Assembly: GCA_963789955.1 (NCBI GenBank)
Contig: CAWBMV010000034.1
Location: 224,001-288,000 of the forward strand
From: an uncultured Candidatus Rokubacteria bacterium
GTDB lineage: Bacteria > Methylomirabilota > Methylomirabilia > Rokubacteriales > CSP1-6
Direction: 5' to 3'
Length of the DNA stretch: 64,000 nt
The stretch's first letter is position 1; every line of letters starts with the position of its first letter. The notes beneath the pieces are model-generated. The model saw only the letters and a program-made list of their open reading frames with translations, searched no databases and was not told the DNA's origin. The position numbers were made by a program, and so were the translations under genes. Shown here one piece after another: positions 1 to 64,000 of this stretch.

Positions 1-2039
1 TTCACCCCGACCGTTTTCATCACGGCCGCGCGGATCCGCCGGGCAAGATCGGGGACGCCGCTCTCGGGAGTCGTGACGGCGAAGAAAATCGCCAGCTGAT
101 CGGTGGCGCCGCCCGCCGCGCGGACCGCGCAGGCGGCCACGTACGAGACGTCGATGCCCTCGACCGTCTCGGCGACGGCCTCGATCTCGTGACTGTAGTA
201 GTTTGCGCCATTGATGATGATCACGTCCTTCTCGCGGCCCGTGATCGTCAATCGGCCGTCGTCGATTCGGCCGAGATCGCCCGTTGTGAACCAGCGGTCC
301 GCGGTGAAGACGTCGCGCGTGAGCTCGGCGTTCCGGTGGTAGCCGCCGGTCACCTGGGGTCCGGTCACTTGCAAGCGGCCGACGACACCCTCGTCGACCG
401 TGCGGTCCTGGGCGTCGACGATGCGCATGGCGAACCCGGGAATCGGGGAGCCGACGCAGACGAACGCGTCGTCGTCCGAGGACGCCCCGCGGGTGAACCG
501 GTCGGAATAGACCGCCCCCGACGACGTCTCGGACATGCCCCAGGCCGGCCGTATCGCGGTGGCCGGCAATCCATGCGGCGCGAGCAGCTCGAGAAATCGG
601 CGAGCCGTGCGCGCCACGATCGCCTCACCACCGTTGATGATGAAGCGCATAGAGGACAGATCCCATCGACGGCGGAGAATCTCCTCGGCCCGGTCGTTCA
701 CGAGGCTGAAGGCGAAATTCGGCGCCCAGGTGGCCGTCGCCCGGTACGCGGCGATCCAGTCGAGCCATCGCAGCGGCTCTTTGAGCACGAGCTCCGTCGG
801 GCCATTGATCTGCTGACTGCCGGGGTACGTCTGGCAGAAATGCAGCATGACGATCGCGCCGACGTGATCGAGCGGAAGCCAGTTCAGTGACACGTCGTCG
901 CTCGTGAAGCCGTTCATCTGACTACTGCCGGCGCAATGACCGAGCAGATTGCGGTGGCTCAGCATCACGGCCTTGGGGTTGCCGGTGCTGCCGGACGTGA
1001 GGAGCATGAGCGTGACGTCGTCGGGCTTTCCGACGTGAGCCCGGTGATCCGGAGCGTGCACGAGAAGCCGGTCCACCGCCTCCACGCGGAGCGGTTCCGT
1101 ATCGAAGATCGCGGCGACGGCGCCGATGGCCGCGACGAGGGCCGACTCCGTCAGGATCAGTGGGTGATCGAGCAGATGCCAGGCATGGTGCAGCTTCATG
1201 AGCGAGCCGTTCCGCTCGCGGTAGCTCGGAGCCACCGCAATCGGCACCGCCACGAAGCCGCCGAGCACGCATGCCCACAGCCCGACGAAGAACTCGGGTC
1301 CACGGTCGAGCTGCAAGATGACCGGGTCGCCGGGCACGAGTCCCTTGGCACGCAGGCCCGCCAGCACGCGTTCGGCGCGCTCGAGCAATTGCGGGTAGGG
1401 GAGGGCGACCGTGGACTCGTCCGGCTGGAGACAGACGAGCCCGTGTGACGGGTGGAGTCTCGCGGCGCGATGAAGCATGTCGCCGAGCACGATCGGCGCA
1501 TCAGGCTCTTCTCGCAGCGACTCGCCGCGACTGATCGCCGGTCGTGCCGTCGCCTGGTGGATGCCCGCGGCCGATGCCGGCTCGGCGATTGATTCGGTCG
1601 AGTGCGCACTCACCCCGAGCTCAGCACGCGGCGGCGGTTCGATGGCGTCCTCGATCGCGACGGCGACATCGTCGACCTCCGGGCACTGTCGCCAGCGATC
1701 CTCCCAGCGCCGCGCAACTGCCGGTTCGAGCACCGGTACCGCCTCGAGGGCGCGCTCGTCGATGTTCCCCGCGTCGGTGAGGGGGAGATAGGAAACGGGA
1801 ACGCATCGCAGCGACCTCCCGGCCGGGAGCATCTGCTGTAGCTCCGTCTGGAGGCGCTCGGGAATGACCGCCGTCGTCGTGACGACATACGCGACGAGCT
1901 CACGGGCGCCGTCGGTGCGCGACCGCCACACGACCGCGCAGTCACCGACGGAAGGGTGAGCCTGAATCGCCGCCGCCAACTGGCCGAGGTCGGGACTCGG
2001 CGGTTGCGTGAGAGCCGACGCTCGCGCGGGACGATTCAC
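1..2039 (-). CDS. NRPS-type adenylation protein (keto-acid-activating/FAAL-like A domain with N-terminal pseudo-Asub-like region), partial; runs off the left edge
   Basis: Missing from the ORF track because it has no stop in the window. Hand translation from GTG 2039 (GTGA overlap with the PPTase stop) gives the motifs LLTSGSTGNPKAV, LNWLPLDHVGAIVMLH, WAPNFAF, NGGEAI, PAWGMSETSS, WFTTGDLG and TGREKDVIIINGANYY. Confidence 0.88.
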   Translation of the reverse strand, partial: MNRPARASALTQPPSPDLGQLAAAIQAHPSVGDCAVVWRSRTDGARELVAYVVTTTAVIPERLQTELQQMLPAGRSLRCVPVSYLPLTDAGNIDERALEAVPVLEPAVARRWEDRWRQCPEVDDVAVAIEDAIEPPPRAELGVSAHSTESIAEPASAAGIHQATARPAISRGESLREEPDAPIVLGDMLHRAARLHPSHGLVCLQPDESTVALPYPQLLERAERVLAGLRAKGLVPGDPVILQLDRGPEFFVGLWACVLGGFVAVPIAVAPSYRERNGSLMKLHHAWHLLDHPLILTESALVAAIGAVAAIFDTEPLRVEAVDRLLVHAPDHRAHVGKPDDVTLMLLTSGSTGNPKAVMLSHRNLLGHCAGSSQMNGFTSDDVSLNWLPLDHVGAIVMLHFCQTYPGSQQINGPTELVLKEPLRWLDWIAAYRATATWAPNFAFSLVNDRAEEILRRRWDLSSMRFIINGGEAIVARTARRFLELLAPHGLPATAIRPAWGMSETSSGAVYSDRFTRGASSDDDAFVCVGSPIPGFAMRIVDAQDRTVDEGVVGRLQVTGPQVTGGYHRNAELTRDVFTADRWFTTGDLGRIDDGRLTITGREKDVIIINGANYYSHEIEAVAETVEGIDVSYVAACAVRAAGGATDQLAIFFAVTTPESGVPDLARRIRAAVMKTVGV

Positions 2040-2785
2040 GCCGTCCACGTCCGGCACGTCGGTGTTTGGATTTCGCCCTCGGCGACGAGCGCCGCCGCGT
2101 AGCCCATACATGTAGTGAGCGCATGGAGCGACCAGCCACAGGTGGCTCCGGGGCTGTCCCCGACCGCGACCAGCCGAGCTGGTGTCGCCGGGTCGAGCGA
2201 AACCACGAATGTATGGAGCGGGTGGCTCAGGCCGTCTCCCACGGCCTTGACGAAAGCCTCCTTCCGGGTCCAGCCGTTGAAGAACGCGCGGACGCGCTGA
2301 TCGGCGGCCAGTGACGCCAGCTCGGCGCGTTCCGCTGCCGCGAACACCTGCGCAGCGAGGCCCTGCAGATCGTCCACCTGGCGCATCAGCTCGACGTCCA
2401 CCCCCACGCGCCGATCCCAGGAGACGGCGTAGAGTGCGACGTCGCCTGAGTGCGACACGTTGAAAGCGAGCGGCTCACGAGGCCAGGCCAGCAGAGGCTT
2501 GCCCTGCGGTCCGTAGCTGAAGGCGATCCGTTCGGGCGTCACCGCGAGGTAGGCGCCCAGGATCTGGCGCAAGGTCGCCCGGCCGACGACGTACCGGACG
2601 GCATCGCGCTCGAAGACGAAGCGCGCGGCGCGTAGCCGCTCGTCCGTCGACAGGAGACCCGCGAGCTCTTCGTGTTTGTCGTCGTGAGCGAGGCGGCGGT
2701 GCCAGACATGGACCTCCGAGCGGCCCAGCGGCAATGCGTGGCGGGCTCGCCCGCTCGATGGCCCGGGAGAGACGCCCGCGGTCAT
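2036..2785 (-). CDS. Sfp-type 4'-phosphopantetheinyl transferase
   Basis: FNVSHSG, VGVDVE and FFNGWTRKEAFVKAVG motifs; translationally coupled to both neighbours. Confidence 0.93.
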   Translation of the reverse strand: MTAGVSPGPSSGRARHALPLGRSEVHVWHRRLAHDDKHEELAGLLSTDERLRAARFVFERDAVRYVVGRATLRQILGAYLAVTPERIAFSYGPQGKPLLAWPREPLAFNVSHSGDVALYAVSWDRRVGVDVELMRQVDDLQGLAAQVFAAAERAELASLAADQRVRAFFNGWTRKEAFVKAVGDGLSHPLHTFVVSLDPATPARLVAVGDSPGATCGWSLHALTTCMGYAAALVAEGEIQTPTCRTWTA

Positions 2786-3561
2786 CTCGGGCGGATCGTG
2801 CTGACAACCGGTTCTACGACATCCGCCAGGTCACGACGAATCGCGAGCAGCAACTCAGTGCGCCGATTCCGGAGGTAGAAGTGAGTGCCCGGGAACCGTT
2901 CCATCCTGAATGGGCCCGAGGTCTGTGTTCGCCATGCCGCTAACTCGGTTTCGGTCGCCTCGGCGTCGTCGAGACCGCCGTAGACCGAGACGGGGCAGTC
3001 GAGGGGGGCTTCGTCGGTATGCCGATGTCCCTCGATGAGCGCCATGTCCGCCCGCAAACAAGGGAGGAGAAGGGCCATCAGCTCGGCGTGCGCGAGAACC
3101 TCGTCGGGAACGCCGCCGTAGCGCTGGCGAACCTCGGTGACGAACTCGGCGTCCGGAAGGTGTGCGATCGGAGGGTGAGGGCTCGGTAGTTGAGGCGCGC
3201 GGTGCCCCGAGGCGAGGAGCCGCACCGGCTGGGGGCCGCCCGCACGGCGGATGCGGCGAGCGAACTCGAACGCGAGCAAGGCGCCCATGCTGTGTCCGAA
3301 CAGAGCGAAGGGGACGTCGAGGTCGGGTGCTAGCGCTTCGTACGCGGCGTCCATGAGCTGCGTGAGGTCGCTGTACGCTTGCTCCCTCAAGCGACCCTCG
3401 CGCCCGGGCGGCTGGATGGCGCAGACCTCCGCGACGGGCGTCATCTCGCGTGCCCAGGGCACGTACAGAGACCCGCCACCGCCCGCGTACGGGAAACAGA
3501 ACAGGCGAAGCCCGACGCCACGGCCGGCAACCGGCCGAAGCAGCCACGAACTATGCGGCAC
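2782..3561 (-). CDS. Type II (editing) thioesterase, GrsT/RifR-like
   Basis: LFCFPYAGG, GHSMG nucleophile elbow and C-terminal GTHFYL. Confidence 0.93.
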   Translation of the reverse strand: MPHSSWLLRPVAGRGVGLRLFCFPYAGGGGSLYVPWAREMTPVAEVCAIQPPGREGRLREQAYSDLTQLMDAAYEALAPDLDVPFALFGHSMGALLAFEFARRIRRAGGPQPVRLLASGHRAPQLPSPHPPIAHLPDAEFVTEVRQRYGGVPDEVLAHAELMALLLPCLRADMALIEGHRHTDEAPLDCPVSVYGGLDDAEATETELAAWRTQTSGPFRMERFPGTHFYLRNRRTELLLAIRRDLADVVEPVVSTIRPR

Positions 3562-3619
3562 TACTTGTTGTCCTCCCGGAGTGGAGCTGGTATCCGTCCT
3601 CAGACCGGGCTGGACGAGT

Positions 3620-3740
3620 GAAACCCCTTACGTACGGCTAAGGGAAATTTGCCGGACTAAGGCGATATTTATTAAGAATCTCCTAAGGAACCGAATAACT
3701 TCAACCGAAAAGTCACAATGTGAAAATATTGCGTTCCGGA
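3620..3740. promoter_or_regulatory. AT-rich putative promoter/regulatory region of the biosynthetic operon
   Basis: Sharp AT-rich island upstream of the TEII gene in a GC-rich context; contains the palindrome TCACAATGTGA near 3713-3723. Confidence 0.4.
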
Positions 3741-3814
3741 AGTCGGCTGACGATCCCTTCTAGCTCAGAGCCTGGCGGCGTCATCGCGTCCCAGGGCCGG
3801 GCCGCCGACCGGGG

Positions 3815-4834
3815 TCATTTCAGGAGTTCGGTCAATTGCGACAGTAGGTTTCGCCGCGCCTGCGCCTCCGCGCCGGGGCTCCACGCGACGGTCGCGCCCT
3901 TCCGCAGACAGCGCGTGATCTCGTTGGCCGGCGGCGCCGGCCCCAGGATGCTGGCTACCGTCAGCGCGCAGCCGGCGCCATTGTCGACGTCCGGGAGGTA
4001 CTGGAAGGGGAGCCCGACGTTGTCGAAGCTATGGTGGGCTCCTGGATACACCGTGATCGCGGCATCCTGACCCGAGCGTCGGAGGAGCTCCACCAGCGCC
4101 TCGCACGGAGCGGCCGGCGTCCAATCATCGAGCTCGCCGGAGTGGATTCGCAGAGGGGCCGTGATGTGCTCGCGCTCCGGATAGGCCGCATCGCAGGATG
4201 GATAGAACGCGAAGAATGCGCGAAAGGTCGGCTGGTCGGGGACCGCATACGTGTCCCGGGCCCACTCTGTCGAGGCGATCGTCGTCAGGATCCCGCCGTG
4301 TGAGAAGCCCATCAATCCGATCCGTCGGCGATCGATCCTCGGATGGGTGGCCAGGATGCGGAGCGCGCCATAGGCGTCCGGGACACGTTGAGTCGCGATC
4401 AGCGCTCTCGGGTTCGTGCACACCTCGGTCAGGCCCCGAGCACGAAAGCTGTCGAGCATCAGCGTGGCGTAGCCCCAGCTGTGGAGAACCCGAGCCCAGC
4501 TCTTCTCGGTGTTCACGATTCCACTGCAGCCATGAGCCAGGACGACCGCAGGCCAGGGCCCGGCGCCGGACGGCAACGTGAGCTCGGCCGAGAGCACGAC
4601 CGGATCGCCCGCGATCAAGCGGGAGCCGTCGGGTGCGATGAGCAGACTTCCGGGGGTGGCGAACCAAATCGTGCCCGAGTCCGTGGCCGACAAGCTCGGC
4701 TTGAGGTCGGTCAGCGCGGGCGCACAGGCCGCGCACGTCGCGCTCAGTACGGCGACGATGAACAGTCGTGTCACGAAACCATCGAGGTCGTTGCGCCCGA
4801 AGGAGTTGCGGCGTCTGAGCTGGTGTGCTGTCAT
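3815..4834 (-). CDS. Dienelactone hydrolase family protein, probably exported or a lipoprotein
   Basis: VVLAHGCSG, GFSHGG, GELDDWTP and YPGAHHSFD motifs; hydrophobic N-terminal stretch ending in CAAC. True start may be downstream. Confidence 0.85.
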   Translation of the reverse strand: MTAHQLRRRNSFGRNDLDGFVTRLFIVAVLSATCAACAPALTDLKPSLSATDSGTIWFATPGSLLIAPDGSRLIAGDPVVLSAELTLPSGAGPWPAVVLAHGCSGIVNTEKSWARVLHSWGYATLMLDSFRARGLTEVCTNPRALIATQRVPDAYGALRILATHPRIDRRRIGLMGFSHGGILTTIASTEWARDTYAVPDQPTFRAFFAFYPSCDAAYPEREHITAPLRIHSGELDDWTPAAPCEALVELLRRSGQDAAITVYPGAHHSFDNVGLPFQYLPDVDNGAGCALTVASILGPAPPANEITRCLRKGATVAWSPGAEAQARRNLLSQLTELLK

Positions 4835-4875
4835 GTGTCCCTCCGGGGCACCGAGTATAGATCGAGGGGGTCTCC

Positions 4876-5673
4876 ATGCGGCTCGCCGGCAAGGTCGCGG
4901 TCGTGACAGGCGGAGGGAGCGGCATCGGCCGTGGCATCGTGCTGGCGCTGGCGCGCGAAGGCGCCGACGTCGCCATCCCCGACATCCAGGTGCTGAACGC
5001 GGAGAAGGTCGCCGGTGAGGTCAAGGGGCTGGGCCGCAAGGCCCTCGCGATGAAGACCGACGTCACCAGCGCCGCCGACGTGAAGACGATGGTCGACCGC
5101 ACGCGCGAGTCGTTCGGCAAGATCGACATCCTCGTCAACAACGCGGGCGCCGCGGGGCCTCCGGGGATGCCGTTCACCAACAACACTGAGGAAGACTGGG
5201 ACCGCACCTTCGCCGTCAACACGAAGTCGGTCTTTCTCACGTGCAAGGCGATCACGCCCCACTTCATCGAGCGGAAGGCGGGCCGCATCGTGAACATCGC
5301 TTCGATCGCGGGCCCCATCTCGGCGCCGACGATGCCGCCTTACAGTGTCGCGAAGATGGGTGTCATCACGCTCACCCGCATCATCGCCAAGGAGCTTGCG
5401 CCGCACGGCGTGACGGTGAACGCGATCTGCCCGGGCGTGCTCTGGACCGACTTCTGGCAGAAGCTCGCCGCTCATCTCGCGGAGACGAATCCCGTCTTCA
5501 AGGGCATGACGGCGCGCCAGGTATTCGACAAGCGCGTGGCCGACATCACGCCGATGAAGCGCGAGCAGACCCCCGAGGACATCGGCTGGGCCGCGGTCTT
5601 CCTCGCCTCCGACGAAGCCCGCAACATCACCGGCCAAGCCCTCAACGTCGACGGCGGCGTGGTGATGCAGTGA
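4876..5673 (+). CDS. Short-chain dehydrogenase/reductase (SDR)
   Basis: TGGGSGIG, NNAG, YSVAK (YxxxK) and NVDGG motifs. Confidence 0.93.
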   Translation: MRLAGKVAVVTGGGSGIGRGIVLALAREGADVAIPDIQVLNAEKVAGEVKGLGRKALAMKTDVTSAADVKTMVDRTRESFGKIDILVNNAGAAGPPGMPFTNNTEEDWDRTFAVNTKSVFLTCKAITPHFIERKAGRIVNIASIAGPISAPTMPPYSVAKMGVITLTRIIAKELAPHGVTVNAICPGVLWTDFWQKLAAHLAETNPVFKGMTARQVFDKRVADITPMKREQTPEDIGWAAVFLASDEARNITGQALNVDGGVVMQ

Positions 5674-5738
5674 CGACCACGCGAACGACGAGCCGCCACG
5701 CATCTACGCAGCGGAGTCGACAACAGCCAATGCGCCGC

Positions 5739-5963
5739 CGCCAGGCGTGTACGCAGGGGAGTCGAGAGGGGGGCGGAGCCCCCTTCTCCGCCACAGAAGT
5801 GCAGTGCGCGGGCGCCAGGCGTGTACGCAGGGGAGTCGAGAGGGGGGCGGAGCCCCGCGTCGCCGCCAGGCGTGTACGCAGGGGAGTCGAGAGGGGGGCG
5901 GAGCCCGCGCGGGCGCCAGGCGTGTACGCAGGGGAGTCGAGAGGGGGGCGGAGCCCCCTTCTC
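5739..5963 (+). repeat. Four near-tandem copies of a ~43-bp unit CGCCAGGCGTGTACGCAGGGGAGTCGAGAGGGGGGCGGAGCCC
   Basis: Copies start at about 5739, 5813, 5864 and 5914, separated by ~30, ~7 and ~7 bp; degenerate partial copy at 5705-5720. Confidence 0.92.
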
Positions 5964-5966
5964 CCA

Positions 5967-7145
5967 ATGAACTTCGACTTCAGCGACCGGGAAGAAGGAT
6001 TCCGCAAGGAGGTCCGCGGCTGGCTCGAGGCCAACCTGCCGGACGACCTGCGCGGCCGTGCGTTCGCGGCCTCGCGCGCCGGCCGCGACGAGGTCAAGAA
6101 GCTTCGCGCGTGGCAGAAGCGCATGTGCGAGGCAGGCTACGTCGGGCTCGACTGGCCGCGCGAGTTCGGCGGGCGGGGCGCGACCATCGTCGACATGGTC
6201 ATCCTCTACCAGGAGATGGCGCGCGCCGAGTCGCCGCAGCTGGTCAACCGCGGCGGCGTGTCGATGCTCGGCCCGACGCTCATGAAGCACGGCACGCCGG
6301 CGCAGCAGCAGCGCCACCTGTCGAAGATCCTCACGGCCGACGAGCTCTGGTGTCAGGGCTTCTCGGAGCCGAACGCGGGCTCCGATCTGGCCAACCTCCA
6401 GACGCGCGGCGTGCGTGACGGCGATCACTTCGTCGTGAACGGCCAGAAGGTGTGGACCAGCATGGCCCACGTCGCCGACTGGTGCTTCCTGCTCGTCCGC
6501 ACCGACCCGAGCGCCGCCAAGCACAAGGGCATCAGCTTCCTGCTCGTCGACATGAAGACGCCGGGCATCACGGTGCGGCCGCTGCGCCAGATCACCGGCG
6601 AGGCCGAGTTCAACGAGGTCTTCTTCGACAACGTGCGGGTCCCCGTCGAGAACCTGGTCGGCAAGCTCAACGAGGGATGGAGCGTCGCCCTCACCACCCT
6701 GGCCTACGAGCGCGATCTGCTGACCTTCATCCGGCACATCTCGCTGAGAAACGCGCTGCACCGCCTCGTCCGCTTGGCCCAGGAACGACGGAAGGGCGAC
6801 GATCCGGTCCTCCGGCAAAAACTGGCCGCGCTCTGGATCGGCGAGCAGGCGCTCCAGCTCAACGGCTATCGGAGCCTCACCAAGATCCTGCGCGGCGGCG
6901 CGCCCGGGCCCGAGGGCTCGACCTCGAAGCTCTTCTGGAGTCAGCTCGACCAGGAGCTGGCGCACGTCGCGACCGAGGTGATCGGCCCGTACTCGCAGAT
7001 CGCCCAGGGCTCGGAGTGGGCGCCCGACGACGGCCAGTGGGAGTTCTACGAGCTCCTGGCGCGGGGGAGCGGCATCCGTGCCGGCACCTCCGAGATTCTC
7101 CGCAACATCCTCTCCGAGCGTGTGCTCGGCCTGCCGAAGGACTGA
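5967..7145 (+). CDS. Acyl-CoA dehydrogenase (FadE17/FadE34-like)
   Basis: Start MNFDFSDREE at 5967; WCQGFSEPNAGSDLA, NGQKVWTS and IRAGTSEILRN motifs. The upstream part of ORF 5241..7145 is spurious. Confidence 0.92.
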   Translation: MNFDFSDREEGFRKEVRGWLEANLPDDLRGRAFAASRAGRDEVKKLRAWQKRMCEAGYVGLDWPREFGGRGATIVDMVILYQEMARAESPQLVNRGGVSMLGPTLMKHGTPAQQQRHLSKILTADELWCQGFSEPNAGSDLANLQTRGVRDGDHFVVNGQKVWTSMAHVADWCFLLVRTDPSAAKHKGISFLLVDMKTPGITVRPLRQITGEAEFNEVFFDNVRVPVENLVGKLNEGWSVALTTLAYERDLLTFIRHISLRNALHRLVRLAQERRKGDDPVLRQKLAALWIGEQALQLNGYRSLTKILRGGAPGPEGSTSKLFWSQLDQELAHVATEVIGPYSQIAQGSEWAPDDGQWEFYELLARGSGIRAGTSEILRNILSERVLGLPKD

Positions 7146-7162
7146 CGACGTCGCCGACGGCC

Positions 7163-8491
7163 ATGAAGCCCCAAACGCGCTACGCCCGTAGCGGCGACGT
7201 CAGCATCGCCTATCAGGTCGTCGGGGACGGTCCGCGGGATCTGGTGCTGGTGGCGGGCTGGGTGACGAATATCGAGGTGCTCTGGGAGGAGCCCTCGATG
7301 GCCCGGTTCCTCGAACGGCTCGCGGGCTTCTCGCGGCTGATCCTCTTCGACAAGCGTGGCACGGGTCTGTCCGATCGGGTCGCCGACATGCCGAACCTCG
7401 AAACGCGCATGGACGACGTCAGGGCCGTGATGGACGCGGTTCAATCGAAACGCGCGGCGCTGCTCGGCTATTCCGAGGGCGGGCCGATGTGCGTCTTGTT
7501 CGCCGCGACCTATCCCGACCGGACGGCAGCCCTCGTGACCGTGGGAAGTTTCCCCCGGCGGCTCTGGGCACCGGACTATCCGTGGGGCCCGCAGCGCGAT
7601 GATCGCGCGCGATGGATCGAGACGATCAAGGACGAGTGGGGCGGGGCGATCGCGCTGGACGATCGCGCGCCGAGCGTCGCGCAGGATCCGGCATTTCGCG
7701 ATTGGTGGGCTCGTCTCTTGCGCATGGGCGCGAGCCCGACGGCCGCCGCCGCGCTCCAGCACATGAACAGCGACATCGACATCCGCCACGTTCTCCCGGC
7801 CATCCGGGTGCCCACGCTGATCATTCACAACGCGGACGACCCACTGATCGCCAGCGGGGCCGGCCGCTACATGGCCGAGCGGATCCCCGATGCCAAGTTC
7901 GTGGAGCTTCCGGGCCGTGACCATCTGCCGTGGGTCGGCAACGCCGACGCCATCCTCGACGAGGTCGAGGATTTCTTGACCGGGATGCGCCGGGGCCCGG
8001 ACCCCGATCGTATCCTCGCGACCGTGCTGTTCACCGATATCGTCGAGTCCACTCGCAAGGCGGCCGAGCTGGGCGATCATCGCTGGCGCGACGTGCTGAC
8101 CGCGTTCCAGGACCTGACCCGCGATCACGTCACGCGATTTCGCGGACGTGAGATCGACACCGCCGGCGACGGGCTTCTGGCGGCCTTCGACGGGCCGGCC
8201 CGCGCGGTGCGCGCGGCCACCGCGGTCAGCGCCGACGTCCGCCGCCTCGGACTCGAGGTCCGGGCCGGGCTGCACACGGGCGAGTGCGAGATCATGGGCA
8301 CGAAGCTGGGCGGTGTCGCCGTGCACATCGGCGCCCGCATCGCGGGGCTGGCCAAGGGAGGCGAGGTCCTGGTGTCGAGCACCGTGCGCGACCTCGTCGC
8401 TGGGTCCGGGCTCAAGTTCGCGGACCGCGGCCAGCACGCGCTCAAAGGCGTCCCGGGCGACTGACGCATTTTCGCCGTGGACATGAACTGA
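7163..8491 (+). CDS. Alpha/beta-hydrolase fused to class III adenylate/guanylate cyclase (LipJ-like); in-frame TGA at 8462-8464 near the C-terminus
   Basis: FDKRGTGLSD, GYSEGG, VLFTDIVEST, GDGLLAAF, GLHTGE motifs; the frame continues as GVPGD*RIFAVDMN* after 8464. Confidence 0.88.
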
Positions 8492-8515
8492 CTTCCAAAC
8501 GCATGAGGATCCGCC

Positions 8516-9298
8516 ATGAGTGACCTGCTCTACGAGGTGAAGGACAAGATCGCGACGATCACCTTGAATCGTCCGGACAAGCTGAACGCGTTCACCCGCG
8601 ACATGATCGACGCGTGGGCGAAATCGCTGAGCGCGGCGCAGGCCGACGACAGCGTCAACGTCATCGTGGTCACCGGCTCCGGGCGCGCGTTCTGCTCGGG
8701 CGGTGACGTGGGGCGCATGCGCGAGGGTGAGCCGACCGCGCTGGATGGCAAGAACAGCCTCTGGGAAGGCGTTCACCGCGTGCCGAAGACGCTGGAGACC
8801 GTGGACAAACCGGTCATCGCCATGGTCAACGGGCTGGCGGTCGGCGCCGGCATGGGCATGTGCGTCATGTGCGATATGCGCGTGGCCGCCGAGTCGGCGC
8901 GCTTCTCGACGGGCTACGTGCGCGTGGGCCTGGTGCCGGGCGACGGCGACACGTACTTCCTGCCGCGCCTGGTCGGCGCCGCCAAGGCGCTCGAGCTCTT
9001 ATGGACCGCGGATTTCATCGAGGCGCCGGAAGCACACCGGCTCGGCATCGTGCAGCGGGTGGTGCCGGACGCTCAGCTGAAGGACGCCACCTACGCGATG
9101 GCGCGCCAGATCGCGGACGGGCCGCAGATCCCGATCCGCATGATCAAGCGGCTCGTCTATCAGAGCCTCAAGCTGGATCTTCGGACGCACCTCGATCTGG
9201 TCTCGTCGCACATGTCGATCGTGCGCCAGACGGCCGACCACAAAGAGGGTGTGACGGCGTTCAAGGAGAAGCGGCCCCCGCGGTTCGAGGGGCGCTGA
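8516..9298 (+). CDS. Enoyl-CoA hydratase/isomerase family protein
   Basis: ITLNRPDKLNA, AFCSGGD, KPVIAMVNG and AFKEKRPPRF motifs. Confidence 0.93.
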   Translation: MSDLLYEVKDKIATITLNRPDKLNAFTRDMIDAWAKSLSAAQADDSVNVIVVTGSGRAFCSGGDVGRMREGEPTALDGKNSLWEGVHRVPKTLETVDKPVIAMVNGLAVGAGMGMCVMCDMRVAAESARFSTGYVRVGLVPGDGDTYFLPRLVGAAKALELLWTADFIEAPEAHRLGIVQRVVPDAQLKDATYAMARQIADGPQIPIRMIKRLVYQSLKLDLRTHLDLVSSHMSIVRQTADHKEGVTAFKEKRPPRFEGR

Positions 9299-9310
9299 CG
9301 GCGCCGGGCT

Positions 9311-10214
9311 TCAGCCCTTCCGCAGCTTGGGATCGAGTGCGTCCCGGAGCGAATCGCCGAAGAGGTTGAAGCCGAACACGCCGAGGCTGATCGCGATACC
9401 CGGGAACAGCGCGATCCACGGCGCCTTCTCGGCATACGAGGGGGCGGAGCCCGACAGCATCAATCCCCACGACGGTGTTGGCTCCGCCGCTCCCGAGCCC
9501 CAGGTAGGACAGCGCGGCCTCGGCCAGGATCGCGGCGCCGAGCTGCGCCGTGACCATGATGATGTACGGGGCCGTGACGTTGGGAATGATGTGCTGCAGG
9601 ATCACGCGCCGCCGGGACGCGCCGAGCGCCTGCACCGCCTCGACGTAGACGTTCTCCTTCACGGACATGGCGGCCGCCCGCACCACGCGCGCGACGCGCG
9701 GGATGACCGGAATCGAGATGGCGATCACGACGTTGTGAACCGCCGGGCCCAGGATCGACGCGATGGCCAGGGCCAGGATCAGCTGCGGGAACGCCAGCAA
9801 GATGTCCATCAGCCGTTCGAGCAGGAGATCGACGTGGCCGCCCCAGAAGGCGCTGACCACGCCGAGCAGCGCCCCGATCGTGCAGCCGATGAACGACGCG
9901 AAGAATCCGACGAACAGCGCGATGCGCGCGCCGTACATGATCCGGCTCAGGACGTCGCGGCCGAACTCGTCGGTGCCGAACCAGTGCTCCGCGCTCGGCC
10001 GCGCGAACTGCAGGCCGTAGTCGCCGATGTACGGATCGTACGGCGCCAGCAGCTCGGCGAACACCGCCAGCACCAGCATCCCGAGGATGATCACCGCGCC
10101 GGCGGCGCCGAGCGGCTTGGTGCGGACGAACCGCGCCACCACGCCGGCGACGGTGAGCTTCGGCGCCAGGGTCGCCGACGCGGTCGCGTGGGCCAGCTCG
10201 ATGTTCGTCGCCAT
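9311..10214 (-). CDS. Peptide/nickel ABC transporter permease (DppC/OppC-like); frameshift near 9490
   Basis: HWFGTDEFGRDVLSR, EAA-like loop, EAALSYLGLG; C-terminus GDSLRDALDPKLRKG lies in another frame. Confidence 0.88.
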
Positions 10215-10219
10215 TGCCG

Positions 10220-11177
10220 TCAGCGGTATCGGATACGCGGATCGAACCACGCGTACGTGAGGTCGACGAGCAGGTTGATCACGACGAAGCCGAACGCGAT
10301 GAGGAAGATCAGCGCCTGCACGACCGGATAGTCGCGGTGCGCGACGGCGTCGACCACGAACCGCCCCACGCCGTTCAGGGTGAACACGGTCTCGGTGACG
10401 ACCAGCCCGCCGATCAAAAAGGCGAACTCGGTGCCGACGAGCGTGATCACCGGGAGCATCGAGTTCTTCAGGGCGTGACGGACGACGACGGCCCGCTCAC
10501 GCAGTCCCTTGGCCCACGCCGTGCGGATGTAGTCCTCGCGCAGCACCTCGAGGAGCGTCGAGCGCGTCATCCGCGTGGTGACGGCGGCGTAGCGATAGCC
10601 CACCGTGAGCACGGGCCAGATCATCATCTGAAAGTTCGCCCAGGGATCGATCCAGGGCGGGGTGAACTCGAGCGGCGGTCCCCACCCGAAGAAGATCACG
10701 AGCATCAGGATGCAGAGGATTCCCACCCAGAACGACGGGATCGCCAGTCCACCGATGCTGACGATGCGCACGAGGTAGTCCACCCAGGAGTCCTGACGGA
10801 CCGCCGCCAGCATGCCAAGCGGAATCGCGATGATCACCGAGACGAAGGTCGCCGCGATCGCCAGCTCGAGTGAGAGCGGCAGCCGCACCAGCATCTCCTC
10901 GATGACCGGACGCCCGGTCCAGAGCGAATTGCCGAAGTCGAAGCGGAGGACGCCCCAGAGCCACGTCCCGAACTGCACCAGCAGCGGCTGGTCCAGGCCC
11001 GAGACGATGGCGCATGTCGGCGAGCTGCTTGGCGTCGATCTGACCGCCCGCTTCGCCGCCGAAGATCAGGAGCGCCACGTCGCCGGGAATGACCCGCATG
11101 ATCACGAACACCAGCGCGGCGGCGCCGAGCAAGGTCGGAACGATCAGCAGGAGACGCTTGGCGACGTAGGTGCCCAT
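10220..11177 (-). CDS. Peptide/nickel ABC transporter permease (DppB/OppB-like); frameshift near 11000
   Basis: N-terminus MGTYVAKRLLL (ORF 10497..11177) joins ORF 10220..10978, which has DYIRTAWAKGL and DPRIRY. Confidence 0.88.
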
Positions 11178-11199
11178 ATCCGGCGCGCCGCGCGCTGGC

Positions 11200-12808
11200 T
11201 CAGTCTTCGGACAGCCAGACGTCCTGGAGCTTCTGGTTAGCGTAGTGATTCGGCGGCGCCACGTAGTTCTTCACTTTGGTCCAGTGGACGACGCTGCGAG
11301 TCCACCAGAGACCGGGCATATAGTAGACGTGCTCGAGCACGGTCTTCTGCAGCTGAAGGATCGCCTTGCGCCGTTCCGCGGGGTCGAGCGCGCGCGCCTG
11401 CCGTGAGAACAGGTCATCGACCGCCGGATCGGTGAAGCGGCCCCAGTTCTGCGGATCTCCGGTGGTGTAGCGCCGCAGGAAGATATCGGGGTCGTCACTG
11501 GCCTCGACCGTCGGCGCGACGATCAGCTCGAAGTTGCCGGTGTCTCGTCCGTCGGCGAACCAGGCCGCGGTCTCCTCCGGCCGTTGCTCGGCCTGGATGC
11601 CGATCTTGCGCCACTCCTGAACGGCGAACACCGCGAAGTCCTGATACGGCAGCTTCACGTTTCGGTTCTTGAGCACGACCTTGAAGCCGTTGGGATAGCC
11701 CGCCTCGGCCAGCAGCTTCTTCGCCTCGGCCCGGTTCTTCTCGATGTCCGTGCCGAACCCCGGGAAGCTTTTGCAGCTCGGCCTCCGGCATCGCGAACTC
11801 CGTCCCCGGACGCAGCAGGCCGCCGACGTCCTTCAGGCTCGTGAGCGGGAACAGCACTCGCCCCATCGTGTAGCGATCGAGCGAGAGCGTCAGCGCCTTG
11901 CGCACGCGCTCGTCGGAGAACGGCTTCGCGGTGTTGTTGATCGCGATCCCCCACTGACCGGTCATCGGCGTGTGCTGGACGGCCACCTTGTCGCCCAGCT
12001 GCTTCTTGATCGCCTCGACCTCCGCCAGGGGCAGGTCGCGGAACTCGATGTACGCGCGCCCGGAGCGGATCGCAGCCGCCCGCACCGACGTCTCGGTGCT
12101 GATGAAGAACTTGTAGCCGTTCAGGTAGGGCCGATCCTTGACGAAGTAGTCGGGGTTGCGCTCGCCCTCGAAGCTCGCGCCCGGCGTGTAGCTCTTGAAC
12201 TTGAAAGGACCGGAGCCCATCACGTTCTTCATGAAGTAGTTTGGGTCCTTGTCCAGGTACTTCTTCGGATAGATCACGTTCCACGGCGAGGCCAGATTCA
12301 GAAGCAGCGAGGCCGAGGGGAACTTGAGCTTGAACACGACGGTGCTCGCGTCCGGCGCCTCGATGCTTGTCACGGCCGAGTAGCTGTTCTTCCGGACGCT
12401 GCGTGTCCCTGGGGGCGGGAAGAGGAGCTTGTCGTACGTGGCCTTGACGTCGACGGCCGTCAACGGCGAGCCATCGTGAAACTTGATCCCGGGACGAATC
12501 TTGAACGTGTACGTCAGGGCGTCGGGCGAGATCTTCCATTCGCTCGCGGCGTCCCCGATGATCTTGGGATAGTCGTAGGGGTCCGTCTGAAGCAGGGTGC
12601 TGTAGAGCGGAGCCACGAGCTGGATCGTGGCGAATGTGCTCTCCTGGTGCGGATCGAGACTCGGCGGGTCGGCGCCGATCACGGCCAGCAGAACCCCGCC
12701 ACGACGCGGAGTTTCGGCGGCGTGAATCGCGGGAACCGCCAGCGCGAACGCAACCGTGAGAGCCACGACGAAGCACACCACACGTCGACCCTGGTCGCCT
12801 GCGGCCAT
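11200..12808 (-). CDS. ABC transporter substrate-binding protein, family 5; frameshift near 11760
   Basis: Signal peptide, DPPSLDPH, GSGPFKF and RVRKAL motifs; C-terminus in ORF 11200..11676. Confidence 0.88.
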
Positions 12809-12941
12809 GCACCACCTCCGCGAGCGTGAGACGCTCGATTTGTTTCCTGTACTGATTAGTGGCGGACGGTACCGTGTGAGGCCGCACCTGTCAACCCGTG
12901 CTGCTTGTAACGTCGGCTGTCAGGTTCGATGACGACTGCTC

Positions 12942-13349
12942 TCAGCGAGGGGCGAGCACCATCTGTGTCTGGATCGTCTGGGCCAGCAACCGGCCCGACG
13001 CGTCGGTCACGCGCGTCTGCCACACCATCGTGGTGCGGCCGCGATGCAGCGGCGTGGCTTCGGCGCGCACGACGCCGTCGCGTCCGGCCGCGAAGAAGTT
13101 GGTCTTCGACTCGAGTGTCGTGGTCGAGGCGCCGGGCGGCAGGTTGAGGAACGTCGCGGTGGCGCCGACAGTGTCGGCGAGCGCCATGATCGCGCCGCCG
13201 TGGAGCGCGCCGCCGACCGTTCGGAGGTCGTCGCGGATCGTCAGCTCCGCGACGAGCCGGTCCTTGGAGGCTTCCGTGTAGCGCATGCCGATCAGCCCGG
13301 GCAGAAACGACCGCTGCAAGTCCATGAGCGCATCGAGGTCGATGGTCAC
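12942..13349 (-). CDS. PaaI-family hotdog thioesterase
   Basis: LHGGAIMALAD, TTLESKTNF and LHRGRTTMVW motifs; AGGAG RBS. Confidence 0.9.
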   Translation of the reverse strand: MTIDLDALMDLQRSFLPGLIGMRYTEASKDRLVAELTIRDDLRTVGGALHGGAIMALADTVGATATFLNLPPGASTTTLESKTNFFAAGRDGVVRAEATPLHRGRTTMVWQTRVTDASGRLLAQTIQTQMVLAPR

Positions 13350-13393
13350 GAATGTCTCCTTGGATTGATGCGCGCCCAGAAGCGCCCCGAGGA

Positions 13394-13650
13394 TCAGGCG
13401 GGCGAGTAGCCGCGGTACTCCTCATCCGCCCTGATCCCTCTGATTCGATTGATGATGGCACTATTGGGTTGCGCCTGGGTTGCAGGATCTTGCACCAGGT
13501 CGGCCTGCGAGGGCATCCACTTCGCGTAGACGCGGAGCAGCACGCTCGCGTTCGACCAGCCACCCTGCTGCTGAACGTAGAGGAGCGGCGCGTTCCGAGA
13601 CGGCATGATCGAAGCCCACGACGCCTTGCCGATGTCGATCGCCACGAATG
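13394..13650 (-). pseudogene. Tyrosine recombinase (phage integrase) C-terminal remnant
   Basis: SWASIM..RNAPLLYVQQQGGWSNASVLLRVYAKWMP resembles the integrase box II region with catalytic Tyr; the N-terminal part is lost at the IS3 remnant. Confidence 0.7.
13403..13421. repeat. att core repeat, left copy (displaced DJ-1/PfpI 3' end, EYRGYSPA*)
   Basis: Identical to 23703-23721. Confidence 0.9.
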
Positions 13651-13920
13651 ACGTACCCCCGGGACGGCAAGCCGAACCAGAACGCCGACATCGAGAGCTT
13701 CAACGGCCGCCTCCGAGACGAGTGCCTCAACGAACACTGATTCACGAGCTTATCGTTTGCCCGTCAGACCCTCGAGGCGGGGCGCCTCGACTACAATGCC
13801 GTTCGACCGCACAGCAGCCTGAACCACGCGGCGCCCACGGAGTTCAAGCAACTCACCATGAAGTGGGCCGCCCACCCGATTTTCACATCCTGAGTGGCTC
13901 AGAGTCGGGGAGCCGGTCGG
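13650..13920 (+). pseudogene. IS3-family transposase C-terminal remnant with probable right end
   Basis: KPNQNADIESFNGRLRDECLNEH*FTS...DYNAVRPHSSL, with an internal stop and frameshifts. Confidence 0.85.
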
Positions 13921-14353
13921 AGGAGCTGGCTCAGTTCAGCGTGGACTTGGCTCGTGTGGTGAGGGCATCGCGGGGAGGAACCTAAAGCCGGTTAGGTAGC
14001 CTCGTCAACGACTATGTAACGACTATGTTTTGATACGGCCACCGTCACCGCTAGCGGCAAAGGGACCTCGATTCGAGAATGGGTAGTGGGGCATCCAGCA
14101 GAAAAGGTAAGTGAGCTAATACTCACGCCCACCCAAGCCCTCCTGACGTGGGCGTGCCGGGTCGCGATCGTGGTGCCGCGTGGGGGGACCGGGGCGCGGG
14201 GTGCGATGGCGAAAGCGCGTTTGAAGTTCCTACGCTCGACCTCCGGCTCCCGCGCGCGCGGCACCCGGCGCGGCTTCGGGGTCGACCCCGCTGGCGGTCT
14301 CCCGCATGGCTCCGCGCACGGCCGTCCGACCCATCGCGTCGGTCACGTCGACG

Positions 14354-16138
14354 TCAGCCATCGATCGACAGGCGCTCGAGCTCGCGTCCCAGCATCGCGT
14401 GGACGGCGCGCTGGGCGACGATCGGGCGCACGGTGTGGTCGCGCCCGGGCAGCGTCTCCAGGACAGCGTTGGGCCACTCGTCCATCCGGGCGAGGATGCC
14501 CTCCGAGCGGAGCTCGTCGTAGACCGGCTCGTCGCCGGAGAACCCGAGGACGACCCGGGTCCCCCGATCGCGCAGCGCATCCATGAGGCGCGCCGTGGTG
14601 GGACCCGTCGCGTCCGACCGGGCCGCGGCTGTCAGGCGTCGCGGAGCCCGGACGGCGGCCTTGATGGCGCGCCCGGCCACGGCCCGCGAGACTGCGACCA
14701 TCCGCGAAGCACCCAGCTCGCCCCGGGCGACCCGCCGCCAGACCGAGGGCTGGAGCAGCCGTCCGATCTTCGCCGCCTCCCGGCGCTGGAGCAGCCCGGC
14801 GTCCCACACCATCGCCCCCGGGTTGACGACGAGCGCGGCGATCACCCGGCCGTCCGTCGCCGCCGTGTTCACCGCCCAGTAGGCCCCCGCGCAGAGGCCG
14901 ATCAAGACGAAGCGCGGACCGAGGCCGCGCGCTTGCAGGTCATCCAGGATCGCTCCGACCTCGGCGCCGTAGGCGGGGGTGTAGAAGTTAGCGACGTCAC
15001 GATAGCGGCCCGGGTCGCCGTCCGAGTCGCCGATCCCCTCGAGGTCGACCCGGAACGTGGGGACACCGCGCCGGGTCCAGTCCCGGGCGATCTCGGTCCA
15101 CAGCCGGTTCGGGCCCACCCGCCGGACCGCGCCGGCGTTGAGGAAGACGGCGCAGAGCGGCGTGGCCGGGGCGTCGACGGGCTCGGCGAGCAGGCCGAAG
15201 AGCTGGCCGAACGGCTGCGCGATATGGACGGGTGTTTCCCGGATCGGCCGGCCGTCCAGGCAGAGCTCGAGTCGATCGAGCGCCTCCGGCGCCTCGACCG
15301 CGACGGGGCGCGGCCGCCCGACGGGGGCGCCCGCCAGCCATCGGCCGACCCGGTCGAAGACCTCGGCCGGCGGCGTGTACTGCTCCGGATGGAAGACCAT
15401 GTCCGTCCAGCCCGGGCCGGGGGCCGCCGTGACGTCGACCCCCGCCTCCGCCAGGTGCGCCTCGAGCGCGGCGTCGCGAGCCAGGCCCTCGCGCTGGAGG
15501 AGCAGGGCGCGCTGGAGGCGGCCGAGGGGCAGCTGGTCGAGCTCGAGCGGCGCGATCGCCGCGATCGTCTCCGCCGCCAGGACGAACCCGCCCACCTCCA
15601 GCCAGCCGTCGGGCAGGACGGTCGGCTCGGGCTCGCCGCTCACGCTGTACCGATCGCTCTGGAGAGCGGCGAACGCTCGCTGCTCGCGCAGGAACGCCCG
15701 GCCCCGGGAGGGCGCCGCCCAGAGCACGAGGTCGTCGACCGGCGCACCGTCGGCGATGGCCTTGCCGGCCACGAGACCGCCCAGCCCCAGGCCGATCAGC
15801 GCGACGCGGTCCACGCCCGGGCGGGCGGCGAGCCAGGCAGCGGCGGCGCCGATGGCACTGGTCCAGGCGTCGAGCCGGGCCGGATCGCCCGGCGTGCCGG
15901 CGCTGTCGCCGATCCCCGGCAGGTCGATGCGGAGCGTCGGGTGTCCGTCGGCCGCCAGGCGTTCGGCCCAGGCCCGCCGGCTGGCGTACGACGTGATCTC
16001 GTCCCAGCCCCACGGCCCGACGATGAGGACCGCGGTCGCGGAGTCCGGGCCCGAGGCGGCGTCGTGGAACGTCCCGAAGACCGCGTCGGGCGACGCCCGC
16101 AGCCAGATCGAGCGCGCAGCCGGGGACGGGACGGTCAC
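14354..16138 (-). CDS. Tandem double alpha/beta-hydrolase (resembles fused exosortase-A-system hydrolase 2 and hydrolase 1); putative acyltransferase
   Basis: GTG 16138 overlaps the GH2 stop; two RxDLxGIGDS motifs; elbows IGLGLGG and IGLCAGA; RRVGPNRL; C-terminal GRDHT. Confidence 0.8.
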   Translation of the reverse strand: MTVPSPAARSIWLRASPDAVFGTFHDAASGPDSATAVLIVGPWGWDEITSYASRRAWAERLAADGHPTLRIDLPGIGDSAGTPGDPARLDAWTSAIGAAAAWLAARPGVDRVALIGLGLGGLVAGKAIADGAPVDDLVLWAAPSRGRAFLREQRAFAALQSDRYSVSGEPEPTVLPDGWLEVGGFVLAAETIAAIAPLELDQLPLGRLQRALLLQREGLARDAALEAHLAEAGVDVTAAPGPGWTDMVFHPEQYTPPAEVFDRVGRWLAGAPVGRPRPVAVEAPEALDRLELCLDGRPIRETPVHIAQPFGQLFGLLAEPVDAPATPLCAVFLNAGAVRRVGPNRLWTEIARDWTRRGVPTFRVDLEGIGDSDGDPGRYRDVANFYTPAYGAEVGAILDDLQARGLGPRFVLIGLCAGAYWAVNTAATDGRVIAALVVNPGAMVWDAGLLQRREAAKIGRLLQPSVWRRVARGELGASRMVAVSRAVAGRAIKAAVRAPRRLTAAARSDATGPTTARLMDALRDRGTRVVLGFSGDEPVYDELRSEGILARMDEWPNAVLETLPGRDHTVRPIVAQRAVHAMLGRELERLSIDG

Positions 16139-18738
16139 GCCGGCCGCGCCGCGGTCGCGATGGCGACCCGTCCATCGAGGTTGAGCGCGGTGAGCGCGCC
16201 GCCCGCGAAGGCCCGCCCCGCCATGAGGGGCCGCAGCGCGATCGTGCGCGACCCGCCCGGCTCGACCGAGAAGGCGTCGTCGGACGGCGCGAAGCCGGCC
16301 ACGTGGATCCGGACGCCGTACGCCAGGCGCCGGGTGGCGACCGTCAGGCGGACGCTCCCGTTCGGCTCGGCGCAGGCGCTCGCGGCGAGCCCCAGGCGCT
16401 GCTCCGACTCGACCGCCCGGGGCCGTCCGGCGGGGAAGTGGAACGCCTGCGAGATGAGCTCGACGCCATCGGCGCCGTCGCGCTCCAGGCTCGCCACGAT
16501 CGCGTCCTGGGCGGGCGGGCCGAACCGGTATGCCCAGGCCGCGTCGACGAAGTGTCCGATGAGCACCTCGACATCGCGCTGCGCGGCGCCGTGGGCGGAC
16601 ACCTCGAGCCACTCTTCGCCGTGGCCCACCGGCCGCTCGAGGTCCGAGTACAGGGCGATCCGGACGCGCGCCCGCAGGGCCGCCGGGCCATCGTTCGCGA
16701 TGTGCGCGATGACGCCCCCGATGCCCTCGTCGACCAGCCAGATCGCGCTCGGGGCGAGGATCCGGCGCAGGTGGTGATAGGCGGTCTTCGGGCGGCCGCG
16801 GTCGTCCACGACGCCCCAGCCCGCGCCGGCGACGAGGTCGCGCAGCCACAGGATCAGGCCGCCGCCGCACGGCGACCCGGCCCGACGCCACTCCCCGTAG
16901 ACCTGCTCCATGACCTCTCCGGTCACCGCCCGGGACAGCTCGAGGTAACGGGCGACGTCGTCCCGGCGCAGCGCGGCGGGATCGACCCGGAACAGGAGCG
17001 CGAGGTAGTGGTCGCGCACGTCGTCGAAGTCCCAGCCGGCCCCCGGGTCACGGGCCACTCCGGCCTTCCAGCGCGGATCGTGGATGAACGCCTCGTCGGG
17101 GGATCCGGGGAAGATCGTCGCCAGGGTCTCTTCGTCGGGCACGTTCGCGAACGCGAGGGACTCGCCCGCGAAGCGGAGCCCGCTCGTGCGCGCGTCCGAG
17201 AGCGGTCCGCGATAGCCGCCCACCCCGTAGTAGTTGGTCACGCCCCGATCGGGCCGGATGGGCAGCTCGCCACCGAACGGGGAGGAGGGCACGTAGATGG
17301 CGTCGAGACCGGCCTCGCGCGCCGTCCCGGGGAGCCAGTGGTCGAAGAACGGGATGCGCGCCAGGGCCATGTCCAGGCCGAGCATCGCCACCTGCTGCTC
17401 GATCTCGCTGCTGCCGCACAGGACCGCGGTGCTGGGCCGGCCGGCGAGCCGCTCCACGACGTCCCGGGCCTCCGCCTCCGCCACCCACCGGAAGTCGTCA
17501 TCGGTGAACGGGTAATCCATGCTCGCGAACATGAGATCCTGCCAGACCATCACCCCGAGCTCGTCGCACAGCTCGTGGAAGGCGTCCTGCTCGTAGGGAC
17601 CGAAGCCGGACAGGCGGAGCATGTTCATGCCGGCCGCCCGGACGGTCTCGATGGCCGCCCGCAGCTCCGCCCTCGAGGGCGTCAGGCCGACGATGTCGAG
17701 CGGCATCCACAGGGCCCCCCGGGCGAACACCGGGACGCCATTGACGTGGATGGACAGGCCGTCGCGGTCGATGTCGTGATCCGGCGTGGGGCCCGGGGTC
17801 AGCGTCCGGAAGCCGACCCGCCCCAGGTCGATCGTCGTCGGCCGCACGTCCTCGCCGAGCAGGATCCGGACGTCGTGGAGGGCGGGCTCTCCGTGCGTGT
17901 GGGGCCACCAGCGGCGGACGGCCGGCACCCGCAGCCGGCCCTCCGCGATGAGCTCGTCGGCGGTCCCGTCGGCGGCCTCGACGATGCCGATCGCCGCGCG
18001 GTGGCGACCCGACGGGCCGTCCAGCTCCAAGGTCGTCCGCCCGGTCGGCGCCCCGCCGAGGTTCCGGAGGCGGAGGCGCACGGACAGGATCCCGTCGTCA
18101 CCGTCGAGGCGAGGGCGGAGCGTCGCTCCGAGCACGGCGACCCGCCGCCGGCGCTCGAGCCGCACCGGGCGCCACGGTCCGACCGCGACGGGACCGGGCG
18201 AGAACCCCGGGATCCGGCCGAGCAGCATCGTTCGGAACCAGCGCAGGTTGTTGTCCGGCACGAGCCGGGTCCGCCAGCGCGCCCGCGGCCGGCGCTGTGT
18301 GCCTAGGAGCGGGGCGAGCGCGCGACAGCGGATCGCGAGCTCGTTCGCGCCCCGCAGGAGCGCCCCGACATCGAGCGCGTGGCGCGCGAACATCGAGTCG
18401 CCCTGGAGCAGCAGGTGTCCGTTCAGCCAGACCTCGGCCACGGTCGCGATGCCGTCGAGGTGGAGCACGACCTCCTCGTCGGTCGCGGCGGGCGCGGCCT
18501 CGAACGTCGTCCGGAACCACCAGTCCTGGCTGTCCAGCGGGCCGGCCTCGCGACCCGCGTCGCGCAGGAGGCCGGCCGCCGTGCCGGGGACGCGGGCCGG
18601 GAGCCAGTCGAGGTCGTCGATCGCCTCCGGCGAGGGCCGTCGATCGGGCTCGGCCCAGGCGGCCTGCCAGCCCTGCTCGAGAGGGAGCTGTTCATACCCA
18701 TCGACGTGGGTGCGCGCAGGGGTCAGGCCGGCCGGCAT
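16135..18738 (-). CDS. Glycoside hydrolase family 2 (beta-mannosidase-like) protein
   Basis: DGIATVAEVWLNG, WWPHTHGEP, NGVPVFARG, GMNMLRL, CDELGVMVWQDLMFA, LCGSSE motifs; no signal peptide. Confidence 0.85.
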   Translation of the reverse strand: MPAGLTPARTHVDGYEQLPLEQGWQAAWAEPDRRPSPEAIDDLDWLPARVPGTAAGLLRDAGREAGPLDSQDWWFRTTFEAAPAATDEEVVLHLDGIATVAEVWLNGHLLLQGDSMFARHALDVGALLRGANELAIRCRALAPLLGTQRRPRARWRTRLVPDNNLRWFRTMLLGRIPGFSPGPVAVGPWRPVRLERRRRVAVLGATLRPRLDGDDGILSVRLRLRNLGGAPTGRTTLELDGPSGRHRAAIGIVEAADGTADELIAEGRLRVPAVRRWWPHTHGEPALHDVRILLGEDVRPTTIDLGRVGFRTLTPGPTPDHDIDRDGLSIHVNGVPVFARGALWMPLDIVGLTPSRAELRAAIETVRAAGMNMLRLSGFGPYEQDAFHELCDELGVMVWQDLMFASMDYPFTDDDFRWVAEAEARDVVERLAGRPSTAVLCGSSEIEQQVAMLGLDMALARIPFFDHWLPGTAREAGLDAIYVPSSPFGGELPIRPDRGVTNYYGVGGYRGPLSDARTSGLRFAGESLAFANVPDEETLATIFPGSPDEAFIHDPRWKAGVARDPGAGWDFDDVRDHYLALLFRVDPAALRRDDVARYLELSRAVTGEVMEQVYGEWRRAGSPCGGGLILWLRDLVAGAGWGVVDDRGRPKTAYHHLRRILAPSAIWLVDEGIGGVIAHIANDGPAALRARVRIALYSDLERPVGHGEEWLEVSAHGAAQRDVEVLIGHFVDAAWAYRFGPPAQDAIVASLERDGADGVELISQAFHFPAGRPRAVESEQRLGLAASACAEPNGSVRLTVATRRLAYGVRIHVAGFAPSDDAFSVEPGGSRTIALRPLMAGRAFAGGALTALNLDGRVAIATAARPA

Positions 18739-18742
18739 GGTG

Positions 18743-19717
18743 TCAGCGTACGGCGTCGCGCAGCGAGCTCATCGCCTCGGTCCATGCGTCGCCCAGCGCA
18801 CCCATGGCATCCGTGGGATCGAAGGGCCGGCGTCGGGCCAGCTTGAAGCCGAGCAGCTTGCAGCCCTCGACGATCCGGGCCATCGCCGCGGTCGCCGGGG
18901 CGCCCTCGTCGCCGAGCAACCAATCCACGTGGGAAGCGAGGAGCTCGAAGCCGGCCCCGGCCATCCGGAACGTGGCGAACGTGAACGCGTGGTACAGCGC
19001 GTCGTCACCGGCGAGGAGGGCGGGCAGGTCGGCCGCCAGCCGCGCGCCGAACCGCTCGAACGGGTTGCCGGCGACCACCCGGTCGAGGTGGCCGCGGAGG
19101 ATCCCCCGGGCCGCCGCGCGCAGCGCATCGCCGCGCAGCGTGGGGCCGGCATCGAACCGGATGAGCTCCGTGTACGGCGGCAGCACGTCGTCGGACCAGC
19201 CCGGCCCCAGGCGGAAGGCGCCCCGGAAGTCGTGGTCGGCCAGCTCGTACAGCGACGTGTTGTGGAAATACCGGAACCGCTGCCCGGCCAGGTCGATCGC
19301 CTCGGCGATCACGCCGGTCTTGACGTGGCCCCGTCCGTAGGTCGTGGCGGCCGTGTCGGGCAGGTACCAGGCATCGAGCTCGATGGTCATCGTCCGCCCG
19401 AGCGCGATGAGCTCGGCGATCTGGTCCGGGATCGGGCGATACGGCTGCGTCTCGTGGATGTCCATCCCGTACAGCAGCTCGAGGTCGACCGCGAGCGGCT
19501 TGAAGAACACCCACTGGTCGTTCTCGAAGTCCATCCGGACGAACGATCCGAACGCCGCCAGCGGCTCGTCCCCGCGGGCGTGGAGCAGCTCGATGACGAT
19601 GTCCGTGAAGCAGTCCGTCTCGATGTACGTCCGCTCGCCCGCGTGGAGCGGATGCGGGCGGTACGTCGCCGGGTCGTGGCCGAACAGGCTGACCAGGCCG
19701 GTCGGCACGGCGTTCAC
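18743..19717 (-). CDS. DUF1839 family protein (in frame with the upstream ligase in this assembly)
   Basis: ETDCFTD, DQWVFFKP, ELDAWYLPDT, YGRGHVKT, YFHN and LPPYTE motifs; probable own GTG start at 19717. Confidence 0.75.
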   Translation of the reverse strand: MNAVPTGLVSLFGHDPATYRPHPLHAGERTYIETDCFTDIVIELLHARGDEPLAAFGSFVRMDFENDQWVFFKPLAVDLELLYGMDIHETQPYRPIPDQIAELIALGRTMTIELDAWYLPDTAATTYGRGHVKTGVIAEAIDLAGQRFRYFHNTSLYELADHDFRGAFRLGPGWSDDVLPPYTELIRFDAGPTLRGDALRAAARGILRGHLDRVVAGNPFERFGARLAADLPALLAGDDALYHAFTFATFRMAGAGFELLASHVDWLLGDEGAPATAAMARIVEGCKLLGFKLARRRPFDPTDAMGALGDAWTEAMSSLRDAVR

Positions 19718-20644
19718 GGCCAGCAGCTCCGCTCGCACCTCGTCGGGCCAGGCGTTCAGGTCGAGTCCGTTGGCCCGGAACATGGCCAGCGTGATCCGCT
19801 CCACGCCAAACCCGAGGCACCCGGTATGGGCGATCCCACCGCCCTCCAGGCCGAACCCGTACAGGAGCGTGAAGTGGTCGAGGTGGTAGTTGAACGAGGC
19901 GATCGCGGTGGGCTCCGGGCCGCCGATCTGGGCGACCAGCTCGAACTTCAGCTCCTGGGCGCGCTGGTTGGCGGCGAGCATCCGGCCCGCCCGCCCGAAG
20001 AACGGATCGGCCGCGACCTCCGACTCGGGGCGGATCCCGAGACGGCGGAAGAGCTCGATCGTGCGCTGCTGCCAGTCGTTGCGCCAGGCGGCGACGGTGT
20101 CGGGCGCGCCGATCCGCACGAGCTCGTGCATGTGGAAGATCTGCATCCGGGCCGGGTCGCCCGACGGCTCGTTGCGGAACACCCACGACGCGCCGGTGTC
20201 GACCGTCACGCCGTCCGCCGGCAGCGGCCCGCGCTTGGCGATCTCGGGGTACACCGGGTAGCAGGCGGCCGGCAGGACGACGAGGTCGGTCATCGACTGG
20301 AACCGGCTCCAGTCCTCGTGGCGGCCCGCGACGGCTTCCTGCTCCGCGGCCTCGGCCTCGGACCCATCGAACGAGAAGACCGTGCCGAGCAGGTGCGGGA
20401 ACGATCCCAGGTAACCGTTGGTCTCGAGCTGCTGGCGGGGCAGGAGCGGCGGGAAGCGCATCGGCTCGGCGCCGTCGGCTGCGCCCGCTCGGGACAGCGC
20501 GGCGCAGAACCCCAGCCGGGCCCGCTCGAAGTCGGATCCCTGCCCGTAGACGCCGGGCAGGACCGTCTCGACGAGGAGGCCGTGGTCGATGAGGGCGGCG
20601 AGGAACGCCGCCTGCTCAGCGGTCGCCGCCCGGAACTGGGTCAT
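19714..20644 (-). CDS. Amino acid--[acyl-carrier-protein] ligase (atypical SerRS homolog)
   Basis: GYLGSFP, LPAACYPVY, FRNEPS, ADPFFGR, AIASFNYH and HTGCLGFGVERI motifs; no tRNA-binding domain; adjacent ACP. Confidence 0.9.
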
Positions 20645-21827
20645 CAGACGTCCTTAGCGATCAGCAGCAGGCTGGCGTTCGTCTGGTGGATCCGGTCGTT
20701 GGCCACCATGAGGCTGGCCGACATCGTGTCCCGCAGGTGGCGTCCGACGCTGAACGGCGTGTCGTTCTTGTAGCCGACGATCCCGCACACCGCCATCGCC
20801 CCCTGGCAGACCCTCGGCGCCTGCTCGGACGCCGCGATCTTGAGGTTGTTGAAGCGCAGGATCATGGCCATTGTCGAGAGCTTCTCGCGGTCGTCGCCGA
20901 CGGACGAATCGGTGAAGTCGCGCATGGCCGAGCTGACCTCGGCCCGGAGCAGCGACAGCTCGCTCATCAGGTGCGAGAGCCGCGTGGCGGTCGGCGGCAC
21001 GATGTCGGGCCGGCCCTTCGCGGACGCCTTGACGAACGCCCGCGCCCGGTCGAACGCGTCGGTGGCGATGCCCAGCCACAGGTGCGACCACAGGATGTGC
21101 GAGATCGGCACCATCGATTCGATACCGGCACCGCGAGAACGGCGCCGGCAGCACCTGCTCGACGGGGAACTCGGCCCGGACGACGTAGCCCGGCGAGCAC
21201 GTGCCGCGCATGCCCAGCGGGTCCCAGGTTCCGGTCGGCTCGAGGGTGTACTGCTCCGGTGGGTCAGGACGAGGACCTGGTCGCCCGGCTCGGCGTCGGG
21301 AGCCCGGCGCAGGGTCGTGAGCAGGTCGTCCGCGTCGGCGCCGTAGGAGACCGTCGGCGCCTGCTTCTCGAAGGTGGCCCGGCCGTCGCCGGACGGGGTG
21401 ACCGCCGCGATCGAGCGCCCGAGGTCGCCGCCCGTGCCGACCTCCGAGGTGACCGAGGCAACGAGTCGCTGGTCGCGGGCGACCTCGCGCAGGTACGCCG
21501 CGAACCAGGCGTCGCCGTCCACATGGCGCACGATCGTCGCGATCATGGATCTGGTGCATCGCGAAGACCATCGCGCTGGCGCCACACCGGCGGCCGAGCT
21601 CGAAGCACGCCGCGGCGATCGCCGGGAACGAGACGCCGCCGCCGCCGTACTCCTCGGGGATGAGCGCCGACAGGGCTCGCTCGGCCCGCAGGGCATCGAT
21701 GGTCTCCGCCGGGAACCGCGCGTCGCGGTCGACTCGGTCGGCGTTGGGCGCCGCGAACTCGTCCGCGATGCGGCGGATCGGTCCGGGTGAACGCCTGGTC
21801 CCGGTCCAGCGCGGCCGCGGTGGTCAT
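20644..21827 (-). CDS. Acyl-CoA/acyl-ACP dehydrogenase family protein; several frameshifts
   Basis: Pieces in three frames: VDRDARFPAE, SAMVFAMHQI, SVTSEVGTGGD, WDPLGMRGTCS, FNNLKIAASE, GIVGYKNDTPFSVGRHLRD. ATG 21827 overlaps the ACP stop. Confidence 0.85.
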
Positions 21828-22069
21828 TCTGCGGACTTCCCCAGCTGCTGGAGCGCTTCCCGGATCGAGGAGACGCTCTGGAAGACGCTCCGCTTGAGCA
21901 TCGAGTCCGGGAACTCCACGTCGAACGCCGTCTCGAGGGCGAGCATGAGGTTCACGCTCGCATGGGAGGTCATGCCCGCCTGGTACAGGTCGGCCTGGTC
22001 GCCCAGGGTCTGGACGTCGACCGACAGGCGGCCGTGCTCCTGGATGATCTGTCGGATCTTGTCGCTCAT
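21824..22069 (-). CDS. Acyl/aminoacyl carrier protein
   Basis: 81 aa, acidic; DLYQAGMTSHASVNLMLALE (Ppant serine) and FDVEFPD; GAGG RBS. Confidence 0.92.
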   Translation of the reverse strand: MSDKIRQIIQEHGRLSVDVQTLGDQADLYQAGMTSHASVNLMLALETAFDVEFPDSMLKRSVFQSVSSIREALQQLGKSAE

Positions 22070-22171
22070 GACCGTCGCCTCGTCCTCGCCTCGTGGTGCT
22101 ATTTCGCCGTGGGCCGCGACCGGGATTTTCGGCCCGGAGCAAGTGCAGTCGAGGCGTCAACGCCCACGGAA

Positions 22172-23050
22172 TCAGACAACGCCTGTGCCGGTTGGAGGAC
22201 CTCCGACCGTCCACGCTTCACCCATGATCTCGGCAAGACTTCTAAAATCACCCGTGTACGGGCTCACCGCCCACTGACACGGAACCGAGATCGTCACCGG
22301 AGTCTTGTCGTTGTAGTCCAGTTCCGTCCAATCCGATACGTCGATGACGTTCTCGTCGGCGTCGACGTCACCGAGCGTGAGGATCCAACCGAGCGGCCAG
22401 AAGGCGAATCCCGCTACGAGGTGACCCTTGCGCCGCTCAAGCTTCAGCGCGAACCCGGTCATCATTCCGCCAGGATTCGCTCTGAGGTAGAGCCAGAGGC
22501 GTAGTGGAGCGATGCGCCGTATTGCGGTGCGGTCAAGCAGCAATTCCCGGAGCACCGGGTACCTCGCCGTGATCCCGGGTTGGGACGACGCAGCGAATGA
22601 GGCGAGCGCTTCCTTCGCGACGCGCTGGCGGTGAGCGGTGACGTTCAGCGGGCAAGACCTCCCGGCGTTCTTCGGCTGGGCAAACGGCGAGGCGAGGCGC
22701 ACGAATCTGACGTATGCCGGGTTGTACCAGCTGCCGGTGTGGTTGTTGCAGGAGGCACACAGCGTCTCGAGCGTCGCGCCGTAGATGCGCTCACTCCGCC
22801 AGCGTACCGCTCCGGCGACTGCAGACGCGGCGTCATCGATCATTCCCCGGAACATCGGACCGACGTTTCCGGCCTTCTTCGAGGGCGCGTGCTCCGCGGT
22901 GAGCGCAGCTTGGGACCCGCAGATGCAACATGTAGAGGGGTTACCGAGCGCCTCGATCTCGGCAATCTCCGCCATGAGGCGAGCCGCCTCTGCCTCCATA
23001 CCAGGGAAATGGCGCTCGTCGCCCGGTCTGGTGACCCACATCTTCAGCAT
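22172..23050 (-). CDS. Hypothetical protein with HNH-like zinc-finger motifs
   Basis: CCICG...LTAEHAP and LCASCNN motifs; lower GC than the neighbouring operon. Confidence 0.65.
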   Translation of the reverse strand: MLKMWVTRPGDERHFPGMEAEAARLMAEIAEIEALGNPSTCCICGSQAALTAEHAPSKKAGNVGPMFRGMIDDAASAVAGAVRWRSERIYGATLETLCASCNNHTGSWYNPAYVRFVRLASPFAQPKNAGRSCPLNVTAHRQRVAKEALASFAASSQPGITARYPVLRELLLDRTAIRRIAPLRLWLYLRANPGGMMTGFALKLERRKGHLVAGFAFWPLGWILTLGDVDADENVIDVSDWTELDYNDKTPVTISVPCQWAVSPYTGDFRSLAEIMGEAWTVGGPPTGTGVV

Positions 23051-23132
23051 GGTGTCGATTGTCTCACCCGGAGACGGTGCGTCGCACGAGCGGATCGCGG
23101 TGAGGCGCGAATGAACGAGGCCGCGGGACTCG

Positions 23133-23291
23133 CTACCGCGCTCGCCGGCGCTGTATCGGGCGTTGACGCTTTGGCTTGTCGCCGCGCGGTGACCTCCCGG
23201 TGTAGTCTCGCTTTGGCTCGGCCGCCTTGGTCACCTTCGGGCGTGCCAGGTCGGGCTCGTCGGCTGAGATTCCGTTTTGGTTGGTCTCCAT
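23133..23291 (-). CDS. Small hypothetical protein (52 aa, basic C-terminus)
   Basis: Strong RBS GAGGAGGT before ATG 23291; METNQNG...RQRPIQRRRAR. Confidence 0.35.
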   Translation of the reverse strand: METNQNGISADEPDLARPKVTKAAEPKRDYTGRSPRGDKPKRQRPIQRRRAR

Positions 23292-23693
23292 GCCTACCTC
23301 CTCTCCGTAATTGTGGCGAAGTTCCGGGGAGCACTTCAAGTCGATGACCTGGCGCTCTCCCTACTTCGACCTCGTCTCCGGCCTCTTCGTCCCGCGGCTC
23401 GTCACCCGGGATCCAGAGACCGGCGCCGGCGGGCCGCGGTGACGTCAGGTACGACGCACGGCCGCTTCGGACACGACTCATCGGCCTCGCGGCTGATCGG
23501 CGTGAGGCGCGGCAGGGAGGACGCAGGACAAGCGTTCTGTAGCGCGTGGCGCGCTCGAGATTCCCCGGAGACGAGCAGGCGCGCGTGACCCGGGCAGGGG
23601 AGGAAGAGAGAGCCCGGTTGCGCCTGGGTTGCGACTTCCTGCCGCGCTATGCCGCTTCTTGCAACCACCCGCTCTGGAACTACGCGGGGTTTC

Positions 23694-24278
23694 TCACTCC
23701 TTCGAGTAGCCGCGGTACTCCATCTGGTTGGCGATCCGGACGCGCGCGTCGGTGCCCCAGTACTTCTCGACGAGATAGAGTCCGAGATCGAGCGACGACG
23801 ACACGCCGCCGGCCGTCACGACGCGCCCCTCGTCGACCACGCGCCGATTCGTGACGACCTCGCGGCAGAGCGGCCGCAGCAGCTCCACCGCCAGATGATG
23901 CGTCGTCGCGCGCTTGTCGCGCAGATACCCCGCGCGTCCGAGCAGGAGCGCGCCGGAGCAGACCGAGGCCAGCGGCCGTTCGTCGCCCCACGTCTTCAGG
24001 TAGTCGATGGCGCGCCGGTTGTCCATCAGCGCGACGGTCCCGAGCCCACCCGCGACGTAGAGGAGGTCGAAGCCCGCGAGGTCTTCGTACACCGCGTCGG
24101 GTTTGAGCATCAGACCAGACTCGTCGACGATCTCGGCCTCGGTCCCGATGATCCGGTGGGTCACACTCGAATCGATGGACATCGCCGCGACGCGTCGCAG
24201 GGCGTCGTAGGCGCCGATCAGATCGAGGAGCGTCAGCCGCGGGAAGACGAAGAACGCGATGCGCTTCGGTGCCGCCAT
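23694..24278 (-). CDS. DJ-1/PfpI family protein (isonitrile hydratase-like)
   Basis: TLLDLIG, LYVAGG, ASVCSGALLLG, ATTH and TAGGVSSSLD motifs. Confidence 0.9.
   Translation of the reverse strand: MAAPKRIAFFVFPRLTLLDLIGAYDALRRVAAMSIDSSVTHRIIGTEAEIVDESGLMLKPDAVYEDLAGFDLLYVAGGLGTVALMDNRRAIDYLKTWGDERPLASVCSGALLLGRAGYLRDKRATTHHLAVELLRPLCREVVTNRRVVDEGRVVTAGGVSSSLDLGLYLVEKYWGTDARVRIANQMEYRGYSKE
23703..23721. repeat. att core repeat, right copy (within the DJ-1/PfpI 3' end)
   Basis: Identical to 13403-13421. Confidence 0.9.
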
Positions 24279-24282
24279 GGCG

Positions 24283-24807
24283 TCAGCAGGGCTGGACCGA
24301 GGCCTTGTGGCGCTGCGCGAGCGCCTGGTAGCCTTCGGGATTGGCGCGCACCCAGCGCTCCGCCGGGGTGCCGGCGAGCGGACCGCGCACCTTGGCCGGC
24401 GCGCCGAGCGCGAGGGTGCCCTCGGGGATCTCGGTCTCGGGCGTCACGAGCGCGCCGGCGGCGATCATCGCGCGCGCGCCGATGCGCGCGCCGTCGAGCA
24501 CCGTCGCGCCGTTGCCGATCAGGCACTCTTCTCCGAGCCACGCCGCGTGAATCGTGCAGTTGTGGCCGACCGTCGCGCCGGCGCCGATCTCGGTCCCGCC
24601 ACGCGGCGTGACGTGCACGACCGCGCAGTCCTGGACGTTGGCGCCGCGGCGTACGACGATCGGATTGAAGTCGCCGCGGAGCACGGCGTTGTACCACACG
24701 GACGCGCGCTCCTCGATCGTCACGTCTCCGACGATCACGGCGGTGGGCGCAACGAACGCGGTGGGATGGACTCTCGGGCTCTTGCCCTCGAAGCTGAACA
24801 GTGGCAT
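24283..24807 (-). CDS. Gamma carbonic anhydrase family protein (YrdA/PaaY-like)
   Basis: MPLFSFEGKSPRVHPTAF, VLRGD, NVQD..VVH, TVGH and IHA motifs; hexapeptide repeats. Confidence 0.92.
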   Translation of the reverse strand: MPLFSFEGKSPRVHPTAFVAPTAVIVGDVTIEERASVWYNAVLRGDFNPIVVRRGANVQDCAVVHVTPRGGTEIGAGATVGHNCTIHAAWLGEECLIGNGATVLDGARIGARAMIAAGALVTPETEIPEGTLALGAPAKVRGPLAGTPAERWVRANPEGYQALAQRHKASVQPC

Positions 24808-24876
24808 GGGCTGGACCCTCGCAGTATGCTCGGAGTGCCCACATCTTACTCCCACACGCCGCGACAGGAGGAGGGA

Positions 24877-25902
24877 ATGCCGTTCCCGAAGATCGCGGCC
24901 GTCGCCACTGCGACGCCGCCCCATCGCTACACGCAGTCGCAAGTCCTGACGCTCGCGGGGTATCGAGACGAGGAGCGGAGCGGGTTTTTTCGTCGCAGCG
25001 ACATCGACGGCCGCTATCTGTGGATCGATCCGGCGACGTTCCGGCCCAACGAGTCGGTCGACGAGCTCAACGACCGTTTTCGCGAGGGCGCGCTCGAGCT
25101 CGGCGAGTCGGCAGCTCGCCGGGCACTCGACCGAGCCGGCTGGAAGATCTCCGATGTGGATTTCATCGCGACGACGACGTGCACCGGGCGCCTCACGCCG
25201 AGTCTCGACGCCCGCCTGATCGCCCGGCTCGGCTGCCGCGCGGACATCCAGCGCGTCCACGTCGGCGACACCGGCTGCGCCTCCGCGATGGTGGCGCTCC
25301 AGCAAGCGTCGAACTACGTCACTGCGTTTCCCGGGCGCCGGGCGCTGGTCGTCGCGGTCGAGATCTGCTCGGCGACCTACTTCCTGGACGACCGGCTCGA
25401 GAGCGCGGTGGCCCACGCTATCTTCGCCGACGGCGCCGGCGCGCTCGCGGTGACGACCGACGGACCGGGGCCGTCGCTGGTCGCTCAGCGGACGCTGTTC
25501 CGCTCCGAGCATCTCGACGCGATGGGATTCGAGTATCCGGGCGGCCGGCCGCGCGTGGTGCTCTCCAAGGACGTGCGCCGCATCGGCGCGGTCATGATGG
25601 GCGAGATGGCGGCGATCCTGATGGGCACGCAAGGGCTCAAGCGCGAGGACATCGCGTACTGGGTCCTCCACTCCGCGGGACGACGCGTGATCGACCGCGC
25701 CCGAACCTTGCTCGAGCTCAGCGAGGAGCAAGTCAGCCACTCGCGCTCCGTGCTGCGACGCTTCGGCAACATGTCATCGGCCACGATCCTCTTCGTCCTG
25801 GAAGAAACGCTTCGCGACGAGTCTCCGGTTCCCGACGATTGGGGCGTCATGATCGGTCTGGGGCCCGGCTTCGCCGCCGAAGGAGCGCTGCTGCGGTGGT
25901 GA
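24877..25902 (+). CDS. Type III polyketide synthase
   Basis: TTCTG, GC (catalytic Cys), EICS, FADGA, WVLHSAG, FGNMSSAT and GLGPG motifs; strong RBS. Confidence 0.92.
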   Translation: MPFPKIAAVATATPPHRYTQSQVLTLAGYRDEERSGFFRRSDIDGRYLWIDPATFRPNESVDELNDRFREGALELGESAARRALDRAGWKISDVDFIATTTCTGRLTPSLDARLIARLGCRADIQRVHVGDTGCASAMVALQQASNYVTAFPGRRALVVAVEICSATYFLDDRLESAVAHAIFADGAGALAVTTDGPGPSLVAQRTLFRSEHLDAMGFEYPGGRPRVVLSKDVRRIGAVMMGEMAAILMGTQGLKREDIAYWVLHSAGRRVIDRARTLLELSEEQVSHSRSVLRRFGNMSSATILFVLEETLRDESPVPDDWGVMIGLGPGFAAEGALLRW

Positions 25903-25906
25903 TCCC

Positions 25907-26603
25907 GTGAAACGGGCTGACGGCGCGCGGGAGGTGCTCGACGGGGCGGTCGCGACACAAGAGCTCGCGGCCTCGCTGGCGGACATCGACCGCCTCAACA
26001 GCTGGTTCGGCGGCTACGCCCTCTCGCTGCGCGCGATCCGCCGTCTGGCGGCCGAGGTCCCGCGCGCTCGGCCGCTTCGAGTCATCGACGTCGGCGGCGG
26101 GACGGCGGCGTTCGCGGTGCGCGTGGTCCGGTGGGCGCGGCGCAGCGGTCGCGACCATCCGCGTCGTCGTCGTCGATCGCGACCCGACCTCGCTCCGGCT
26201 CGCGCGCGCGGCCGTCGCGGCGTACCCGGAGATCTCGCTGGTGTGCGGCGACGCGGCCGCGCTGCCGTGCCGCGAGCGGGCGGTCGACATCGTCACCAGC
26301 GCCCTCACGCTCCATCACCTCGAGCCGGCGCAGGCCGCCGCGGGGCTGCGCGAGATGACGGCGGCCGCGCGGATCGGGGTGGTCGTGAACGATCTGCTTC
26401 GGCGCCGGCTCTCGCTCGGCCTCGTGTGGCTCGTCACTCGTCTCCTGGGTTGCCACCCGATCTCGCGTCACGACGGCCCGCTCTCGGTGCGGCGCTCGTA
26501 TTCGCGCGACGAGCTGCGGGCGCTCGCCGAGAAGGCCGGCGCGCGGCGGCTGACGATCCGCGAGTACCCCGTGCTGGGTCGCCTGGTGGCGGTCCTGTCG
26601 TGA
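25907..26603 (+). CDS. Class I SAM-dependent methyltransferase; frameshift near 26150
   Basis: EVLD, IDRLNSWFGG and IDVGGG in the first frame; LTLHHL, VVNDL and RHDGPLSVRRSY in ORF 26241..26603. Confidence 0.85.
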
Positions 26604-27802
26604 CGACCGACGTCATCGTCGTCGGCGCCGGCCCCGCGGGCGCGGCGACGGCCATTCTCATGGCCGAGCACGGGCTCTCCGTCGCGCTCCTCGATCGCGC
26701 GCGGTTTCCGCGACCGAAGATCTGCGGAGAGTACCTGAGCCCGGAAGCCCCGCGACTGCTGGATCGGCTCGGCGCGCTGAAGGCGGTCGATGCCGTCGCC
26801 AGCACCTTGAAGGGCATGCGGATCACCGCGCCCAACGGCAAGACCCTCGTCGGGACGTACCGGCCGATCGGAGCGTGGCGTCCGTATCGCGAGCACGCGA
26901 TGGCGATCACGCGCGAGGCCCTCGACGCGATCCTCGTCGACCGCGTCCGCGCGCTGCCCGTCGACTTCCGCGAGCAGACGCGCGTCACCGACCTCGTCGT
27001 GGCGGGCGGCCGCGTGCTCGGCGTCGAGGCGCTCGATGCGGACGCCCGTCGCCTGACCCTGCGCGCTCCGCTGACGATCGCCGCCGACGGCCGCGCGTCG
27101 GTCGTCGCCCAGCGACTCGGGCTTCGCCGGTCGCATCGCCTCCAGCGGATGGCGATGGTCACCTACGTCGAGGGCGTGAGCGGCCTCGGGCGTGTCGGCG
27201 AGATCTTCGTCGATCCGCCGGACTACGCGATCCTGAATCCGGTGGCGCCCGGACGCGCGAACCTCAGCGTCGTCGTGCCCCTGGCGCACGCCACGCCGTG
27301 GAGCGGCCGCCTCGACACCTTCTTCGACGCGCGCGTGAAGCATTTGCCGCACCTCGCGCGGCGCATCGCCGGGGGCCGCCGCGTCGCGCCGGTCCGCGCG
27401 ATGGGCCCGCTCGCGTACCGGGTCGACGCGCCGCGCACCGGCGGCGTGCTCATGGTCGGCGACGCCACGGGCTTCTACGATCCGTTCTCGGGCGAGGGGA
27501 TCTTCAACGGTCTGCGGAGCGCGGAGCTCGCGGTGGAGACGGCCGTGCAGGCGCTCGGTCGCGGCGACCTCTCGGTTCGCGGGCTGGCCGGATACGATCG
27601 CGCCCGCCGCCTGGCGACCCGCGACAAGGAGCGCGTGACGCACGCGCTCCAGTTCGTCATCAGCCACCGTCGGCTCGCCAACCTGGCCGCGCGGATTCTC
27701 GCGCGCCGCCCGCGTCTGCTCGACCTCCTGCTCGGTGTTCTCGGCGACTTCGTGCCGCCCCGCGCGCTCGTGAGCGGCCTGCTCGCGCGCTCGCGATTCT
27801 GA
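26600..27802 (+). CDS. FAD-dependent oxidoreductase (geranylgeranyl reductase/monooxygenase-like)
   Basis: VVGAGPAG, FPRPKICGE, AADG and VGDATGFYDPFSGEGI motifs; GTGA overlap start. Confidence 0.9.
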   Translation: MTTDVIVVGAGPAGAATAILMAEHGLSVALLDRARFPRPKICGEYLSPEAPRLLDRLGALKAVDAVASTLKGMRITAPNGKTLVGTYRPIGAWRPYREHAMAITREALDAILVDRVRALPVDFREQTRVTDLVVAGGRVLGVEALDADARRLTLRAPLTIAADGRASVVAQRLGLRRSHRLQRMAMVTYVEGVSGLGRVGEIFVDPPDYAILNPVAPGRANLSVVVPLAHATPWSGRLDTFFDARVKHLPHLARRIAGGRRVAPVRAMGPLAYRVDAPRTGGVLMVGDATGFYDPFSGEGIFNGLRSAELAVETAVQALGRGDLSVRGLAGYDRARRLATRDKERVTHALQFVISHRRLANLAARILARRPRLLDLLLGVLGDFVPPRALVSGLLARSRF

Positions 27803-27808
27803 CCATCC

Positions 27809-27866
27809 GTAGTGCGCGCTGCAGGACGTCGCGGGGCTGGGGCCCCGCCGGCCGAGGCGCGCCTCT
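27809..27866 (+). repeat. Dispersed intergenic REP-like repeat, copy A
   Basis: Core TCGCGGGGCTGGGGCCCCGCCGGCCGAGG(CGCGC) recurs at about 36700, 38500 and 57415. Confidence 0.88.
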
Positions 27867-27895
27867 AGACCGCCTCTAGACCAAGGAGACTCTCG

Positions 27896-28558
27896 ATGAG
27901 CCCGAGCGACAATCTGCCGCGCCGCTTCGCGCGAATCTACACGGCGGCCATCACCGACGTGATGGACGAGATGGGACTCAAGCGCCAGACCTTGCCCGCG
28001 TCCATCCAGCCGCTGTCCTCGGGAATGCGGACGGCGGGCTATGCGTTCACGGCGCGCGGGCGGTCGTACACGGGCTCACCGCGCGAGCGCGATCAGACCT
28101 TGCGGCGCTTCCTGGGCATGCTCGGCGCGGTGCCGGCGGAATCGGTGCTGGTGCTGGCCGCGCACGACAACGTCGCGGCGCACTTCGGCGAGCTCAGCGC
28201 GGCGTGGTTCCGCGCGCGCAAGGTGCGCGGCGCCGTGATCGACGGCGCGACGCGTGACGCCGCCGCGATCATGCGCATGGGGTTCCCGACCTTCGTGCGC
28301 TACCGGACGCCCCAGGATTCGGTGCCGCGCTGGCGCGTCGCCGACTGGGGCCAGCCGGTGACGATCGGCAGCGTGCGGGTGAGCCTCGGCGACGTCGTGG
28401 TGGCGGATCTGGACGGCGTCGTGATCGTCCCGCGGCGCGCCGCCCAGGAGGTGCTCCGGCGCTGCGAGAAGCTCGTGGGGACGGAGAACCGGGTGCGCTC
28501 CGCGGTGGCGCGCGGCATGACGCCGCTCGCGGCCTATCAGAAGTTCGGCAGCTTCTGA
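27896..28558 (+). CDS. RraA/HMG aldolase family protein
   Basis: HFGELSA, GAVIDGATRD and VVADLDGVVIVP motifs. Confidence 0.9.
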   Translation: MSPSDNLPRRFARIYTAAITDVMDEMGLKRQTLPASIQPLSSGMRTAGYAFTARGRSYTGSPRERDQTLRRFLGMLGAVPAESVLVLAAHDNVAAHFGELSAAWFRARKVRGAVIDGATRDAAAIMRMGFPTFVRYRTPQDSVPRWRVADWGQPVTIGSVRVSLGDVVVADLDGVVIVPRRAAQEVLRRCEKLVGTENRVRSAVARGMTPLAAYQKFGSF

Positions 28559-28566
28559 CGCCGGGC

Positions 28567-29169
28567 TCAGCCCGAGGCGGCGACCGCGCGCGAGGCGTCG
28601 CGCACGACCTGCACCGCCGAGCGACCGAACACCGAGGCGACGAGCAGGCCGATGACGATATCGGGCCACGGCGAGCCCGTGACGGCGACCGCGCCGGCGG
28701 CGACCAGGACGGCCGCGTTGCCGATCACGTCGTTCCGCGAGCAGATCCACGCCGAGCGCATGTTGATGTCGTCGCCGCGCCGGCGCCAGAGAAGCGCCAG
28801 ACACCAGAGGTTCGCGGCGAAGGCGAGCGTGCCGACCACACCCATCACCTCGACGGTCGGCGTGACGCCGCTCGTGATCTTGAACGCCACCTGCACGAGC
28901 AGACCGATGCCGAACGCCGCCATGACGAGTCCCTTGAGCAGCGCGGCGCGCGCCTGCCAGGCGATGCCGCGACCGATGACGTAGAGACTGAAGCCGTAGA
29001 CGATGGCGTCGCCCAGCATGTCGAGGGAATCGGCGAACAGCGCCGTCGAGTGGGCCAGGACGCCGGCCACGGACTCGGTGAGGAACATCACGGCGTTGAT
29101 CAGCAGGACGATCTGGAGTGTTCGCCGCTGCTCACGCGGGATCTCTCGGACCTCACAGCACTCGTCCAT
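28567..29169 (-). CDS. Cation efflux (CDF-like) transporter
   Basis: STALFADSLDMLGD and NMRSAWICSRND motifs; transmembrane helices; N-terminal CC. Confidence 0.88.
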   Translation of the reverse strand: MDECCEVREIPREQRRTLQIVLLINAVMFLTESVAGVLAHSTALFADSLDMLGDAIVYGFSLYVIGRGIAWQARAALLKGLVMAAFGIGLLVQVAFKITSGVTPTVEVMGVVGTLAFAANLWCLALLWRRRGDDINMRSAWICSRNDVIGNAAVLVAAGAVAVTGSPWPDIVIGLLVASVFGRSAVQVVRDASRAVAASG

Positions 29170-29194
29170 GATGTCTCGCGGTGCTTCGAGTGGG

Positions 29195-30616
29195 CTAGCG
29201 GCGACGGCGCGCGGACCGGGGGGCCGCCGCCGACTTCGCCGGCTCTTCCGGCTCGTCGCGCGCCTCGGCGCCGCTGATCTCGGGGAGCGAGGCTTCCTTC
29301 AGCGGCTTGCCGATGTGGTCGCGGATCCACTTCGCGTCCCACCACTCGAGCGGCGTGACCGACGTGCCGTTGACCAGCACCTCGTAGTGGAGGTGATCAC
29401 CCATCGCCAGACCGGTCGAGCCGGTCCGCGCGATCTCCTGACCTTTCTCGACGGCGTCGCCGACCTTCACGGTCGTGCTCGAGAGATGGGCGTAGAGCGT
29501 CTGCAGACCGAGCCCGTGGTCGATCACCACCGCGTTGCCGTAGATCGTGAGCGGCTCGGCGAACACGACCACGCCCTTGTTCGAGGCCGGCACCGGCGAC
29601 TGTCGCGTCGACGCCAGGTCGTACCCGAAATGGATCTGCCGGTCGATCTCTTTGCCGCCGTGCACGTAGCTGCGCGTCTCGGCGAAATTCGCGAACACCT
29701 TGGTGTTGCGCGCCTGCACGAACGGCCCGTGCCAGAGCGGCTTGTCGGCGGTGCTGGCGCCGATCTTCCGCTTGGTCTCCTCGGCCTGACGGCGCAGGTC
29801 GCGGTTGATCATCAAGAATCCGTCGACCAGCGAGTCGGTGGCCGGTCGCTGCGGCAGGAGCTCGGGGACCTTGGCCTGGAGGAACGCGTCCTTGATCTCG
29901 ATGGTGTCCTTCGGGAACTTGCGCGGGCGAATCTCCGCCGGGATCCCGCGCGAGGCGGCGTTGCCGGCCTCGTCGGTCGCGCGGATCTGGATCGGCGTCG
30001 CCGCGTCGTAGTCCCAGGGGAGCGCGATCAGGGCGATGCGCGCCCCCTTGTCGGCCGGGCCGAAGGCGAACGACGGGAAGGCCATCGCGCCAGCCGTGAC
30101 GTCCGTGCGCGAGGCGCCGGAGACGCGGAACGCGACCAGCCCGCTTCCGCCGGGCGAGAGGTAGTGCGTCGCGGCGAGCAGCTCGACCTTCGGCGGCGTG
30201 AGATCGATGGTGACCGGATACCCGGCGATCGCCCGGTCGTCGCGACGGATCGGCCGCCAGAAGGTGTCGCGCGCCCACACCTCGATGGTCGCGCTGCCCT
30301 CGCGGAGCCCGATCGCCGCGCTGTCGACCAGGACCGGGATCTCCACGCGGCGGCCCAGGCCGCTGTCCTTCGCGGCCACGGGCGTTGACTTGCCGGACTG
30401 TTCGATGCGGACCTCGACCCGCGCGACGTTGCCGCGCCGAGCTTCGACGACCACGGTGAACGCAGTCTTCTGGCCGATGAAGCGCGGGGCGGTCGTGAGG
30501 GACTGCACGCCGGGGACTGTCTGCCGCCAGATCAGATACGCGACGGATCCGACGACGGCCACCAGGAGGACCACGACGAGGAGCACCCAGGCCTTCGCGC
30601 GGGACCGCTTGGGCAC
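29195..30616 (-). CDS. M23 family metallopeptidase
   Basis: HFGYDLA, YAHLS and [13 protein letters not shown] motifs; N-terminal transmembrane anchor. Start uncertain. Confidence 0.9.
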
Positions 30617-30668
30617 GAAGCGGATGATACCATGCCGACCCGTCACGAACCTCGGAGGTGATCGCGCG

Positions 30669-31007
30669 ATGAGCCCTTTCCTGGTGGTCACGTCGGTGGC
30701 GCTGTTCGTGCTGGCGGGACTGTGCGAGATCGGCGGCGGATATCTCGTGTGGCTGTGGCTCCGCGAGGGGCGGAGCGCGCTCCTGGGGGTGCTCGGCGGC
30801 GCGATTCTCTTCGTCTACGGTGTGGTGCCGACGCTCCAGCCGGCACCGTTCGGCCGCGTCTACGCGGCATACGGCGGAGTGTTCGTCGTCCTCTCGCTTT
30901 TATGGGGCAGTGTCGTCGCGCGCGAGGCGCCCGATCGCTTCGATGTGATCGGCGGGCTCCTGTGTCTCGCGGGTGTCTCGGTCATCATGTACGCGCCGCG
31001 GAGCTGA
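30669..31007 (+). CDS. ynfA: YnfA (UPF0060) family membrane protein
   Basis: [13 protein letters not shown] and [12 protein letters not shown] motifs. Confidence 0.9.
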
Positions 31008-31025
31008 CGTCGCGGACCACTGTTC

Positions 31026-31055
31026 TTGACACCCAAGGTGGGCGCTCGCTAGCAT
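31026..31055 (+). promoter_or_regulatory. Sigma70-type promoter of nuoL (probably leaderless)
   Basis: TTGACA (31026-31031), 18-nt spacer, TAGCAT (31050-31055); GTG start at 31062 with no RBS. Confidence 0.6.
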
Positions 31056-31061
31056 GACCCG

Positions 31062-32936
31062 GTGCCGACCTCCCTCTGGCTGATCCCCCTCTTTCCGCTC
31101 GTCGGCGCGCTGCTCAACATGATCTTCGGCCGGTTCATCGGCCGTCACGCGCACTGGATCGCGGTGCCGGCGCTGGCCGGCTCGTTCATCGCCTCGTGCG
31201 TGCTGTTCTCGCGCGTCACCTCCGGTGAGGCGTTCACCGCGACGCTTTTCCGCTGGGTCGGCGCGGGCGACTTCGAGACGTCGGTGGCCGCGTACGTCGA
31301 CCCGCTCACCGGCATCATGCTGCTGGTCGTGACGGGCGTCGGCATGCTCATTCATCTGTACTCGATCGGCTACATGCACGACGACCCGGGTTACCCGCGG
31401 TACTTCGCCTACCTGAACCTCTTCGTGTTCTCGATGACGATGCTGGTGCTCGCCGGCAACTTCCTGCTGCTCTACGTCTTCTGGGAGGCGGTCGGTCTCT
31501 GCTCGTACCTCCTGATCGGCTTCTGGTACACGCGGCCGGCGGCGTCGCAGGCGGGCAAGAAGGCGTTCATCGTCAACCGCGTCGGCGACTTCGGCTTCGG
31601 GCTCGGCATCATGTGGCTGTGGAGCGCGGTCGGCACGCTCGACTACGACGCGGCGTTCGCGGCGATCGGCGGCCTGCCGCCGAGCACCGCGACCGGCATC
31701 GCGCTGCTCCTGTTCATGGGCGCCTGCGGCAAGTCGGCGCAGCTGCCGCTGCACACGTGGCTGCCCGACGCGATGGAAGGACCGACGCCGGTGTCGGCGC
31801 TCATTCACGCGGCGACGATGGTGACGGCCGGGGTCTACATGGTCGCGCGCAGCCGCGTGATCTTCGAGCACTCGCCGGTCGCGCTCGAGGTGGTCGCGTG
31901 GATCGGCGTGGCCACCGCGCTCTTCGCGGCCTCGATCGGTCTCGTGCAGACCGACATCAAGCGCGTGCTCGCGTACTCCACGGTGAGCCAGCTCGGCTAC
32001 ATGTTCGCCGCGGTCGGCGTGGGCGCGTACGCCGCCGGCATCTTTCATCTGGTCACCCACGCCTTCTTCAAGGCGCTCCTGTTCCTCGGCGCCGGTAGCG
32101 TCATCCACGGCCTCGGCGGCGAGCAGGATCTGAGGAAGATGGGCGGTCTTTCGTCTCGGATGGTCGCGACGACGATCACCACGACGATCGGCGGGCTCGG
32201 ACTCGCCGGCATGCCGGGGCTCGCCGGCTTCTTCTCGAAGGACGAAATCCTGGCGGCCGCCTACGGCAGCGGCCACAAGGGGATCTGGGCGCTCCTGCTG
32301 CTGGGCGCCTTTCTGACGTCGTTCTATACCGCCCGGATGCTGTTCCTGGCCTTCTACAGCGGCCCGCGGATGAGCAAGGAAGCGGCCCACCACGTCCACG
32401 AGTCGCCCGGGGTGATGACCTTCCCCCTCTGGATCCTGGCGCTGCTGACGGTGATCACCGGCATCGCGTTCGGCATTCCGTCCGATCACGGGACGCGGTT
32501 CGAGCGGTTCCTGGCGCCGGTGTTCCCGATTCACGAGAGTGGGCACAGCGGCGCGGTCGCGCTGATGCTGCTCGTCTCCGCGGTCGCGGTGTTCGTGGCC
32601 GGCGTCATGGTCGCGTGGTTCATGTACATGGCCACGGCCGTGCGGCCCGACACGATCGGGCGGCCGCGGACGCCGATCCACGCGCTCCTGCTCAACGCCT
32701 ACTACGTCGACGCGATCTACGATCGCGCGATCGTGCGCCCGCTGCTGGCGCTCTCCCGATTCCTGGCCGACGTCTTCGACGTGCGACTGATCGACGGGCT
32801 CGTCAATCTGCTGGGCCGCGCGGTCGTCGCCAGCGCCTCGGGGCTCCGTCGGCTCCAGACCGGCTATACCGTCAACTACGCGCTGACGATGCTGGCCGGC
32901 GCGGTCGCCATCGTGGCGTTCCTGCTCGCGCGATGA
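31062..32936 (+). CDS. nuoL: NADH-quinone oxidoreductase subunit L
   Basis: GKSAQLPLHTWLPDAMEGPTPVSALIHAATMV and THAFFKALLFL motifs. Confidence 0.95.
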   Translation: MPTSLWLIPLFPLVGALLNMIFGRFIGRHAHWIAVPALAGSFIASCVLFSRVTSGEAFTATLFRWVGAGDFETSVAAYVDPLTGIMLLVVTGVGMLIHLYSIGYMHDDPGYPRYFAYLNLFVFSMTMLVLAGNFLLLYVFWEAVGLCSYLLIGFWYTRPAASQAGKKAFIVNRVGDFGFGLGIMWLWSAVGTLDYDAAFAAIGGLPPSTATGIALLLFMGACGKSAQLPLHTWLPDAMEGPTPVSALIHAATMVTAGVYMVARSRVIFEHSPVALEVVAWIGVATALFAASIGLVQTDIKRVLAYSTVSQLGYMFAAVGVGAYAAGIFHLVTHAFFKALLFLGAGSVIHGLGGEQDLRKMGGLSSRMVATTITTTIGGLGLAGMPGLAGFFSKDEILAAAYGSGHKGIWALLLLGAFLTSFYTARMLFLAFYSGPRMSKEAAHHVHESPGVMTFPLWILALLTVITGIAFGIPSDHGTRFERFLAPVFPIHESGHSGAVALMLLVSAVAVFVAGVMVAWFMYMATAVRPDTIGRPRTPIHALLLNAYYVDAIYDRAIVRPLLALSRFLADVFDVRLIDGLVNLLGRAVVASASGLRRLQTGYTVNYALTMLAGAVAIVAFLLAR

Positions 32937-34437
32937 CCGCGCTCCCGCTCGTCTCGGTCGTCACGTTTCTTCCGGCTCTCGCCGGGCTCGTCCTGCTGCT
33001 GGTGCCGCGGCTCTCTGCCGGCGTGCTGCGCGCCGTCTCGCTGGCGGCGGCCGTGATCACGTTCGTGCTGTCGCTCCCGCTCTACTTCGGCTTCGACGCC
33101 GAGATCATCGGCTATCAGTTCGAGGAGTCCCGGCGCTGGATGCCGACGCTCGGGGTGACCTACCACGTGGGGGTCGACGGCATCAGTCTCCTGCTGGTGC
33201 TCCTGACGACCTTCCTGATGCCGCTGGCGCTGGCGTCGGCGTGGGGCTCCATCGAGGACCGGGTCAAAGAGTTCGTGGCGACGATGCTGATTCTCGAGAC
33301 CGGGATGCTCGGCGTCTTCGTGAGCCTCGACCTCTTCCTCTTCTATGTCTTCTGGGAGGCGATGCTGATCCCGATGTACTTCGTCATCGGGGTCTGGGGC
33401 GGACCGAATCGGATCTATGCGGCGGTGAAGTTCGTGCTGTACACGATGGTCGGCTCTGTCCTGATGCTGGTCGCGATCCTGGCCCTCTACTATCAGTACG
33501 GCGCCGCGACCGGACGGTACACGTTCGACCTGCCGCTGCTCGCGCAGTACGTGATGGCGCCCGGCCGCGCCCAGAACCTCATGTTCCTGGCCTTCGCCCT
33601 GGCCTTCGCGATCAAGGTGCCGCTGTTTCCGTTCCACACCTGGCTGCCCGACGCCCACGTCGAGGCGCCGACCGCCGGCAGCGTGATCCTGGCCGGCGTC
33701 CTCTTGAAGATGGGAACGTACGGCTTCCTGCGTTTCTGCCTGCCGCTGTTCCCGGACGCGAGCCTCCGGTTCGGGCCGCTGGTCTTCACGCTCGCGGTGA
33801 TCGGCGTGATCTACGGCGCGTGGGTGTCGACGGTCCAGCCCGACATGAAGAAGCTCGTGGCCTACTCGAGCGTGAGCCATCTGGGCTTCGTGATGCTCGG
33901 CATCTTCACGCTCAACCAGCAGGGGCTCGTGGGCGGCCTCTCCAGATGGTGAACCACGGGCTCTCGACCGGCGCGCTCTTCCTGATGGTCGGGATGATCT
34001 ACGAGCGGCGCCACTCGCGGCTCATCGCCGACTTCGGCGGCCTCTGGCAAGTCATCCCGGCCTTTTCGGCGCTGTTCCTGGTCGTCACGCTGTCGTCGCT
34101 CGGACTGCCCGGGTTGAACGGATTCGTCGGCGAGTTCTTGATCTTGCTCGGCGCCTTCCAGCGCAACCCGTGGATGGCGGCGCTGGCGACCACCGGGATC
34201 ATCTTCGCCGCGGTCTACATGCTCTGGATGTATCAGCGCGTGGTGTTCGGCGAGGTCACGCGAGACGCGAACCGACGGCTCGCCGACCTCACGACGCGTG
34301 AGTGGGCGCTGCTCGTGCCGGTCCTGGCGCTCATCGTGTGGATCGGCGTCTACCCGGCGGCCTTCACCGGCAAGACGGAGACCACGATCGAGGCGCTGAT
34401 CTCCCAGATCCAGAGCAAGACCGCCGCGAATCGCTGA
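32933..34437 (+). CDS. nuoM: NADH-quinone oxidoreductase subunit M; frameshift near 33945
   Basis: KVPLFPFHTWLPDAHVEAP in the first frame; MVNHGL and GLPGLNGFVGEF in the second. Confidence 0.93.
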
Positions 34438-34439
34438 CC

Positions 34440-35895
34440 ATGGATACCATCGTCCTCCCGCCAGTCCTCCTCGGTCCGCTGGCGCCCACCCTGGTGGTGC
34501 TGGCCGCCGGCGCGCTCGTCCTGGCGCTCGACCTCCTGCCGCGCGCGCTTCCGCGCGAGTTCCCGGCGATGGTCGCGCTCGCGGGGATGGTCGGGGCGCT
34601 CCTGGCGACCCTGGCGCGCTGGAGCTCGCCGGGCCGCGCGTTCCGCGACATGGTCGTGCTCGACAACTTCGCGCTCTTTTTCAACATCATCATCTGCTAC
34701 GCCGGCGCGCTCATCGTGCTGCTCTCGATGGACTACCTGCGGCGCGACCGGCGCCGAGTCCGGCGAGTACTGGGCGCTCGTGCTGTTCTCGACCGCGGGC
34801 ATGATGCTGCTCGCCGCCGCCGGCGATCTGATCGTCGTGTTCCTGGCCCTCGAGCTCATGTCGCTCTCGCTCTACGTGCTGGCGGGGCTCTTCAAGCGTG
34901 AGCTGTCCTCGGGCGAGGCGGCGATGAAGTATTTCCTGCTGGGCGCGTTCGCCTCGTCGTTCCTGCTCTACGGCATCGCGCTGATCTACGGCGCCACCGG
35001 GACGACGAACCTCGACCGCATCGCCGCGGCCATCGCCTCGCGGCCGCGCGATCCGCTGTTCGTCATCGGGCTCGGCCTCATGATGGTGGGCTTCGGGTTC
35101 AAGATCTCCTCGGTCCCGTTTCACATGTGGGTGCCCGACGTCTACCAGGGCGCGCCGACGAGCGTGACCGCGCTGATCGCGACCGGTTCGAAGGCCGGCG
35201 CCTTCGCGGCGCTGATCCGGGTGCTGACGGTGACCCTGCGCGGCGTGCCGCCCGACTGGGCGGCGCTGCTCTGGGTGATGGCGGCCGTCACGATGACGGT
35301 CGGCAACATCGTGGCGCTCGCCCAGTCGAACCTCAAGCGGATGCTCGCCTACTCGTCGATCGCGCACGTCGGCTACATGCTGGTCGGCCTGGTCGCGGGG
35401 GGCGTGGGCGGCGCGAGCTCGGTGCTCTTCTATCTGCTGACCTACACCTTCACGACCGCCGGCGCCTTCGGGGTCATCACGCTCTGCGAGCGCGCGCGCG
35501 GCGAGGCGGTCGAGGTCGCCGACTACGCCGGGCTCGCGCGGCGCCATCCGCTGCTGGCGGCGGCGCTCGGCCTCTTCCTGCTCTCGCTGGTCGGCATTCC
35601 CCCGCTGGCCGGGTTCGTCGGAAAGTTCTACGTGTTCGGCGCCGCCGTGCGCGCGGGCTATTTCTGGCTCGCGGTCATCGGCGTGCTCAACTCGGCGGCG
35701 GCGGCCTACTATTACCTCCGGATCATCGTCTACATGTACATGCGCGAGCCCGAGGGAACCGCGACCACCTACGCCTCGTCGTTCGCGGGCGGCCTCGCGC
35801 TGGCCATCGCGCTGCTCGCGATCGTGATCCTCGGCGTGATCCCGGCTCCCTTCGTCGACTTGGCCCAGGCCGCCGTCGCCCCGTTGCTCCGCTGA
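34440..35895 (+). CDS. nuoN: NADH-quinone oxidoreductase subunit N; frameshift near 34745
   Basis: EAAMKYF, PFHMWVPDVYQGAP and KRMLAYSSIAH motifs. Confidence 0.93.
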
Positions 35896-35908
35896 CCTGA
35901 GCATCGAA

Positions 35909-36695
35909 GTGCCGAGCTTCGCACTGGCGCAGCGCGGCTGGCTCTTCGATCTCGACGGCACGGTCTATCGCGGTGAAACGCTGATTCCCGGCGCCGACAC
36001 GACGATCGCCGCGCTCCGCGCGGCCGGGCGCCGCGTCGCCTTTCTCTCCAACAAGCCGCTCCAGACCCGCGCCGACTACGCCCAGAAGCTCACGCGCCTG
36101 GGCATCCCGACGCGGGAGGAGGACGTCGTCAACTCGTCGCTCGTGCTGGCGCGCCACCTGGCGCGCCTCGACGCGCGGGCGCCCGTGTTCGTCATCGGGG
36201 AGCCGCCCCTGGTCGCCGAGCTCGCGCGCCCACGGCTTCGAGGTGCGCGGCGACCATCGCGTCCGCTGGGTCGTGATCGCGTTCGATCGCACCTTCGACT
36301 ACGCGAAGCTGAACACGGCGCTGCAGGCCGTACGGCACGGCGCCCGGCTGATCGCGACGAATCCTGACCGGACGTGCCCCACCGAGGACGGCGAGATTCC
36401 CGACTGCGCGGGCATGACGGCCGCCGTCGAGGCGGTGACCGGGCACACGGTCGAGGTCATCGTCGGCAAGCCTTCGCCGATCATCCTCGAGGTCGCGCTC
36501 GAGCGGCTGGGCGTCGAGGCGCGCGAGTGCGTGATCGTCGGCGACCGGATCGAGACCGATATCGTCATGGGCAAGCGGCTCGGCCTGGCCACGGTGCTGG
36601 TGCTCACCGGCATCACCGCGGCGGGCGACGCGCGCATCGCCGACACGGCGCCCGACCTCGTCGTCCCGTCGATCCGGGACCTCGTCACGTCATAG
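35909..36695 (+). CDS. HAD-IIA (NagD-like) phosphatase; frameshift near 36230
   Basis: FDLDGTVY, FLSN, ATNPD, VGKP and VGDRIETDI motifs. Confidence 0.9.
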
Positions 36696-36699
36696 CCCT

Positions 36700-36749
36700 A
36701 CCTCGGCCGGCGGGGCCCAGCCCCGCGACGGCCTGCCGACGCGAACGAC
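36700..36749 (-). repeat. Dispersed REP-like repeat, copy B (inverted)
   Basis: CCTCGGCCGGCGGGGCCCAGCCCCGCGAC is the reverse complement of the core, with one base fewer. Confidence 0.85.
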
Positions 36750-36859
36750 TCGTTGGTCGTCGCGCCTCGGCCGGCGAGCTACGATGGTTGACGGCTGTCG
36801 TGGCCGGGCAGTACGGTGATGACTGGCGCCGCTCGGGTGGCGCCCGAGGGAGCGAGCGA

Positions 36860-38497
36860 TTGATCAAAACGGTGCAGGGACGTCCCTGGCCGCTCGAGGA
36901 CGCGGAGTACGACGTCGTCATCGTCGGCGGCGGGATGGCCGGCGCCGGCGTCGCGCGCGAGCTGGCGCTGCGCGGCGTGTCGGTCGCCCTCGTCGAGAAG
37001 GGCGACTTCGCCTCGGCGACGACCTCGCAGTCCTCGAAGCTCATCCACGGCGGACTCCGCTACCTCGAGCTGTTCGACTTCGGCCTCGTGCGCGAGTCGC
37101 TCCGGGAGCGCGAGACCTTGCGGCGCCTGGCGCCCCATCTCGTACGGCCGCTGCCGTTCCTGGTGCCGATCTACCGCGATTCGTCGCGGAGCCTGATCAA
37201 GGTCCGCATCGGGCTGAAGCTCTACGACTGGCTCACGCCCGGTCGCACGCGCGAGCGCTATCGGGTTCTGCCCGCGGTCGACGCGCTCTCGCTCGAGCCG
37301 GCGCTGCGGGCCGGCAACCTTCGCGGCGCCGGCTACTACTTCGACGACCTGCTGATTTTCCCCGAGCGCCTCTGCCTCGAGAACATCCTCTCGGCCTGCC
37401 GCCTCGGCGCGCGGGCGTTCAACTACACGCAGGTGGCCGAGATCGTGCGGGACAAGCGCGGCGCGATCACCGGCGTCCGCGCGCGTGATCTGCTGACCGG
37501 CAAGGTCGCGACCCTGGGCGCGCGGGTCGTGGTCAATGCGACCGGACCCTGGGTGGACGAGCTCCGCGCGGCGGCCGGGGTGTCCGAGCGAGGCCCGCAG
37601 ATTCTCCGGCGGACGAAGGGCATCCACTGTCTCCTGCCGCGGCTCACCGATCGCGCGATCTATCACTCGACCCGCGACGACCGCATGATCTTCGTGATCC
37701 CGTGGCGCGAGTTCTCGCTGATCGGCGCGACCGACACCGACTTCAACGGGGACCTCGAGCGCCTGCACGCGACCGGCGACGAGGTCGCGTACCTCCTGGG
37801 CGAGGTGCGCAAGGTCCTGCCCGACCCGCGCGTCGTCCTGGACGAGGTCGTCTACACCTACGCCGGCGTGCGGCCGCTCTCGTTCGAGAAGGGCAAGCGT
37901 GAATCGGACGTCTCGCGCGCGCACAAGGTCGTGGCCGAGGAGCGCGGGCGCTTCCTGTCGATCACCGGCACCAAGCTCACGTGCTTCCGGAGCCTCGCGG
38001 AGGAGCTGGGCGACCAGGTCCTGGCCACCCTCGGCCGTCGCGCCGCGAGCCGGAGCGACCGGATCGCGCTCGACGGCACCGACGACGAGGCGCCGCGGAC
38101 CGAGGCGCACGCCTGGCTCGACGTGTCCGGCGAGGTCGCGGCCACCGGACTCGGCCGTGCCACGCTCGAGACCCTCGTGTCGACGTACGGCCGCGGCTGG
38201 ACGCGCGTGCTCGCGCTCGCCGGCAAGGTGGCCGGCGGCACCGAGCGGCTGTGCCCCTCGAACCCCGACATCGTGGCCGAGCTGCACCACGCGGTGCAGG
38301 ACGAGATGGCGGTCTCGCTGCAAGACGTGATGCTGCGGCGCACGGGCGTCGGCACCAGCCGCTGCCAGGGTGAGGACTGCGCGGAGTCGATCGGGCAGCG
38401 CATGGCCCAGCTCCTCGGCTGGACGCCGCGCCGGCTCGACGCGGAGCTCGAGGCCTATCACGCACACGTCGCGCGCTCGCACAAGTTCCGGACGTAG
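36860..38497 (+). CDS. glpD: Glycerol-3-phosphate dehydrogenase/oxidase (FAD-dependent)
   Basis: VGGGMAG, SSKLIHGGLRYLE, NATGPWVD and YAGVRPL motifs; start is TTG 36860 or GTG 36872. Confidence 0.9.
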   Translation: MIKTVQGRPWPLEDAEYDVVIVGGGMAGAGVARELALRGVSVALVEKGDFASATTSQSSKLIHGGLRYLELFDFGLVRESLRERETLRRLAPHLVRPLPFLVPIYRDSSRSLIKVRIGLKLYDWLTPGRTRERYRVLPAVDALSLEPALRAGNLRGAGYYFDDLLIFPERLCLENILSACRLGARAFNYTQVAEIVRDKRGAITGVRARDLLTGKVATLGARVVVNATGPWVDELRAAAGVSERGPQILRRTKGIHCLLPRLTDRAIYHSTRDDRMIFVIPWREFSLIGATDTDFNGDLERLHATGDEVAYLLGEVRKVLPDPRVVLDEVVYTYAGVRPLSFEKGKRESDVSRAHKVVAEERGRFLSITGTKLTCFRSLAEELGDQVLATLGRRAASRSDRIALDGTDDEAPRTEAHAWLDVSGEVAATGLGRATLETLVSTYGRGWTRVLALAGKVAGGTERLCPSNPDIVAELHHAVQDEMAVSLQDVMLRRTGVGTSRCQGEDCAESIGQRMAQLLGWTPRRLDAELEAYHAHVARSHKFRT

Positions 38498-38499
38498 TG

Positions 38500-38556
38500 G
38501 TCGTGCGCGCCGCACGGTCGTCGCGGGGCTGGGGCCCCGCCGGCCGAGGCGCGCTT
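38500..38556 (+). repeat. Dispersed REP-like repeat, copy C
   Basis: TCGCGGGGCTGGGGCCCCGCCGGCCGAGGCGCGC right after the glpD stop. Confidence 0.88.
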
Positions 38557-38619
38557 CTAAGTTGCCGTGCTCGCCTCTCAACCGTCATCGCGGCGTCACC
38601 GAGCCGTCGCGACCGCGTG

Positions 38620-38628
38620 TGCTATAGT
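38620..38628 (+). promoter_or_regulatory. Extended -10 promoter element upstream of ugpB
   Basis: TGCTATAGT about 75 nt upstream of ATG 38704. Confidence 0.5.
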
Positions 38629-38703
38629 GCGGCGCACCTGGCACGGATGATTCCCCGCACGAAGCGCGCCGGCTCAACTCGACGGACAACAATGGAGGCT
38701 CTC

Positions 38704-40013
38704 ATGAAGCCCTCGATCTTGCGCGTGCTCGTCGCGACGGTGCTCCTCGTCGCGCTACCGGCCTCGGCGATCGCCGCGACCGAGATCCAGTTCTGGCACG
38801 CGATGACGGCGGTGCTCGGCGAGCGGGTCAACGACATCGCCGCCAAGTTCAACGCCTCGCAGAGCGAGTACGTCGTGAAGGCGGTCCACAAGGGCTCGTA
38901 CCCGGAGACGCTCAACGCCGCGGTCGCCGCCTATCGGGCCAAGCAGCCGCCGCACATCGTCCAGGTGTACGAGGTCGGTACGCAGACGATGCTGTCGTCG
39001 GGCGCGGTGTATCCCGGTGTACCAGCTCATGAAGGACAACGGGATCGCGATCGACTGGAACGATCTGATCGGACCGGTGAAGAGCTACTACTCGACCGGC
39101 GGCAACCTCTACTCGATGGCGTTCAACTCGTCGACGCCGATCCTCTTCTACAACAAGGATCTCTTCAAGAAGGCGGGCCTCGCCGACAAGGCGCCGACGA
39201 CCTGGGACGAGGTCGAGGGGATGGCGAAGAAGCTCCAGGCCGCCGGAGTGAAGTGCGCGTTCAGCTCGGCGTGGCCGTCGTGGGTGCTGGTCGAGAACAT
39301 GCACGGCTATCACGATCAGCCCTTCGCCGATCACAGCAACGGCTTCGACGGTCTGGCGACCACGCTCAAGATCAACGGCCCGTTCGGCGTCAAGATGATG
39401 GAGCTCCTGGCGCGCGGCGCCAAGGAAGGCTGGTTCATGTACGGCGGGCGGGCTCAACAAGGCCGAGGCGCTCATGACCGCCGGTGAGTGCGGGATCTTC
39501 ACCACGTCGTCGGCCTACATCGGCAACCTCACGCGCGCCGCGGAGGGCAAGTTCGCGTGGGGCACCGGGTTCCTGCCGCGCCTGGCCGGCTACCCGCAGG
39601 GCAACTCGATCATCGGCGGCGCCACGCTCTGGGTCATGAAGGGCGCCAAGCCCGAGGAGTACAAGGGCGTCGCGCAGTTCTTCAAGTACCTCGCCTCGAC
39701 CGAGAACCAGGCGTGGTGGGCGGGCGTGACGGGCTACTTGCCGCTCACCAACGCCGCGGCCAAGGCGATGGAGGCCTCGGGCCACTACGCGAAGAACCCG
39801 AACCAGAAGACCGCCGTGAACCAGATGAACTCCGGCAAGACGACGCCGAACAGCCAGGGGATCCGGCTCGGGAACTTCAACTCGGTCCGCGACGCGATCG
39901 AGGAGCAGATGGAGTACATCTTCAGCGGCAACAAGACGGCCAAGCAGGGCCTCGACGACGCGGTGGCGAAGGGAAACGAGATCCTGAAGGAGTTCGCGGC
40001 CCTCTACAAGTAG
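38704..40013 (+). CDS. ugpB: sn-glycerol-3-phosphate ABC transporter substrate-binding protein; frameshifts near 39013 and 39452
   Basis: EIQFWHAM, PHIVQVYEVGT, FNSSTPILFYNKD, NSIIGGATLWV and GIRLGN across three frames. Confidence 0.9.
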
Positions 40014-40026
40014 TCGGCTCCGGCGG

Positions 40027-40909
40027 ATGAAACGCACCGTCTTCCGCAATCGCTGGCTGCCCTACGCGCTCGTGGCGCCGCAGCTCGCCGTCACGGTCGT
40101 CTTCTTCTTCTGGCCGGCGTTCGACTCGCTGCGTCTGTCGCTCTACCGGGCGTCGCCGTTCGGCGACCGGATGATCTTCATCGGCGCCGGCAACTTCGAG
40201 CGGCTCCTCTCCGATCCGGCATACTTCCGGAGCGTCGCGACGAGCTTCCTCTTCTCGGCGCTCGTGACCGTCGCGGGCACTGGCGGTCGCGCTCCTGCTG
40301 GCGTCGCTCGCCAACGCGAAGATCCGTGGGCTCGCGATCTACCGGACGCTCCTGCTGTGGCCGTACGGGATCGCGCCGGCGATCGCCGGCGTCATCTGGA
40401 TGTTCGTCTTCCACCCGTCCTTCGGCGTCCTGCCGTACCTGCTCTCGTTCGTGACGACCTACCAGTTCAACTGGTTCTTGAAGGGCTGGGTGGCGCTGGT
40501 CCTGATCGTCGTCGCGGCGATCTACAAGCAGTTCGGCTACAACCTGGCCTTCTACCTCGCCGGGCTCCAGGCCATTCCGGGCTCGGTGCTCGAAGCGGCC
40601 AGCGTGGACGGAGCGGGGCCGATCCGGCGATTCTTCGCGATCACCTTCCCGCTGCTCTCGCCGGTCACCTTCTTCCTGTTCACGCTCAACATGACCTTCT
40701 CGTTCTTCGAGACCTTCGGCCTCGTCCACGCGGTGACGCAGGGCGGCCCGGGCGACGCGACGTCGATCCTGGTGTTCCGGGCGTGGAAAGACGGCTTCGA
40801 GGGACTCCAGCTCGGGTACTCGGCCGCGCAGTCGGTGATTCTCATGCTCCTGGTGATCGCGCTGACCGCGGTGCAGTTCCGCTTCGCGGAGAAGAAGGTC
40901 ACGTACTGA
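40027..40909 (+). CDS. ugpA: G3P ABC transporter permease; frameshift near 40280
   Basis: [22 protein letters not shown] and TQGGP motifs; ends [11 protein letters not shown]. Confidence 0.88.
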
Positions 40910-41805
40910 TGGCGTCCACCAGCTCGGTCGCCTCCGCCGGCGCCGTCGCCACCGCCGAGCTGGCGGGCGGACTGCCGGCCGCCCGGCGGCGCGACATGAG
41001 CGGCGTGATCGCCCACGCGATCCTCGTCGCCTCGGTGGTCGTGCTGGCGTTTCCGCTCTACTACGCGTTCGTCATCAGCACCCAGACGCTCGACGAGGTG
41101 ACGAGCCTGCCGCCGAAGCTCGTGCCCTCGACGCACATGCTGCAGAACTACGCCGACGCGTGGACGCGCGTGAAGATGGGACGGCTCCTCCTGAACAGCG
41201 CGATCGTCGCGCTCGCGGTCGCGTTCGGCAAGATCGGGATCTCGCTCCTGTCCGCGTTCGCGATCGTCTACTTCAACTTTCGCGGCAAGCAGCTCGTCTT
41301 CTGGATGATCTTCATCACCCTGATGCTCCCGGTGCCCGTGCGGATCGTGTCCACCTATCAGGTGGTCAGCGTCCTCGGCTGGGTCGACACGTACTGGGGG
41401 CTCACGGTGCCGCTGATGGCGTCGGCGACCGGCACCTTCCTGTTCCGCCAGTACTACCAGACCATCCCGGACTCGCTGGCCGAGGCGGCTCAGCTCGACG
41501 GCGCCGGCCCGCTGCGCTTCCTGTGGTCGTTCCTGCTGCCGCTGTCGAAGGCGAACATCGCCGCGCTCTTCGTCATCTTGTTCGTGTACGGATGGAACGA
41601 CTATCTGTGGCCGCTGATCGTGACGAACAGCCCGGAGATGCGGACGGCCGTGATCGGGATCGACTCGCTGATTCCCCGCACCTCGCAGCTGCCGGAGTGG
41701 AACGTGGCGATGGCGGCGGCGATGATGGTGCTGCTTCCCCCCGTCGTCGTGATCGTCGTGATGCAGCGGTGGTTCGTGAAAGGCCTGATCGAGACCGAGA
41801 AGTGA
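40909..41805 (+). CDS. ugpE: G3P ABC transporter permease
   Basis: [24 protein letters not shown] and EAAQLDGAG motifs; ends [13 protein letters not shown]. Confidence 0.9.
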
Positions 41806-42563
41806 CACGGATCGCGGCGCATCGCGGCGGCGCGGCCCTCTGGCCCGAGAACAGCCTCCTCGCGTTCCAGAGCGCGATCGCGCTGGGCAGCGACCTCCTC
41901 GAATTCGACGTGCACATGACCCGCGACCGCGCCGTCGCGGTGATCCACGACGCCACGCTCGAGCGCACGACCGACGGCTCGGGCGCGGTCGCGTCCTCGA
42001 CGGCCGCCGACCTCGGCCGCCTCCGGCTGCGCGGACCGGACAAGGTTTTCAGCGGCGAGCACGTGCCGACCCTGGACGAAGTGCTCGCCCTCGTGTCGGC
42101 GGCACCGGCGCCCGTGGGGCTGCTCATCGAGGTGAAGGCGCCCGCGGCCGGCGCTCGATACGAGGGACTCGAAGAGCTGATCCTGGCCGCGCTCGCGCGG
42201 TCGGGGCTCCAGGCGCGCGCCACCGTCATGGCGTTCGACCCCCGTGTGCTCGCGCGCGTGCGCGAGCTCGCGCCGCGAGCCCGCACGACGCTCCTGATCG
42301 AGCGCGCCGGCCTCGGCTGGGTCGGCGCGCGCCCCGAGCAGCTTCTCGACTGGGCCGCGGCGGCCGGCGCCACCGACCTCGGTCTGGACTACACCCTGGT
42401 CGACGAGCCGCTGGTCGCGGCGGCGCACGCCGCAAACCTCGCGCTCGGCGTCTGGACGGTGAACGACCCGGAGGCCATTCGGCGGATGCTGGATCTCGGC
42501 GTCGATATCATCACCAGCGATCGCCCCGATCTGGCCAAGCGCCTGCAGCGAGGCGGCGTCGTG

Positions 42564-42564
<1 letters not shown>
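41802..42564 (+). CDS. Glycerophosphodiester phosphodiesterase (in frame with glpK in this assembly)
   Basis: [28 protein letters not shown] and IITSDRP motifs. Confidence 0.88.
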
Positions 42565-44066
<1,502 letters not shown>

Positions 44067-44218
44067 AGGCTACTTTTGTCGACGACCGGCGAATGCCGGC
44101 GTGTACTGTAAGTGCGCGATGCGTTCTGGAGACGACACGTACGTCTGCGCTGCTGCTGGATAGACCCATAGAAGAGTGAACCGGGCGAAACCGGATAGAC
44201 GATCCGGAGGAGACGGCC

Positions 44219-44317
44219 ATGCATAAGAGGAATCGCAGGAAGACCGCGCGCCGACGCGCCGCGTTCAAGAAGAAGCAGAAGAAGCGCCGTGAGCGCGCCG
44301 CCGGCAAGGGTCGCTGA
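44219..44317 (+). CDS. 32-aa highly basic small protein
   Basis: GGAGGAG RBS; MHKRNRRKTARRRAAFKKKQKKRRERAAGKGR*; below the ORF-track size cutoff. Confidence 0.65.
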   Translation: MHKRNRRKTARRRAAFKKKQKKRRERAAGKGR

Positions 44318-44329
44318 CGGAGACGACCG

Positions 44330-45442
44330 ATGAGACGATTCGCGATCCTGACGCTCGCAGCGTTGCTGGCCGCGGGCTGGTTCGGTCCGGCCGCGGCGCA
44401 GCCGCCGATCGAGGGCGAGCTGACCTTGATCACGCCGGTCTCGAAGTTCATCCACGACGCGGCGCTCAAGGCATTCGCCGACTACGCCAAGGAGAAGTGG
44501 AACGTCACGGTGAAGGTCAACGCGATCCCGGCGGGCACGCCGGTCGCCTACGGGCGCATCGTCGAGTGGAAGGGCCGGCCGGAGGTCGACATCTTCTGGG
44601 GCGGGGAGTCGGCCCTGTTCGAAAAGCTCGCGGAGCAGAAGCTCCTGCAAAAGGTCGAGATCTCCCGCGAGGCCTGGGACTCGATTCCGGCGTCGATCGG
44701 GACGCCCAAGCCGATCCCGCTCAAGGACAAGGACGGCCACTGGGTCGGCACCGCGCTCGAGCCCTACGGGCTCGTCTACCATCCGAAGAAGATCCAGCGC
44801 CTCGGCATTCCGGAGCCCAAGGAGTGGGACGATCTCCTGAATCCAAAGCTCAAGGGTGAGATCGCCCAGTGCGCGCCCACGCGGTCCTCGTCGTCGAACG
44901 CGACATACGAGGTGATCCTGTCGATGCTCGGCGAGGACAAGGGCTGGGACTGGCTCCGCAAGCTCGCCGGCAACACCGGGCTCTTCACCGCGCGGAGCCG
45001 CGACGTCCCGACGGTGGTGGCCAAGGGCGAGTTCACCGCGGGCTTCGCCGTGCCGTCCTACATGGCGTTCGAGGAAAAGCTCGCCGGCTTCGATCTCAAG
45101 TTCGTGGCGCCGAAGAACGCCTTCGTCACGCCCGAGCCCATGGCGATCCTCGCGGGCGCCCGGAATCCGAAGGCGGCGCGCGCGTTCATCGAGTTCCTCC
45201 TGAGCGAGCGCGGGCAGCGCGTGTTCATGGAGCGCGGGCTGTTCCCGATCACGCCGAAGTACAAGGTGCAGGGCCCGCCGGGCTCGACCGCCGAGATGGC
45301 CGTGGAATTCACCGGTGGCGTCCGCTCGTACTTCGAGCGCGACGTCTCGAACGTCTACGACGAGGCGGCCGCCCAGAAGCGGTCGGACGCGCTCAAGCAG
45401 AAGTTCCGGACGGACATCGAAGCGACCTGGAAGAAACCCTGA
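44330..45442 (+). CDS. ABC transporter substrate-binding protein (AfuA/FbpA Fe3+/thiamine class)
   Basis: Signal peptide; DIFWGG, PKEWDDLL, PTRSSS and GWDWL motifs. Confidence 0.85.
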   Translation: MRRFAILTLAALLAAGWFGPAAAQPPIEGELTLITPVSKFIHDAALKAFADYAKEKWNVTVKVNAIPAGTPVAYGRIVEWKGRPEVDIFWGGESALFEKLAEQKLLQKVEISREAWDSIPASIGTPKPIPLKDKDGHWVGTALEPYGLVYHPKKIQRLGIPEPKEWDDLLNPKLKGEIAQCAPTRSSSSNATYEVILSMLGEDKGWDWLRKLAGNTGLFTARSRDVPTVVAKGEFTAGFAVPSYMAFEEKLAGFDLKFVAPKNAFVTPEPMAILAGARNPKAARAFIEFLLSERGQRVFMERGLFPITPKYKVQGPPGSTAEMAVEFTGGVRSYFERDVSNVYDEAAAQKRSDALKQKFRTDIEATWKKP

Positions 45443-46500
45443 AGATCCGGCTTCACGGGGTCCTGAAGCGATTCGGGAGCGTGACCGCGGTCGACGGCGC
45501 GAGTCTCGAGATCGGTGATGGCGAGCTGTTCACCTTGCTCGGACCGTCGGGCTGCGGCAAGACGACCCTGCTCCGGCTGATGGCAGGGTTCTTCACGCCG
45601 GACGGCGGCGAGATCTGGTTCGGGGAGCGCCGGGTCGACGGGCTCCGGCCGTACGAGCGCAATATCGGCATGGTGTTCCAGAACTACGCGCTCTGGCCCC
45701 ACATGACCGTGCGGGCGAACGTCGCCTACGGGCTCAAGCTGCGCCGCCTGGACAGCCCCACGATCGCCGAGCGCGTCGCGGCCGGCCTCGACAAGGTGAA
45801 CCTGGCGGGGCTCGAGCTTCGCTATCCCGGTCAGCTCTCCGGAGGCCAGCAGCAGCGCGTCGCGCTGGCGCGAGCGCTCGTCCTGAACCCGGACATCCTG
45901 CTCCTCGACGAGCCGCTGTCGAACCTGGACGCGAAGATCCGCGTTCAGGTGCGCGCGGAGATCCGCAAGCTGCAGAAGGATCTCGGGATCACGACGGTCT
46001 ATGTGACGCACGACCAGGAAGAGGCGCTGTCGCTCTCCGACCGCGTGGCGGTCATGCGGGACGGCCGGGTGCTGCAAGTCGCGCCGCCGAAAGAGCTGTA
46101 CGAGCGGCCGGTCGGGCGATTCGTCGCTGACTTCGTCGGCACCAACAACTTCCTCGCGGGCACGTGCCGCGAGGTCACGGCCGATCGGATCTGTGCCGAG
46201 ACCGACATCGGGCTCGTGCGCAGCTCACGCTCGACTCGGGTTCGCCCCGGCGACCGCTGCGTGCTCGCGGTGCGCCCCGAGAACATCGCGCTCGGCGCCG
46301 CGCACGAGAATACGTTCGAGGGGCGCGTCGGCCTGGCCTCGTATCTCGGCAGCACGCTCCGCTACGACGTCGAGGTGCGTGACGGCGTCGTGCTCAAGGT
46401 GGACGTCGGCGATCCGTGGCATCACGAGGTGCTGCCGATGGGGGCGCCGGTGCGCGTCAGCTTTCCTGCGTCGGCGGCCCTGACGCTTCCCGACGAATGA
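45439..46500 (+). CDS. ABC transporter ATP-binding protein (FbpC/PotA-like)
   Basis: GPSGCGKTT, LSGGQQQR and LLLDEP motifs; TOBE tail. Start uncertain (CTG 45439 or GTG 45481). Confidence 0.9.
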   Translation: MKIRLHGVLKRFGSVTAVDGASLEIGDGELFTLLGPSGCGKTTLLRLMAGFFTPDGGEIWFGERRVDGLRPYERNIGMVFQNYALWPHMTVRANVAYGLKLRRLDSPTIAERVAAGLDKVNLAGLELRYPGQLSGGQQQRVALARALVLNPDILLLDEPLSNLDAKIRVQVRAEIRKLQKDLGITTVYVTHDQEEALSLSDRVAVMRDGRVLQVAPPKELYERPVGRFVADFVGTNNFLAGTCREVTADRICAETDIGLVRSSRSTRVRPGDRCVLAVRPENIALGAAHENTFEGRVGLASYLGSTLRYDVEVRDGVVLKVDVGDPWHHEVLPMGAPVRVSFPASAALTLPDE

Positions 46501-48212
46501 GCAGCCCCGCCGCCGCGCCCGCCGCTCGGAGCCACACGTCCTGGAGCGCGAGTCGTCTCCTGCCCGCCGCCGGTGTCGGCGTCGTCTGGCTCTTCCTGCT
46601 GGTCTTCCTCGTCTACCCGCTGCTCCGGATCCTCTACGACGCGTTCAGCGACGAGGCGGGACGCTTGACCCTGGCGAACTTCGTCGCGTTCGCACGCGAT
46701 CCGTACTACCTGCGCTCGCTCGGGAACTCGCTGCTGCTCGGTCTCGGCACCGTGGCGGCGACGTCGGTGGTGGGCTTCGCGGTGGCGTTCCTGCTCGTCC
46801 GCTACGACTTCGTCGGCCGCAATCTCTTCGGCTACCTCACCTTGATCCCGATCATCTCGCCCCCGCTGGTCGGCGTGCTCGGCTTCACCTTCATCATGGG
46901 GCGCGCGGGGACGGTGAACGTGCTGCTCGAGGACTGGTTCGGGCTGGCGCGGCCGCTGAACTTCGTCTACGGGCTTCACGGGGTCCTGCTCGTGGAGACG
47001 CTTCACCTGTTCCCGATGATCACCTTGAACGTCGTCGACGCGCTGGCGAAGATCGACCCGGCGCTCGAGGAGGCGGCGGAGAGCGTCGGCGCTCGCGGCT
47101 TCACGAAGCTCGTGCGGATCACCTTGCCGCTCACGACGCCGGGCTACGTGGCGGGCGCGCTCCTGGTCTTCATCTGGACCTTCTCCGACTTCGCCACGCC
47201 GCTGGTGCTCGGCGTCCACGATCTGCTCGCGTCGCAGGCCTATCTCAACATCGTCCAGTTCGTGGATCGGCGGTTGTTCCGGATGGGCATCGTGATCTCG
47301 GCGCTCATGGTGGTCCTGGCCGTCGTGTTCCTGGTGGCGGCGCGCCGCTACGTGGCGATCAAGGACTATTCGTCGCTCTCGTACTCGAAGGTCGCGCGCC
47401 GGCGGCTCTCGCCGCTCGGCCAGGCCGGCGCCGTCTCGTTCCTGTCGTTCCTGATGCTCTTCTCCTTCATCCCGTATCTCGGCGTGATCCTGGCGTCGGT
47501 GGGGAAGGGCTGGTCGCTGACGCCGTTTCCGGTGCGCTACACCTTCGCCTACTTCGAGCGGGTCATCGTCGAGACGCCGAAGTACATCGTGAACAGCTTG
47601 CTCTACTCGGGTCTCGCCGTCGTGCTGTGCATCGTGATCGGCGTGCCGATCGCGTGGATCCTGGCGCGCACGCGCCTGCCCGGACGGGACACGCTCGACG
47701 GGCTCAACACCTTGATCCTGGCGATCCCGGGGACCGCGATCGGCATCGCGTACATCCGCGCGTTCCATTTCGATCTGCCCTTCGTGGACCGCGGGCTCAC
47801 GAGTCTCTGGATCGTCCTGCCGCTCGTCCTCGCGATCCGGCGACTGCCGTACACGGTACGCGGCTCTTACGCGTCGCTCCTGCTCGTGCACCGATCCATG
47901 GAGGAAGCCGCGGCGAGCGTCGGCGCGCGCGGACTCCGCTCGTTCGTCGACGTGACCTTGCCGCTCATCTGGCGCGGCGTCCTGGTGGGCGCGCTCTTCT
48001 CGTTCATGACGTCGCTGCAGGAGGCCTCGGCGGTCTTGTTCCTGTCGCTCGGAGGGTGGGAGACGATCACCGTCGGGATTTTCTCGTTCTATATCGCCGG
48101 CAGCGCCAACGAGGCCGCCGCGCTCGGCGTCATCCTGATCGTCGTCGCCGCGATCAGCGTGGCCGTGATCAACCGGGTCGCGGGCGCGCGCATGGGCGGA
48201 ATGTTCGGCTGA
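46497..48212 (+). CDS. ABC transporter permease (FbpB-like, two-domain)
   Basis: Two EEAA loops and many transmembrane helices. Confidence 0.9.
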   Translation: MSSPAAAPAARSHTSWSASRLLPAAGVGVVWLFLLVFLVYPLLRILYDAFSDEAGRLTLANFVAFARDPYYLRSLGNSLLLGLGTVAATSVVGFAVAFLLVRYDFVGRNLFGYLTLIPIISPPLVGVLGFTFIMGRAGTVNVLLEDWFGLARPLNFVYGLHGVLLVETLHLFPMITLNVVDALAKIDPALEEAAESVGARGFTKLVRITLPLTTPGYVAGALLVFIWTFSDFATPLVLGVHDLLASQAYLNIVQFVDRRLFRMGIVISALMVVLAVVFLVAARRYVAIKDYSSLSYSKVARRRLSPLGQAGAVSFLSFLMLFSFIPYLGVILASVGKGWSLTPFPVRYTFAYFERVIVETPKYIVNSLLYSGLAVVLCIVIGVPIAWILARTRLPGRDTLDGLNTLILAIPGTAIGIAYIRAFHFDLPFVDRGLTSLWIVLPLVLAIRRLPYTVRGSYASLLLVHRSMEEAAASVGARGLRSFVDVTLPLIWRGVLVGALFSFMTSLQEASAVLFLSLGGWETITVGIFSFYIAGSANEAAALGVILIVVAAISVAVINRVAGARMGGMFG

Positions 48213-48316
48213 GGTTGTACCGAACTCATTCAGATCGTTCCGCCTCCACGATAGCGAAATCAGCCACTTCCGATCGCTTGTTCGCCCGAAGTCAATGTGC
48301 TAGTGTCCTTCTTCAC

Positions 48317-48553
48317 ATGGCGCCGTCCGGGGATCAGGGAGCCTGGAAAGCGCTCGGGGAACTCTCCTCGATCGGGCTCGCGCTGGTGATTTGTACGGTG
48401 ATCGGGCTCGTCGGGGGCTACTACGCGGACCGCTTGCTGGGAACGTCGCCCTGGCTCTTGCTGCTCGGGCTGGCGCTCGGGATCGCGGCCGGATTCGTCA
48501 ACCTCTTTCGATCGGTGAACCGCGCCGACCGGGAGCTCGATGACACCAAGTGA
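48317..48553 (+). CDS. AtpZ/AtpI family small membrane protein
   Basis: IGL..GYYADRLLGTSPWLLLLG..LGIAAGF; first gene of the atp unit. Confidence 0.85.
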   Translation: MAPSGDQGAWKALGELSSIGLALVICTVIGLVGGYYADRLLGTSPWLLLLGLALGIAAGFVNLFRSVNRADRELDDTK

Positions 48554-48905
48554 GCTGACGACGCGGGTGACGCTCGACACGTGCGCCGCCGTGGGCGCGC
48601 TCGCCGCGCTCGGCTGGTGGCTCCTGGGCGCGCCGATCGGCCTGGGCGTGCTGGCCGGCGGTGCCCTCGCGGTCGTGAACTTCCGGTGGCTCGTCGCCCG
48701 CGCGGCCCTCGCGACCGCCATCGGCAGCGCGTCGGCCGCCGCGTGGATCCTCGGCGCCGGCCTCCGGTTCGCCGCGTGCGCCGGGGCGTGCGGAATTCTT
48801 CTCGCGTACGGCTGGGCGCATCCGATCGCGCTGGTGGCGGGGTTCACGGTGTTGCCCTGCGATTTGATCGCGCGCGGCCTCGAGTCGGCGCGCACGGAGC
48901 GCTGA
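48540..48905 (+). CDS. ATP synthase protein I-like membrane protein
   Basis: Four hydrophobic segments; GG.LA..NF motif; lies between the atpZ-like gene and atpB. Confidence 0.7.
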   Translation: MTPSELTTRVTLDTCAAVGALAALGWWLLGAPIGLGVLAGGALAVVNFRWLVARAALATAIGSASAAAWILGAGLRFAACAGACGILLAYGWAHPIALVAGFTVLPCDLIARGLESARTER

Positions 48906-48908
48906 TCG

Positions 48909-49688
48909 ATGGAAGCGATCGAGCATGCCCCGATATTCCGCCTGCCGGGCATTCCCGACCACGTGACCTACACGTGGCTCATCATGCTGATCCTGGCCGG
49001 CCTGACGTTCGTCGCCTCGCGAAATCTACAATTGGTCCCGCGTGGTCTGCAGAACTTCCTGGAGGTCGTGCTCGAGCAGTTCCAGCAGATGATCGACGAC
49101 GTCATGGGTCACGAGGGCCGGCGCTACCTGCCGTTGATCGCGACCCTCGGGCTCTTCATCCTCATGGGTAACCTCGTGGGCCTGGTGCCGGGACTGGTGG
49201 GGGTGACCGGCAACCTCAACACGAACGCCGCCTGCGCGATCGTCGTGTTCGTGGCGTACCACTGGATCGGCGCGCGAAAGCAGGGGCTCGTCCCGTATCT
49301 CAAGCACTTCGCCGGACCAGTTCCGCTGGCGCTCAAGCCCCTGATGTTCGTGATCGAGATCATCAGCCATCTCGCGCGCCCGCTCTCGCTGACGCTCAGG
49401 CTCTTCGGCAACATCGTCGGCGGCCACATCCTGCTCGCGGTGATCTTCCTCCTGATGGGCCTGGATGGCCTGATCGGGTGGGCGCTGTCGGGCAGCGTGC
49501 CGGGGGCGATCATCGGCGGGATCGGCGGCATCGTCACGATCGCCTTCACCGTGGGATTTCTCTATCCGCTGAAGATTCTGGTGGCCTTTCTGCAGGCGTT
49601 CATCTTCGTGATGCTGACGATGCTGTACATCTCCGGAGCGATCGAAGAGTCCGAACACCATTCCGAACAGCATTCCGCGCACCACTAG
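48909..49688 (+). CDS. atpB: F0F1 ATP synthase subunit a
   Basis: PRGLQN, RPLSLTLRLFGN and LQAFIFVMLT motifs. Confidence 0.95.
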   Translation: MEAIEHAPIFRLPGIPDHVTYTWLIMLILAGLTFVASRNLQLVPRGLQNFLEVVLEQFQQMIDDVMGHEGRRYLPLIATLGLFILMGNLVGLVPGLVGVTGNLNTNAACAIVVFVAYHWIGARKQGLVPYLKHFAGPVPLALKPLMFVIEIISHLARPLSLTLRLFGNIVGGHILLAVIFLLMGLDGLIGWALSGSVPGAIIGGIGGIVTIAFTVGFLYPLKILVAFLQAFIFVMLTMLYISGAIEESEHHSEQHSAHH

Positions 49689-49715
49689 CAGATCACACGT
49701 ATAGAGGAGGGAGTC

Positions 49716-50042
49716 GTGCGACGTTCACTGATTCTGGGTGGGTTGGCGGTTCTGGCGTTTCCGACCGCGGCGCTGGCGGCTGAGGGCGGCACGGGCGGCT
49801 GGATCGCTCCGTTCGCGGTGATCGCGGCCGGCATCGGCATGGCGATCGCGGCAGGGTTGTGCGGGCTCGGTCAGGGCAGGGCGGTGGCGTCGGCCGTCGA
49901 CGCGATGGCCCGTCAGCCGGGCGCTGCGGCGAGGATTCAGACCGCGATGATCATCGGTCTGGCGCTCATCGAGTCCCTCGCGATCTATACGCTCGTCATC
50001 GCGTTGATCCTCTTGTTCGTGAAAGGCATCAATTTCGCGTGA
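49716..50042 (+). CDS. atpE: F0F1 ATP synthase subunit c, with N-terminal signal-like extension
   Basis: GLGQG, ARQP and [12 protein letters not shown] motifs. Confidence 0.95.
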
Positions 50043-50103
50043 CGACCAGCGCATAGCGGAGGTTCGGCGCGCCGCACGCCTTCCGCGCGCGGCGCGCCGC
50101 ACG

Positions 50104-50946
50104 ATGACGCCACGACCGAACGCCCGCCTCACGAAGATCCCGGAGATGACGATCCGTCGTCTCTCGGTCTATACCCGGTGCCTGCTGCAGCTCGAAGAAG
50201 ACGGCGTCAAGACGGTGTCCTCGCAGGAGCTGGCCGACCGCTTCAATCTCAACTCGGCGCAGGTTCGAAAGGATCTCGCCTACTTCGGCGAATTCGGGGT
50301 CCGCGGCATCGGCTATTACGTCTCGGGGCTCAAGGCCGAGCTCCAGCGGATCCTCGGCCTCGATCGCGAGTGGCCGGTGGCGCTCATCGGATTCGGCAAT
50401 CTCGGCTCGGCGCTCTTTCACTACCGCGGCTTCGCGCGGCAGGGCTTCCGCATCGCGGCCATCTTCGACGAGGATCCGACGAAGGTCGCGCCCGAGGTCG
50501 AGTCGACCCCGATCTTCGCGAGCCGCGACCTCGGCCGCGAGGTGAAGGCGCGCGGCATCCAGATCGCGATCGTCGCGGTCCCCTCGGAAGCGGCGCAAGC
50601 GGTCGCCGACCAGCTGGTCGCCGCCGGTATCAAAGCGATCCTCAACTTCGCTCCCGCCCGCATCAAAGTTCCCCGCGACGTCCGCCTCAAACACGTCGAC
50701 CTCTCGATCGAGCTCGAAACTCTCTCGTTCTACCTCGCCAAGACCTGGGTCCCCGTCAACGGGCCGGCGGGTGGGGGTGGTGGGGTTGGGGAGGGGTCCC
50801 GCGACCACGCGGCACGCGTGCGCTGCTCCACTCGTCTGGGCTCCATCCCGGCGCATAACGTCCGCCGCCGCTCGCCGGGAACGGGTCGCTGGGACCCCTC
50901 CCCAACCCCACCACCCCCACCCGCCGGCCCTCCGCTCTCGGCCTAG
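50104..50946 (+). CDS. rex: Redox-sensing transcriptional repressor Rex; C-terminus extended by an inserted palindromic element
   Basis: TIRRLSVY, QVRKDLAYFGEFGVRGIGY, IGFGNLG and ILNFAP motifs; similarity ends near 50740. Confidence 0.93.
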   Translation: MTPRPNARLTKIPEMTIRRLSVYTRCLLQLEEDGVKTVSSQELADRFNLNSAQVRKDLAYFGEFGVRGIGYYVSGLKAELQRILGLDREWPVALIGFGNLGSALFHYRGFARQGFRIAAIFDEDPTKVAPEVESTPIFASRDLGREVKARGIQIAIVAVPSEAAQAVADQLVAAGIKAILNFAPARIKVPRDVRLKHVDLSIELETLSFYLAKTWVPVNGPAGGGGGVGEGSRDHAARVRCSTRLGSIPAHNVRRRSPGTGRWDPSPTPPPPPAGPPLSA

Positions 50947-51272
50947 CCCCCGCGTCGGCGAGAGGCGAAGCCGTCGGCTCGTCGAGCATCGTTTGAGCTG
51001 AATGCCGCCGACAGTCGGCTGCGACGCTTGGACAGAGCGATCGCGAGATGGCTCGACCAGGCCAAGGGTGCAGCGGGGCTAGGCACGGGAGACGGGCTGG
51101 AGGGTGAGGCGGCGGGTCGGGGCAGGGGTCCCGGGACCCGTTCCCTCCGAGCGGACGGCGGACGTTAAGCGCCCGGATGGAGCCCAGACGAGTGGGGCAG
51201 CGCACGCGTGCCGCGTGGTAGCCGGGACCCCTGCCCCGACCCTCCGCCTCACCCTCCAGCCCGCCTCAACGG
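50756..51272. mobile_element. Non-coding nested palindromic element (two inverted ~170-bp hairpin units), MITE/REPIN-like
   Basis: 40/40 inverted repeat 50761-50800 with 50891-50930; 41/42 inverted repeat 51093-51134 with 51222-51263; the two loops are near reverse complements; TCAACGG direct repeat at both outer ends. Confidence 0.75.
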
Positions 51273-51299
51273 TCGTGATACCGTAATGAGCTCGGGTCG

Positions 51300-54200
51300 A
51301 TGTTGAGAGAGTGGCCGGCATTCGAAGCGCTGGCGAAATCCTTCGCCGAGGGAGATCCCTGTCTGCGCGTCGCCGGCCTCACCGGCTCGGCGCGCGCCTT
51401 GGCCGTCGCCGAGCTTCTCCAGGCCCATCCGCGCCCCGCGCTCGTCGTGGTCGCGGGCCTTGCCGAAGCCCACCGCTGGACGCAAGACCTGAAGCTCTTC
51501 GGCGCCACCGCGCTCGAGTTTCCCTCGCCGGAGCCGCGGCTCTGGCGCGGCGGCCACCACCGGGAGCTCGACGCCGAACGCGCGGTGATCGCGCGGCGGC
51601 TCACGGTCGCCGATCTGGTCACCGTGGTCGCGACGCCGGCGGCACTGAGCGCGCCGCTGTGGAGTCGTGAAGCGTTCGCGGCGCGCACGCTCCGGCTGGC
51701 GACCGGCGACCGCCTCGATCGCGAGCTCCTGCTCGAGGCGCTCGAGCGCTGCGGCTACGAAAAGGTCGAGACGGTCGTGACCGTCGGGCAGTGGAGCTTG
51801 CGCGGCGGGATCGTCGACGTCTTCTCGCCGAGCCAGGCGGGTCCGGCGCGGCTCGAGTTCTTCGGCGACGACATCGAGTCGATCCGCCTGTTCGATCCGA
51901 CCTCTCAGCGCTCGGTCGGGAAGCTCGACGAGCTGCTCGTCCTGCCGCTGCCACCCGAAGACAGCGCGCCCGAGCCCTCCGCGCGGCTGCTCGACTATCT
52001 GCCGGCGTCGGCCCCGGTACTGGTCGACTTGCCGAAGCTCCTGGACGAGCCGACCGACGAGACCGTGGCCGAGCCGCCGCTTCGCGAGCGGCTCGCCGGC
52101 CGCCAGCTCGTCGAGCTGAGTCTGGTCGCCGGGACGTCCAGCGCCACCGCCAGCCCCGAGGCGGCGACCGAGATCGTCCTGGAGACGCAGGAAGTCCCGC
52201 GCTTTACCGGTCGCTTCAATCAGCTCACCGCCGAGATCGCGCGCTGGCGCATCGAAGGCTTTCGCGTCCGACTGACCGCCGCCGACGAGCGCCAGGCGGA
52301 GCACGTCCGTCAGATCCTTCGCGAGCACCAGGTCGAAGCGGAGATCGCGACGTCGTTCGAGGGATCCCAGACGTTGACGATCGTCGTCGGCGAGTGCTCC
52401 ATGGGATTCTCCATCCCCGCCCTGGGCCTCATCGTGCTCACCGAGGGCGAGGTCTTCGGCTCGCGCCGCCGGTCGCTGCGCCGGCCCAAGTATCAGCGCG
52501 GCGCCGCGCTCACGGCGTTCACCGACCTGGCGCCGGGCGACATCATCGTCCACGAGGACCACGGGCTCGGACGCTATCTGGGTCTGCAGACCATGAAGGT
52601 CGGCGATCGCGAGAGCGATTTCCTGCTGCTCGAGTACTCGGAGGGCAATCGGCTCTACCTCCCGGTCGAGCGGCTCGAGCTCATCTCGAAATATCTCGGC
52701 GGCGACGCGGGCGCCGCCCGGCTCGATCGTCTCGGCGGCGCGTCCTGGCAGCGCGTGAAGGAGTCGGTCCGGGCTGCGTTGCGCGAGATGGCCGAAGGGC
52801 TGCTTCGCCTCTACGCGCAGCGCGCGGTGACCGAGGGCCACGCGTTCGCGGGGGACACGCCGTGGCAGCGCGAGTTCGAGGCGGCGTTTCGATTCGAGGA
52901 GACCGCCGATCAGCTCAGGGCGATCGAAGAGTCCAAGCGCGACATGGAGTCCGGCCGCCCGATGGATCGGCTGGTGGCCGGCGACGTCGGCTACGGCAAG
53001 ACCGAGGTCGCGCTCCGCGCCGCGTTCAAGGCGGTCGGCGACGGCATGCAAGTGGCGGTGCTGGTTCCGACGACGGTGCTGGCCCAGCAGCACTGGTCCA
53101 CGTTCGCCGACCGATTCGCGCCGTTTCCGGCGAAGGTCGAGCTGCTCTCGCGCTTCCGCTCGCCGAAGGAGCAGAAGGCGGTCGTCGAAGGATTGCGTCA
53201 GGGGACCGTCGACGTCGTGATCGGCACGCACCGGCTCCTGTCCAAAGACGTCGCGTTCAAGAACCTCGGCCTCATGGTCATCGACGAGGAGCACCGGTTC
53301 GGCGTCGCGCACAAGGAGCGTATGAAGCAGCTGCGCGCGTCGGTGGACGTGCTCGCGCTCACCGCGACACCGATTCCGCGGACGCTCTACATGTCGCTCT
53401 CGGGCGTGCGGGACATGTCGGTGATCGAGACCGCGCCGCTGGACCGGCTCCCCGTCGAGACGGTCATCCGGCGCTTCAGCCGCGGCGTCATCAAGGAAGC
53501 GCTCGAGCGCGAGCTCGCGCGCGGCGGCCAGGTCTTCTTCGTCCACAACCGGGTCCAGTCGCTGCCGTCGATGGCGAAGCTGGTGCAGGAGCTGGTGCCG
53601 GAGGCGCGCGTCATCATGGGCCACGGCCAGATGAAGGAGCGCGAGCTCGAAGCCACCATGGTGAAGTTCGTCACGGGTCAGGCCGACGTGCTCGTCTCCA
53701 CCGCGATCGTCGAGTCCGGGCTGGACATCCCGGCGTCCAACACGATCATCATCAACCGCGCCGATCGCTTCGGGCTCGCGCAGCTCTACCAGCTGCGGGG
53801 CCGCGTGGGCCGCGAGCGCCAGCAGGCCTACGCCTACCTGCTCGTTCCGGCGGACGGTCGAGTCGACGAACAGGCGCAGCGACGGCTTCGCGCGCTGCAA
53901 GAGCTGACCGAGCTGGGCTCCGGCTTCAAGCTCGCGATGCGAGACCTCGAGATCCGGGGGGCGGGGAACCTCCTCGGGGCCCAGCAGCACGGCCACATCG
54001 CCGCGGTCGGCTACGATCTTTATTCGAAGCTCCTGGCCGAAGCCGTGCGAGAATTGGCCGGCAATCAGACCGACGCGACGGTTGATCCAGTCATCAGCGT
54101 CGCGGTAGAAGGGTTTTTGTCCGACGAATATGTGCCCGAGGTCAATCAACGACTCGCCCTCTACAAACGCCTCGCCGGCGCGACCAGCGACGCCGAGGTG

Positions 54201-54521
54201 GCCGATCTCCGCGCCGAGCTCGCCGATCGGTTCGGCCCCTTGCCGGCGCCGGCCGATCAGCTGCTGGACATCGTGCGCATCCGCGTCGCGGCCCGCTCCG
54301 TGGGCATCGAGAAGGTCGAGGCCGGTGAGGGCAAGGCACTGGTCACGTTCTCGCCGGTCACCAAGCTGGACCCGGAGCACCTCGTCCGCGTCATCCAGCG
54401 AAGCCGGGGTCGCTTCAAGATGAAGCGCGAGTTCACGCTCGAGGCCACGATCCTGCGTGGCGAGTGGCCTCGGGTTCGCGACTCTCTCCTCGGGATGCTC
54501 GCCGACCTGGGACGTTCGTGA
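51300..54521 (+). CDS. mfd: Transcription-repair coupling factor
   Basis: [36 protein letters not shown] and QLRGRVGR motifs; TRCF tail. Confidence 0.96.
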
Positions 54522-55615
54522 TCCGACGACTCCTGCGGCCGGTGCTCCTGACTCTCCTCCTGGCCGGGTGTTCGGTGCCTCAATGGATGCCGCTCATCGG
54601 CGGCGAGAAGCCGGTGAAGGACGAGCCGCCGAAGGCGGCGGGGCCGCCGCCGACATCGGCGGCGGTGCCGGTGCGACTGAGCTCCAACGGGTCGAAGGCA
54701 ACCCCACCCGACGAGCGAGTGACCGACCGCGTGCTGGCCATCGTGAACAACGACGCGATCACCCTCTCGGAGATCCAGGAGGCGATCGCCGTCTACAGGT
54801 ACGAGAATCGCGACCGGACGACCGAGAGCTCCGACCAGCTCGTCCAGCAGTTCCTGACGCGGATGATCGACAGCCGGCTGCAGGTGCAGGAGGCCGAGCG
54901 GGAAAAGATCGTCATCGACGAGGCCGAGATCGACGAAGAGCTGGCCGACCGCATCAAGAAGATGAACATGAAGAACCAGGAGGAGTTCGAGGCGGCGCTC
55001 AAGGCGCAGGGCATCCCGATGGCGGCGATCAGAAAGCGAATCGCCGACGAGCTGCGCCGCGGCCGCATCGTGAGCCGGAAGGTCCGGCTCCGCATCTCGG
55101 TGACGGAAGACGAGGTCACGCAGTATCTCGAGGCGAATCGGCCGAAGCTCGAGACGGGTCTCGCGTATCACGCGCGCCACATCCTGGTCCTGCCCGAGAC
55201 CGGCGCCGAGGACGCTGCCTGGGAGAACGCGCGCATCCGGGCCGAGCTGCTTCGGACTCAGCTGCTGCAGGGCGCCGACTTCGCCGAGCTGGCGAAGCAG
55301 AATTCGCGCGACGCGAGCGCCCGGGACGGCGGCGATCTCGGAACGCTCAAGCGCGGCGAGCTCGCGCTGGACATCGAGACGCAGATCCTGAGCCTGTCAC
55401 CCGGACAGATCTCGTCTCCGTATCGCTCCGCGCTCGGGTATCACATCTTCCGACTCGAATCGAAGGAGACCCTCGAGGGCGAGGGGCTGGCCCGCGTCCG
55501 GGCTCAGATCCGCGAGATTCTCTTCCGCGAAAAATTCGACACGCGGCTCGACGCGTGGCTCAAGGAGATCAAACAGCGCGCCGTCATCGACGTGCGCCTG
55601 GATGGACAACTCTGA
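54518..55615 (+). CDS. SurA/PrsA-like parvulin peptidyl-prolyl isomerase, lipoprotein
   Basis: Lipobox LLAGC; DRVLAIVN, ARHIL, FAELAK..S.D, GGDLG and GYHI motifs. Confidence 0.88.
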   Translation: MIRRLLRPVLLTLLLAGCSVPQWMPLIGGEKPVKDEPPKAAGPPPTSAAVPVRLSSNGSKATPPDERVTDRVLAIVNNDAITLSEIQEAIAVYRYENRDRTTESSDQLVQQFLTRMIDSRLQVQEAEREKIVIDEAEIDEELADRIKKMNMKNQEEFEAALKAQGIPMAAIRKRIADELRRGRIVSRKVRLRISVTEDEVTQYLEANRPKLETGLAYHARHILVLPETGAEDAAWENARIRAELLRTQLLQGADFAELAKQNSRDASARDGGDLGTLKRGELALDIETQILSLSPGQISSPYRSALGYHIFRLESKETLEGEGLARVRAQIREILFREKFDTRLDAWLKEIKQRAVIDVRLDGQL

Positions 55616-55621
55616 AAAGTA

Positions 55622-55651
55622 TTGACAATCGCGCCGCCAAAATGGGACGAT
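55622..55651 (+). promoter_or_regulatory. Sigma70-type promoter upstream of rho
   Basis: TTGACA, 18-nt spacer containing TG, then GACGAT. Confidence 0.55.
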
Positions 55652-55749
55652 GTGTTCCGCGTTAGCTTTCCAACCCCCCAGAAAACCTAGGGAAACAGGC
55701 TAACCTATCCACTTGCTTGCGGCGCCAGCGCCGCGCCCGGAGCCCTTTG

Positions 55750-57069
55750 ATGAGCGCCCGCCGAGAACGAAGCCAAGGCCAAGGAAGTCCGACACAAAAC
55801 CCCGAAGTGAACGGGATGAATCTTTCCGAATTGAAGGAAAAGAGCATCTCGGACCTCAACGTCATCGCCCGCGACCTGAACGTCCAGAACATGGGCGGCC
55901 TGCGCAAGCAGGAGCTGATCTTCAAAATATTGCAGTCGCAGGCGGAGAAGGACGGTCTGATCTTCGCCGAAGGCGTTCTGGAGGTCCTGCCGGACGGCTT
56001 CGGATTCCTGCGCGCGCCGGACTACAACTACTTACCGGGGCCGGACGACATCTACGTGTCGCCGTCCCAGATCAGACGGTTCGACCTCCGCACCGGCGAC
56101 ACCATCTCCGGTCAGGTGCGTCCGCCCAAGGATACGGAGCGGTACTTCGCGCTCCTGAAGGTCGAGGCGATCAATTTCGAGACGCCCGAGCAGGCGCGCG
56201 AGAAGATCTTCTTCGACAACCTCACGCCGCTCTATCCGATGGAGCGGCTGCGCCTCGAGCACGACTCCGAGAACCTGACGACGCGGGTCATGGATCTGCT
56301 CTGCCCGATCGGCAAAGGCCAGCGCGGCATGATCGTGGCCGCCCCCCGCACCGGTAAGACGATGATGCTGCAGTCGATCGCCCACGCGATCGCGACGAAT
56401 CACCCCGAGGTCTATCTGATCGTGCTCCTGATCGACGAGCGCCCCGAGGAAGTCACCGACATGCAGCGGTCGGTGAAGGGCGAGGTCATCTCGTCCACGT
56501 TCGACGAGCCGCCGCAGCGCCACATCCAGGTCGCCGACATGGTGATCGAGAAGGCCAAGCGTCTGGTCGAGCACAAGCGGGACGTCGTGATCCTGCTCGA
56601 CTCCCTCACGCGGTTCGCGCGCGCCCACAACGCGGTCATCCCGTCGTCGGGCAAGGTCCTGTCGGGCGGTCTCGACGCCAACGCGCTGCAGCGCCCGCGG
56701 CGCTTCTTCGCGACGGCACGGAACATCGAAGAGGGCGGCTCGCTGACGATCATGGCCACCGCCATCGTCGATACCGGCAGCCGGATGGACGACGTCATCT
56801 TCGAGGAGTTCAAGGGGACCGGCAACATGGAGGTCCACCTCGACCGCCGGCTGATGGACAAGCGCGTCTTTCCGACCATCAATATCGAGCAGTCGGGCAC
56901 CCGGAAGGAAGAGCTGCTCCTCGAGAAGGACGAGCTTCAGAAAGTCTGGCTCCTTCGCAAGGCACTCTCTCAGCTCAACCCCGTCGAGGGCATGGAGCTC
57001 CTGCTGGACAAGCTCAAGCTCACCAAGACCAACAAGGAGTTCCTGGCCTCGATGCACTCGATGGGGTAG
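55750..57069 (+). CDS. rho: Transcription termination factor Rho
   Basis: [32 protein letters not shown] and FKGTGNME motifs; start 55750 or 55816. Confidence 0.97.
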
Positions 57070-57090
57070 GCGAGGCCGAATTCCGCGGTT

Positions 57091-57119
57091 TTGCGTGTTC
57101 CGGCCGGGGCTGGTATCCT
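57091..57119 (+). promoter_or_regulatory. Putative promoter of rpmE
   Basis: TTGCGT, 17-nt spacer ending in TGG, then TATCCT. Confidence 0.5.
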
Positions 57120-57144
57120 TTGTAGCCCTGAGGGGGTGGCGACA

Positions 57145-57360
57145 GTGAAGGTGGGTATTCATCCGGATTATGTGGACACGACCATCACGTGCGCGTGCGG
57201 CGAGGTGGTTCACACCCGTTCGACCAAGCCCGACATCCGCGTGGAAGTGTGCTCCAAGTGCCATCCGTTCTATACCGGTAAGCACAAGCTCATGGACACG
57301 GCCGGTCGGGTCGAGCGATTCCAGAAGAAGTACAAGCGCCAGCCGCTGGCGACGTCGTAA
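57145..57360 (+). CDS. rpmE: 50S ribosomal protein L31 (zinc-binding type)
   Basis: [23 protein letters not shown] and GRVERF motifs. Confidence 0.96.
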
Positions 57361-57371
57361 CACGCGCTCCG

Positions 57372-57408
57372 AGGCCGGTGGGATCGAGCTCCTGCCGGCC
57401 TTTTCTTT
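57372..57408 (+). terminator. Intrinsic terminator after rpmE
   Basis: Stem AGGCCGG...CCGGCCT followed by TTTCTTT. Confidence 0.75.
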
Positions 57409-57414
57409 GTCCAT

Positions 57415-57470
57415 AGGCGCGCCTCGGCCGGCGGGGCCCCAGCCCCGCGACGGCCTGCAGCGCGCACTAC
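57415..57470 (-). repeat. Dispersed REP-like repeat, copy D (inverted)
   Basis: Reverse complement matches copy A over ~55 bp with about one mismatch. Confidence 0.9.
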
Positions 57471-57514
57471 CACGCCCATCGAACGGCGTCCGCCAACGGG
57501 CGCGTTGAGCCGCG

Positions 57515-58588
57515 ATGCTGTTTGACAAGCTTCGCCAGATCGAAGAGCGATCCAACGAGATCGCGCGGGCGCTGTCCGATCCCGCCATCTTCAGCCAGCC
57601 GAACGAGTACGCCCGGCTTCGCCGGGAGCACGCCGACACCGTCGAGATCGTCGAGCGCTTCATCCTCTACCGCGACGTCCTGCGCCGCATCGGGGAAGCG
57701 CGGCACATCCTGGCCGAGGGCGGTGACCGCGAGCTGGCCGAGCTCGCCCAGGCGGAGATCGACGAGCTCACCGTCAAGCAGACCGCGCTCGAGGAAGAGC
57801 TGAAGCGGCTCCTGCTGCCGCGCGATCCCAACGACGAGAAGAACGTCTTCGTCGAGATCCGCGCCGGCGCCGGCGGCGACGAAGCCGCGCTCTTCGCCGC
57901 GGACCTCACCCGGATGTACACGAAATACGCCGAGCGTCAGAAGTGGCGCGTCGAGGTCATGGACGCGAGCGCCACCGGAGTCGGCGGGTTCAAGGACGTG
58001 ATCCTGTTCGTCCACGGCCGCGGCGCCTGGAGCCGGCTGAAGTTCGAGCGCGGCGTGCATCGCGTGCAGCGCGTGCCCGTCACCGAGTCGAGCGGCCGGA
58101 TTCACACCTCGACGGTGACCGTCGCGGTCCTGCCGGAGGCCGAGGACGTCGACGTCAAGATCGAGGAAAAGGACCTGCGCGTCGACGTCTATCGCTCGTC
58201 CGGGCCCGGCGGTCAGGGCGTCAACACGACGGACTCGGCGGTGCGGATCACGCACCTGCCGACCGGCCTCGTCGTGACGTGCCAGGACGAGCGGTCGCAA
58301 ATCAAGAACCGCGCGAAGGCGATGCGCGTGCTCAAGGCGCGGCTGCTCGAGCGCGCGCAGCAAGAGCAGCAGGCGGCGATCGCGGCGGACCGCAAGAGCC
58401 AGGTCGGTACGGGCGAGCGGAGCGAGCGGATCCGTACCTACAATTTCCCGCAGACGCGGGTCACCGATCATCGCATCGGGCTCACGCTCCATCGGCTGCC
58501 GACCGTGCTGGAAGGCGATCTCGACGAGCTGATCGACGCGCTCGTGTCGGCCGAAGAAGCCGAGCGCCTGCAGCGGGTGGAGCACTGA
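57515..58588 (+). CDS. prfA: Peptide chain release factor 1
   Basis: PVT anticodon-mimic motif, GGQ motif and RTYNFPQ. Confidence 0.97.
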
Positions 58589-59448
58589 TGGCGGCCGCGA
58601 CCTACGCCGACCAGCTCGCCGCCGCGACGACGGCGCTGGAGGCCGCCGGTCTGCCGAGCGCCCGCGTCGACGCCGAGTGGCTGCTCGCCGGACTGCTCGG
58701 GCTCGGCCGAGTGGCGGCCCGCCTGGAGCTGGGGGAAGCGGCTCCCGCGCCGCTCGCCGAGCGTTACGCCCGTGCCGTGAGCCGGCGGGCGCGGCGCGAG
58801 CCGCTCCAGCGGATCCTGGGCTGGGAAGAGTTCCGCGGCGTGCGCGTGCGCCTCACCGATTCGGTGCTCGTGCCGCGGCCCGAGACCGAGACGCTCGTCG
58901 AGTGGGCGCTGGCGCTCCTGCCTGCGCCCGGTCCCCGGCGGCTGCTGGCGATCGACGTCGGCACCGGGTCGGGATGTATCGCGTGCGCGCTGGCCAGTGA
59001 GCGTGCCGACCTCGACGTCGTCGCCGTCGACGTCTCGCCCGCCGCCGCGGCCGTCGCGCGCGAGAACGTGCGCGCCCTCGACCTCGCGGGGCGGGTCCGG
59101 GTGGTCGCGGCGGACCTGTTCGCCGGGTTGCGCGACATCCGGGCCGACCTGATCGTGAGCAATCCGCCGTATCTTCCGAGCGCGCTCATGCCGGAGCTCC
59201 CGCCGGAGGTGCGGATCCACGAGCCGAGGCTTGCTCTCGACGGCGGAAGCGACGGCCTCGCGGTGATCCGTAGGATCGCGACCGCGGCGCGCCCTTACCT
59301 GCGTCCGTCCGGCGTGCTCGTCGTCGAGACCGCGGGCGGCGATCAGGCGTCCGCCGCCGCGGCGCTCCTGCGCGGGGCGGGCTGGGATCAGGTGGCGGTG
59401 CGCGGCGACCTGGTCGGCATCGAGCGGTTCGTCGCCGGGAGAGCGTGA
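58588..59448 (+). CDS. prmC: Release factor glutamine methyltransferase
   Basis: EPLQRILG, LVPRPETE, DVGTGSGCIA and SNPPY motifs. Confidence 0.95.
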   Translation: MAAATYADQLAAATTALEAAGLPSARVDAEWLLAGLLGLGRVAARLELGEAAPAPLAERYARAVSRRARREPLQRILGWEEFRGVRVRLTDSVLVPRPETETLVEWALALLPAPGPRRLLAIDVGTGSGCIACALASERADLDVVAVDVSPAAAAVARENVRALDLAGRVRVVAADLFAGLRDIRADLIVSNPPYLPSALMPELPPEVRIHEPRLALDGGSDGLAVIRRIATAARPYLRPSGVLVVETAGGDQASAAAALLRGAGWDQVAVRGDLVGIERFVAGRA

Positions 59449-59507
59449 TGCCGGCTCGTCTCGAGATCGAGGGCGGTGTGCCGCTCCGGGGCCGCGGGCG
59501 CTCATGA
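59448..59507 (+). pseudogene. murA: murA remnant (19 codons; N-terminus joined to a short tail)
   Basis: MPARLEIEGGVPLRG resembles the MurA N-terminus. Sits in the conserved prmC-murA-hisG slot, coupled at both ends (TGATG with prmC, ATGA with hisG). Confidence 0.7.
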
Positions 59508-60163
59508 AGGCGCGCCTCACGCTCGCGCTGCCGAAGGGACGCCTGCTCGACGGCGCGCTGGAGCTCCTGCGCGAGCTCGGCGTCGAGGGCGTCGACCAGG
59601 ACTCGCGCCGATTGATCTTCACCGATCCGCGCAGCGGGCTGCGCATGCTGTTCCTGAAGCCCGTCGACATCCCGGCGTACGTGCTGTACGGCGCGGCCGA
59701 CGTGGGCATCGTCGGCAAGGACATCCTGCTGGAGCAGGAGCCCGACGTCTACGAGCCGCTCGATCTCGGGTTCGGATTCTGCCGGCTCGTGGTGGCGGAG
59801 CTGCGCGAGCTCCAGGAGCGCGACGATCCGACGAAGTGGTCGTGGGTCCGCGTCGCGACGAAATACCCCCGGCTGGCCGAGCAGTACTTCACCGAGCGCG
59901 GCGTCCAGGTGGAGCTCGTGCGGCTCGACGGCTCGGTCGAGCTGGCGCCGCTCGTGGGGCTCGCCGAGCGCATCGTCGATCTGGTCCAGTCGGGCGAGAC
60001 CTTGCGGGCGAACGGGCTGGTCGAGGTCGCCGAGATCACCCGATCGACCGCGCGCCTGATCGTGAACCGCGCGTCGATGAAGACCGAGCACGCGGCGGTC
60101 AACGAGCTCGTCGACGAGATGAAAAAGGCGCTCCACGCCGCGCCCCGAGGCGCCCAGCCATGA
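59504..60163 (+). CDS. hisG: ATP phosphoribosyltransferase, short form
   Basis: [14 protein letters not shown] and [22 protein letters not shown] motifs; 219 aa. Confidence 0.95.
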
Positions 60164-61475
60164 TCCGGACCCTGGACGCGCGGGCCGGTGTCGACGCGGT
60201 CGTGGCGGCGCTCGAGCGCTCGCCCGAGACGGTCGCGCCCGAGATCCACCGGACCGTCGACACGATCCTCGCCGCGGTCCGCGCGCGTGGCGACGCGGCG
60301 CTCTGCGAGCACACGGCGCGACTCGACGGCTGGACTCCCGCGCGCCCGGCCGATCTGGCGCTGGCCTCGGCCGACTTCGAGAACGCCGAGCGTGCGGTTG
60401 CCGCCGACGTTCGCGCGGCCCTGGGATACGCGGCCGAGCGCATCGAGCGCTACCACGCCGCCGCGATGCCGAAGTCGTGGCGGATGACCGACGAGCACGG
60501 CTCGATCCTGGGTCAGGAAGTGCGCCCGCTCGACCGCGTCGGGGTCTACGTTCCGGGCGGGCGCGCCGCGTATCCGTCCACCGTGTTGATGACGGTCGTC
60601 CCGGCACGGGTCGCCGGCGTGAAGGAGATCGTGCTCGTCACGCCCGCCGGCGCCGGCGGCCGGATCGATCCGGTCGTGCTCGCCGCCGCCCGGATCGCCG
60701 GCGTCACCGAGGGCTATCGGATCGGCGGCGCGCAGGCGGTCGCGGCGCTCGCGTACGGCACGTCGTCGATCCGCCGGGTCGACAAGATCGTGGGCCCCGG
60801 CAACATCTACGTCGCGCTCGCCAAGTCACGCGTCTTCGGCGAGGTCGGGATCGACATGGTGGCCGGGCCCAGCGAGGTCGTCGTCATCGCCGACGCGGCC
60901 GCGTCCGCCGAGTGGATCGCCAGCGACATGCTCGCCCAGGCCGAGCACGACCCGATGGCGCGCGCGCTCTTGATCACCGACACGAGCGAGCTGATCCCGC
61001 GCGTGGAGGCGGCCCTGGAGCGTCAGCTCGCGACATTGCCCCGGCGCGCGATCGCCGAGCAGTCGCTCCAGGCCAACGGCGCCCTGATCCGGGTGGCGAA
61101 TCTCGACGACGCGGTCACCTTGGCCAACTTGCTCGCGCCCGAGCACCTCGAGCTGCTGGTGGCCGCGCCCGCGGCGCTGCTGCCGCGGGTGAAGCACGCC
61201 GGGCGCGATCTTTCTCGGCGGGCACACGCCGGAGGTGGTGGGCGACTACGTCGCCGGACCCGAACCACGTGCTGCCGACGGCGGGCACGGCGCGGTTCGC
61301 GTCGCCGCTCTCGACGGACGATTTCGTGAAGCGCTCGAGCGTGATCGAATACTCGCGCGGCGGACTGCGCGCCGCCGCGCCGCATCTGACGACCCTGGCG
61401 CGCATCGAGGGCCTGGCCGGGCACGGCAACGCGGCGGCCCTGCGGCTGGACCCCGACGGAGGGAAGAGCACATGA
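60160..61475 (+). CDS. hisD: Histidinol dehydrogenase; frameshifts near 61200-61262
   Basis: [35 protein letters not shown] and NHVLPT motifs. Confidence 0.93.
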
Positions 61476-62077
61476 GCCCCGACCCCACGGCCCGGCAGGC
61501 ACGCGTCGAGCGCAAGACGAAGGAGACGGAGATCGCGCTCCACCTCAATATCGACGGCACCGGCGCCTCCAAGGTGCAGACGCCGATCCCGTTCTTCAGC
61601 CACATGCTGGAGGCCTGGTCGAAGCACGGGCTGATGGATCTCGCGGTCGAGGCGCAGGGCGACGTCGAGGTCGACCAGCACCACACCGTGGAGGACGTGG
61701 GGATCGTCCTCGGCCAGGCGCTCCGCCAGGCGCTCGGCGACAAGCGCGGCATCGTGCGCTACGGAACGTCGTACATCCCGATGGACGAGGCGCTGGTCTC
61801 GTCGTCCGTCGATCTGTCCGGCCGGCCGTTTCTGGTCTTCAGCGTGCCGGTCGCACGCTCGCGCGTGTCGAACTTCGATCTCGACCTGCTCCAGGAGTTT
61901 TTCCGCGCCTTCGCGTTCAACGCCGAGATCACGCTCCACGTGACCATGCACTACGGCCACAATCTCCACCACGTCACCGAAGCCGTGTTCAAGGCCGTCG
62001 GGCGAGCGCTGGCCGAGGCGACGCGGCTGAATCCTCGCATCACCGGGATCTTGCCGTCGACGAAGGGTACGTTGTGA
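61472..62077 (+). CDS. hisB: Imidazoleglycerol-phosphate dehydratase
   Basis: [26 protein letters not shown] and PSTKG motifs. Confidence 0.95.
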
Positions 62078-62170
62078 TCGCCGCTTACGAGCCGCAGCCG
62101 AAGGCGAGGCGAGGCTATGATCGCCGCTTTACGAGCCGCAGCCGAAGGCGAGGCGAGGCTATGATCGCCG
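62075..62170 (+). repeat. Tandem ~43-bp duplication spanning the hisB/hisH junction
   Basis: TGATCGCCGCT(T)TACGAGCCGCAGCCGAAGGCGAGGCGAGGCTA twice, then TGATCGCCG. Confidence 0.9.
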
Positions 62171-62904
62171 TGATCGATTACGGGCGCGGGAATCTCGGCT
62201 CGGTCGAGAAGGCGTTCCGGCGCATCGGGATGCCGGCGGTGATCACGCAGGATCCGCGGAGCCTCGACGAGGCCGACGCGGTGGTGCTCCCCGGCGACGG
62301 CGCGTTCCACGACGCGATGGCGAACCTCGATCGCCTCGGCCTCGTGCCCGCGTTGCGTCGGGCGCTCGACGGCAGCCGGCCGTTTCTCGGCATCTGCCTC
62401 GGCTATCAGCTGCTGTTCTCGACGAGCGAGGAGTTCGGCGAGGGACGCGGGCTCGACGTGGTGCCGGGCGCCGTGCGCCGGCTGCCGGCCGGACGGAAGA
62501 TCCCGCACATGGGCTGGAATCGCGTGGAGCACGCGGGAGAGCTTCGGCTCTTCGACGGCATACCGTCGGGCGCGCACTTCTATTTCGTCCACTCGTTTTA
62601 TCCAGTTGTAGCGGGGGCCGTGAGCACGGCTTTGACCGAGGGTGGCCTGAGACAGGCGCGTGTGGCTCCGGACGCCCGATCTGATGCTTCGGACTCGCGA
62701 TCCGGGGCTCCGGACGCGGGGTCTTTGGTTCCGGAGGCTCGGTCCGTTGCGTTGCGGACGGCGTGGTGCGAGTACGGCGTGAAGTTTGCCGCTGCGATCG
62801 AGGTGGGGCGGATTCATGCGACGCAGTTCCATCCCGAGAAGAGCCAGCGGTGGGGGCTCCGCATGCTCGAGAACTTCGCCGCCATCGTGAAGAGCGGCCG
62901 GTGA
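62161..62904 (+). CDS. hisH: Imidazole glycerol phosphate synthase subunit HisH, with an internal ~45-aa insertion
   Basis: IDYGRGN, LPGDG, LGICLG, PHMGWN, YFVHS and QFHPEKS motifs. Confidence 0.93.
   Translation: MIAVIDYGRGNLGSVEKAFRRIGMPAVITQDPRSLDEADAVVLPGDGAFHDAMANLDRLGLVPALRRALDGSRPFLGICLGYQLLFSTSEEFGEGRGLDVVPGAVRRLPAGRKIPHMGWNRVEHAGELRLFDGIPSGAHFYFVHSFYPVVAGAVSTALTEGGLRQARVAPDARSDASDSRSGAPDAGSLVPEARSVALRTAWCEYGVKFAAAIEVGRIHATQFHPEKSQRWGLRMLENFAAIVKSGR
62665..62748 (+). repeat. Four degenerate 21-bp in-frame repeats inside hisH
   Basis: Encodes APDARSD/ASDSRSG/APDAGSL/VPEARSV. Confidence 0.75.
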
Positions 62905-63653
62905 TCGTCATCCCGGCGATCGACCTGCGCGGCGGCCGCTGCGTACGCCTGCATCAGGGCCGCAGCGATCGCGAGACCGTGTTCTCGGACGATCCGGTCG
63001 CGGTCGCGCTCCAGTGGAAGGAGCTCGGCGCCGAGCGGCTGCACGTCGTGGACCTCGACGGCGCCTTCGCCGGTGAGCCGCGGCAGAGCGCGCTCGTCAC
63101 GAAGATCGTCGCGGCGATGGCGCCGGTGCCGGTCGAGGTCGGCGGCGGTCTGCGTGACCTCCGGGCCGTCGAGACCGCGCTGGAGACCGGCGCCCGCTGG
63201 GCGGTGGTCGGGACGCGCGCGGCGCTCGACCACGCATTCCTCCAGGACGTCTGCCGCCGCTACCCCGGCCGGATCGTCATCGCCGTCGACGCCAAGGGCC
63301 ATCAGGTCGCGATCAAGGGCTGGACCGAGGTGGTGGACGACACGGTGGCCCAGGTCGGCGCGCGGTCGCGCGACGCGGGCGCGGCGGCGCTGCTGTACAC
63401 GGACGTGAGTCGCGACGGGACGGAGACCGGGCCCAACGTCGAGTACACGGCGACGCTCGCGCGCGAAGTCGCGATGCCCGTTCTGGCCTCGGGCGGTGTC
63501 GGCCGCGTCGAGGACCTCGCCCGGCTGGCGGCGATCCCCGGCGTCGTGGGCACGGTCGTCGGGCGCGCGCTCTATACGGGCGCGATCGACTTGCGCCGGG
63601 CGAAGGAAGTCGCGGCGGCTGGCGCGGGACCGGCCGCGGCGTCTCGGGGCTGA
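62901..63653 (+). CDS. hisA: ProFAR isomerase
   Basis: [28 protein letters not shown] and ASGG motifs. Confidence 0.95.
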
Positions 63654-63655
63654 TC

Positions 63656-64000
63656 GTGCTGGCCAAGCGAGTGGTGCCGTGCCTGGACGTGAAGGACGGC
63701 CGTGTCGTCAAGGGCGTGCGGTTCGTCGACCTGCGTGATGCCGGCGACCCGGTCGAGGCCGCGCTCGCGTACGACGCGCAGGGAGCCGACGAGCTCGTGT
63801 TCCTCGACATCACGGCCTCGCACGAGGCGCGCGACACCATGCTCGACGTCGTGCGCCGCACGGCCGAGGGAATCTACATGCCGCTCACCGTCGGTGGCGG
63901 CATCCGCACCGTCGAGGACGTTCGGCGCTTGCTTCGCGCCGGCGCCGACAAGATCTCGCTGAACACCGCTGCCCTCGAGCGCCCCACGGTGATCCGCGAG
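63656..64000 (+). CDS. hisF: Imidazole glycerol phosphate synthase cyclase subunit, partial
   Basis: [33 protein letters not shown] and PLTVGGGI motifs; runs off the right edge. Confidence 0.95.

Follow-up and report, generated by a model that had tools for sequence, protein, structure and literature searches.

A genomic island carrying a six-gene amino acid:[carrier protein] ligase cassette, with a tentative model for glycan modification

Among the amino acid:[carrier protein] ligase systems described so far, those closest to the locus analysed here are the Bradyrhizobium system of Bll0957 (PDB 3mey, 4h2s-4h2y) and the Agrobacterium system of Atu2573, in which the same ligase, carrier, ACAD-fold, DUF1839 and GH2 families occur in the same order. 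A five-gene DUF1839 neighbourhood is already in print (Ozhelvaci and Steczkiewicz, 2023; PMC10318531), although its description, in the accessible part of that paper, lacks the double Cys hydrolase encoded by the sixth gene here. The biological role of the ligases is stated as unknown in the accessible text of a 2022 review (PMC9437257), and the available parts of PMC10616846, PMC9684580, PMC7474642 and PMC10888616 contain nothing on the product of the cassette. Searches that reached a minority of subscription papers gave no pathway product under the ligase names, no match to the combined cassette terms and, for hydroxyimino together with polysaccharide, no oximino- or N-hydroxy-acyl glycan among the matches listed.

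The cassette examined here lies in the window, i.e., the whole 64,000-nucleotide stretch analysed, and is a further copy of this widespread gene set. The sequence-only reading had called it an uncharacterised system, a description that fits the product alone, the neighbourhood being already published. As a discovery, the present copy adds little.

The cassette, its island and its distribution

The operon is confirmed as six genes, all on the minus strand, within 14354..22069, encoding a carrier protein, an ACAD-fold flavoenzyme, an amino acid:[carrier protein] ligase, a DUF1839 protein, a GH2 enzyme and a double alpha/beta-hydrolase. Neighbouring genes overlap or stand 4 nt apart, as tightly coupled as had been claimed. 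The features of the island are as follows.

13394..13645, minus: short ORF without a match in Pfam or NCBIfam
13403..13421, unstranded: target repeat, left copy, 19 bp, holding the 3' end that the DJ-1/PfpI gene originally had
13666..13890, plus: remnant of a broken IS transposase (end approximate), interrupted by an internal stop when translated; other IS copies have loose ends at 13666
14354..16138, minus: double alpha/beta-hydrolase, 594 aa; no nucleophile in the N-domain, Cys416-acid537-His568 in the C-domain
16135..18738, minus: GH2 glycosidase, 867 aa; GH2_14-type SE motif, Glu445 and Glu526 intact
18743..19717, minus: DUF1839 protein, 324 aa, papain-like predicted transacylase; Cys32, Thr130, His148
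19714..20644, minus: amino acid:[carrier protein] ligase, 309 aa; an assembly error of one base joins it to DUF1839 in the window
20644..21827, minus: ACAD-fold flavoenzyme, about 393 aa, catalytic Glu missing; gene with four indels due to assembly in the window, residues analysed on intact relatives
21824..22069, minus: dedicated carrier protein (ACP), 81 aa, phosphopantetheine Ser35; NCBIfam PRK07081
22172..23050, minus: island passenger gene, possibly HNH-like, outside the cassette; no Pfam match
23703..23721, unstranded: target repeat, right copy, 19 bp, within the host DJ-1/PfpI gene (23694-24278), in its 3' end

The 10.3-kb island is flanked by an exact 19-mer (13403-13421 and 23703-23721) present in these two copies only in the genome; for its 17-base core, shuffled sequence gives 0.01 matches. 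A general repeat finder run with default seeds did not return the pair among its top 20 families. In the relatives L003 and L004, the DJ-1 gene ends with the matching sequence at an empty site, and the empty site is also present in sequencing runs X2, X3 and X15. Contigs of run X1 join both island ends to host DNA and those of X11 join the left end, which rules out a misassembled or chimeric island. The repeat at both ends, the empty site in relatives and the two junctions bridged by X1 bear out the att-bounded island of the sequence-only reading. A tRNA was considered as the target site, and none lies within the window.

The ORF at 13394..13645 resembles what we take to be the C-terminus of a tyrosine integrase, left as a remnant, and the transposase remnant is presumably of the integrase-core type. 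For an intact integrase, ORF translations, Pfam and NCBIfam yielded no integrase-sized ORF and no family match in the island. The passenger gene, whose Atlas look-alikes are hypothetical proteins, with 13% HNH_5 in one cluster, accompanies none of 36 long cassette loci. A 99% identical copy of the cassette sits at another integration site (L011, L012). The cassette came into the present genome recently, as cargo, and moves as a self-contained 7.9-kb module. Its description as very GC-rich holds for overall composition, as the GC of the 7.7-kb cassette (0.733; genome mean 0.683, sd 0.018) exceeds that of all 3264 windows of 7.7 kb, but hardly for third codon positions, where GC3 of 0.93-0.95 is only slightly in excess of the 0.82-0.94 found in six host genes.

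All six genes occur together in 32 of the 43 loci with enough flank, which supports co-occurrence across taxa; the hydrolase gene is absent from 12 of 46 loci. The cassette was found in 19 of 401 sampled proteobacterial genomes (~5%), in Chloroflexota and Actinomycetota soil lineages, and in 1 of 201 genomes of the host phylum. An HpaB oxygenase accompanies it in 8 and an esterase in 11 of the 36 long loci, while among the loci compared no exporter, glycosyltransferase, aminotransferase or nucleotide-sugar gene is conserved with it. A link to an NRPS, suggested by plasmid match H3, was ruled out, the H3 copy being an IS-broken remnant.

As given in the window, the flavoenzyme gene contains four frameshifts, and ligase and DUF1839 form one 633-aa ORF. 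Short-read contigs of eight public runs were compared with the window: one base fewer was found in 6/8 runs at 19724 (no long X3 or X11 piece spans this position among the pieces listed) and in 6/8 at 21130, one base fewer in 7/8 at both 21547 and 21778, and one base more in at least 4/8 at 21257/8. By arithmetic, the corrected frames encode a flavoenzyme of 393 aa, a ligase of 309 aa and a separate DUF1839 protein of 324 aa, and an identical stand-alone 324-aa DUF1839 protein heads a cluster of 163 sequences. Because contigs of independent runs restore the frames at the same places, the five indels are assembly errors; together with the stand-alone protein, these contigs led us to reject both a natural ligase-DUF1839 fusion and pseudogene status. 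Decaying cargo, with real frameshifts and a dead operon, would account for the four frameshifts and the fusion, for further host genes split likewise in the window and for an integrase present as a remnant only. However, contigs of 7/8 independent runs carry the frame-restoring differences at the same places, and L011 and L012, 99% identical, keep the ligase and DUF1839 frames apart, so that this very improbable reading is largely refuted. The RNA runs X15 and X16 also yielded contigs on the cassette, although contigs cannot show transcription.

Predicted functions of the encoded proteins

Ligase and carrier are what they had been taken for, with family scores above cut-off and intact catalytic residues. 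The ACP matches NCBIfam PRK07081 with 113 bits (cut-off 72), and Ser35 is kept in 71/71 sequences. The ligase, a catalytic core of ~309 aa without a tRNA-binding domain, matches PRK07080 with 367 bits (cut-off 357) and the solved amino acid:[carrier protein] ligases with E 8e-72. Its Zn ligands C128, E174 and C276, kept in 89, 90 and 90 of 91 ligases, align with Bll0957, as does the motif-2 residue R157. Position 278 is Gly here, and Ala in the glycine-specific Bll0957 and in 18/91 ligases. This residue has been described as a specificity determinant, and Gly278 suggests that the ligase likely prefers alanine. The PPTase encoded at 2036-2785, which the sequence-only reading had considered able to prime the ACP, does exist, outside the island, between a thioesterase gene and an adenylation-type gene (motif read by eye). 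The proposed partnership is unsupported because the gene sits in this other cluster, which rules it out as the partner, and because cassettes of relatives adjoin an AcpS-type gene (18/36 long loci).

The flavoenzyme had been named as an acyl-CoA dehydrogenase. The position of the dehydrogenase Glu (371) is Val/Ile in 64/64 cassette members and Glu in none among the listed residues of 150 distant representatives; the helix G alternative (234-248) contains no conserved acid (E234 in 41/64 and 31/150), so that the catalytic Glu of classical acyl-CoA and acyl-ACP dehydrogenases is absent from both the J/K-loop position and helix G. Because this Glu is absent, the enzyme is probably not a classical dehydrogenase. 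His241, Trp244 and Trp248 are invariant (64/64), and the alignment pairs a W-D-x-x-G-M-R motif with KijD3 but not with the dehydrogenase included in it. Among profile matches, KijD3 comes first as well, by a small margin (3e-23 vs 9e-23), with DnmZ and a nitrososynthase among the best matches. The model of the relative L014 has the ACAD fold, and VIA-align placed acyl-CoA dehydrogenases first (Z 41.9, rmsd 2.8, 366 aligned) and KijD3 behind them (Z 39.7, rmsd 2.5, 364 aligned); judged on this model, fold alone does not separate oxygenase from dehydrogenase. According to the accessible part of a published study, ChmG, an ACAD homologue that resembles KijD3 and lacks the Glu, N-oxygenates proline bound to a carrier (PMC10849742). 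Desaturation is disfavoured because glycine has no beta-carbon, yet the Ala278 ligases (18/91) pair with the same flavoenzyme family as other cassettes. A flavin reductase gene adjoins 15/121 loci, 6 of which lack an HpaB gene that it could otherwise serve; it is confined to one related Chloroflexota-type group and three loci, and was found neither in the present island nor in any of the 19 proteobacterial regions.

The DUF1839 protein belongs to Pfam PF08893 (E 1.5e-79). Its model (pLDDT 95), a papain-like N-domain with a helical bundle, aligns along its entire length with AziU3, CcbD and CtaG (TM about 0.6 across 310-355 columns, E 5e-8 to 3e-5), and the solved fold relatives all make small molecules. 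The CtaG paper places BtrH in the same class of carrier-to-amine transacylases, so that the modelled fold is consistent with the BtrH-like logic proposed earlier. A permuted C(T/S)H triad (Cys 65/66, Thr/Ser 65/66, His 66/66) stands in place of the canonical Cys-His-Asp triad; because of this permutation we did not file the protein with the CtaG/CcbD/BtrH/AsbE class, though it is expected to work alike.

In the GH2 enzyme, each catalytic Glu (Glu445, Glu526) is kept in 67/67 sequences, Ser444 in 66/67 and Gly378, near the pocket, in 64/67 (the column matching the Gly of the published enzyme was judged by eye). With S444-E445 (SE in place of NE), E526 and G378, it has the motifs of GH2_14, and its closest solved relatives are beta-mannosidases. 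No hydrophobic stretch was seen by eye at its N-terminus. For GH2_14, the accessible text reports weak beta-galactosidase and no mannosidase activity, with a pocket proposed for substituted substrates (PMC12243196); on pNP-Gal, the published value is 300-500 M-1 s-1. Judged by sequence, the double hydrolase is a fused relative of the exosortase-A-associated hydrolases TIGR03100 and TIGR03101, and a distant one because both scores (77 vs 168 bits; 73 vs 203 bits) fall below the curated cut-offs. Its Cys, His and acid are each kept in 52/52 sequences, and solved structures gave weak generic matches only.

Association with polysaccharide genes and the proposed pathway

In Burkholderia, the cassette lies inside a Wzy-type polysaccharide cluster. 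The loci L030, L123 and L124 share the order Crp regulator, ACP, ACAD, ligase, DUF1839, GH2, sigma-54 regulator, and the bep cluster encodes a TIGR03100 hydrolase, Bcam1334. By synteny, we infer that becF (the ACP) and becH-K are cassette genes. In the accessible account of a biofilm screen, 15/18 bec genes were hit, including the flavoenzyme gene becG, whose mutant makes less biofilm, while becF was in the mutant library and was not hit; transposon effects in this screen may be polar. Of 15 proteobacterial loci scanned, 8 have glycosyltransferase or Wzx/Wzy-pathway genes in the 20-kb region, a count that stands without a background rate for such genes, and in several lineages flippase, polymerase and glycosyltransferase genes are interspersed with those of the cassette. 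No polysaccharide-synthesis genes were found nearby in 7/15 proteobacterial loci, the Azospirillum lipoferum locus or the present island. The Burkholderia cluster, the becG effect and the 8/15 loci support the suggested glycan link. The solved Bep repeat contains Gal, Glc and Man only, no amino sugar, so an amide on Bep itself is unsupported; an ester would have been lost because Bep was extracted in 0.3 M NaOH.

Our best model, to which we give a probability of roughly 0.4, is the transfer of an N-oxidised alanyl group to a glycan building block. The ACP would be primed by a host PPTase acting in trans, and the Zn-dependent ligase, by homology to enzymes of known activity, would form alanyl-AMP and acylate the ACP. 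The flavoenzyme, lacking the catalytic Glu, would N-oxygenate with reduced flavin, in the manner of ChmG or KijD3, to yield N-hydroxy-alanyl-S-ACP or, on further oxidation, 2-oximino-propanoyl-S-ACP. As its fold suggests, Cys32 of DUF1839 would then accept the acyl group and form an amide with an amine, as do CcbD, CtaG, BtrH and AsbE, the predicted acceptor being an amine carried by a sugar from which a surface polysaccharide is built. The GH2_14 enzyme could perhaps cleave a beta-galacto-type glycoside in which C2 is bulky or bears nitrogen, and thereby either provide the acceptor or edit the product. The Cys hydrolase might perform a second transfer onto the glycan or clear carrier that has stalled. 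The target of the cassette in this genome would be a host glycan produced elsewhere.

The same tailoring could proceed with the flavoenzyme as an amine dehydrogenase or oxidase, converting alanyl- or glycyl-ACP via the imine to pyruvoyl- or glyoxylyl-ACP, moved as an amide or ester. This rather unlikely route fits Gly and Ala alike, requires neither a carboxylate base nor a flavin reductase, which most loci lack, and agrees with dehydrogenases as the best structural matches; the KijD3-like motif, KijD3 as top profile match and the ChmG precedent speak for N-oxygenation instead, and an amino acid would seem a roundabout source of pyruvate. Alternatively, unmodified Ala or Gly might be joined to an amino sugar, as by CcbD, with the flavoenzyme acting on the sugar or product, much as KijD3 modifies a nucleotide amino sugar. 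The fold match of DUF1839 to CcbD and the amino-sugar enzymes KijD3, DnmZ and nitrososynthase among the best profile matches favour this improbable arrangement, against which stand the flavoenzyme gene between the ACP and ligase genes in nearly every locus and the lack of a conserved aminotransferase or nucleotide-sugar gene.

It is also unlikely that the cassette serves to produce or process a small, diffusible metabolite or glycoconjugate (a signal, chelator or detoxified compound), with proximity to polysaccharide genes reflecting shared biofilm regulation. A 7.9-kb module travelling without polysaccharide genes, the small-molecule enzymes among the DUF1839 fold relatives, the HpaB oxygenase (8/36) and esterase (11/36) genes and the amino-sugar-free Bep would suit such a product, whereas the lack of a conserved exporter or glycosyltransferase, the interleaving with flippase, polymerase and glycosyltransferase genes and the becG biofilm phenotype, as far as the accessible account goes, weigh against it.

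A wider claim built on N-oxidised acyl transfer to glycans, which we regard as doubtful, is that the cassette decorates biofilm polysaccharides with an N-hydroxy- or oximino-acyl group from Ala or Gly, an undescribed and possibly metal-binding substituent, and that the near-identical 7.9-kb module is now spreading through soil bacteria. If so, the substituent would have escaped notice because Bep, the one linked polymer, was extracted in alkali. Such a substituent, if true, would matter for biofilm chemistry, and the model would answer the question of the ligases' role, standing since 2010. The joined evidence gives an expected mass shift, an acceptor class and model hosts that are harmless (Azospirillum, Bradyrhizobium, B. 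thailandensis), and the question is therefore directly testable.

Comparison with known systems

The butirosin side-chain pathway (BtrI, BtrJ, BtrO, BtrH) has the same logic of carrier loading, flavin oxygenation and papain-like transfer to an amine. It is said to differ in having an ATP-grasp rather than an aaRS-like ligase and the BtrO rather than the ACAD fold, and reportedly includes decarboxylase, glutamyl protection and aminoglycoside genes, of which the cassette has none. With the thiotemplated transacylases CtaG, CcbD, BtrH and AsbE, DUF1839 shares papain-like and helical domains, a catalytic Cys and His and an expected carrier-bound donor, but only 9-17% identity, with C(T/S)H instead of Cys-His-Asp; AziU3, its top structural match, is not a transacylase. 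Like the flavin N-oxygenases ChmG, KijD3 and DnmZ, the flavoenzyme lacks the catalytic Glu; it has the W-D-x-x-G-M-R motif in common with KijD3 and the predicted carrier-bound amino acid substrate with ChmG, likened by description only, although its identity to ACAD-fold N-oxygenases is ~21-23% and its structure is no closer to them than to true dehydrogenases. The GH2 enzyme has the SE motif, both Glu and Gly378 of the CAZy GH2_14 members BmGH2_14 and SdGH2_14, an assignment made by motifs and not by the CAZy model.

The Burkholderia bep (B. cenocepacia Bcam1330-1349) and bec (B. pseudomallei becA-R) clusters have the same cassette gene order and a hydrolase homologue within the cluster; unlike them, the present island holds no polysaccharide synthesis genes. 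Compared with the Bradyrhizobium and Agrobacterium systems, the host phylum is nearly without the cassette (1/201) and the present copy is island cargo. New here are the fold match of DUF1839 to transacylases, the Glu-less flavoenzyme, the GH2_14 SE motif, the placement in bep and bec, and the 99% identical copy elsewhere.

Operon structure and repair of its reading frames

The tight six-gene operon proposed in the sequence-only reading was borne out, with stops and starts that overlap or nearly touch. The features concerned are:

1-3561: terminal part of another, NRPS/PKS-type cluster, with a type II thioesterase, an Sfp-type PPTase and an adenylation-type gene continuing past the window edge
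13403-13421 and 23703-23721: exact 19-bp repeat bounding the island
14274-22141: 7.9-kb module
14354-22069, minus strand: six-gene operon
22172-23050: island passenger gene of no known family, with Cys-x2-Cys and a His motif; its Atlas look-alikes (0.94-0.97) are hypothetical proteins
24877-27802: type III polyketide synthase-like gene, then a small ORF and an FAD-dependent oxidoreductase, adjoining the right end of the island

Profile searches gave clear family matches for the ACP (PRK07081), the ligase (PRK07080), DUF1839, GH2 and the double hydrolase. In the window, the flavoenzyme gene is spread over three frames and a single 633-aa ORF comprises the ligase and DUF1839. Contigs from eight public runs (soil, rhizosphere, sediment) depart from the window sequence at five positions: they have one base fewer at 19724 (6/8 runs; the other two have no listed long piece covering it), at 21130 (6/8) and at each of 21547 and 21778 (7/8), and one extra base at 21257/8 (in four runs among the matches listed). 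By arithmetic, the corrected flavoenzyme, ligase and DUF1839 comprise 393, 309 and 324 aa, the sizes found in relatives, and a stand-alone DUF1839 identical to that of the window heads a 163-member cluster. The frame defects are assembly errors. Host genes at 11200-12808, 32933-34437 and 39017-40013 each appear as two ORFs, which fits long-read indel errors across the window.

Island, mobile module and origin

The island was likewise confirmed as att-bounded. Its 19-bp repeat, found nowhere else in the genome, duplicates the 3' end of a DJ-1/PfpI gene, which adjoins a hotdog thioesterase gene in the insert-free arrangement of relatives. Since contigs of run X1 (13029-17040 and 17011-24339) cross both ends, and contigs of runs X2, X3 and X15 span the empty site, the island is real and polymorphic. 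Family searches and ORF translations revealed no intact integrase on the island, only short remnants, probably of a tyrosine integrase and an IS transposase. The DJ-1/PfpI 3' end (window 23694-23721; loci L009 and L002) may serve repeatedly as an integration site; in L009, from another genus, the gene tail resembles the island-derived tail of the window.

Copies of the module about 99% identical occur in other settings (loci L011 and L012; runs X2, X4, X7 and X15), those at 98.8-99.0% coming from short contigs whose bins belong to other phyla, possibly as misbins. L012 matches 14274-19798 at 99.0%, followed by an integrase-like remnant and tRNA-Ser. Matching ends at 14253-14303 and 22141 in several runs, and X7 departs from the window at both 14303 and 22141. 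More than half of the module's words are present in at least 15 runs, with 20 holders from 19 studies.

Methylomirabilota and Binatia both appear among the cluster names of a host gene beside the island; we infer that the host belongs to Methylomirabilota. DUF1839 was found in 1/201 host-phylum genomes, the window's own, and another genome from the genus of the host (G011, outside the rows listed) carries a copy of its own. A tree of 40 DUF1839 proteins groups the window's sequence with others from Chloroflexota and Dormiibacterota in a clade of 14 rows (100/100), and a Chloroflexota-type donor is likely. The G011 protein lies elsewhere in the tree, in a different clade, so its full six-gene cassette, found with AcpS beside an IS (L027, G011:C24:822000-841999), was acquired separately.

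Co-occurrence and glycan context

The cassette genes co-occur across taxa, as the sequence-only reading required. Among the sufficiently flanked of 102 loci found through DUF1839 (L011-L112), which are related and similarity-chosen and thus not independent, the ligase was present in 72/73, the flavoenzyme in 59/60, the ACP in 57/58, GH2 in 59/60, the hydrolase in 34/46 and all six genes in 32/43; two Azospirillum plasmids carry the full set of six in the window's gene order. In an even sample of one proteobacterial phylum, DUF1839 occurred in 19/401 genomes; 19 regions were fetched from 18 of these, the 19th region stopping at a contig edge, and the flanked regions contained the core five genes in 18/18 cases and the hydrolase in 12/18. 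Immediately downstream of the cassette, L013-L024, L026, L037 and L038 repeatedly carry genes for a carboxylesterase, an HpaB-type oxygenase and a flavin reductase, and the flavin reductase is kept without HpaB in six loci. The GH2 gene of L114 (genome G438) stands between two DUF1839 genes that point towards each other, all inside one polysaccharide cluster. The window's PPTase, previously suggested to prime the ACP, is of Sfp type and belongs to another cluster; AcpS adjoins the cassette in 18/36 long loci, and an AcpS-like gene lies on contig C37 of the window's genome.

The proposed link to glycans found support, together with some counter-evidence. Burkholderia loci have the cassette inside a Wzy-type cluster, with Crp-type regulators on one side and a sigma-54 activator on the other. 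Bcam1334 of the bep cluster is a TIGR03100 hydrolase (PMC3584217), and in a biofilm screen 15/18 genes of the homologous bec cluster were hit, including the acyl-CoA dehydrogenase gene becG, but not becF, the ACP gene by synteny (PMC5507470). A neighbour scan (110/156 predicted ORFs in 15 of 19 proteobacterial regions) revealed glycosyltransferase or Wzx/Wzy-pathway genes in 8/15 regions as a raw count, one of them with a lone GT2 only, and none in 7/15; several Chloroflexota loci also carry such genes. Against the link stand these seven regions, the island, which carries no glycan genes (six Wzz-type matches above the cut-off and five priming-transferase loci lie elsewhere in the host), and the sugars of Bep, which are Gal, Glc and Man only, after extraction in 0.3 M NaOH (PMC7084887). 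As this treatment spares amides but not esters, a group on Bep would be an ester, or the acceptor would be something else.

Predicted chemistry and relation to known systems

From homology, the ACP is predicted to be charged with a small amino acid. The window's ligase retains the Zn ligands and has Gly at position 278 in place of the Ala found in the two solved glycine ligases of Bradyrhizobium (Gly in 73/91 homologues, Ala in 18/91); we take Gly to admit alanine.

The flavoenzyme analysis used L014, an intact relative; the window's own frames are 55-75% identical to it and have the same motifs. The dehydrogenase Glu position is Val or Ile in 64/64 members and mostly Ile or Val among 150 distant representatives, and His241, Trp244, Trp248 and a W-D-x-x-G-M-R-G-T-C-S motif are conserved. 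The family profile ranked KijD3 first (3e-23), a dehydrogenase second (9e-23) and DnmZ fifth. Foldseek placed the monooxygenase TdsC at the top among ties, whereas VIA-align favoured dehydrogenases, so the fold does not decide the reaction type. Because one flavoenzyme family pairs with both Gly-type and Ala-type ligases, alpha,beta-desaturation is disfavoured and the reaction should occur at the amine. A close precedent is ChmG, a Glu-less KijD3-like ACAD homologue which N-oxygenates carrier-bound proline (PMC10849742).

The DUF1839 model (pLDDT 95) matches AziU3, CcbD and CtaG, the next fold falling to E 0.02; the CtaG paper places AsbE and BtrH in the CtaG class and describes CcbD as amino-sugar acylating (PMC12865890). 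GH2 retains both Glu residues (67/67), and SE replaces NE in 66/67, which marks it as a putative GH2_14 enzyme. The two assayed GH2_14 members are described as slow beta-galactosidases with no mannosidase activity, with a pocket proposed to suit substituted substrates (PMC12243196). The first hydrolase domain is dead, and the Cys-acid-His set of the second is invariant (52/52).

In our preferred model, an alanyl group loaded on the ACP would be N-oxygenated by the flavoenzyme and passed by DUF1839 to an amine, the acceptor being a glycan building block; we give this whole scheme a probability of about 0.4, while some kind of tailoring of glycans or amino sugars is rather probable. The gene cluster itself would not surprise a specialist, but the joined evidence makes a long-standing question about its product testable. 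Ozhelvaci and Steczkiewicz described the neighbourhood of five genes together with the C(T/S)H triad and suggest cell-wall glycan processing (PMC10318531), and the window's system is a recently acquired member of this known orphan cassette.
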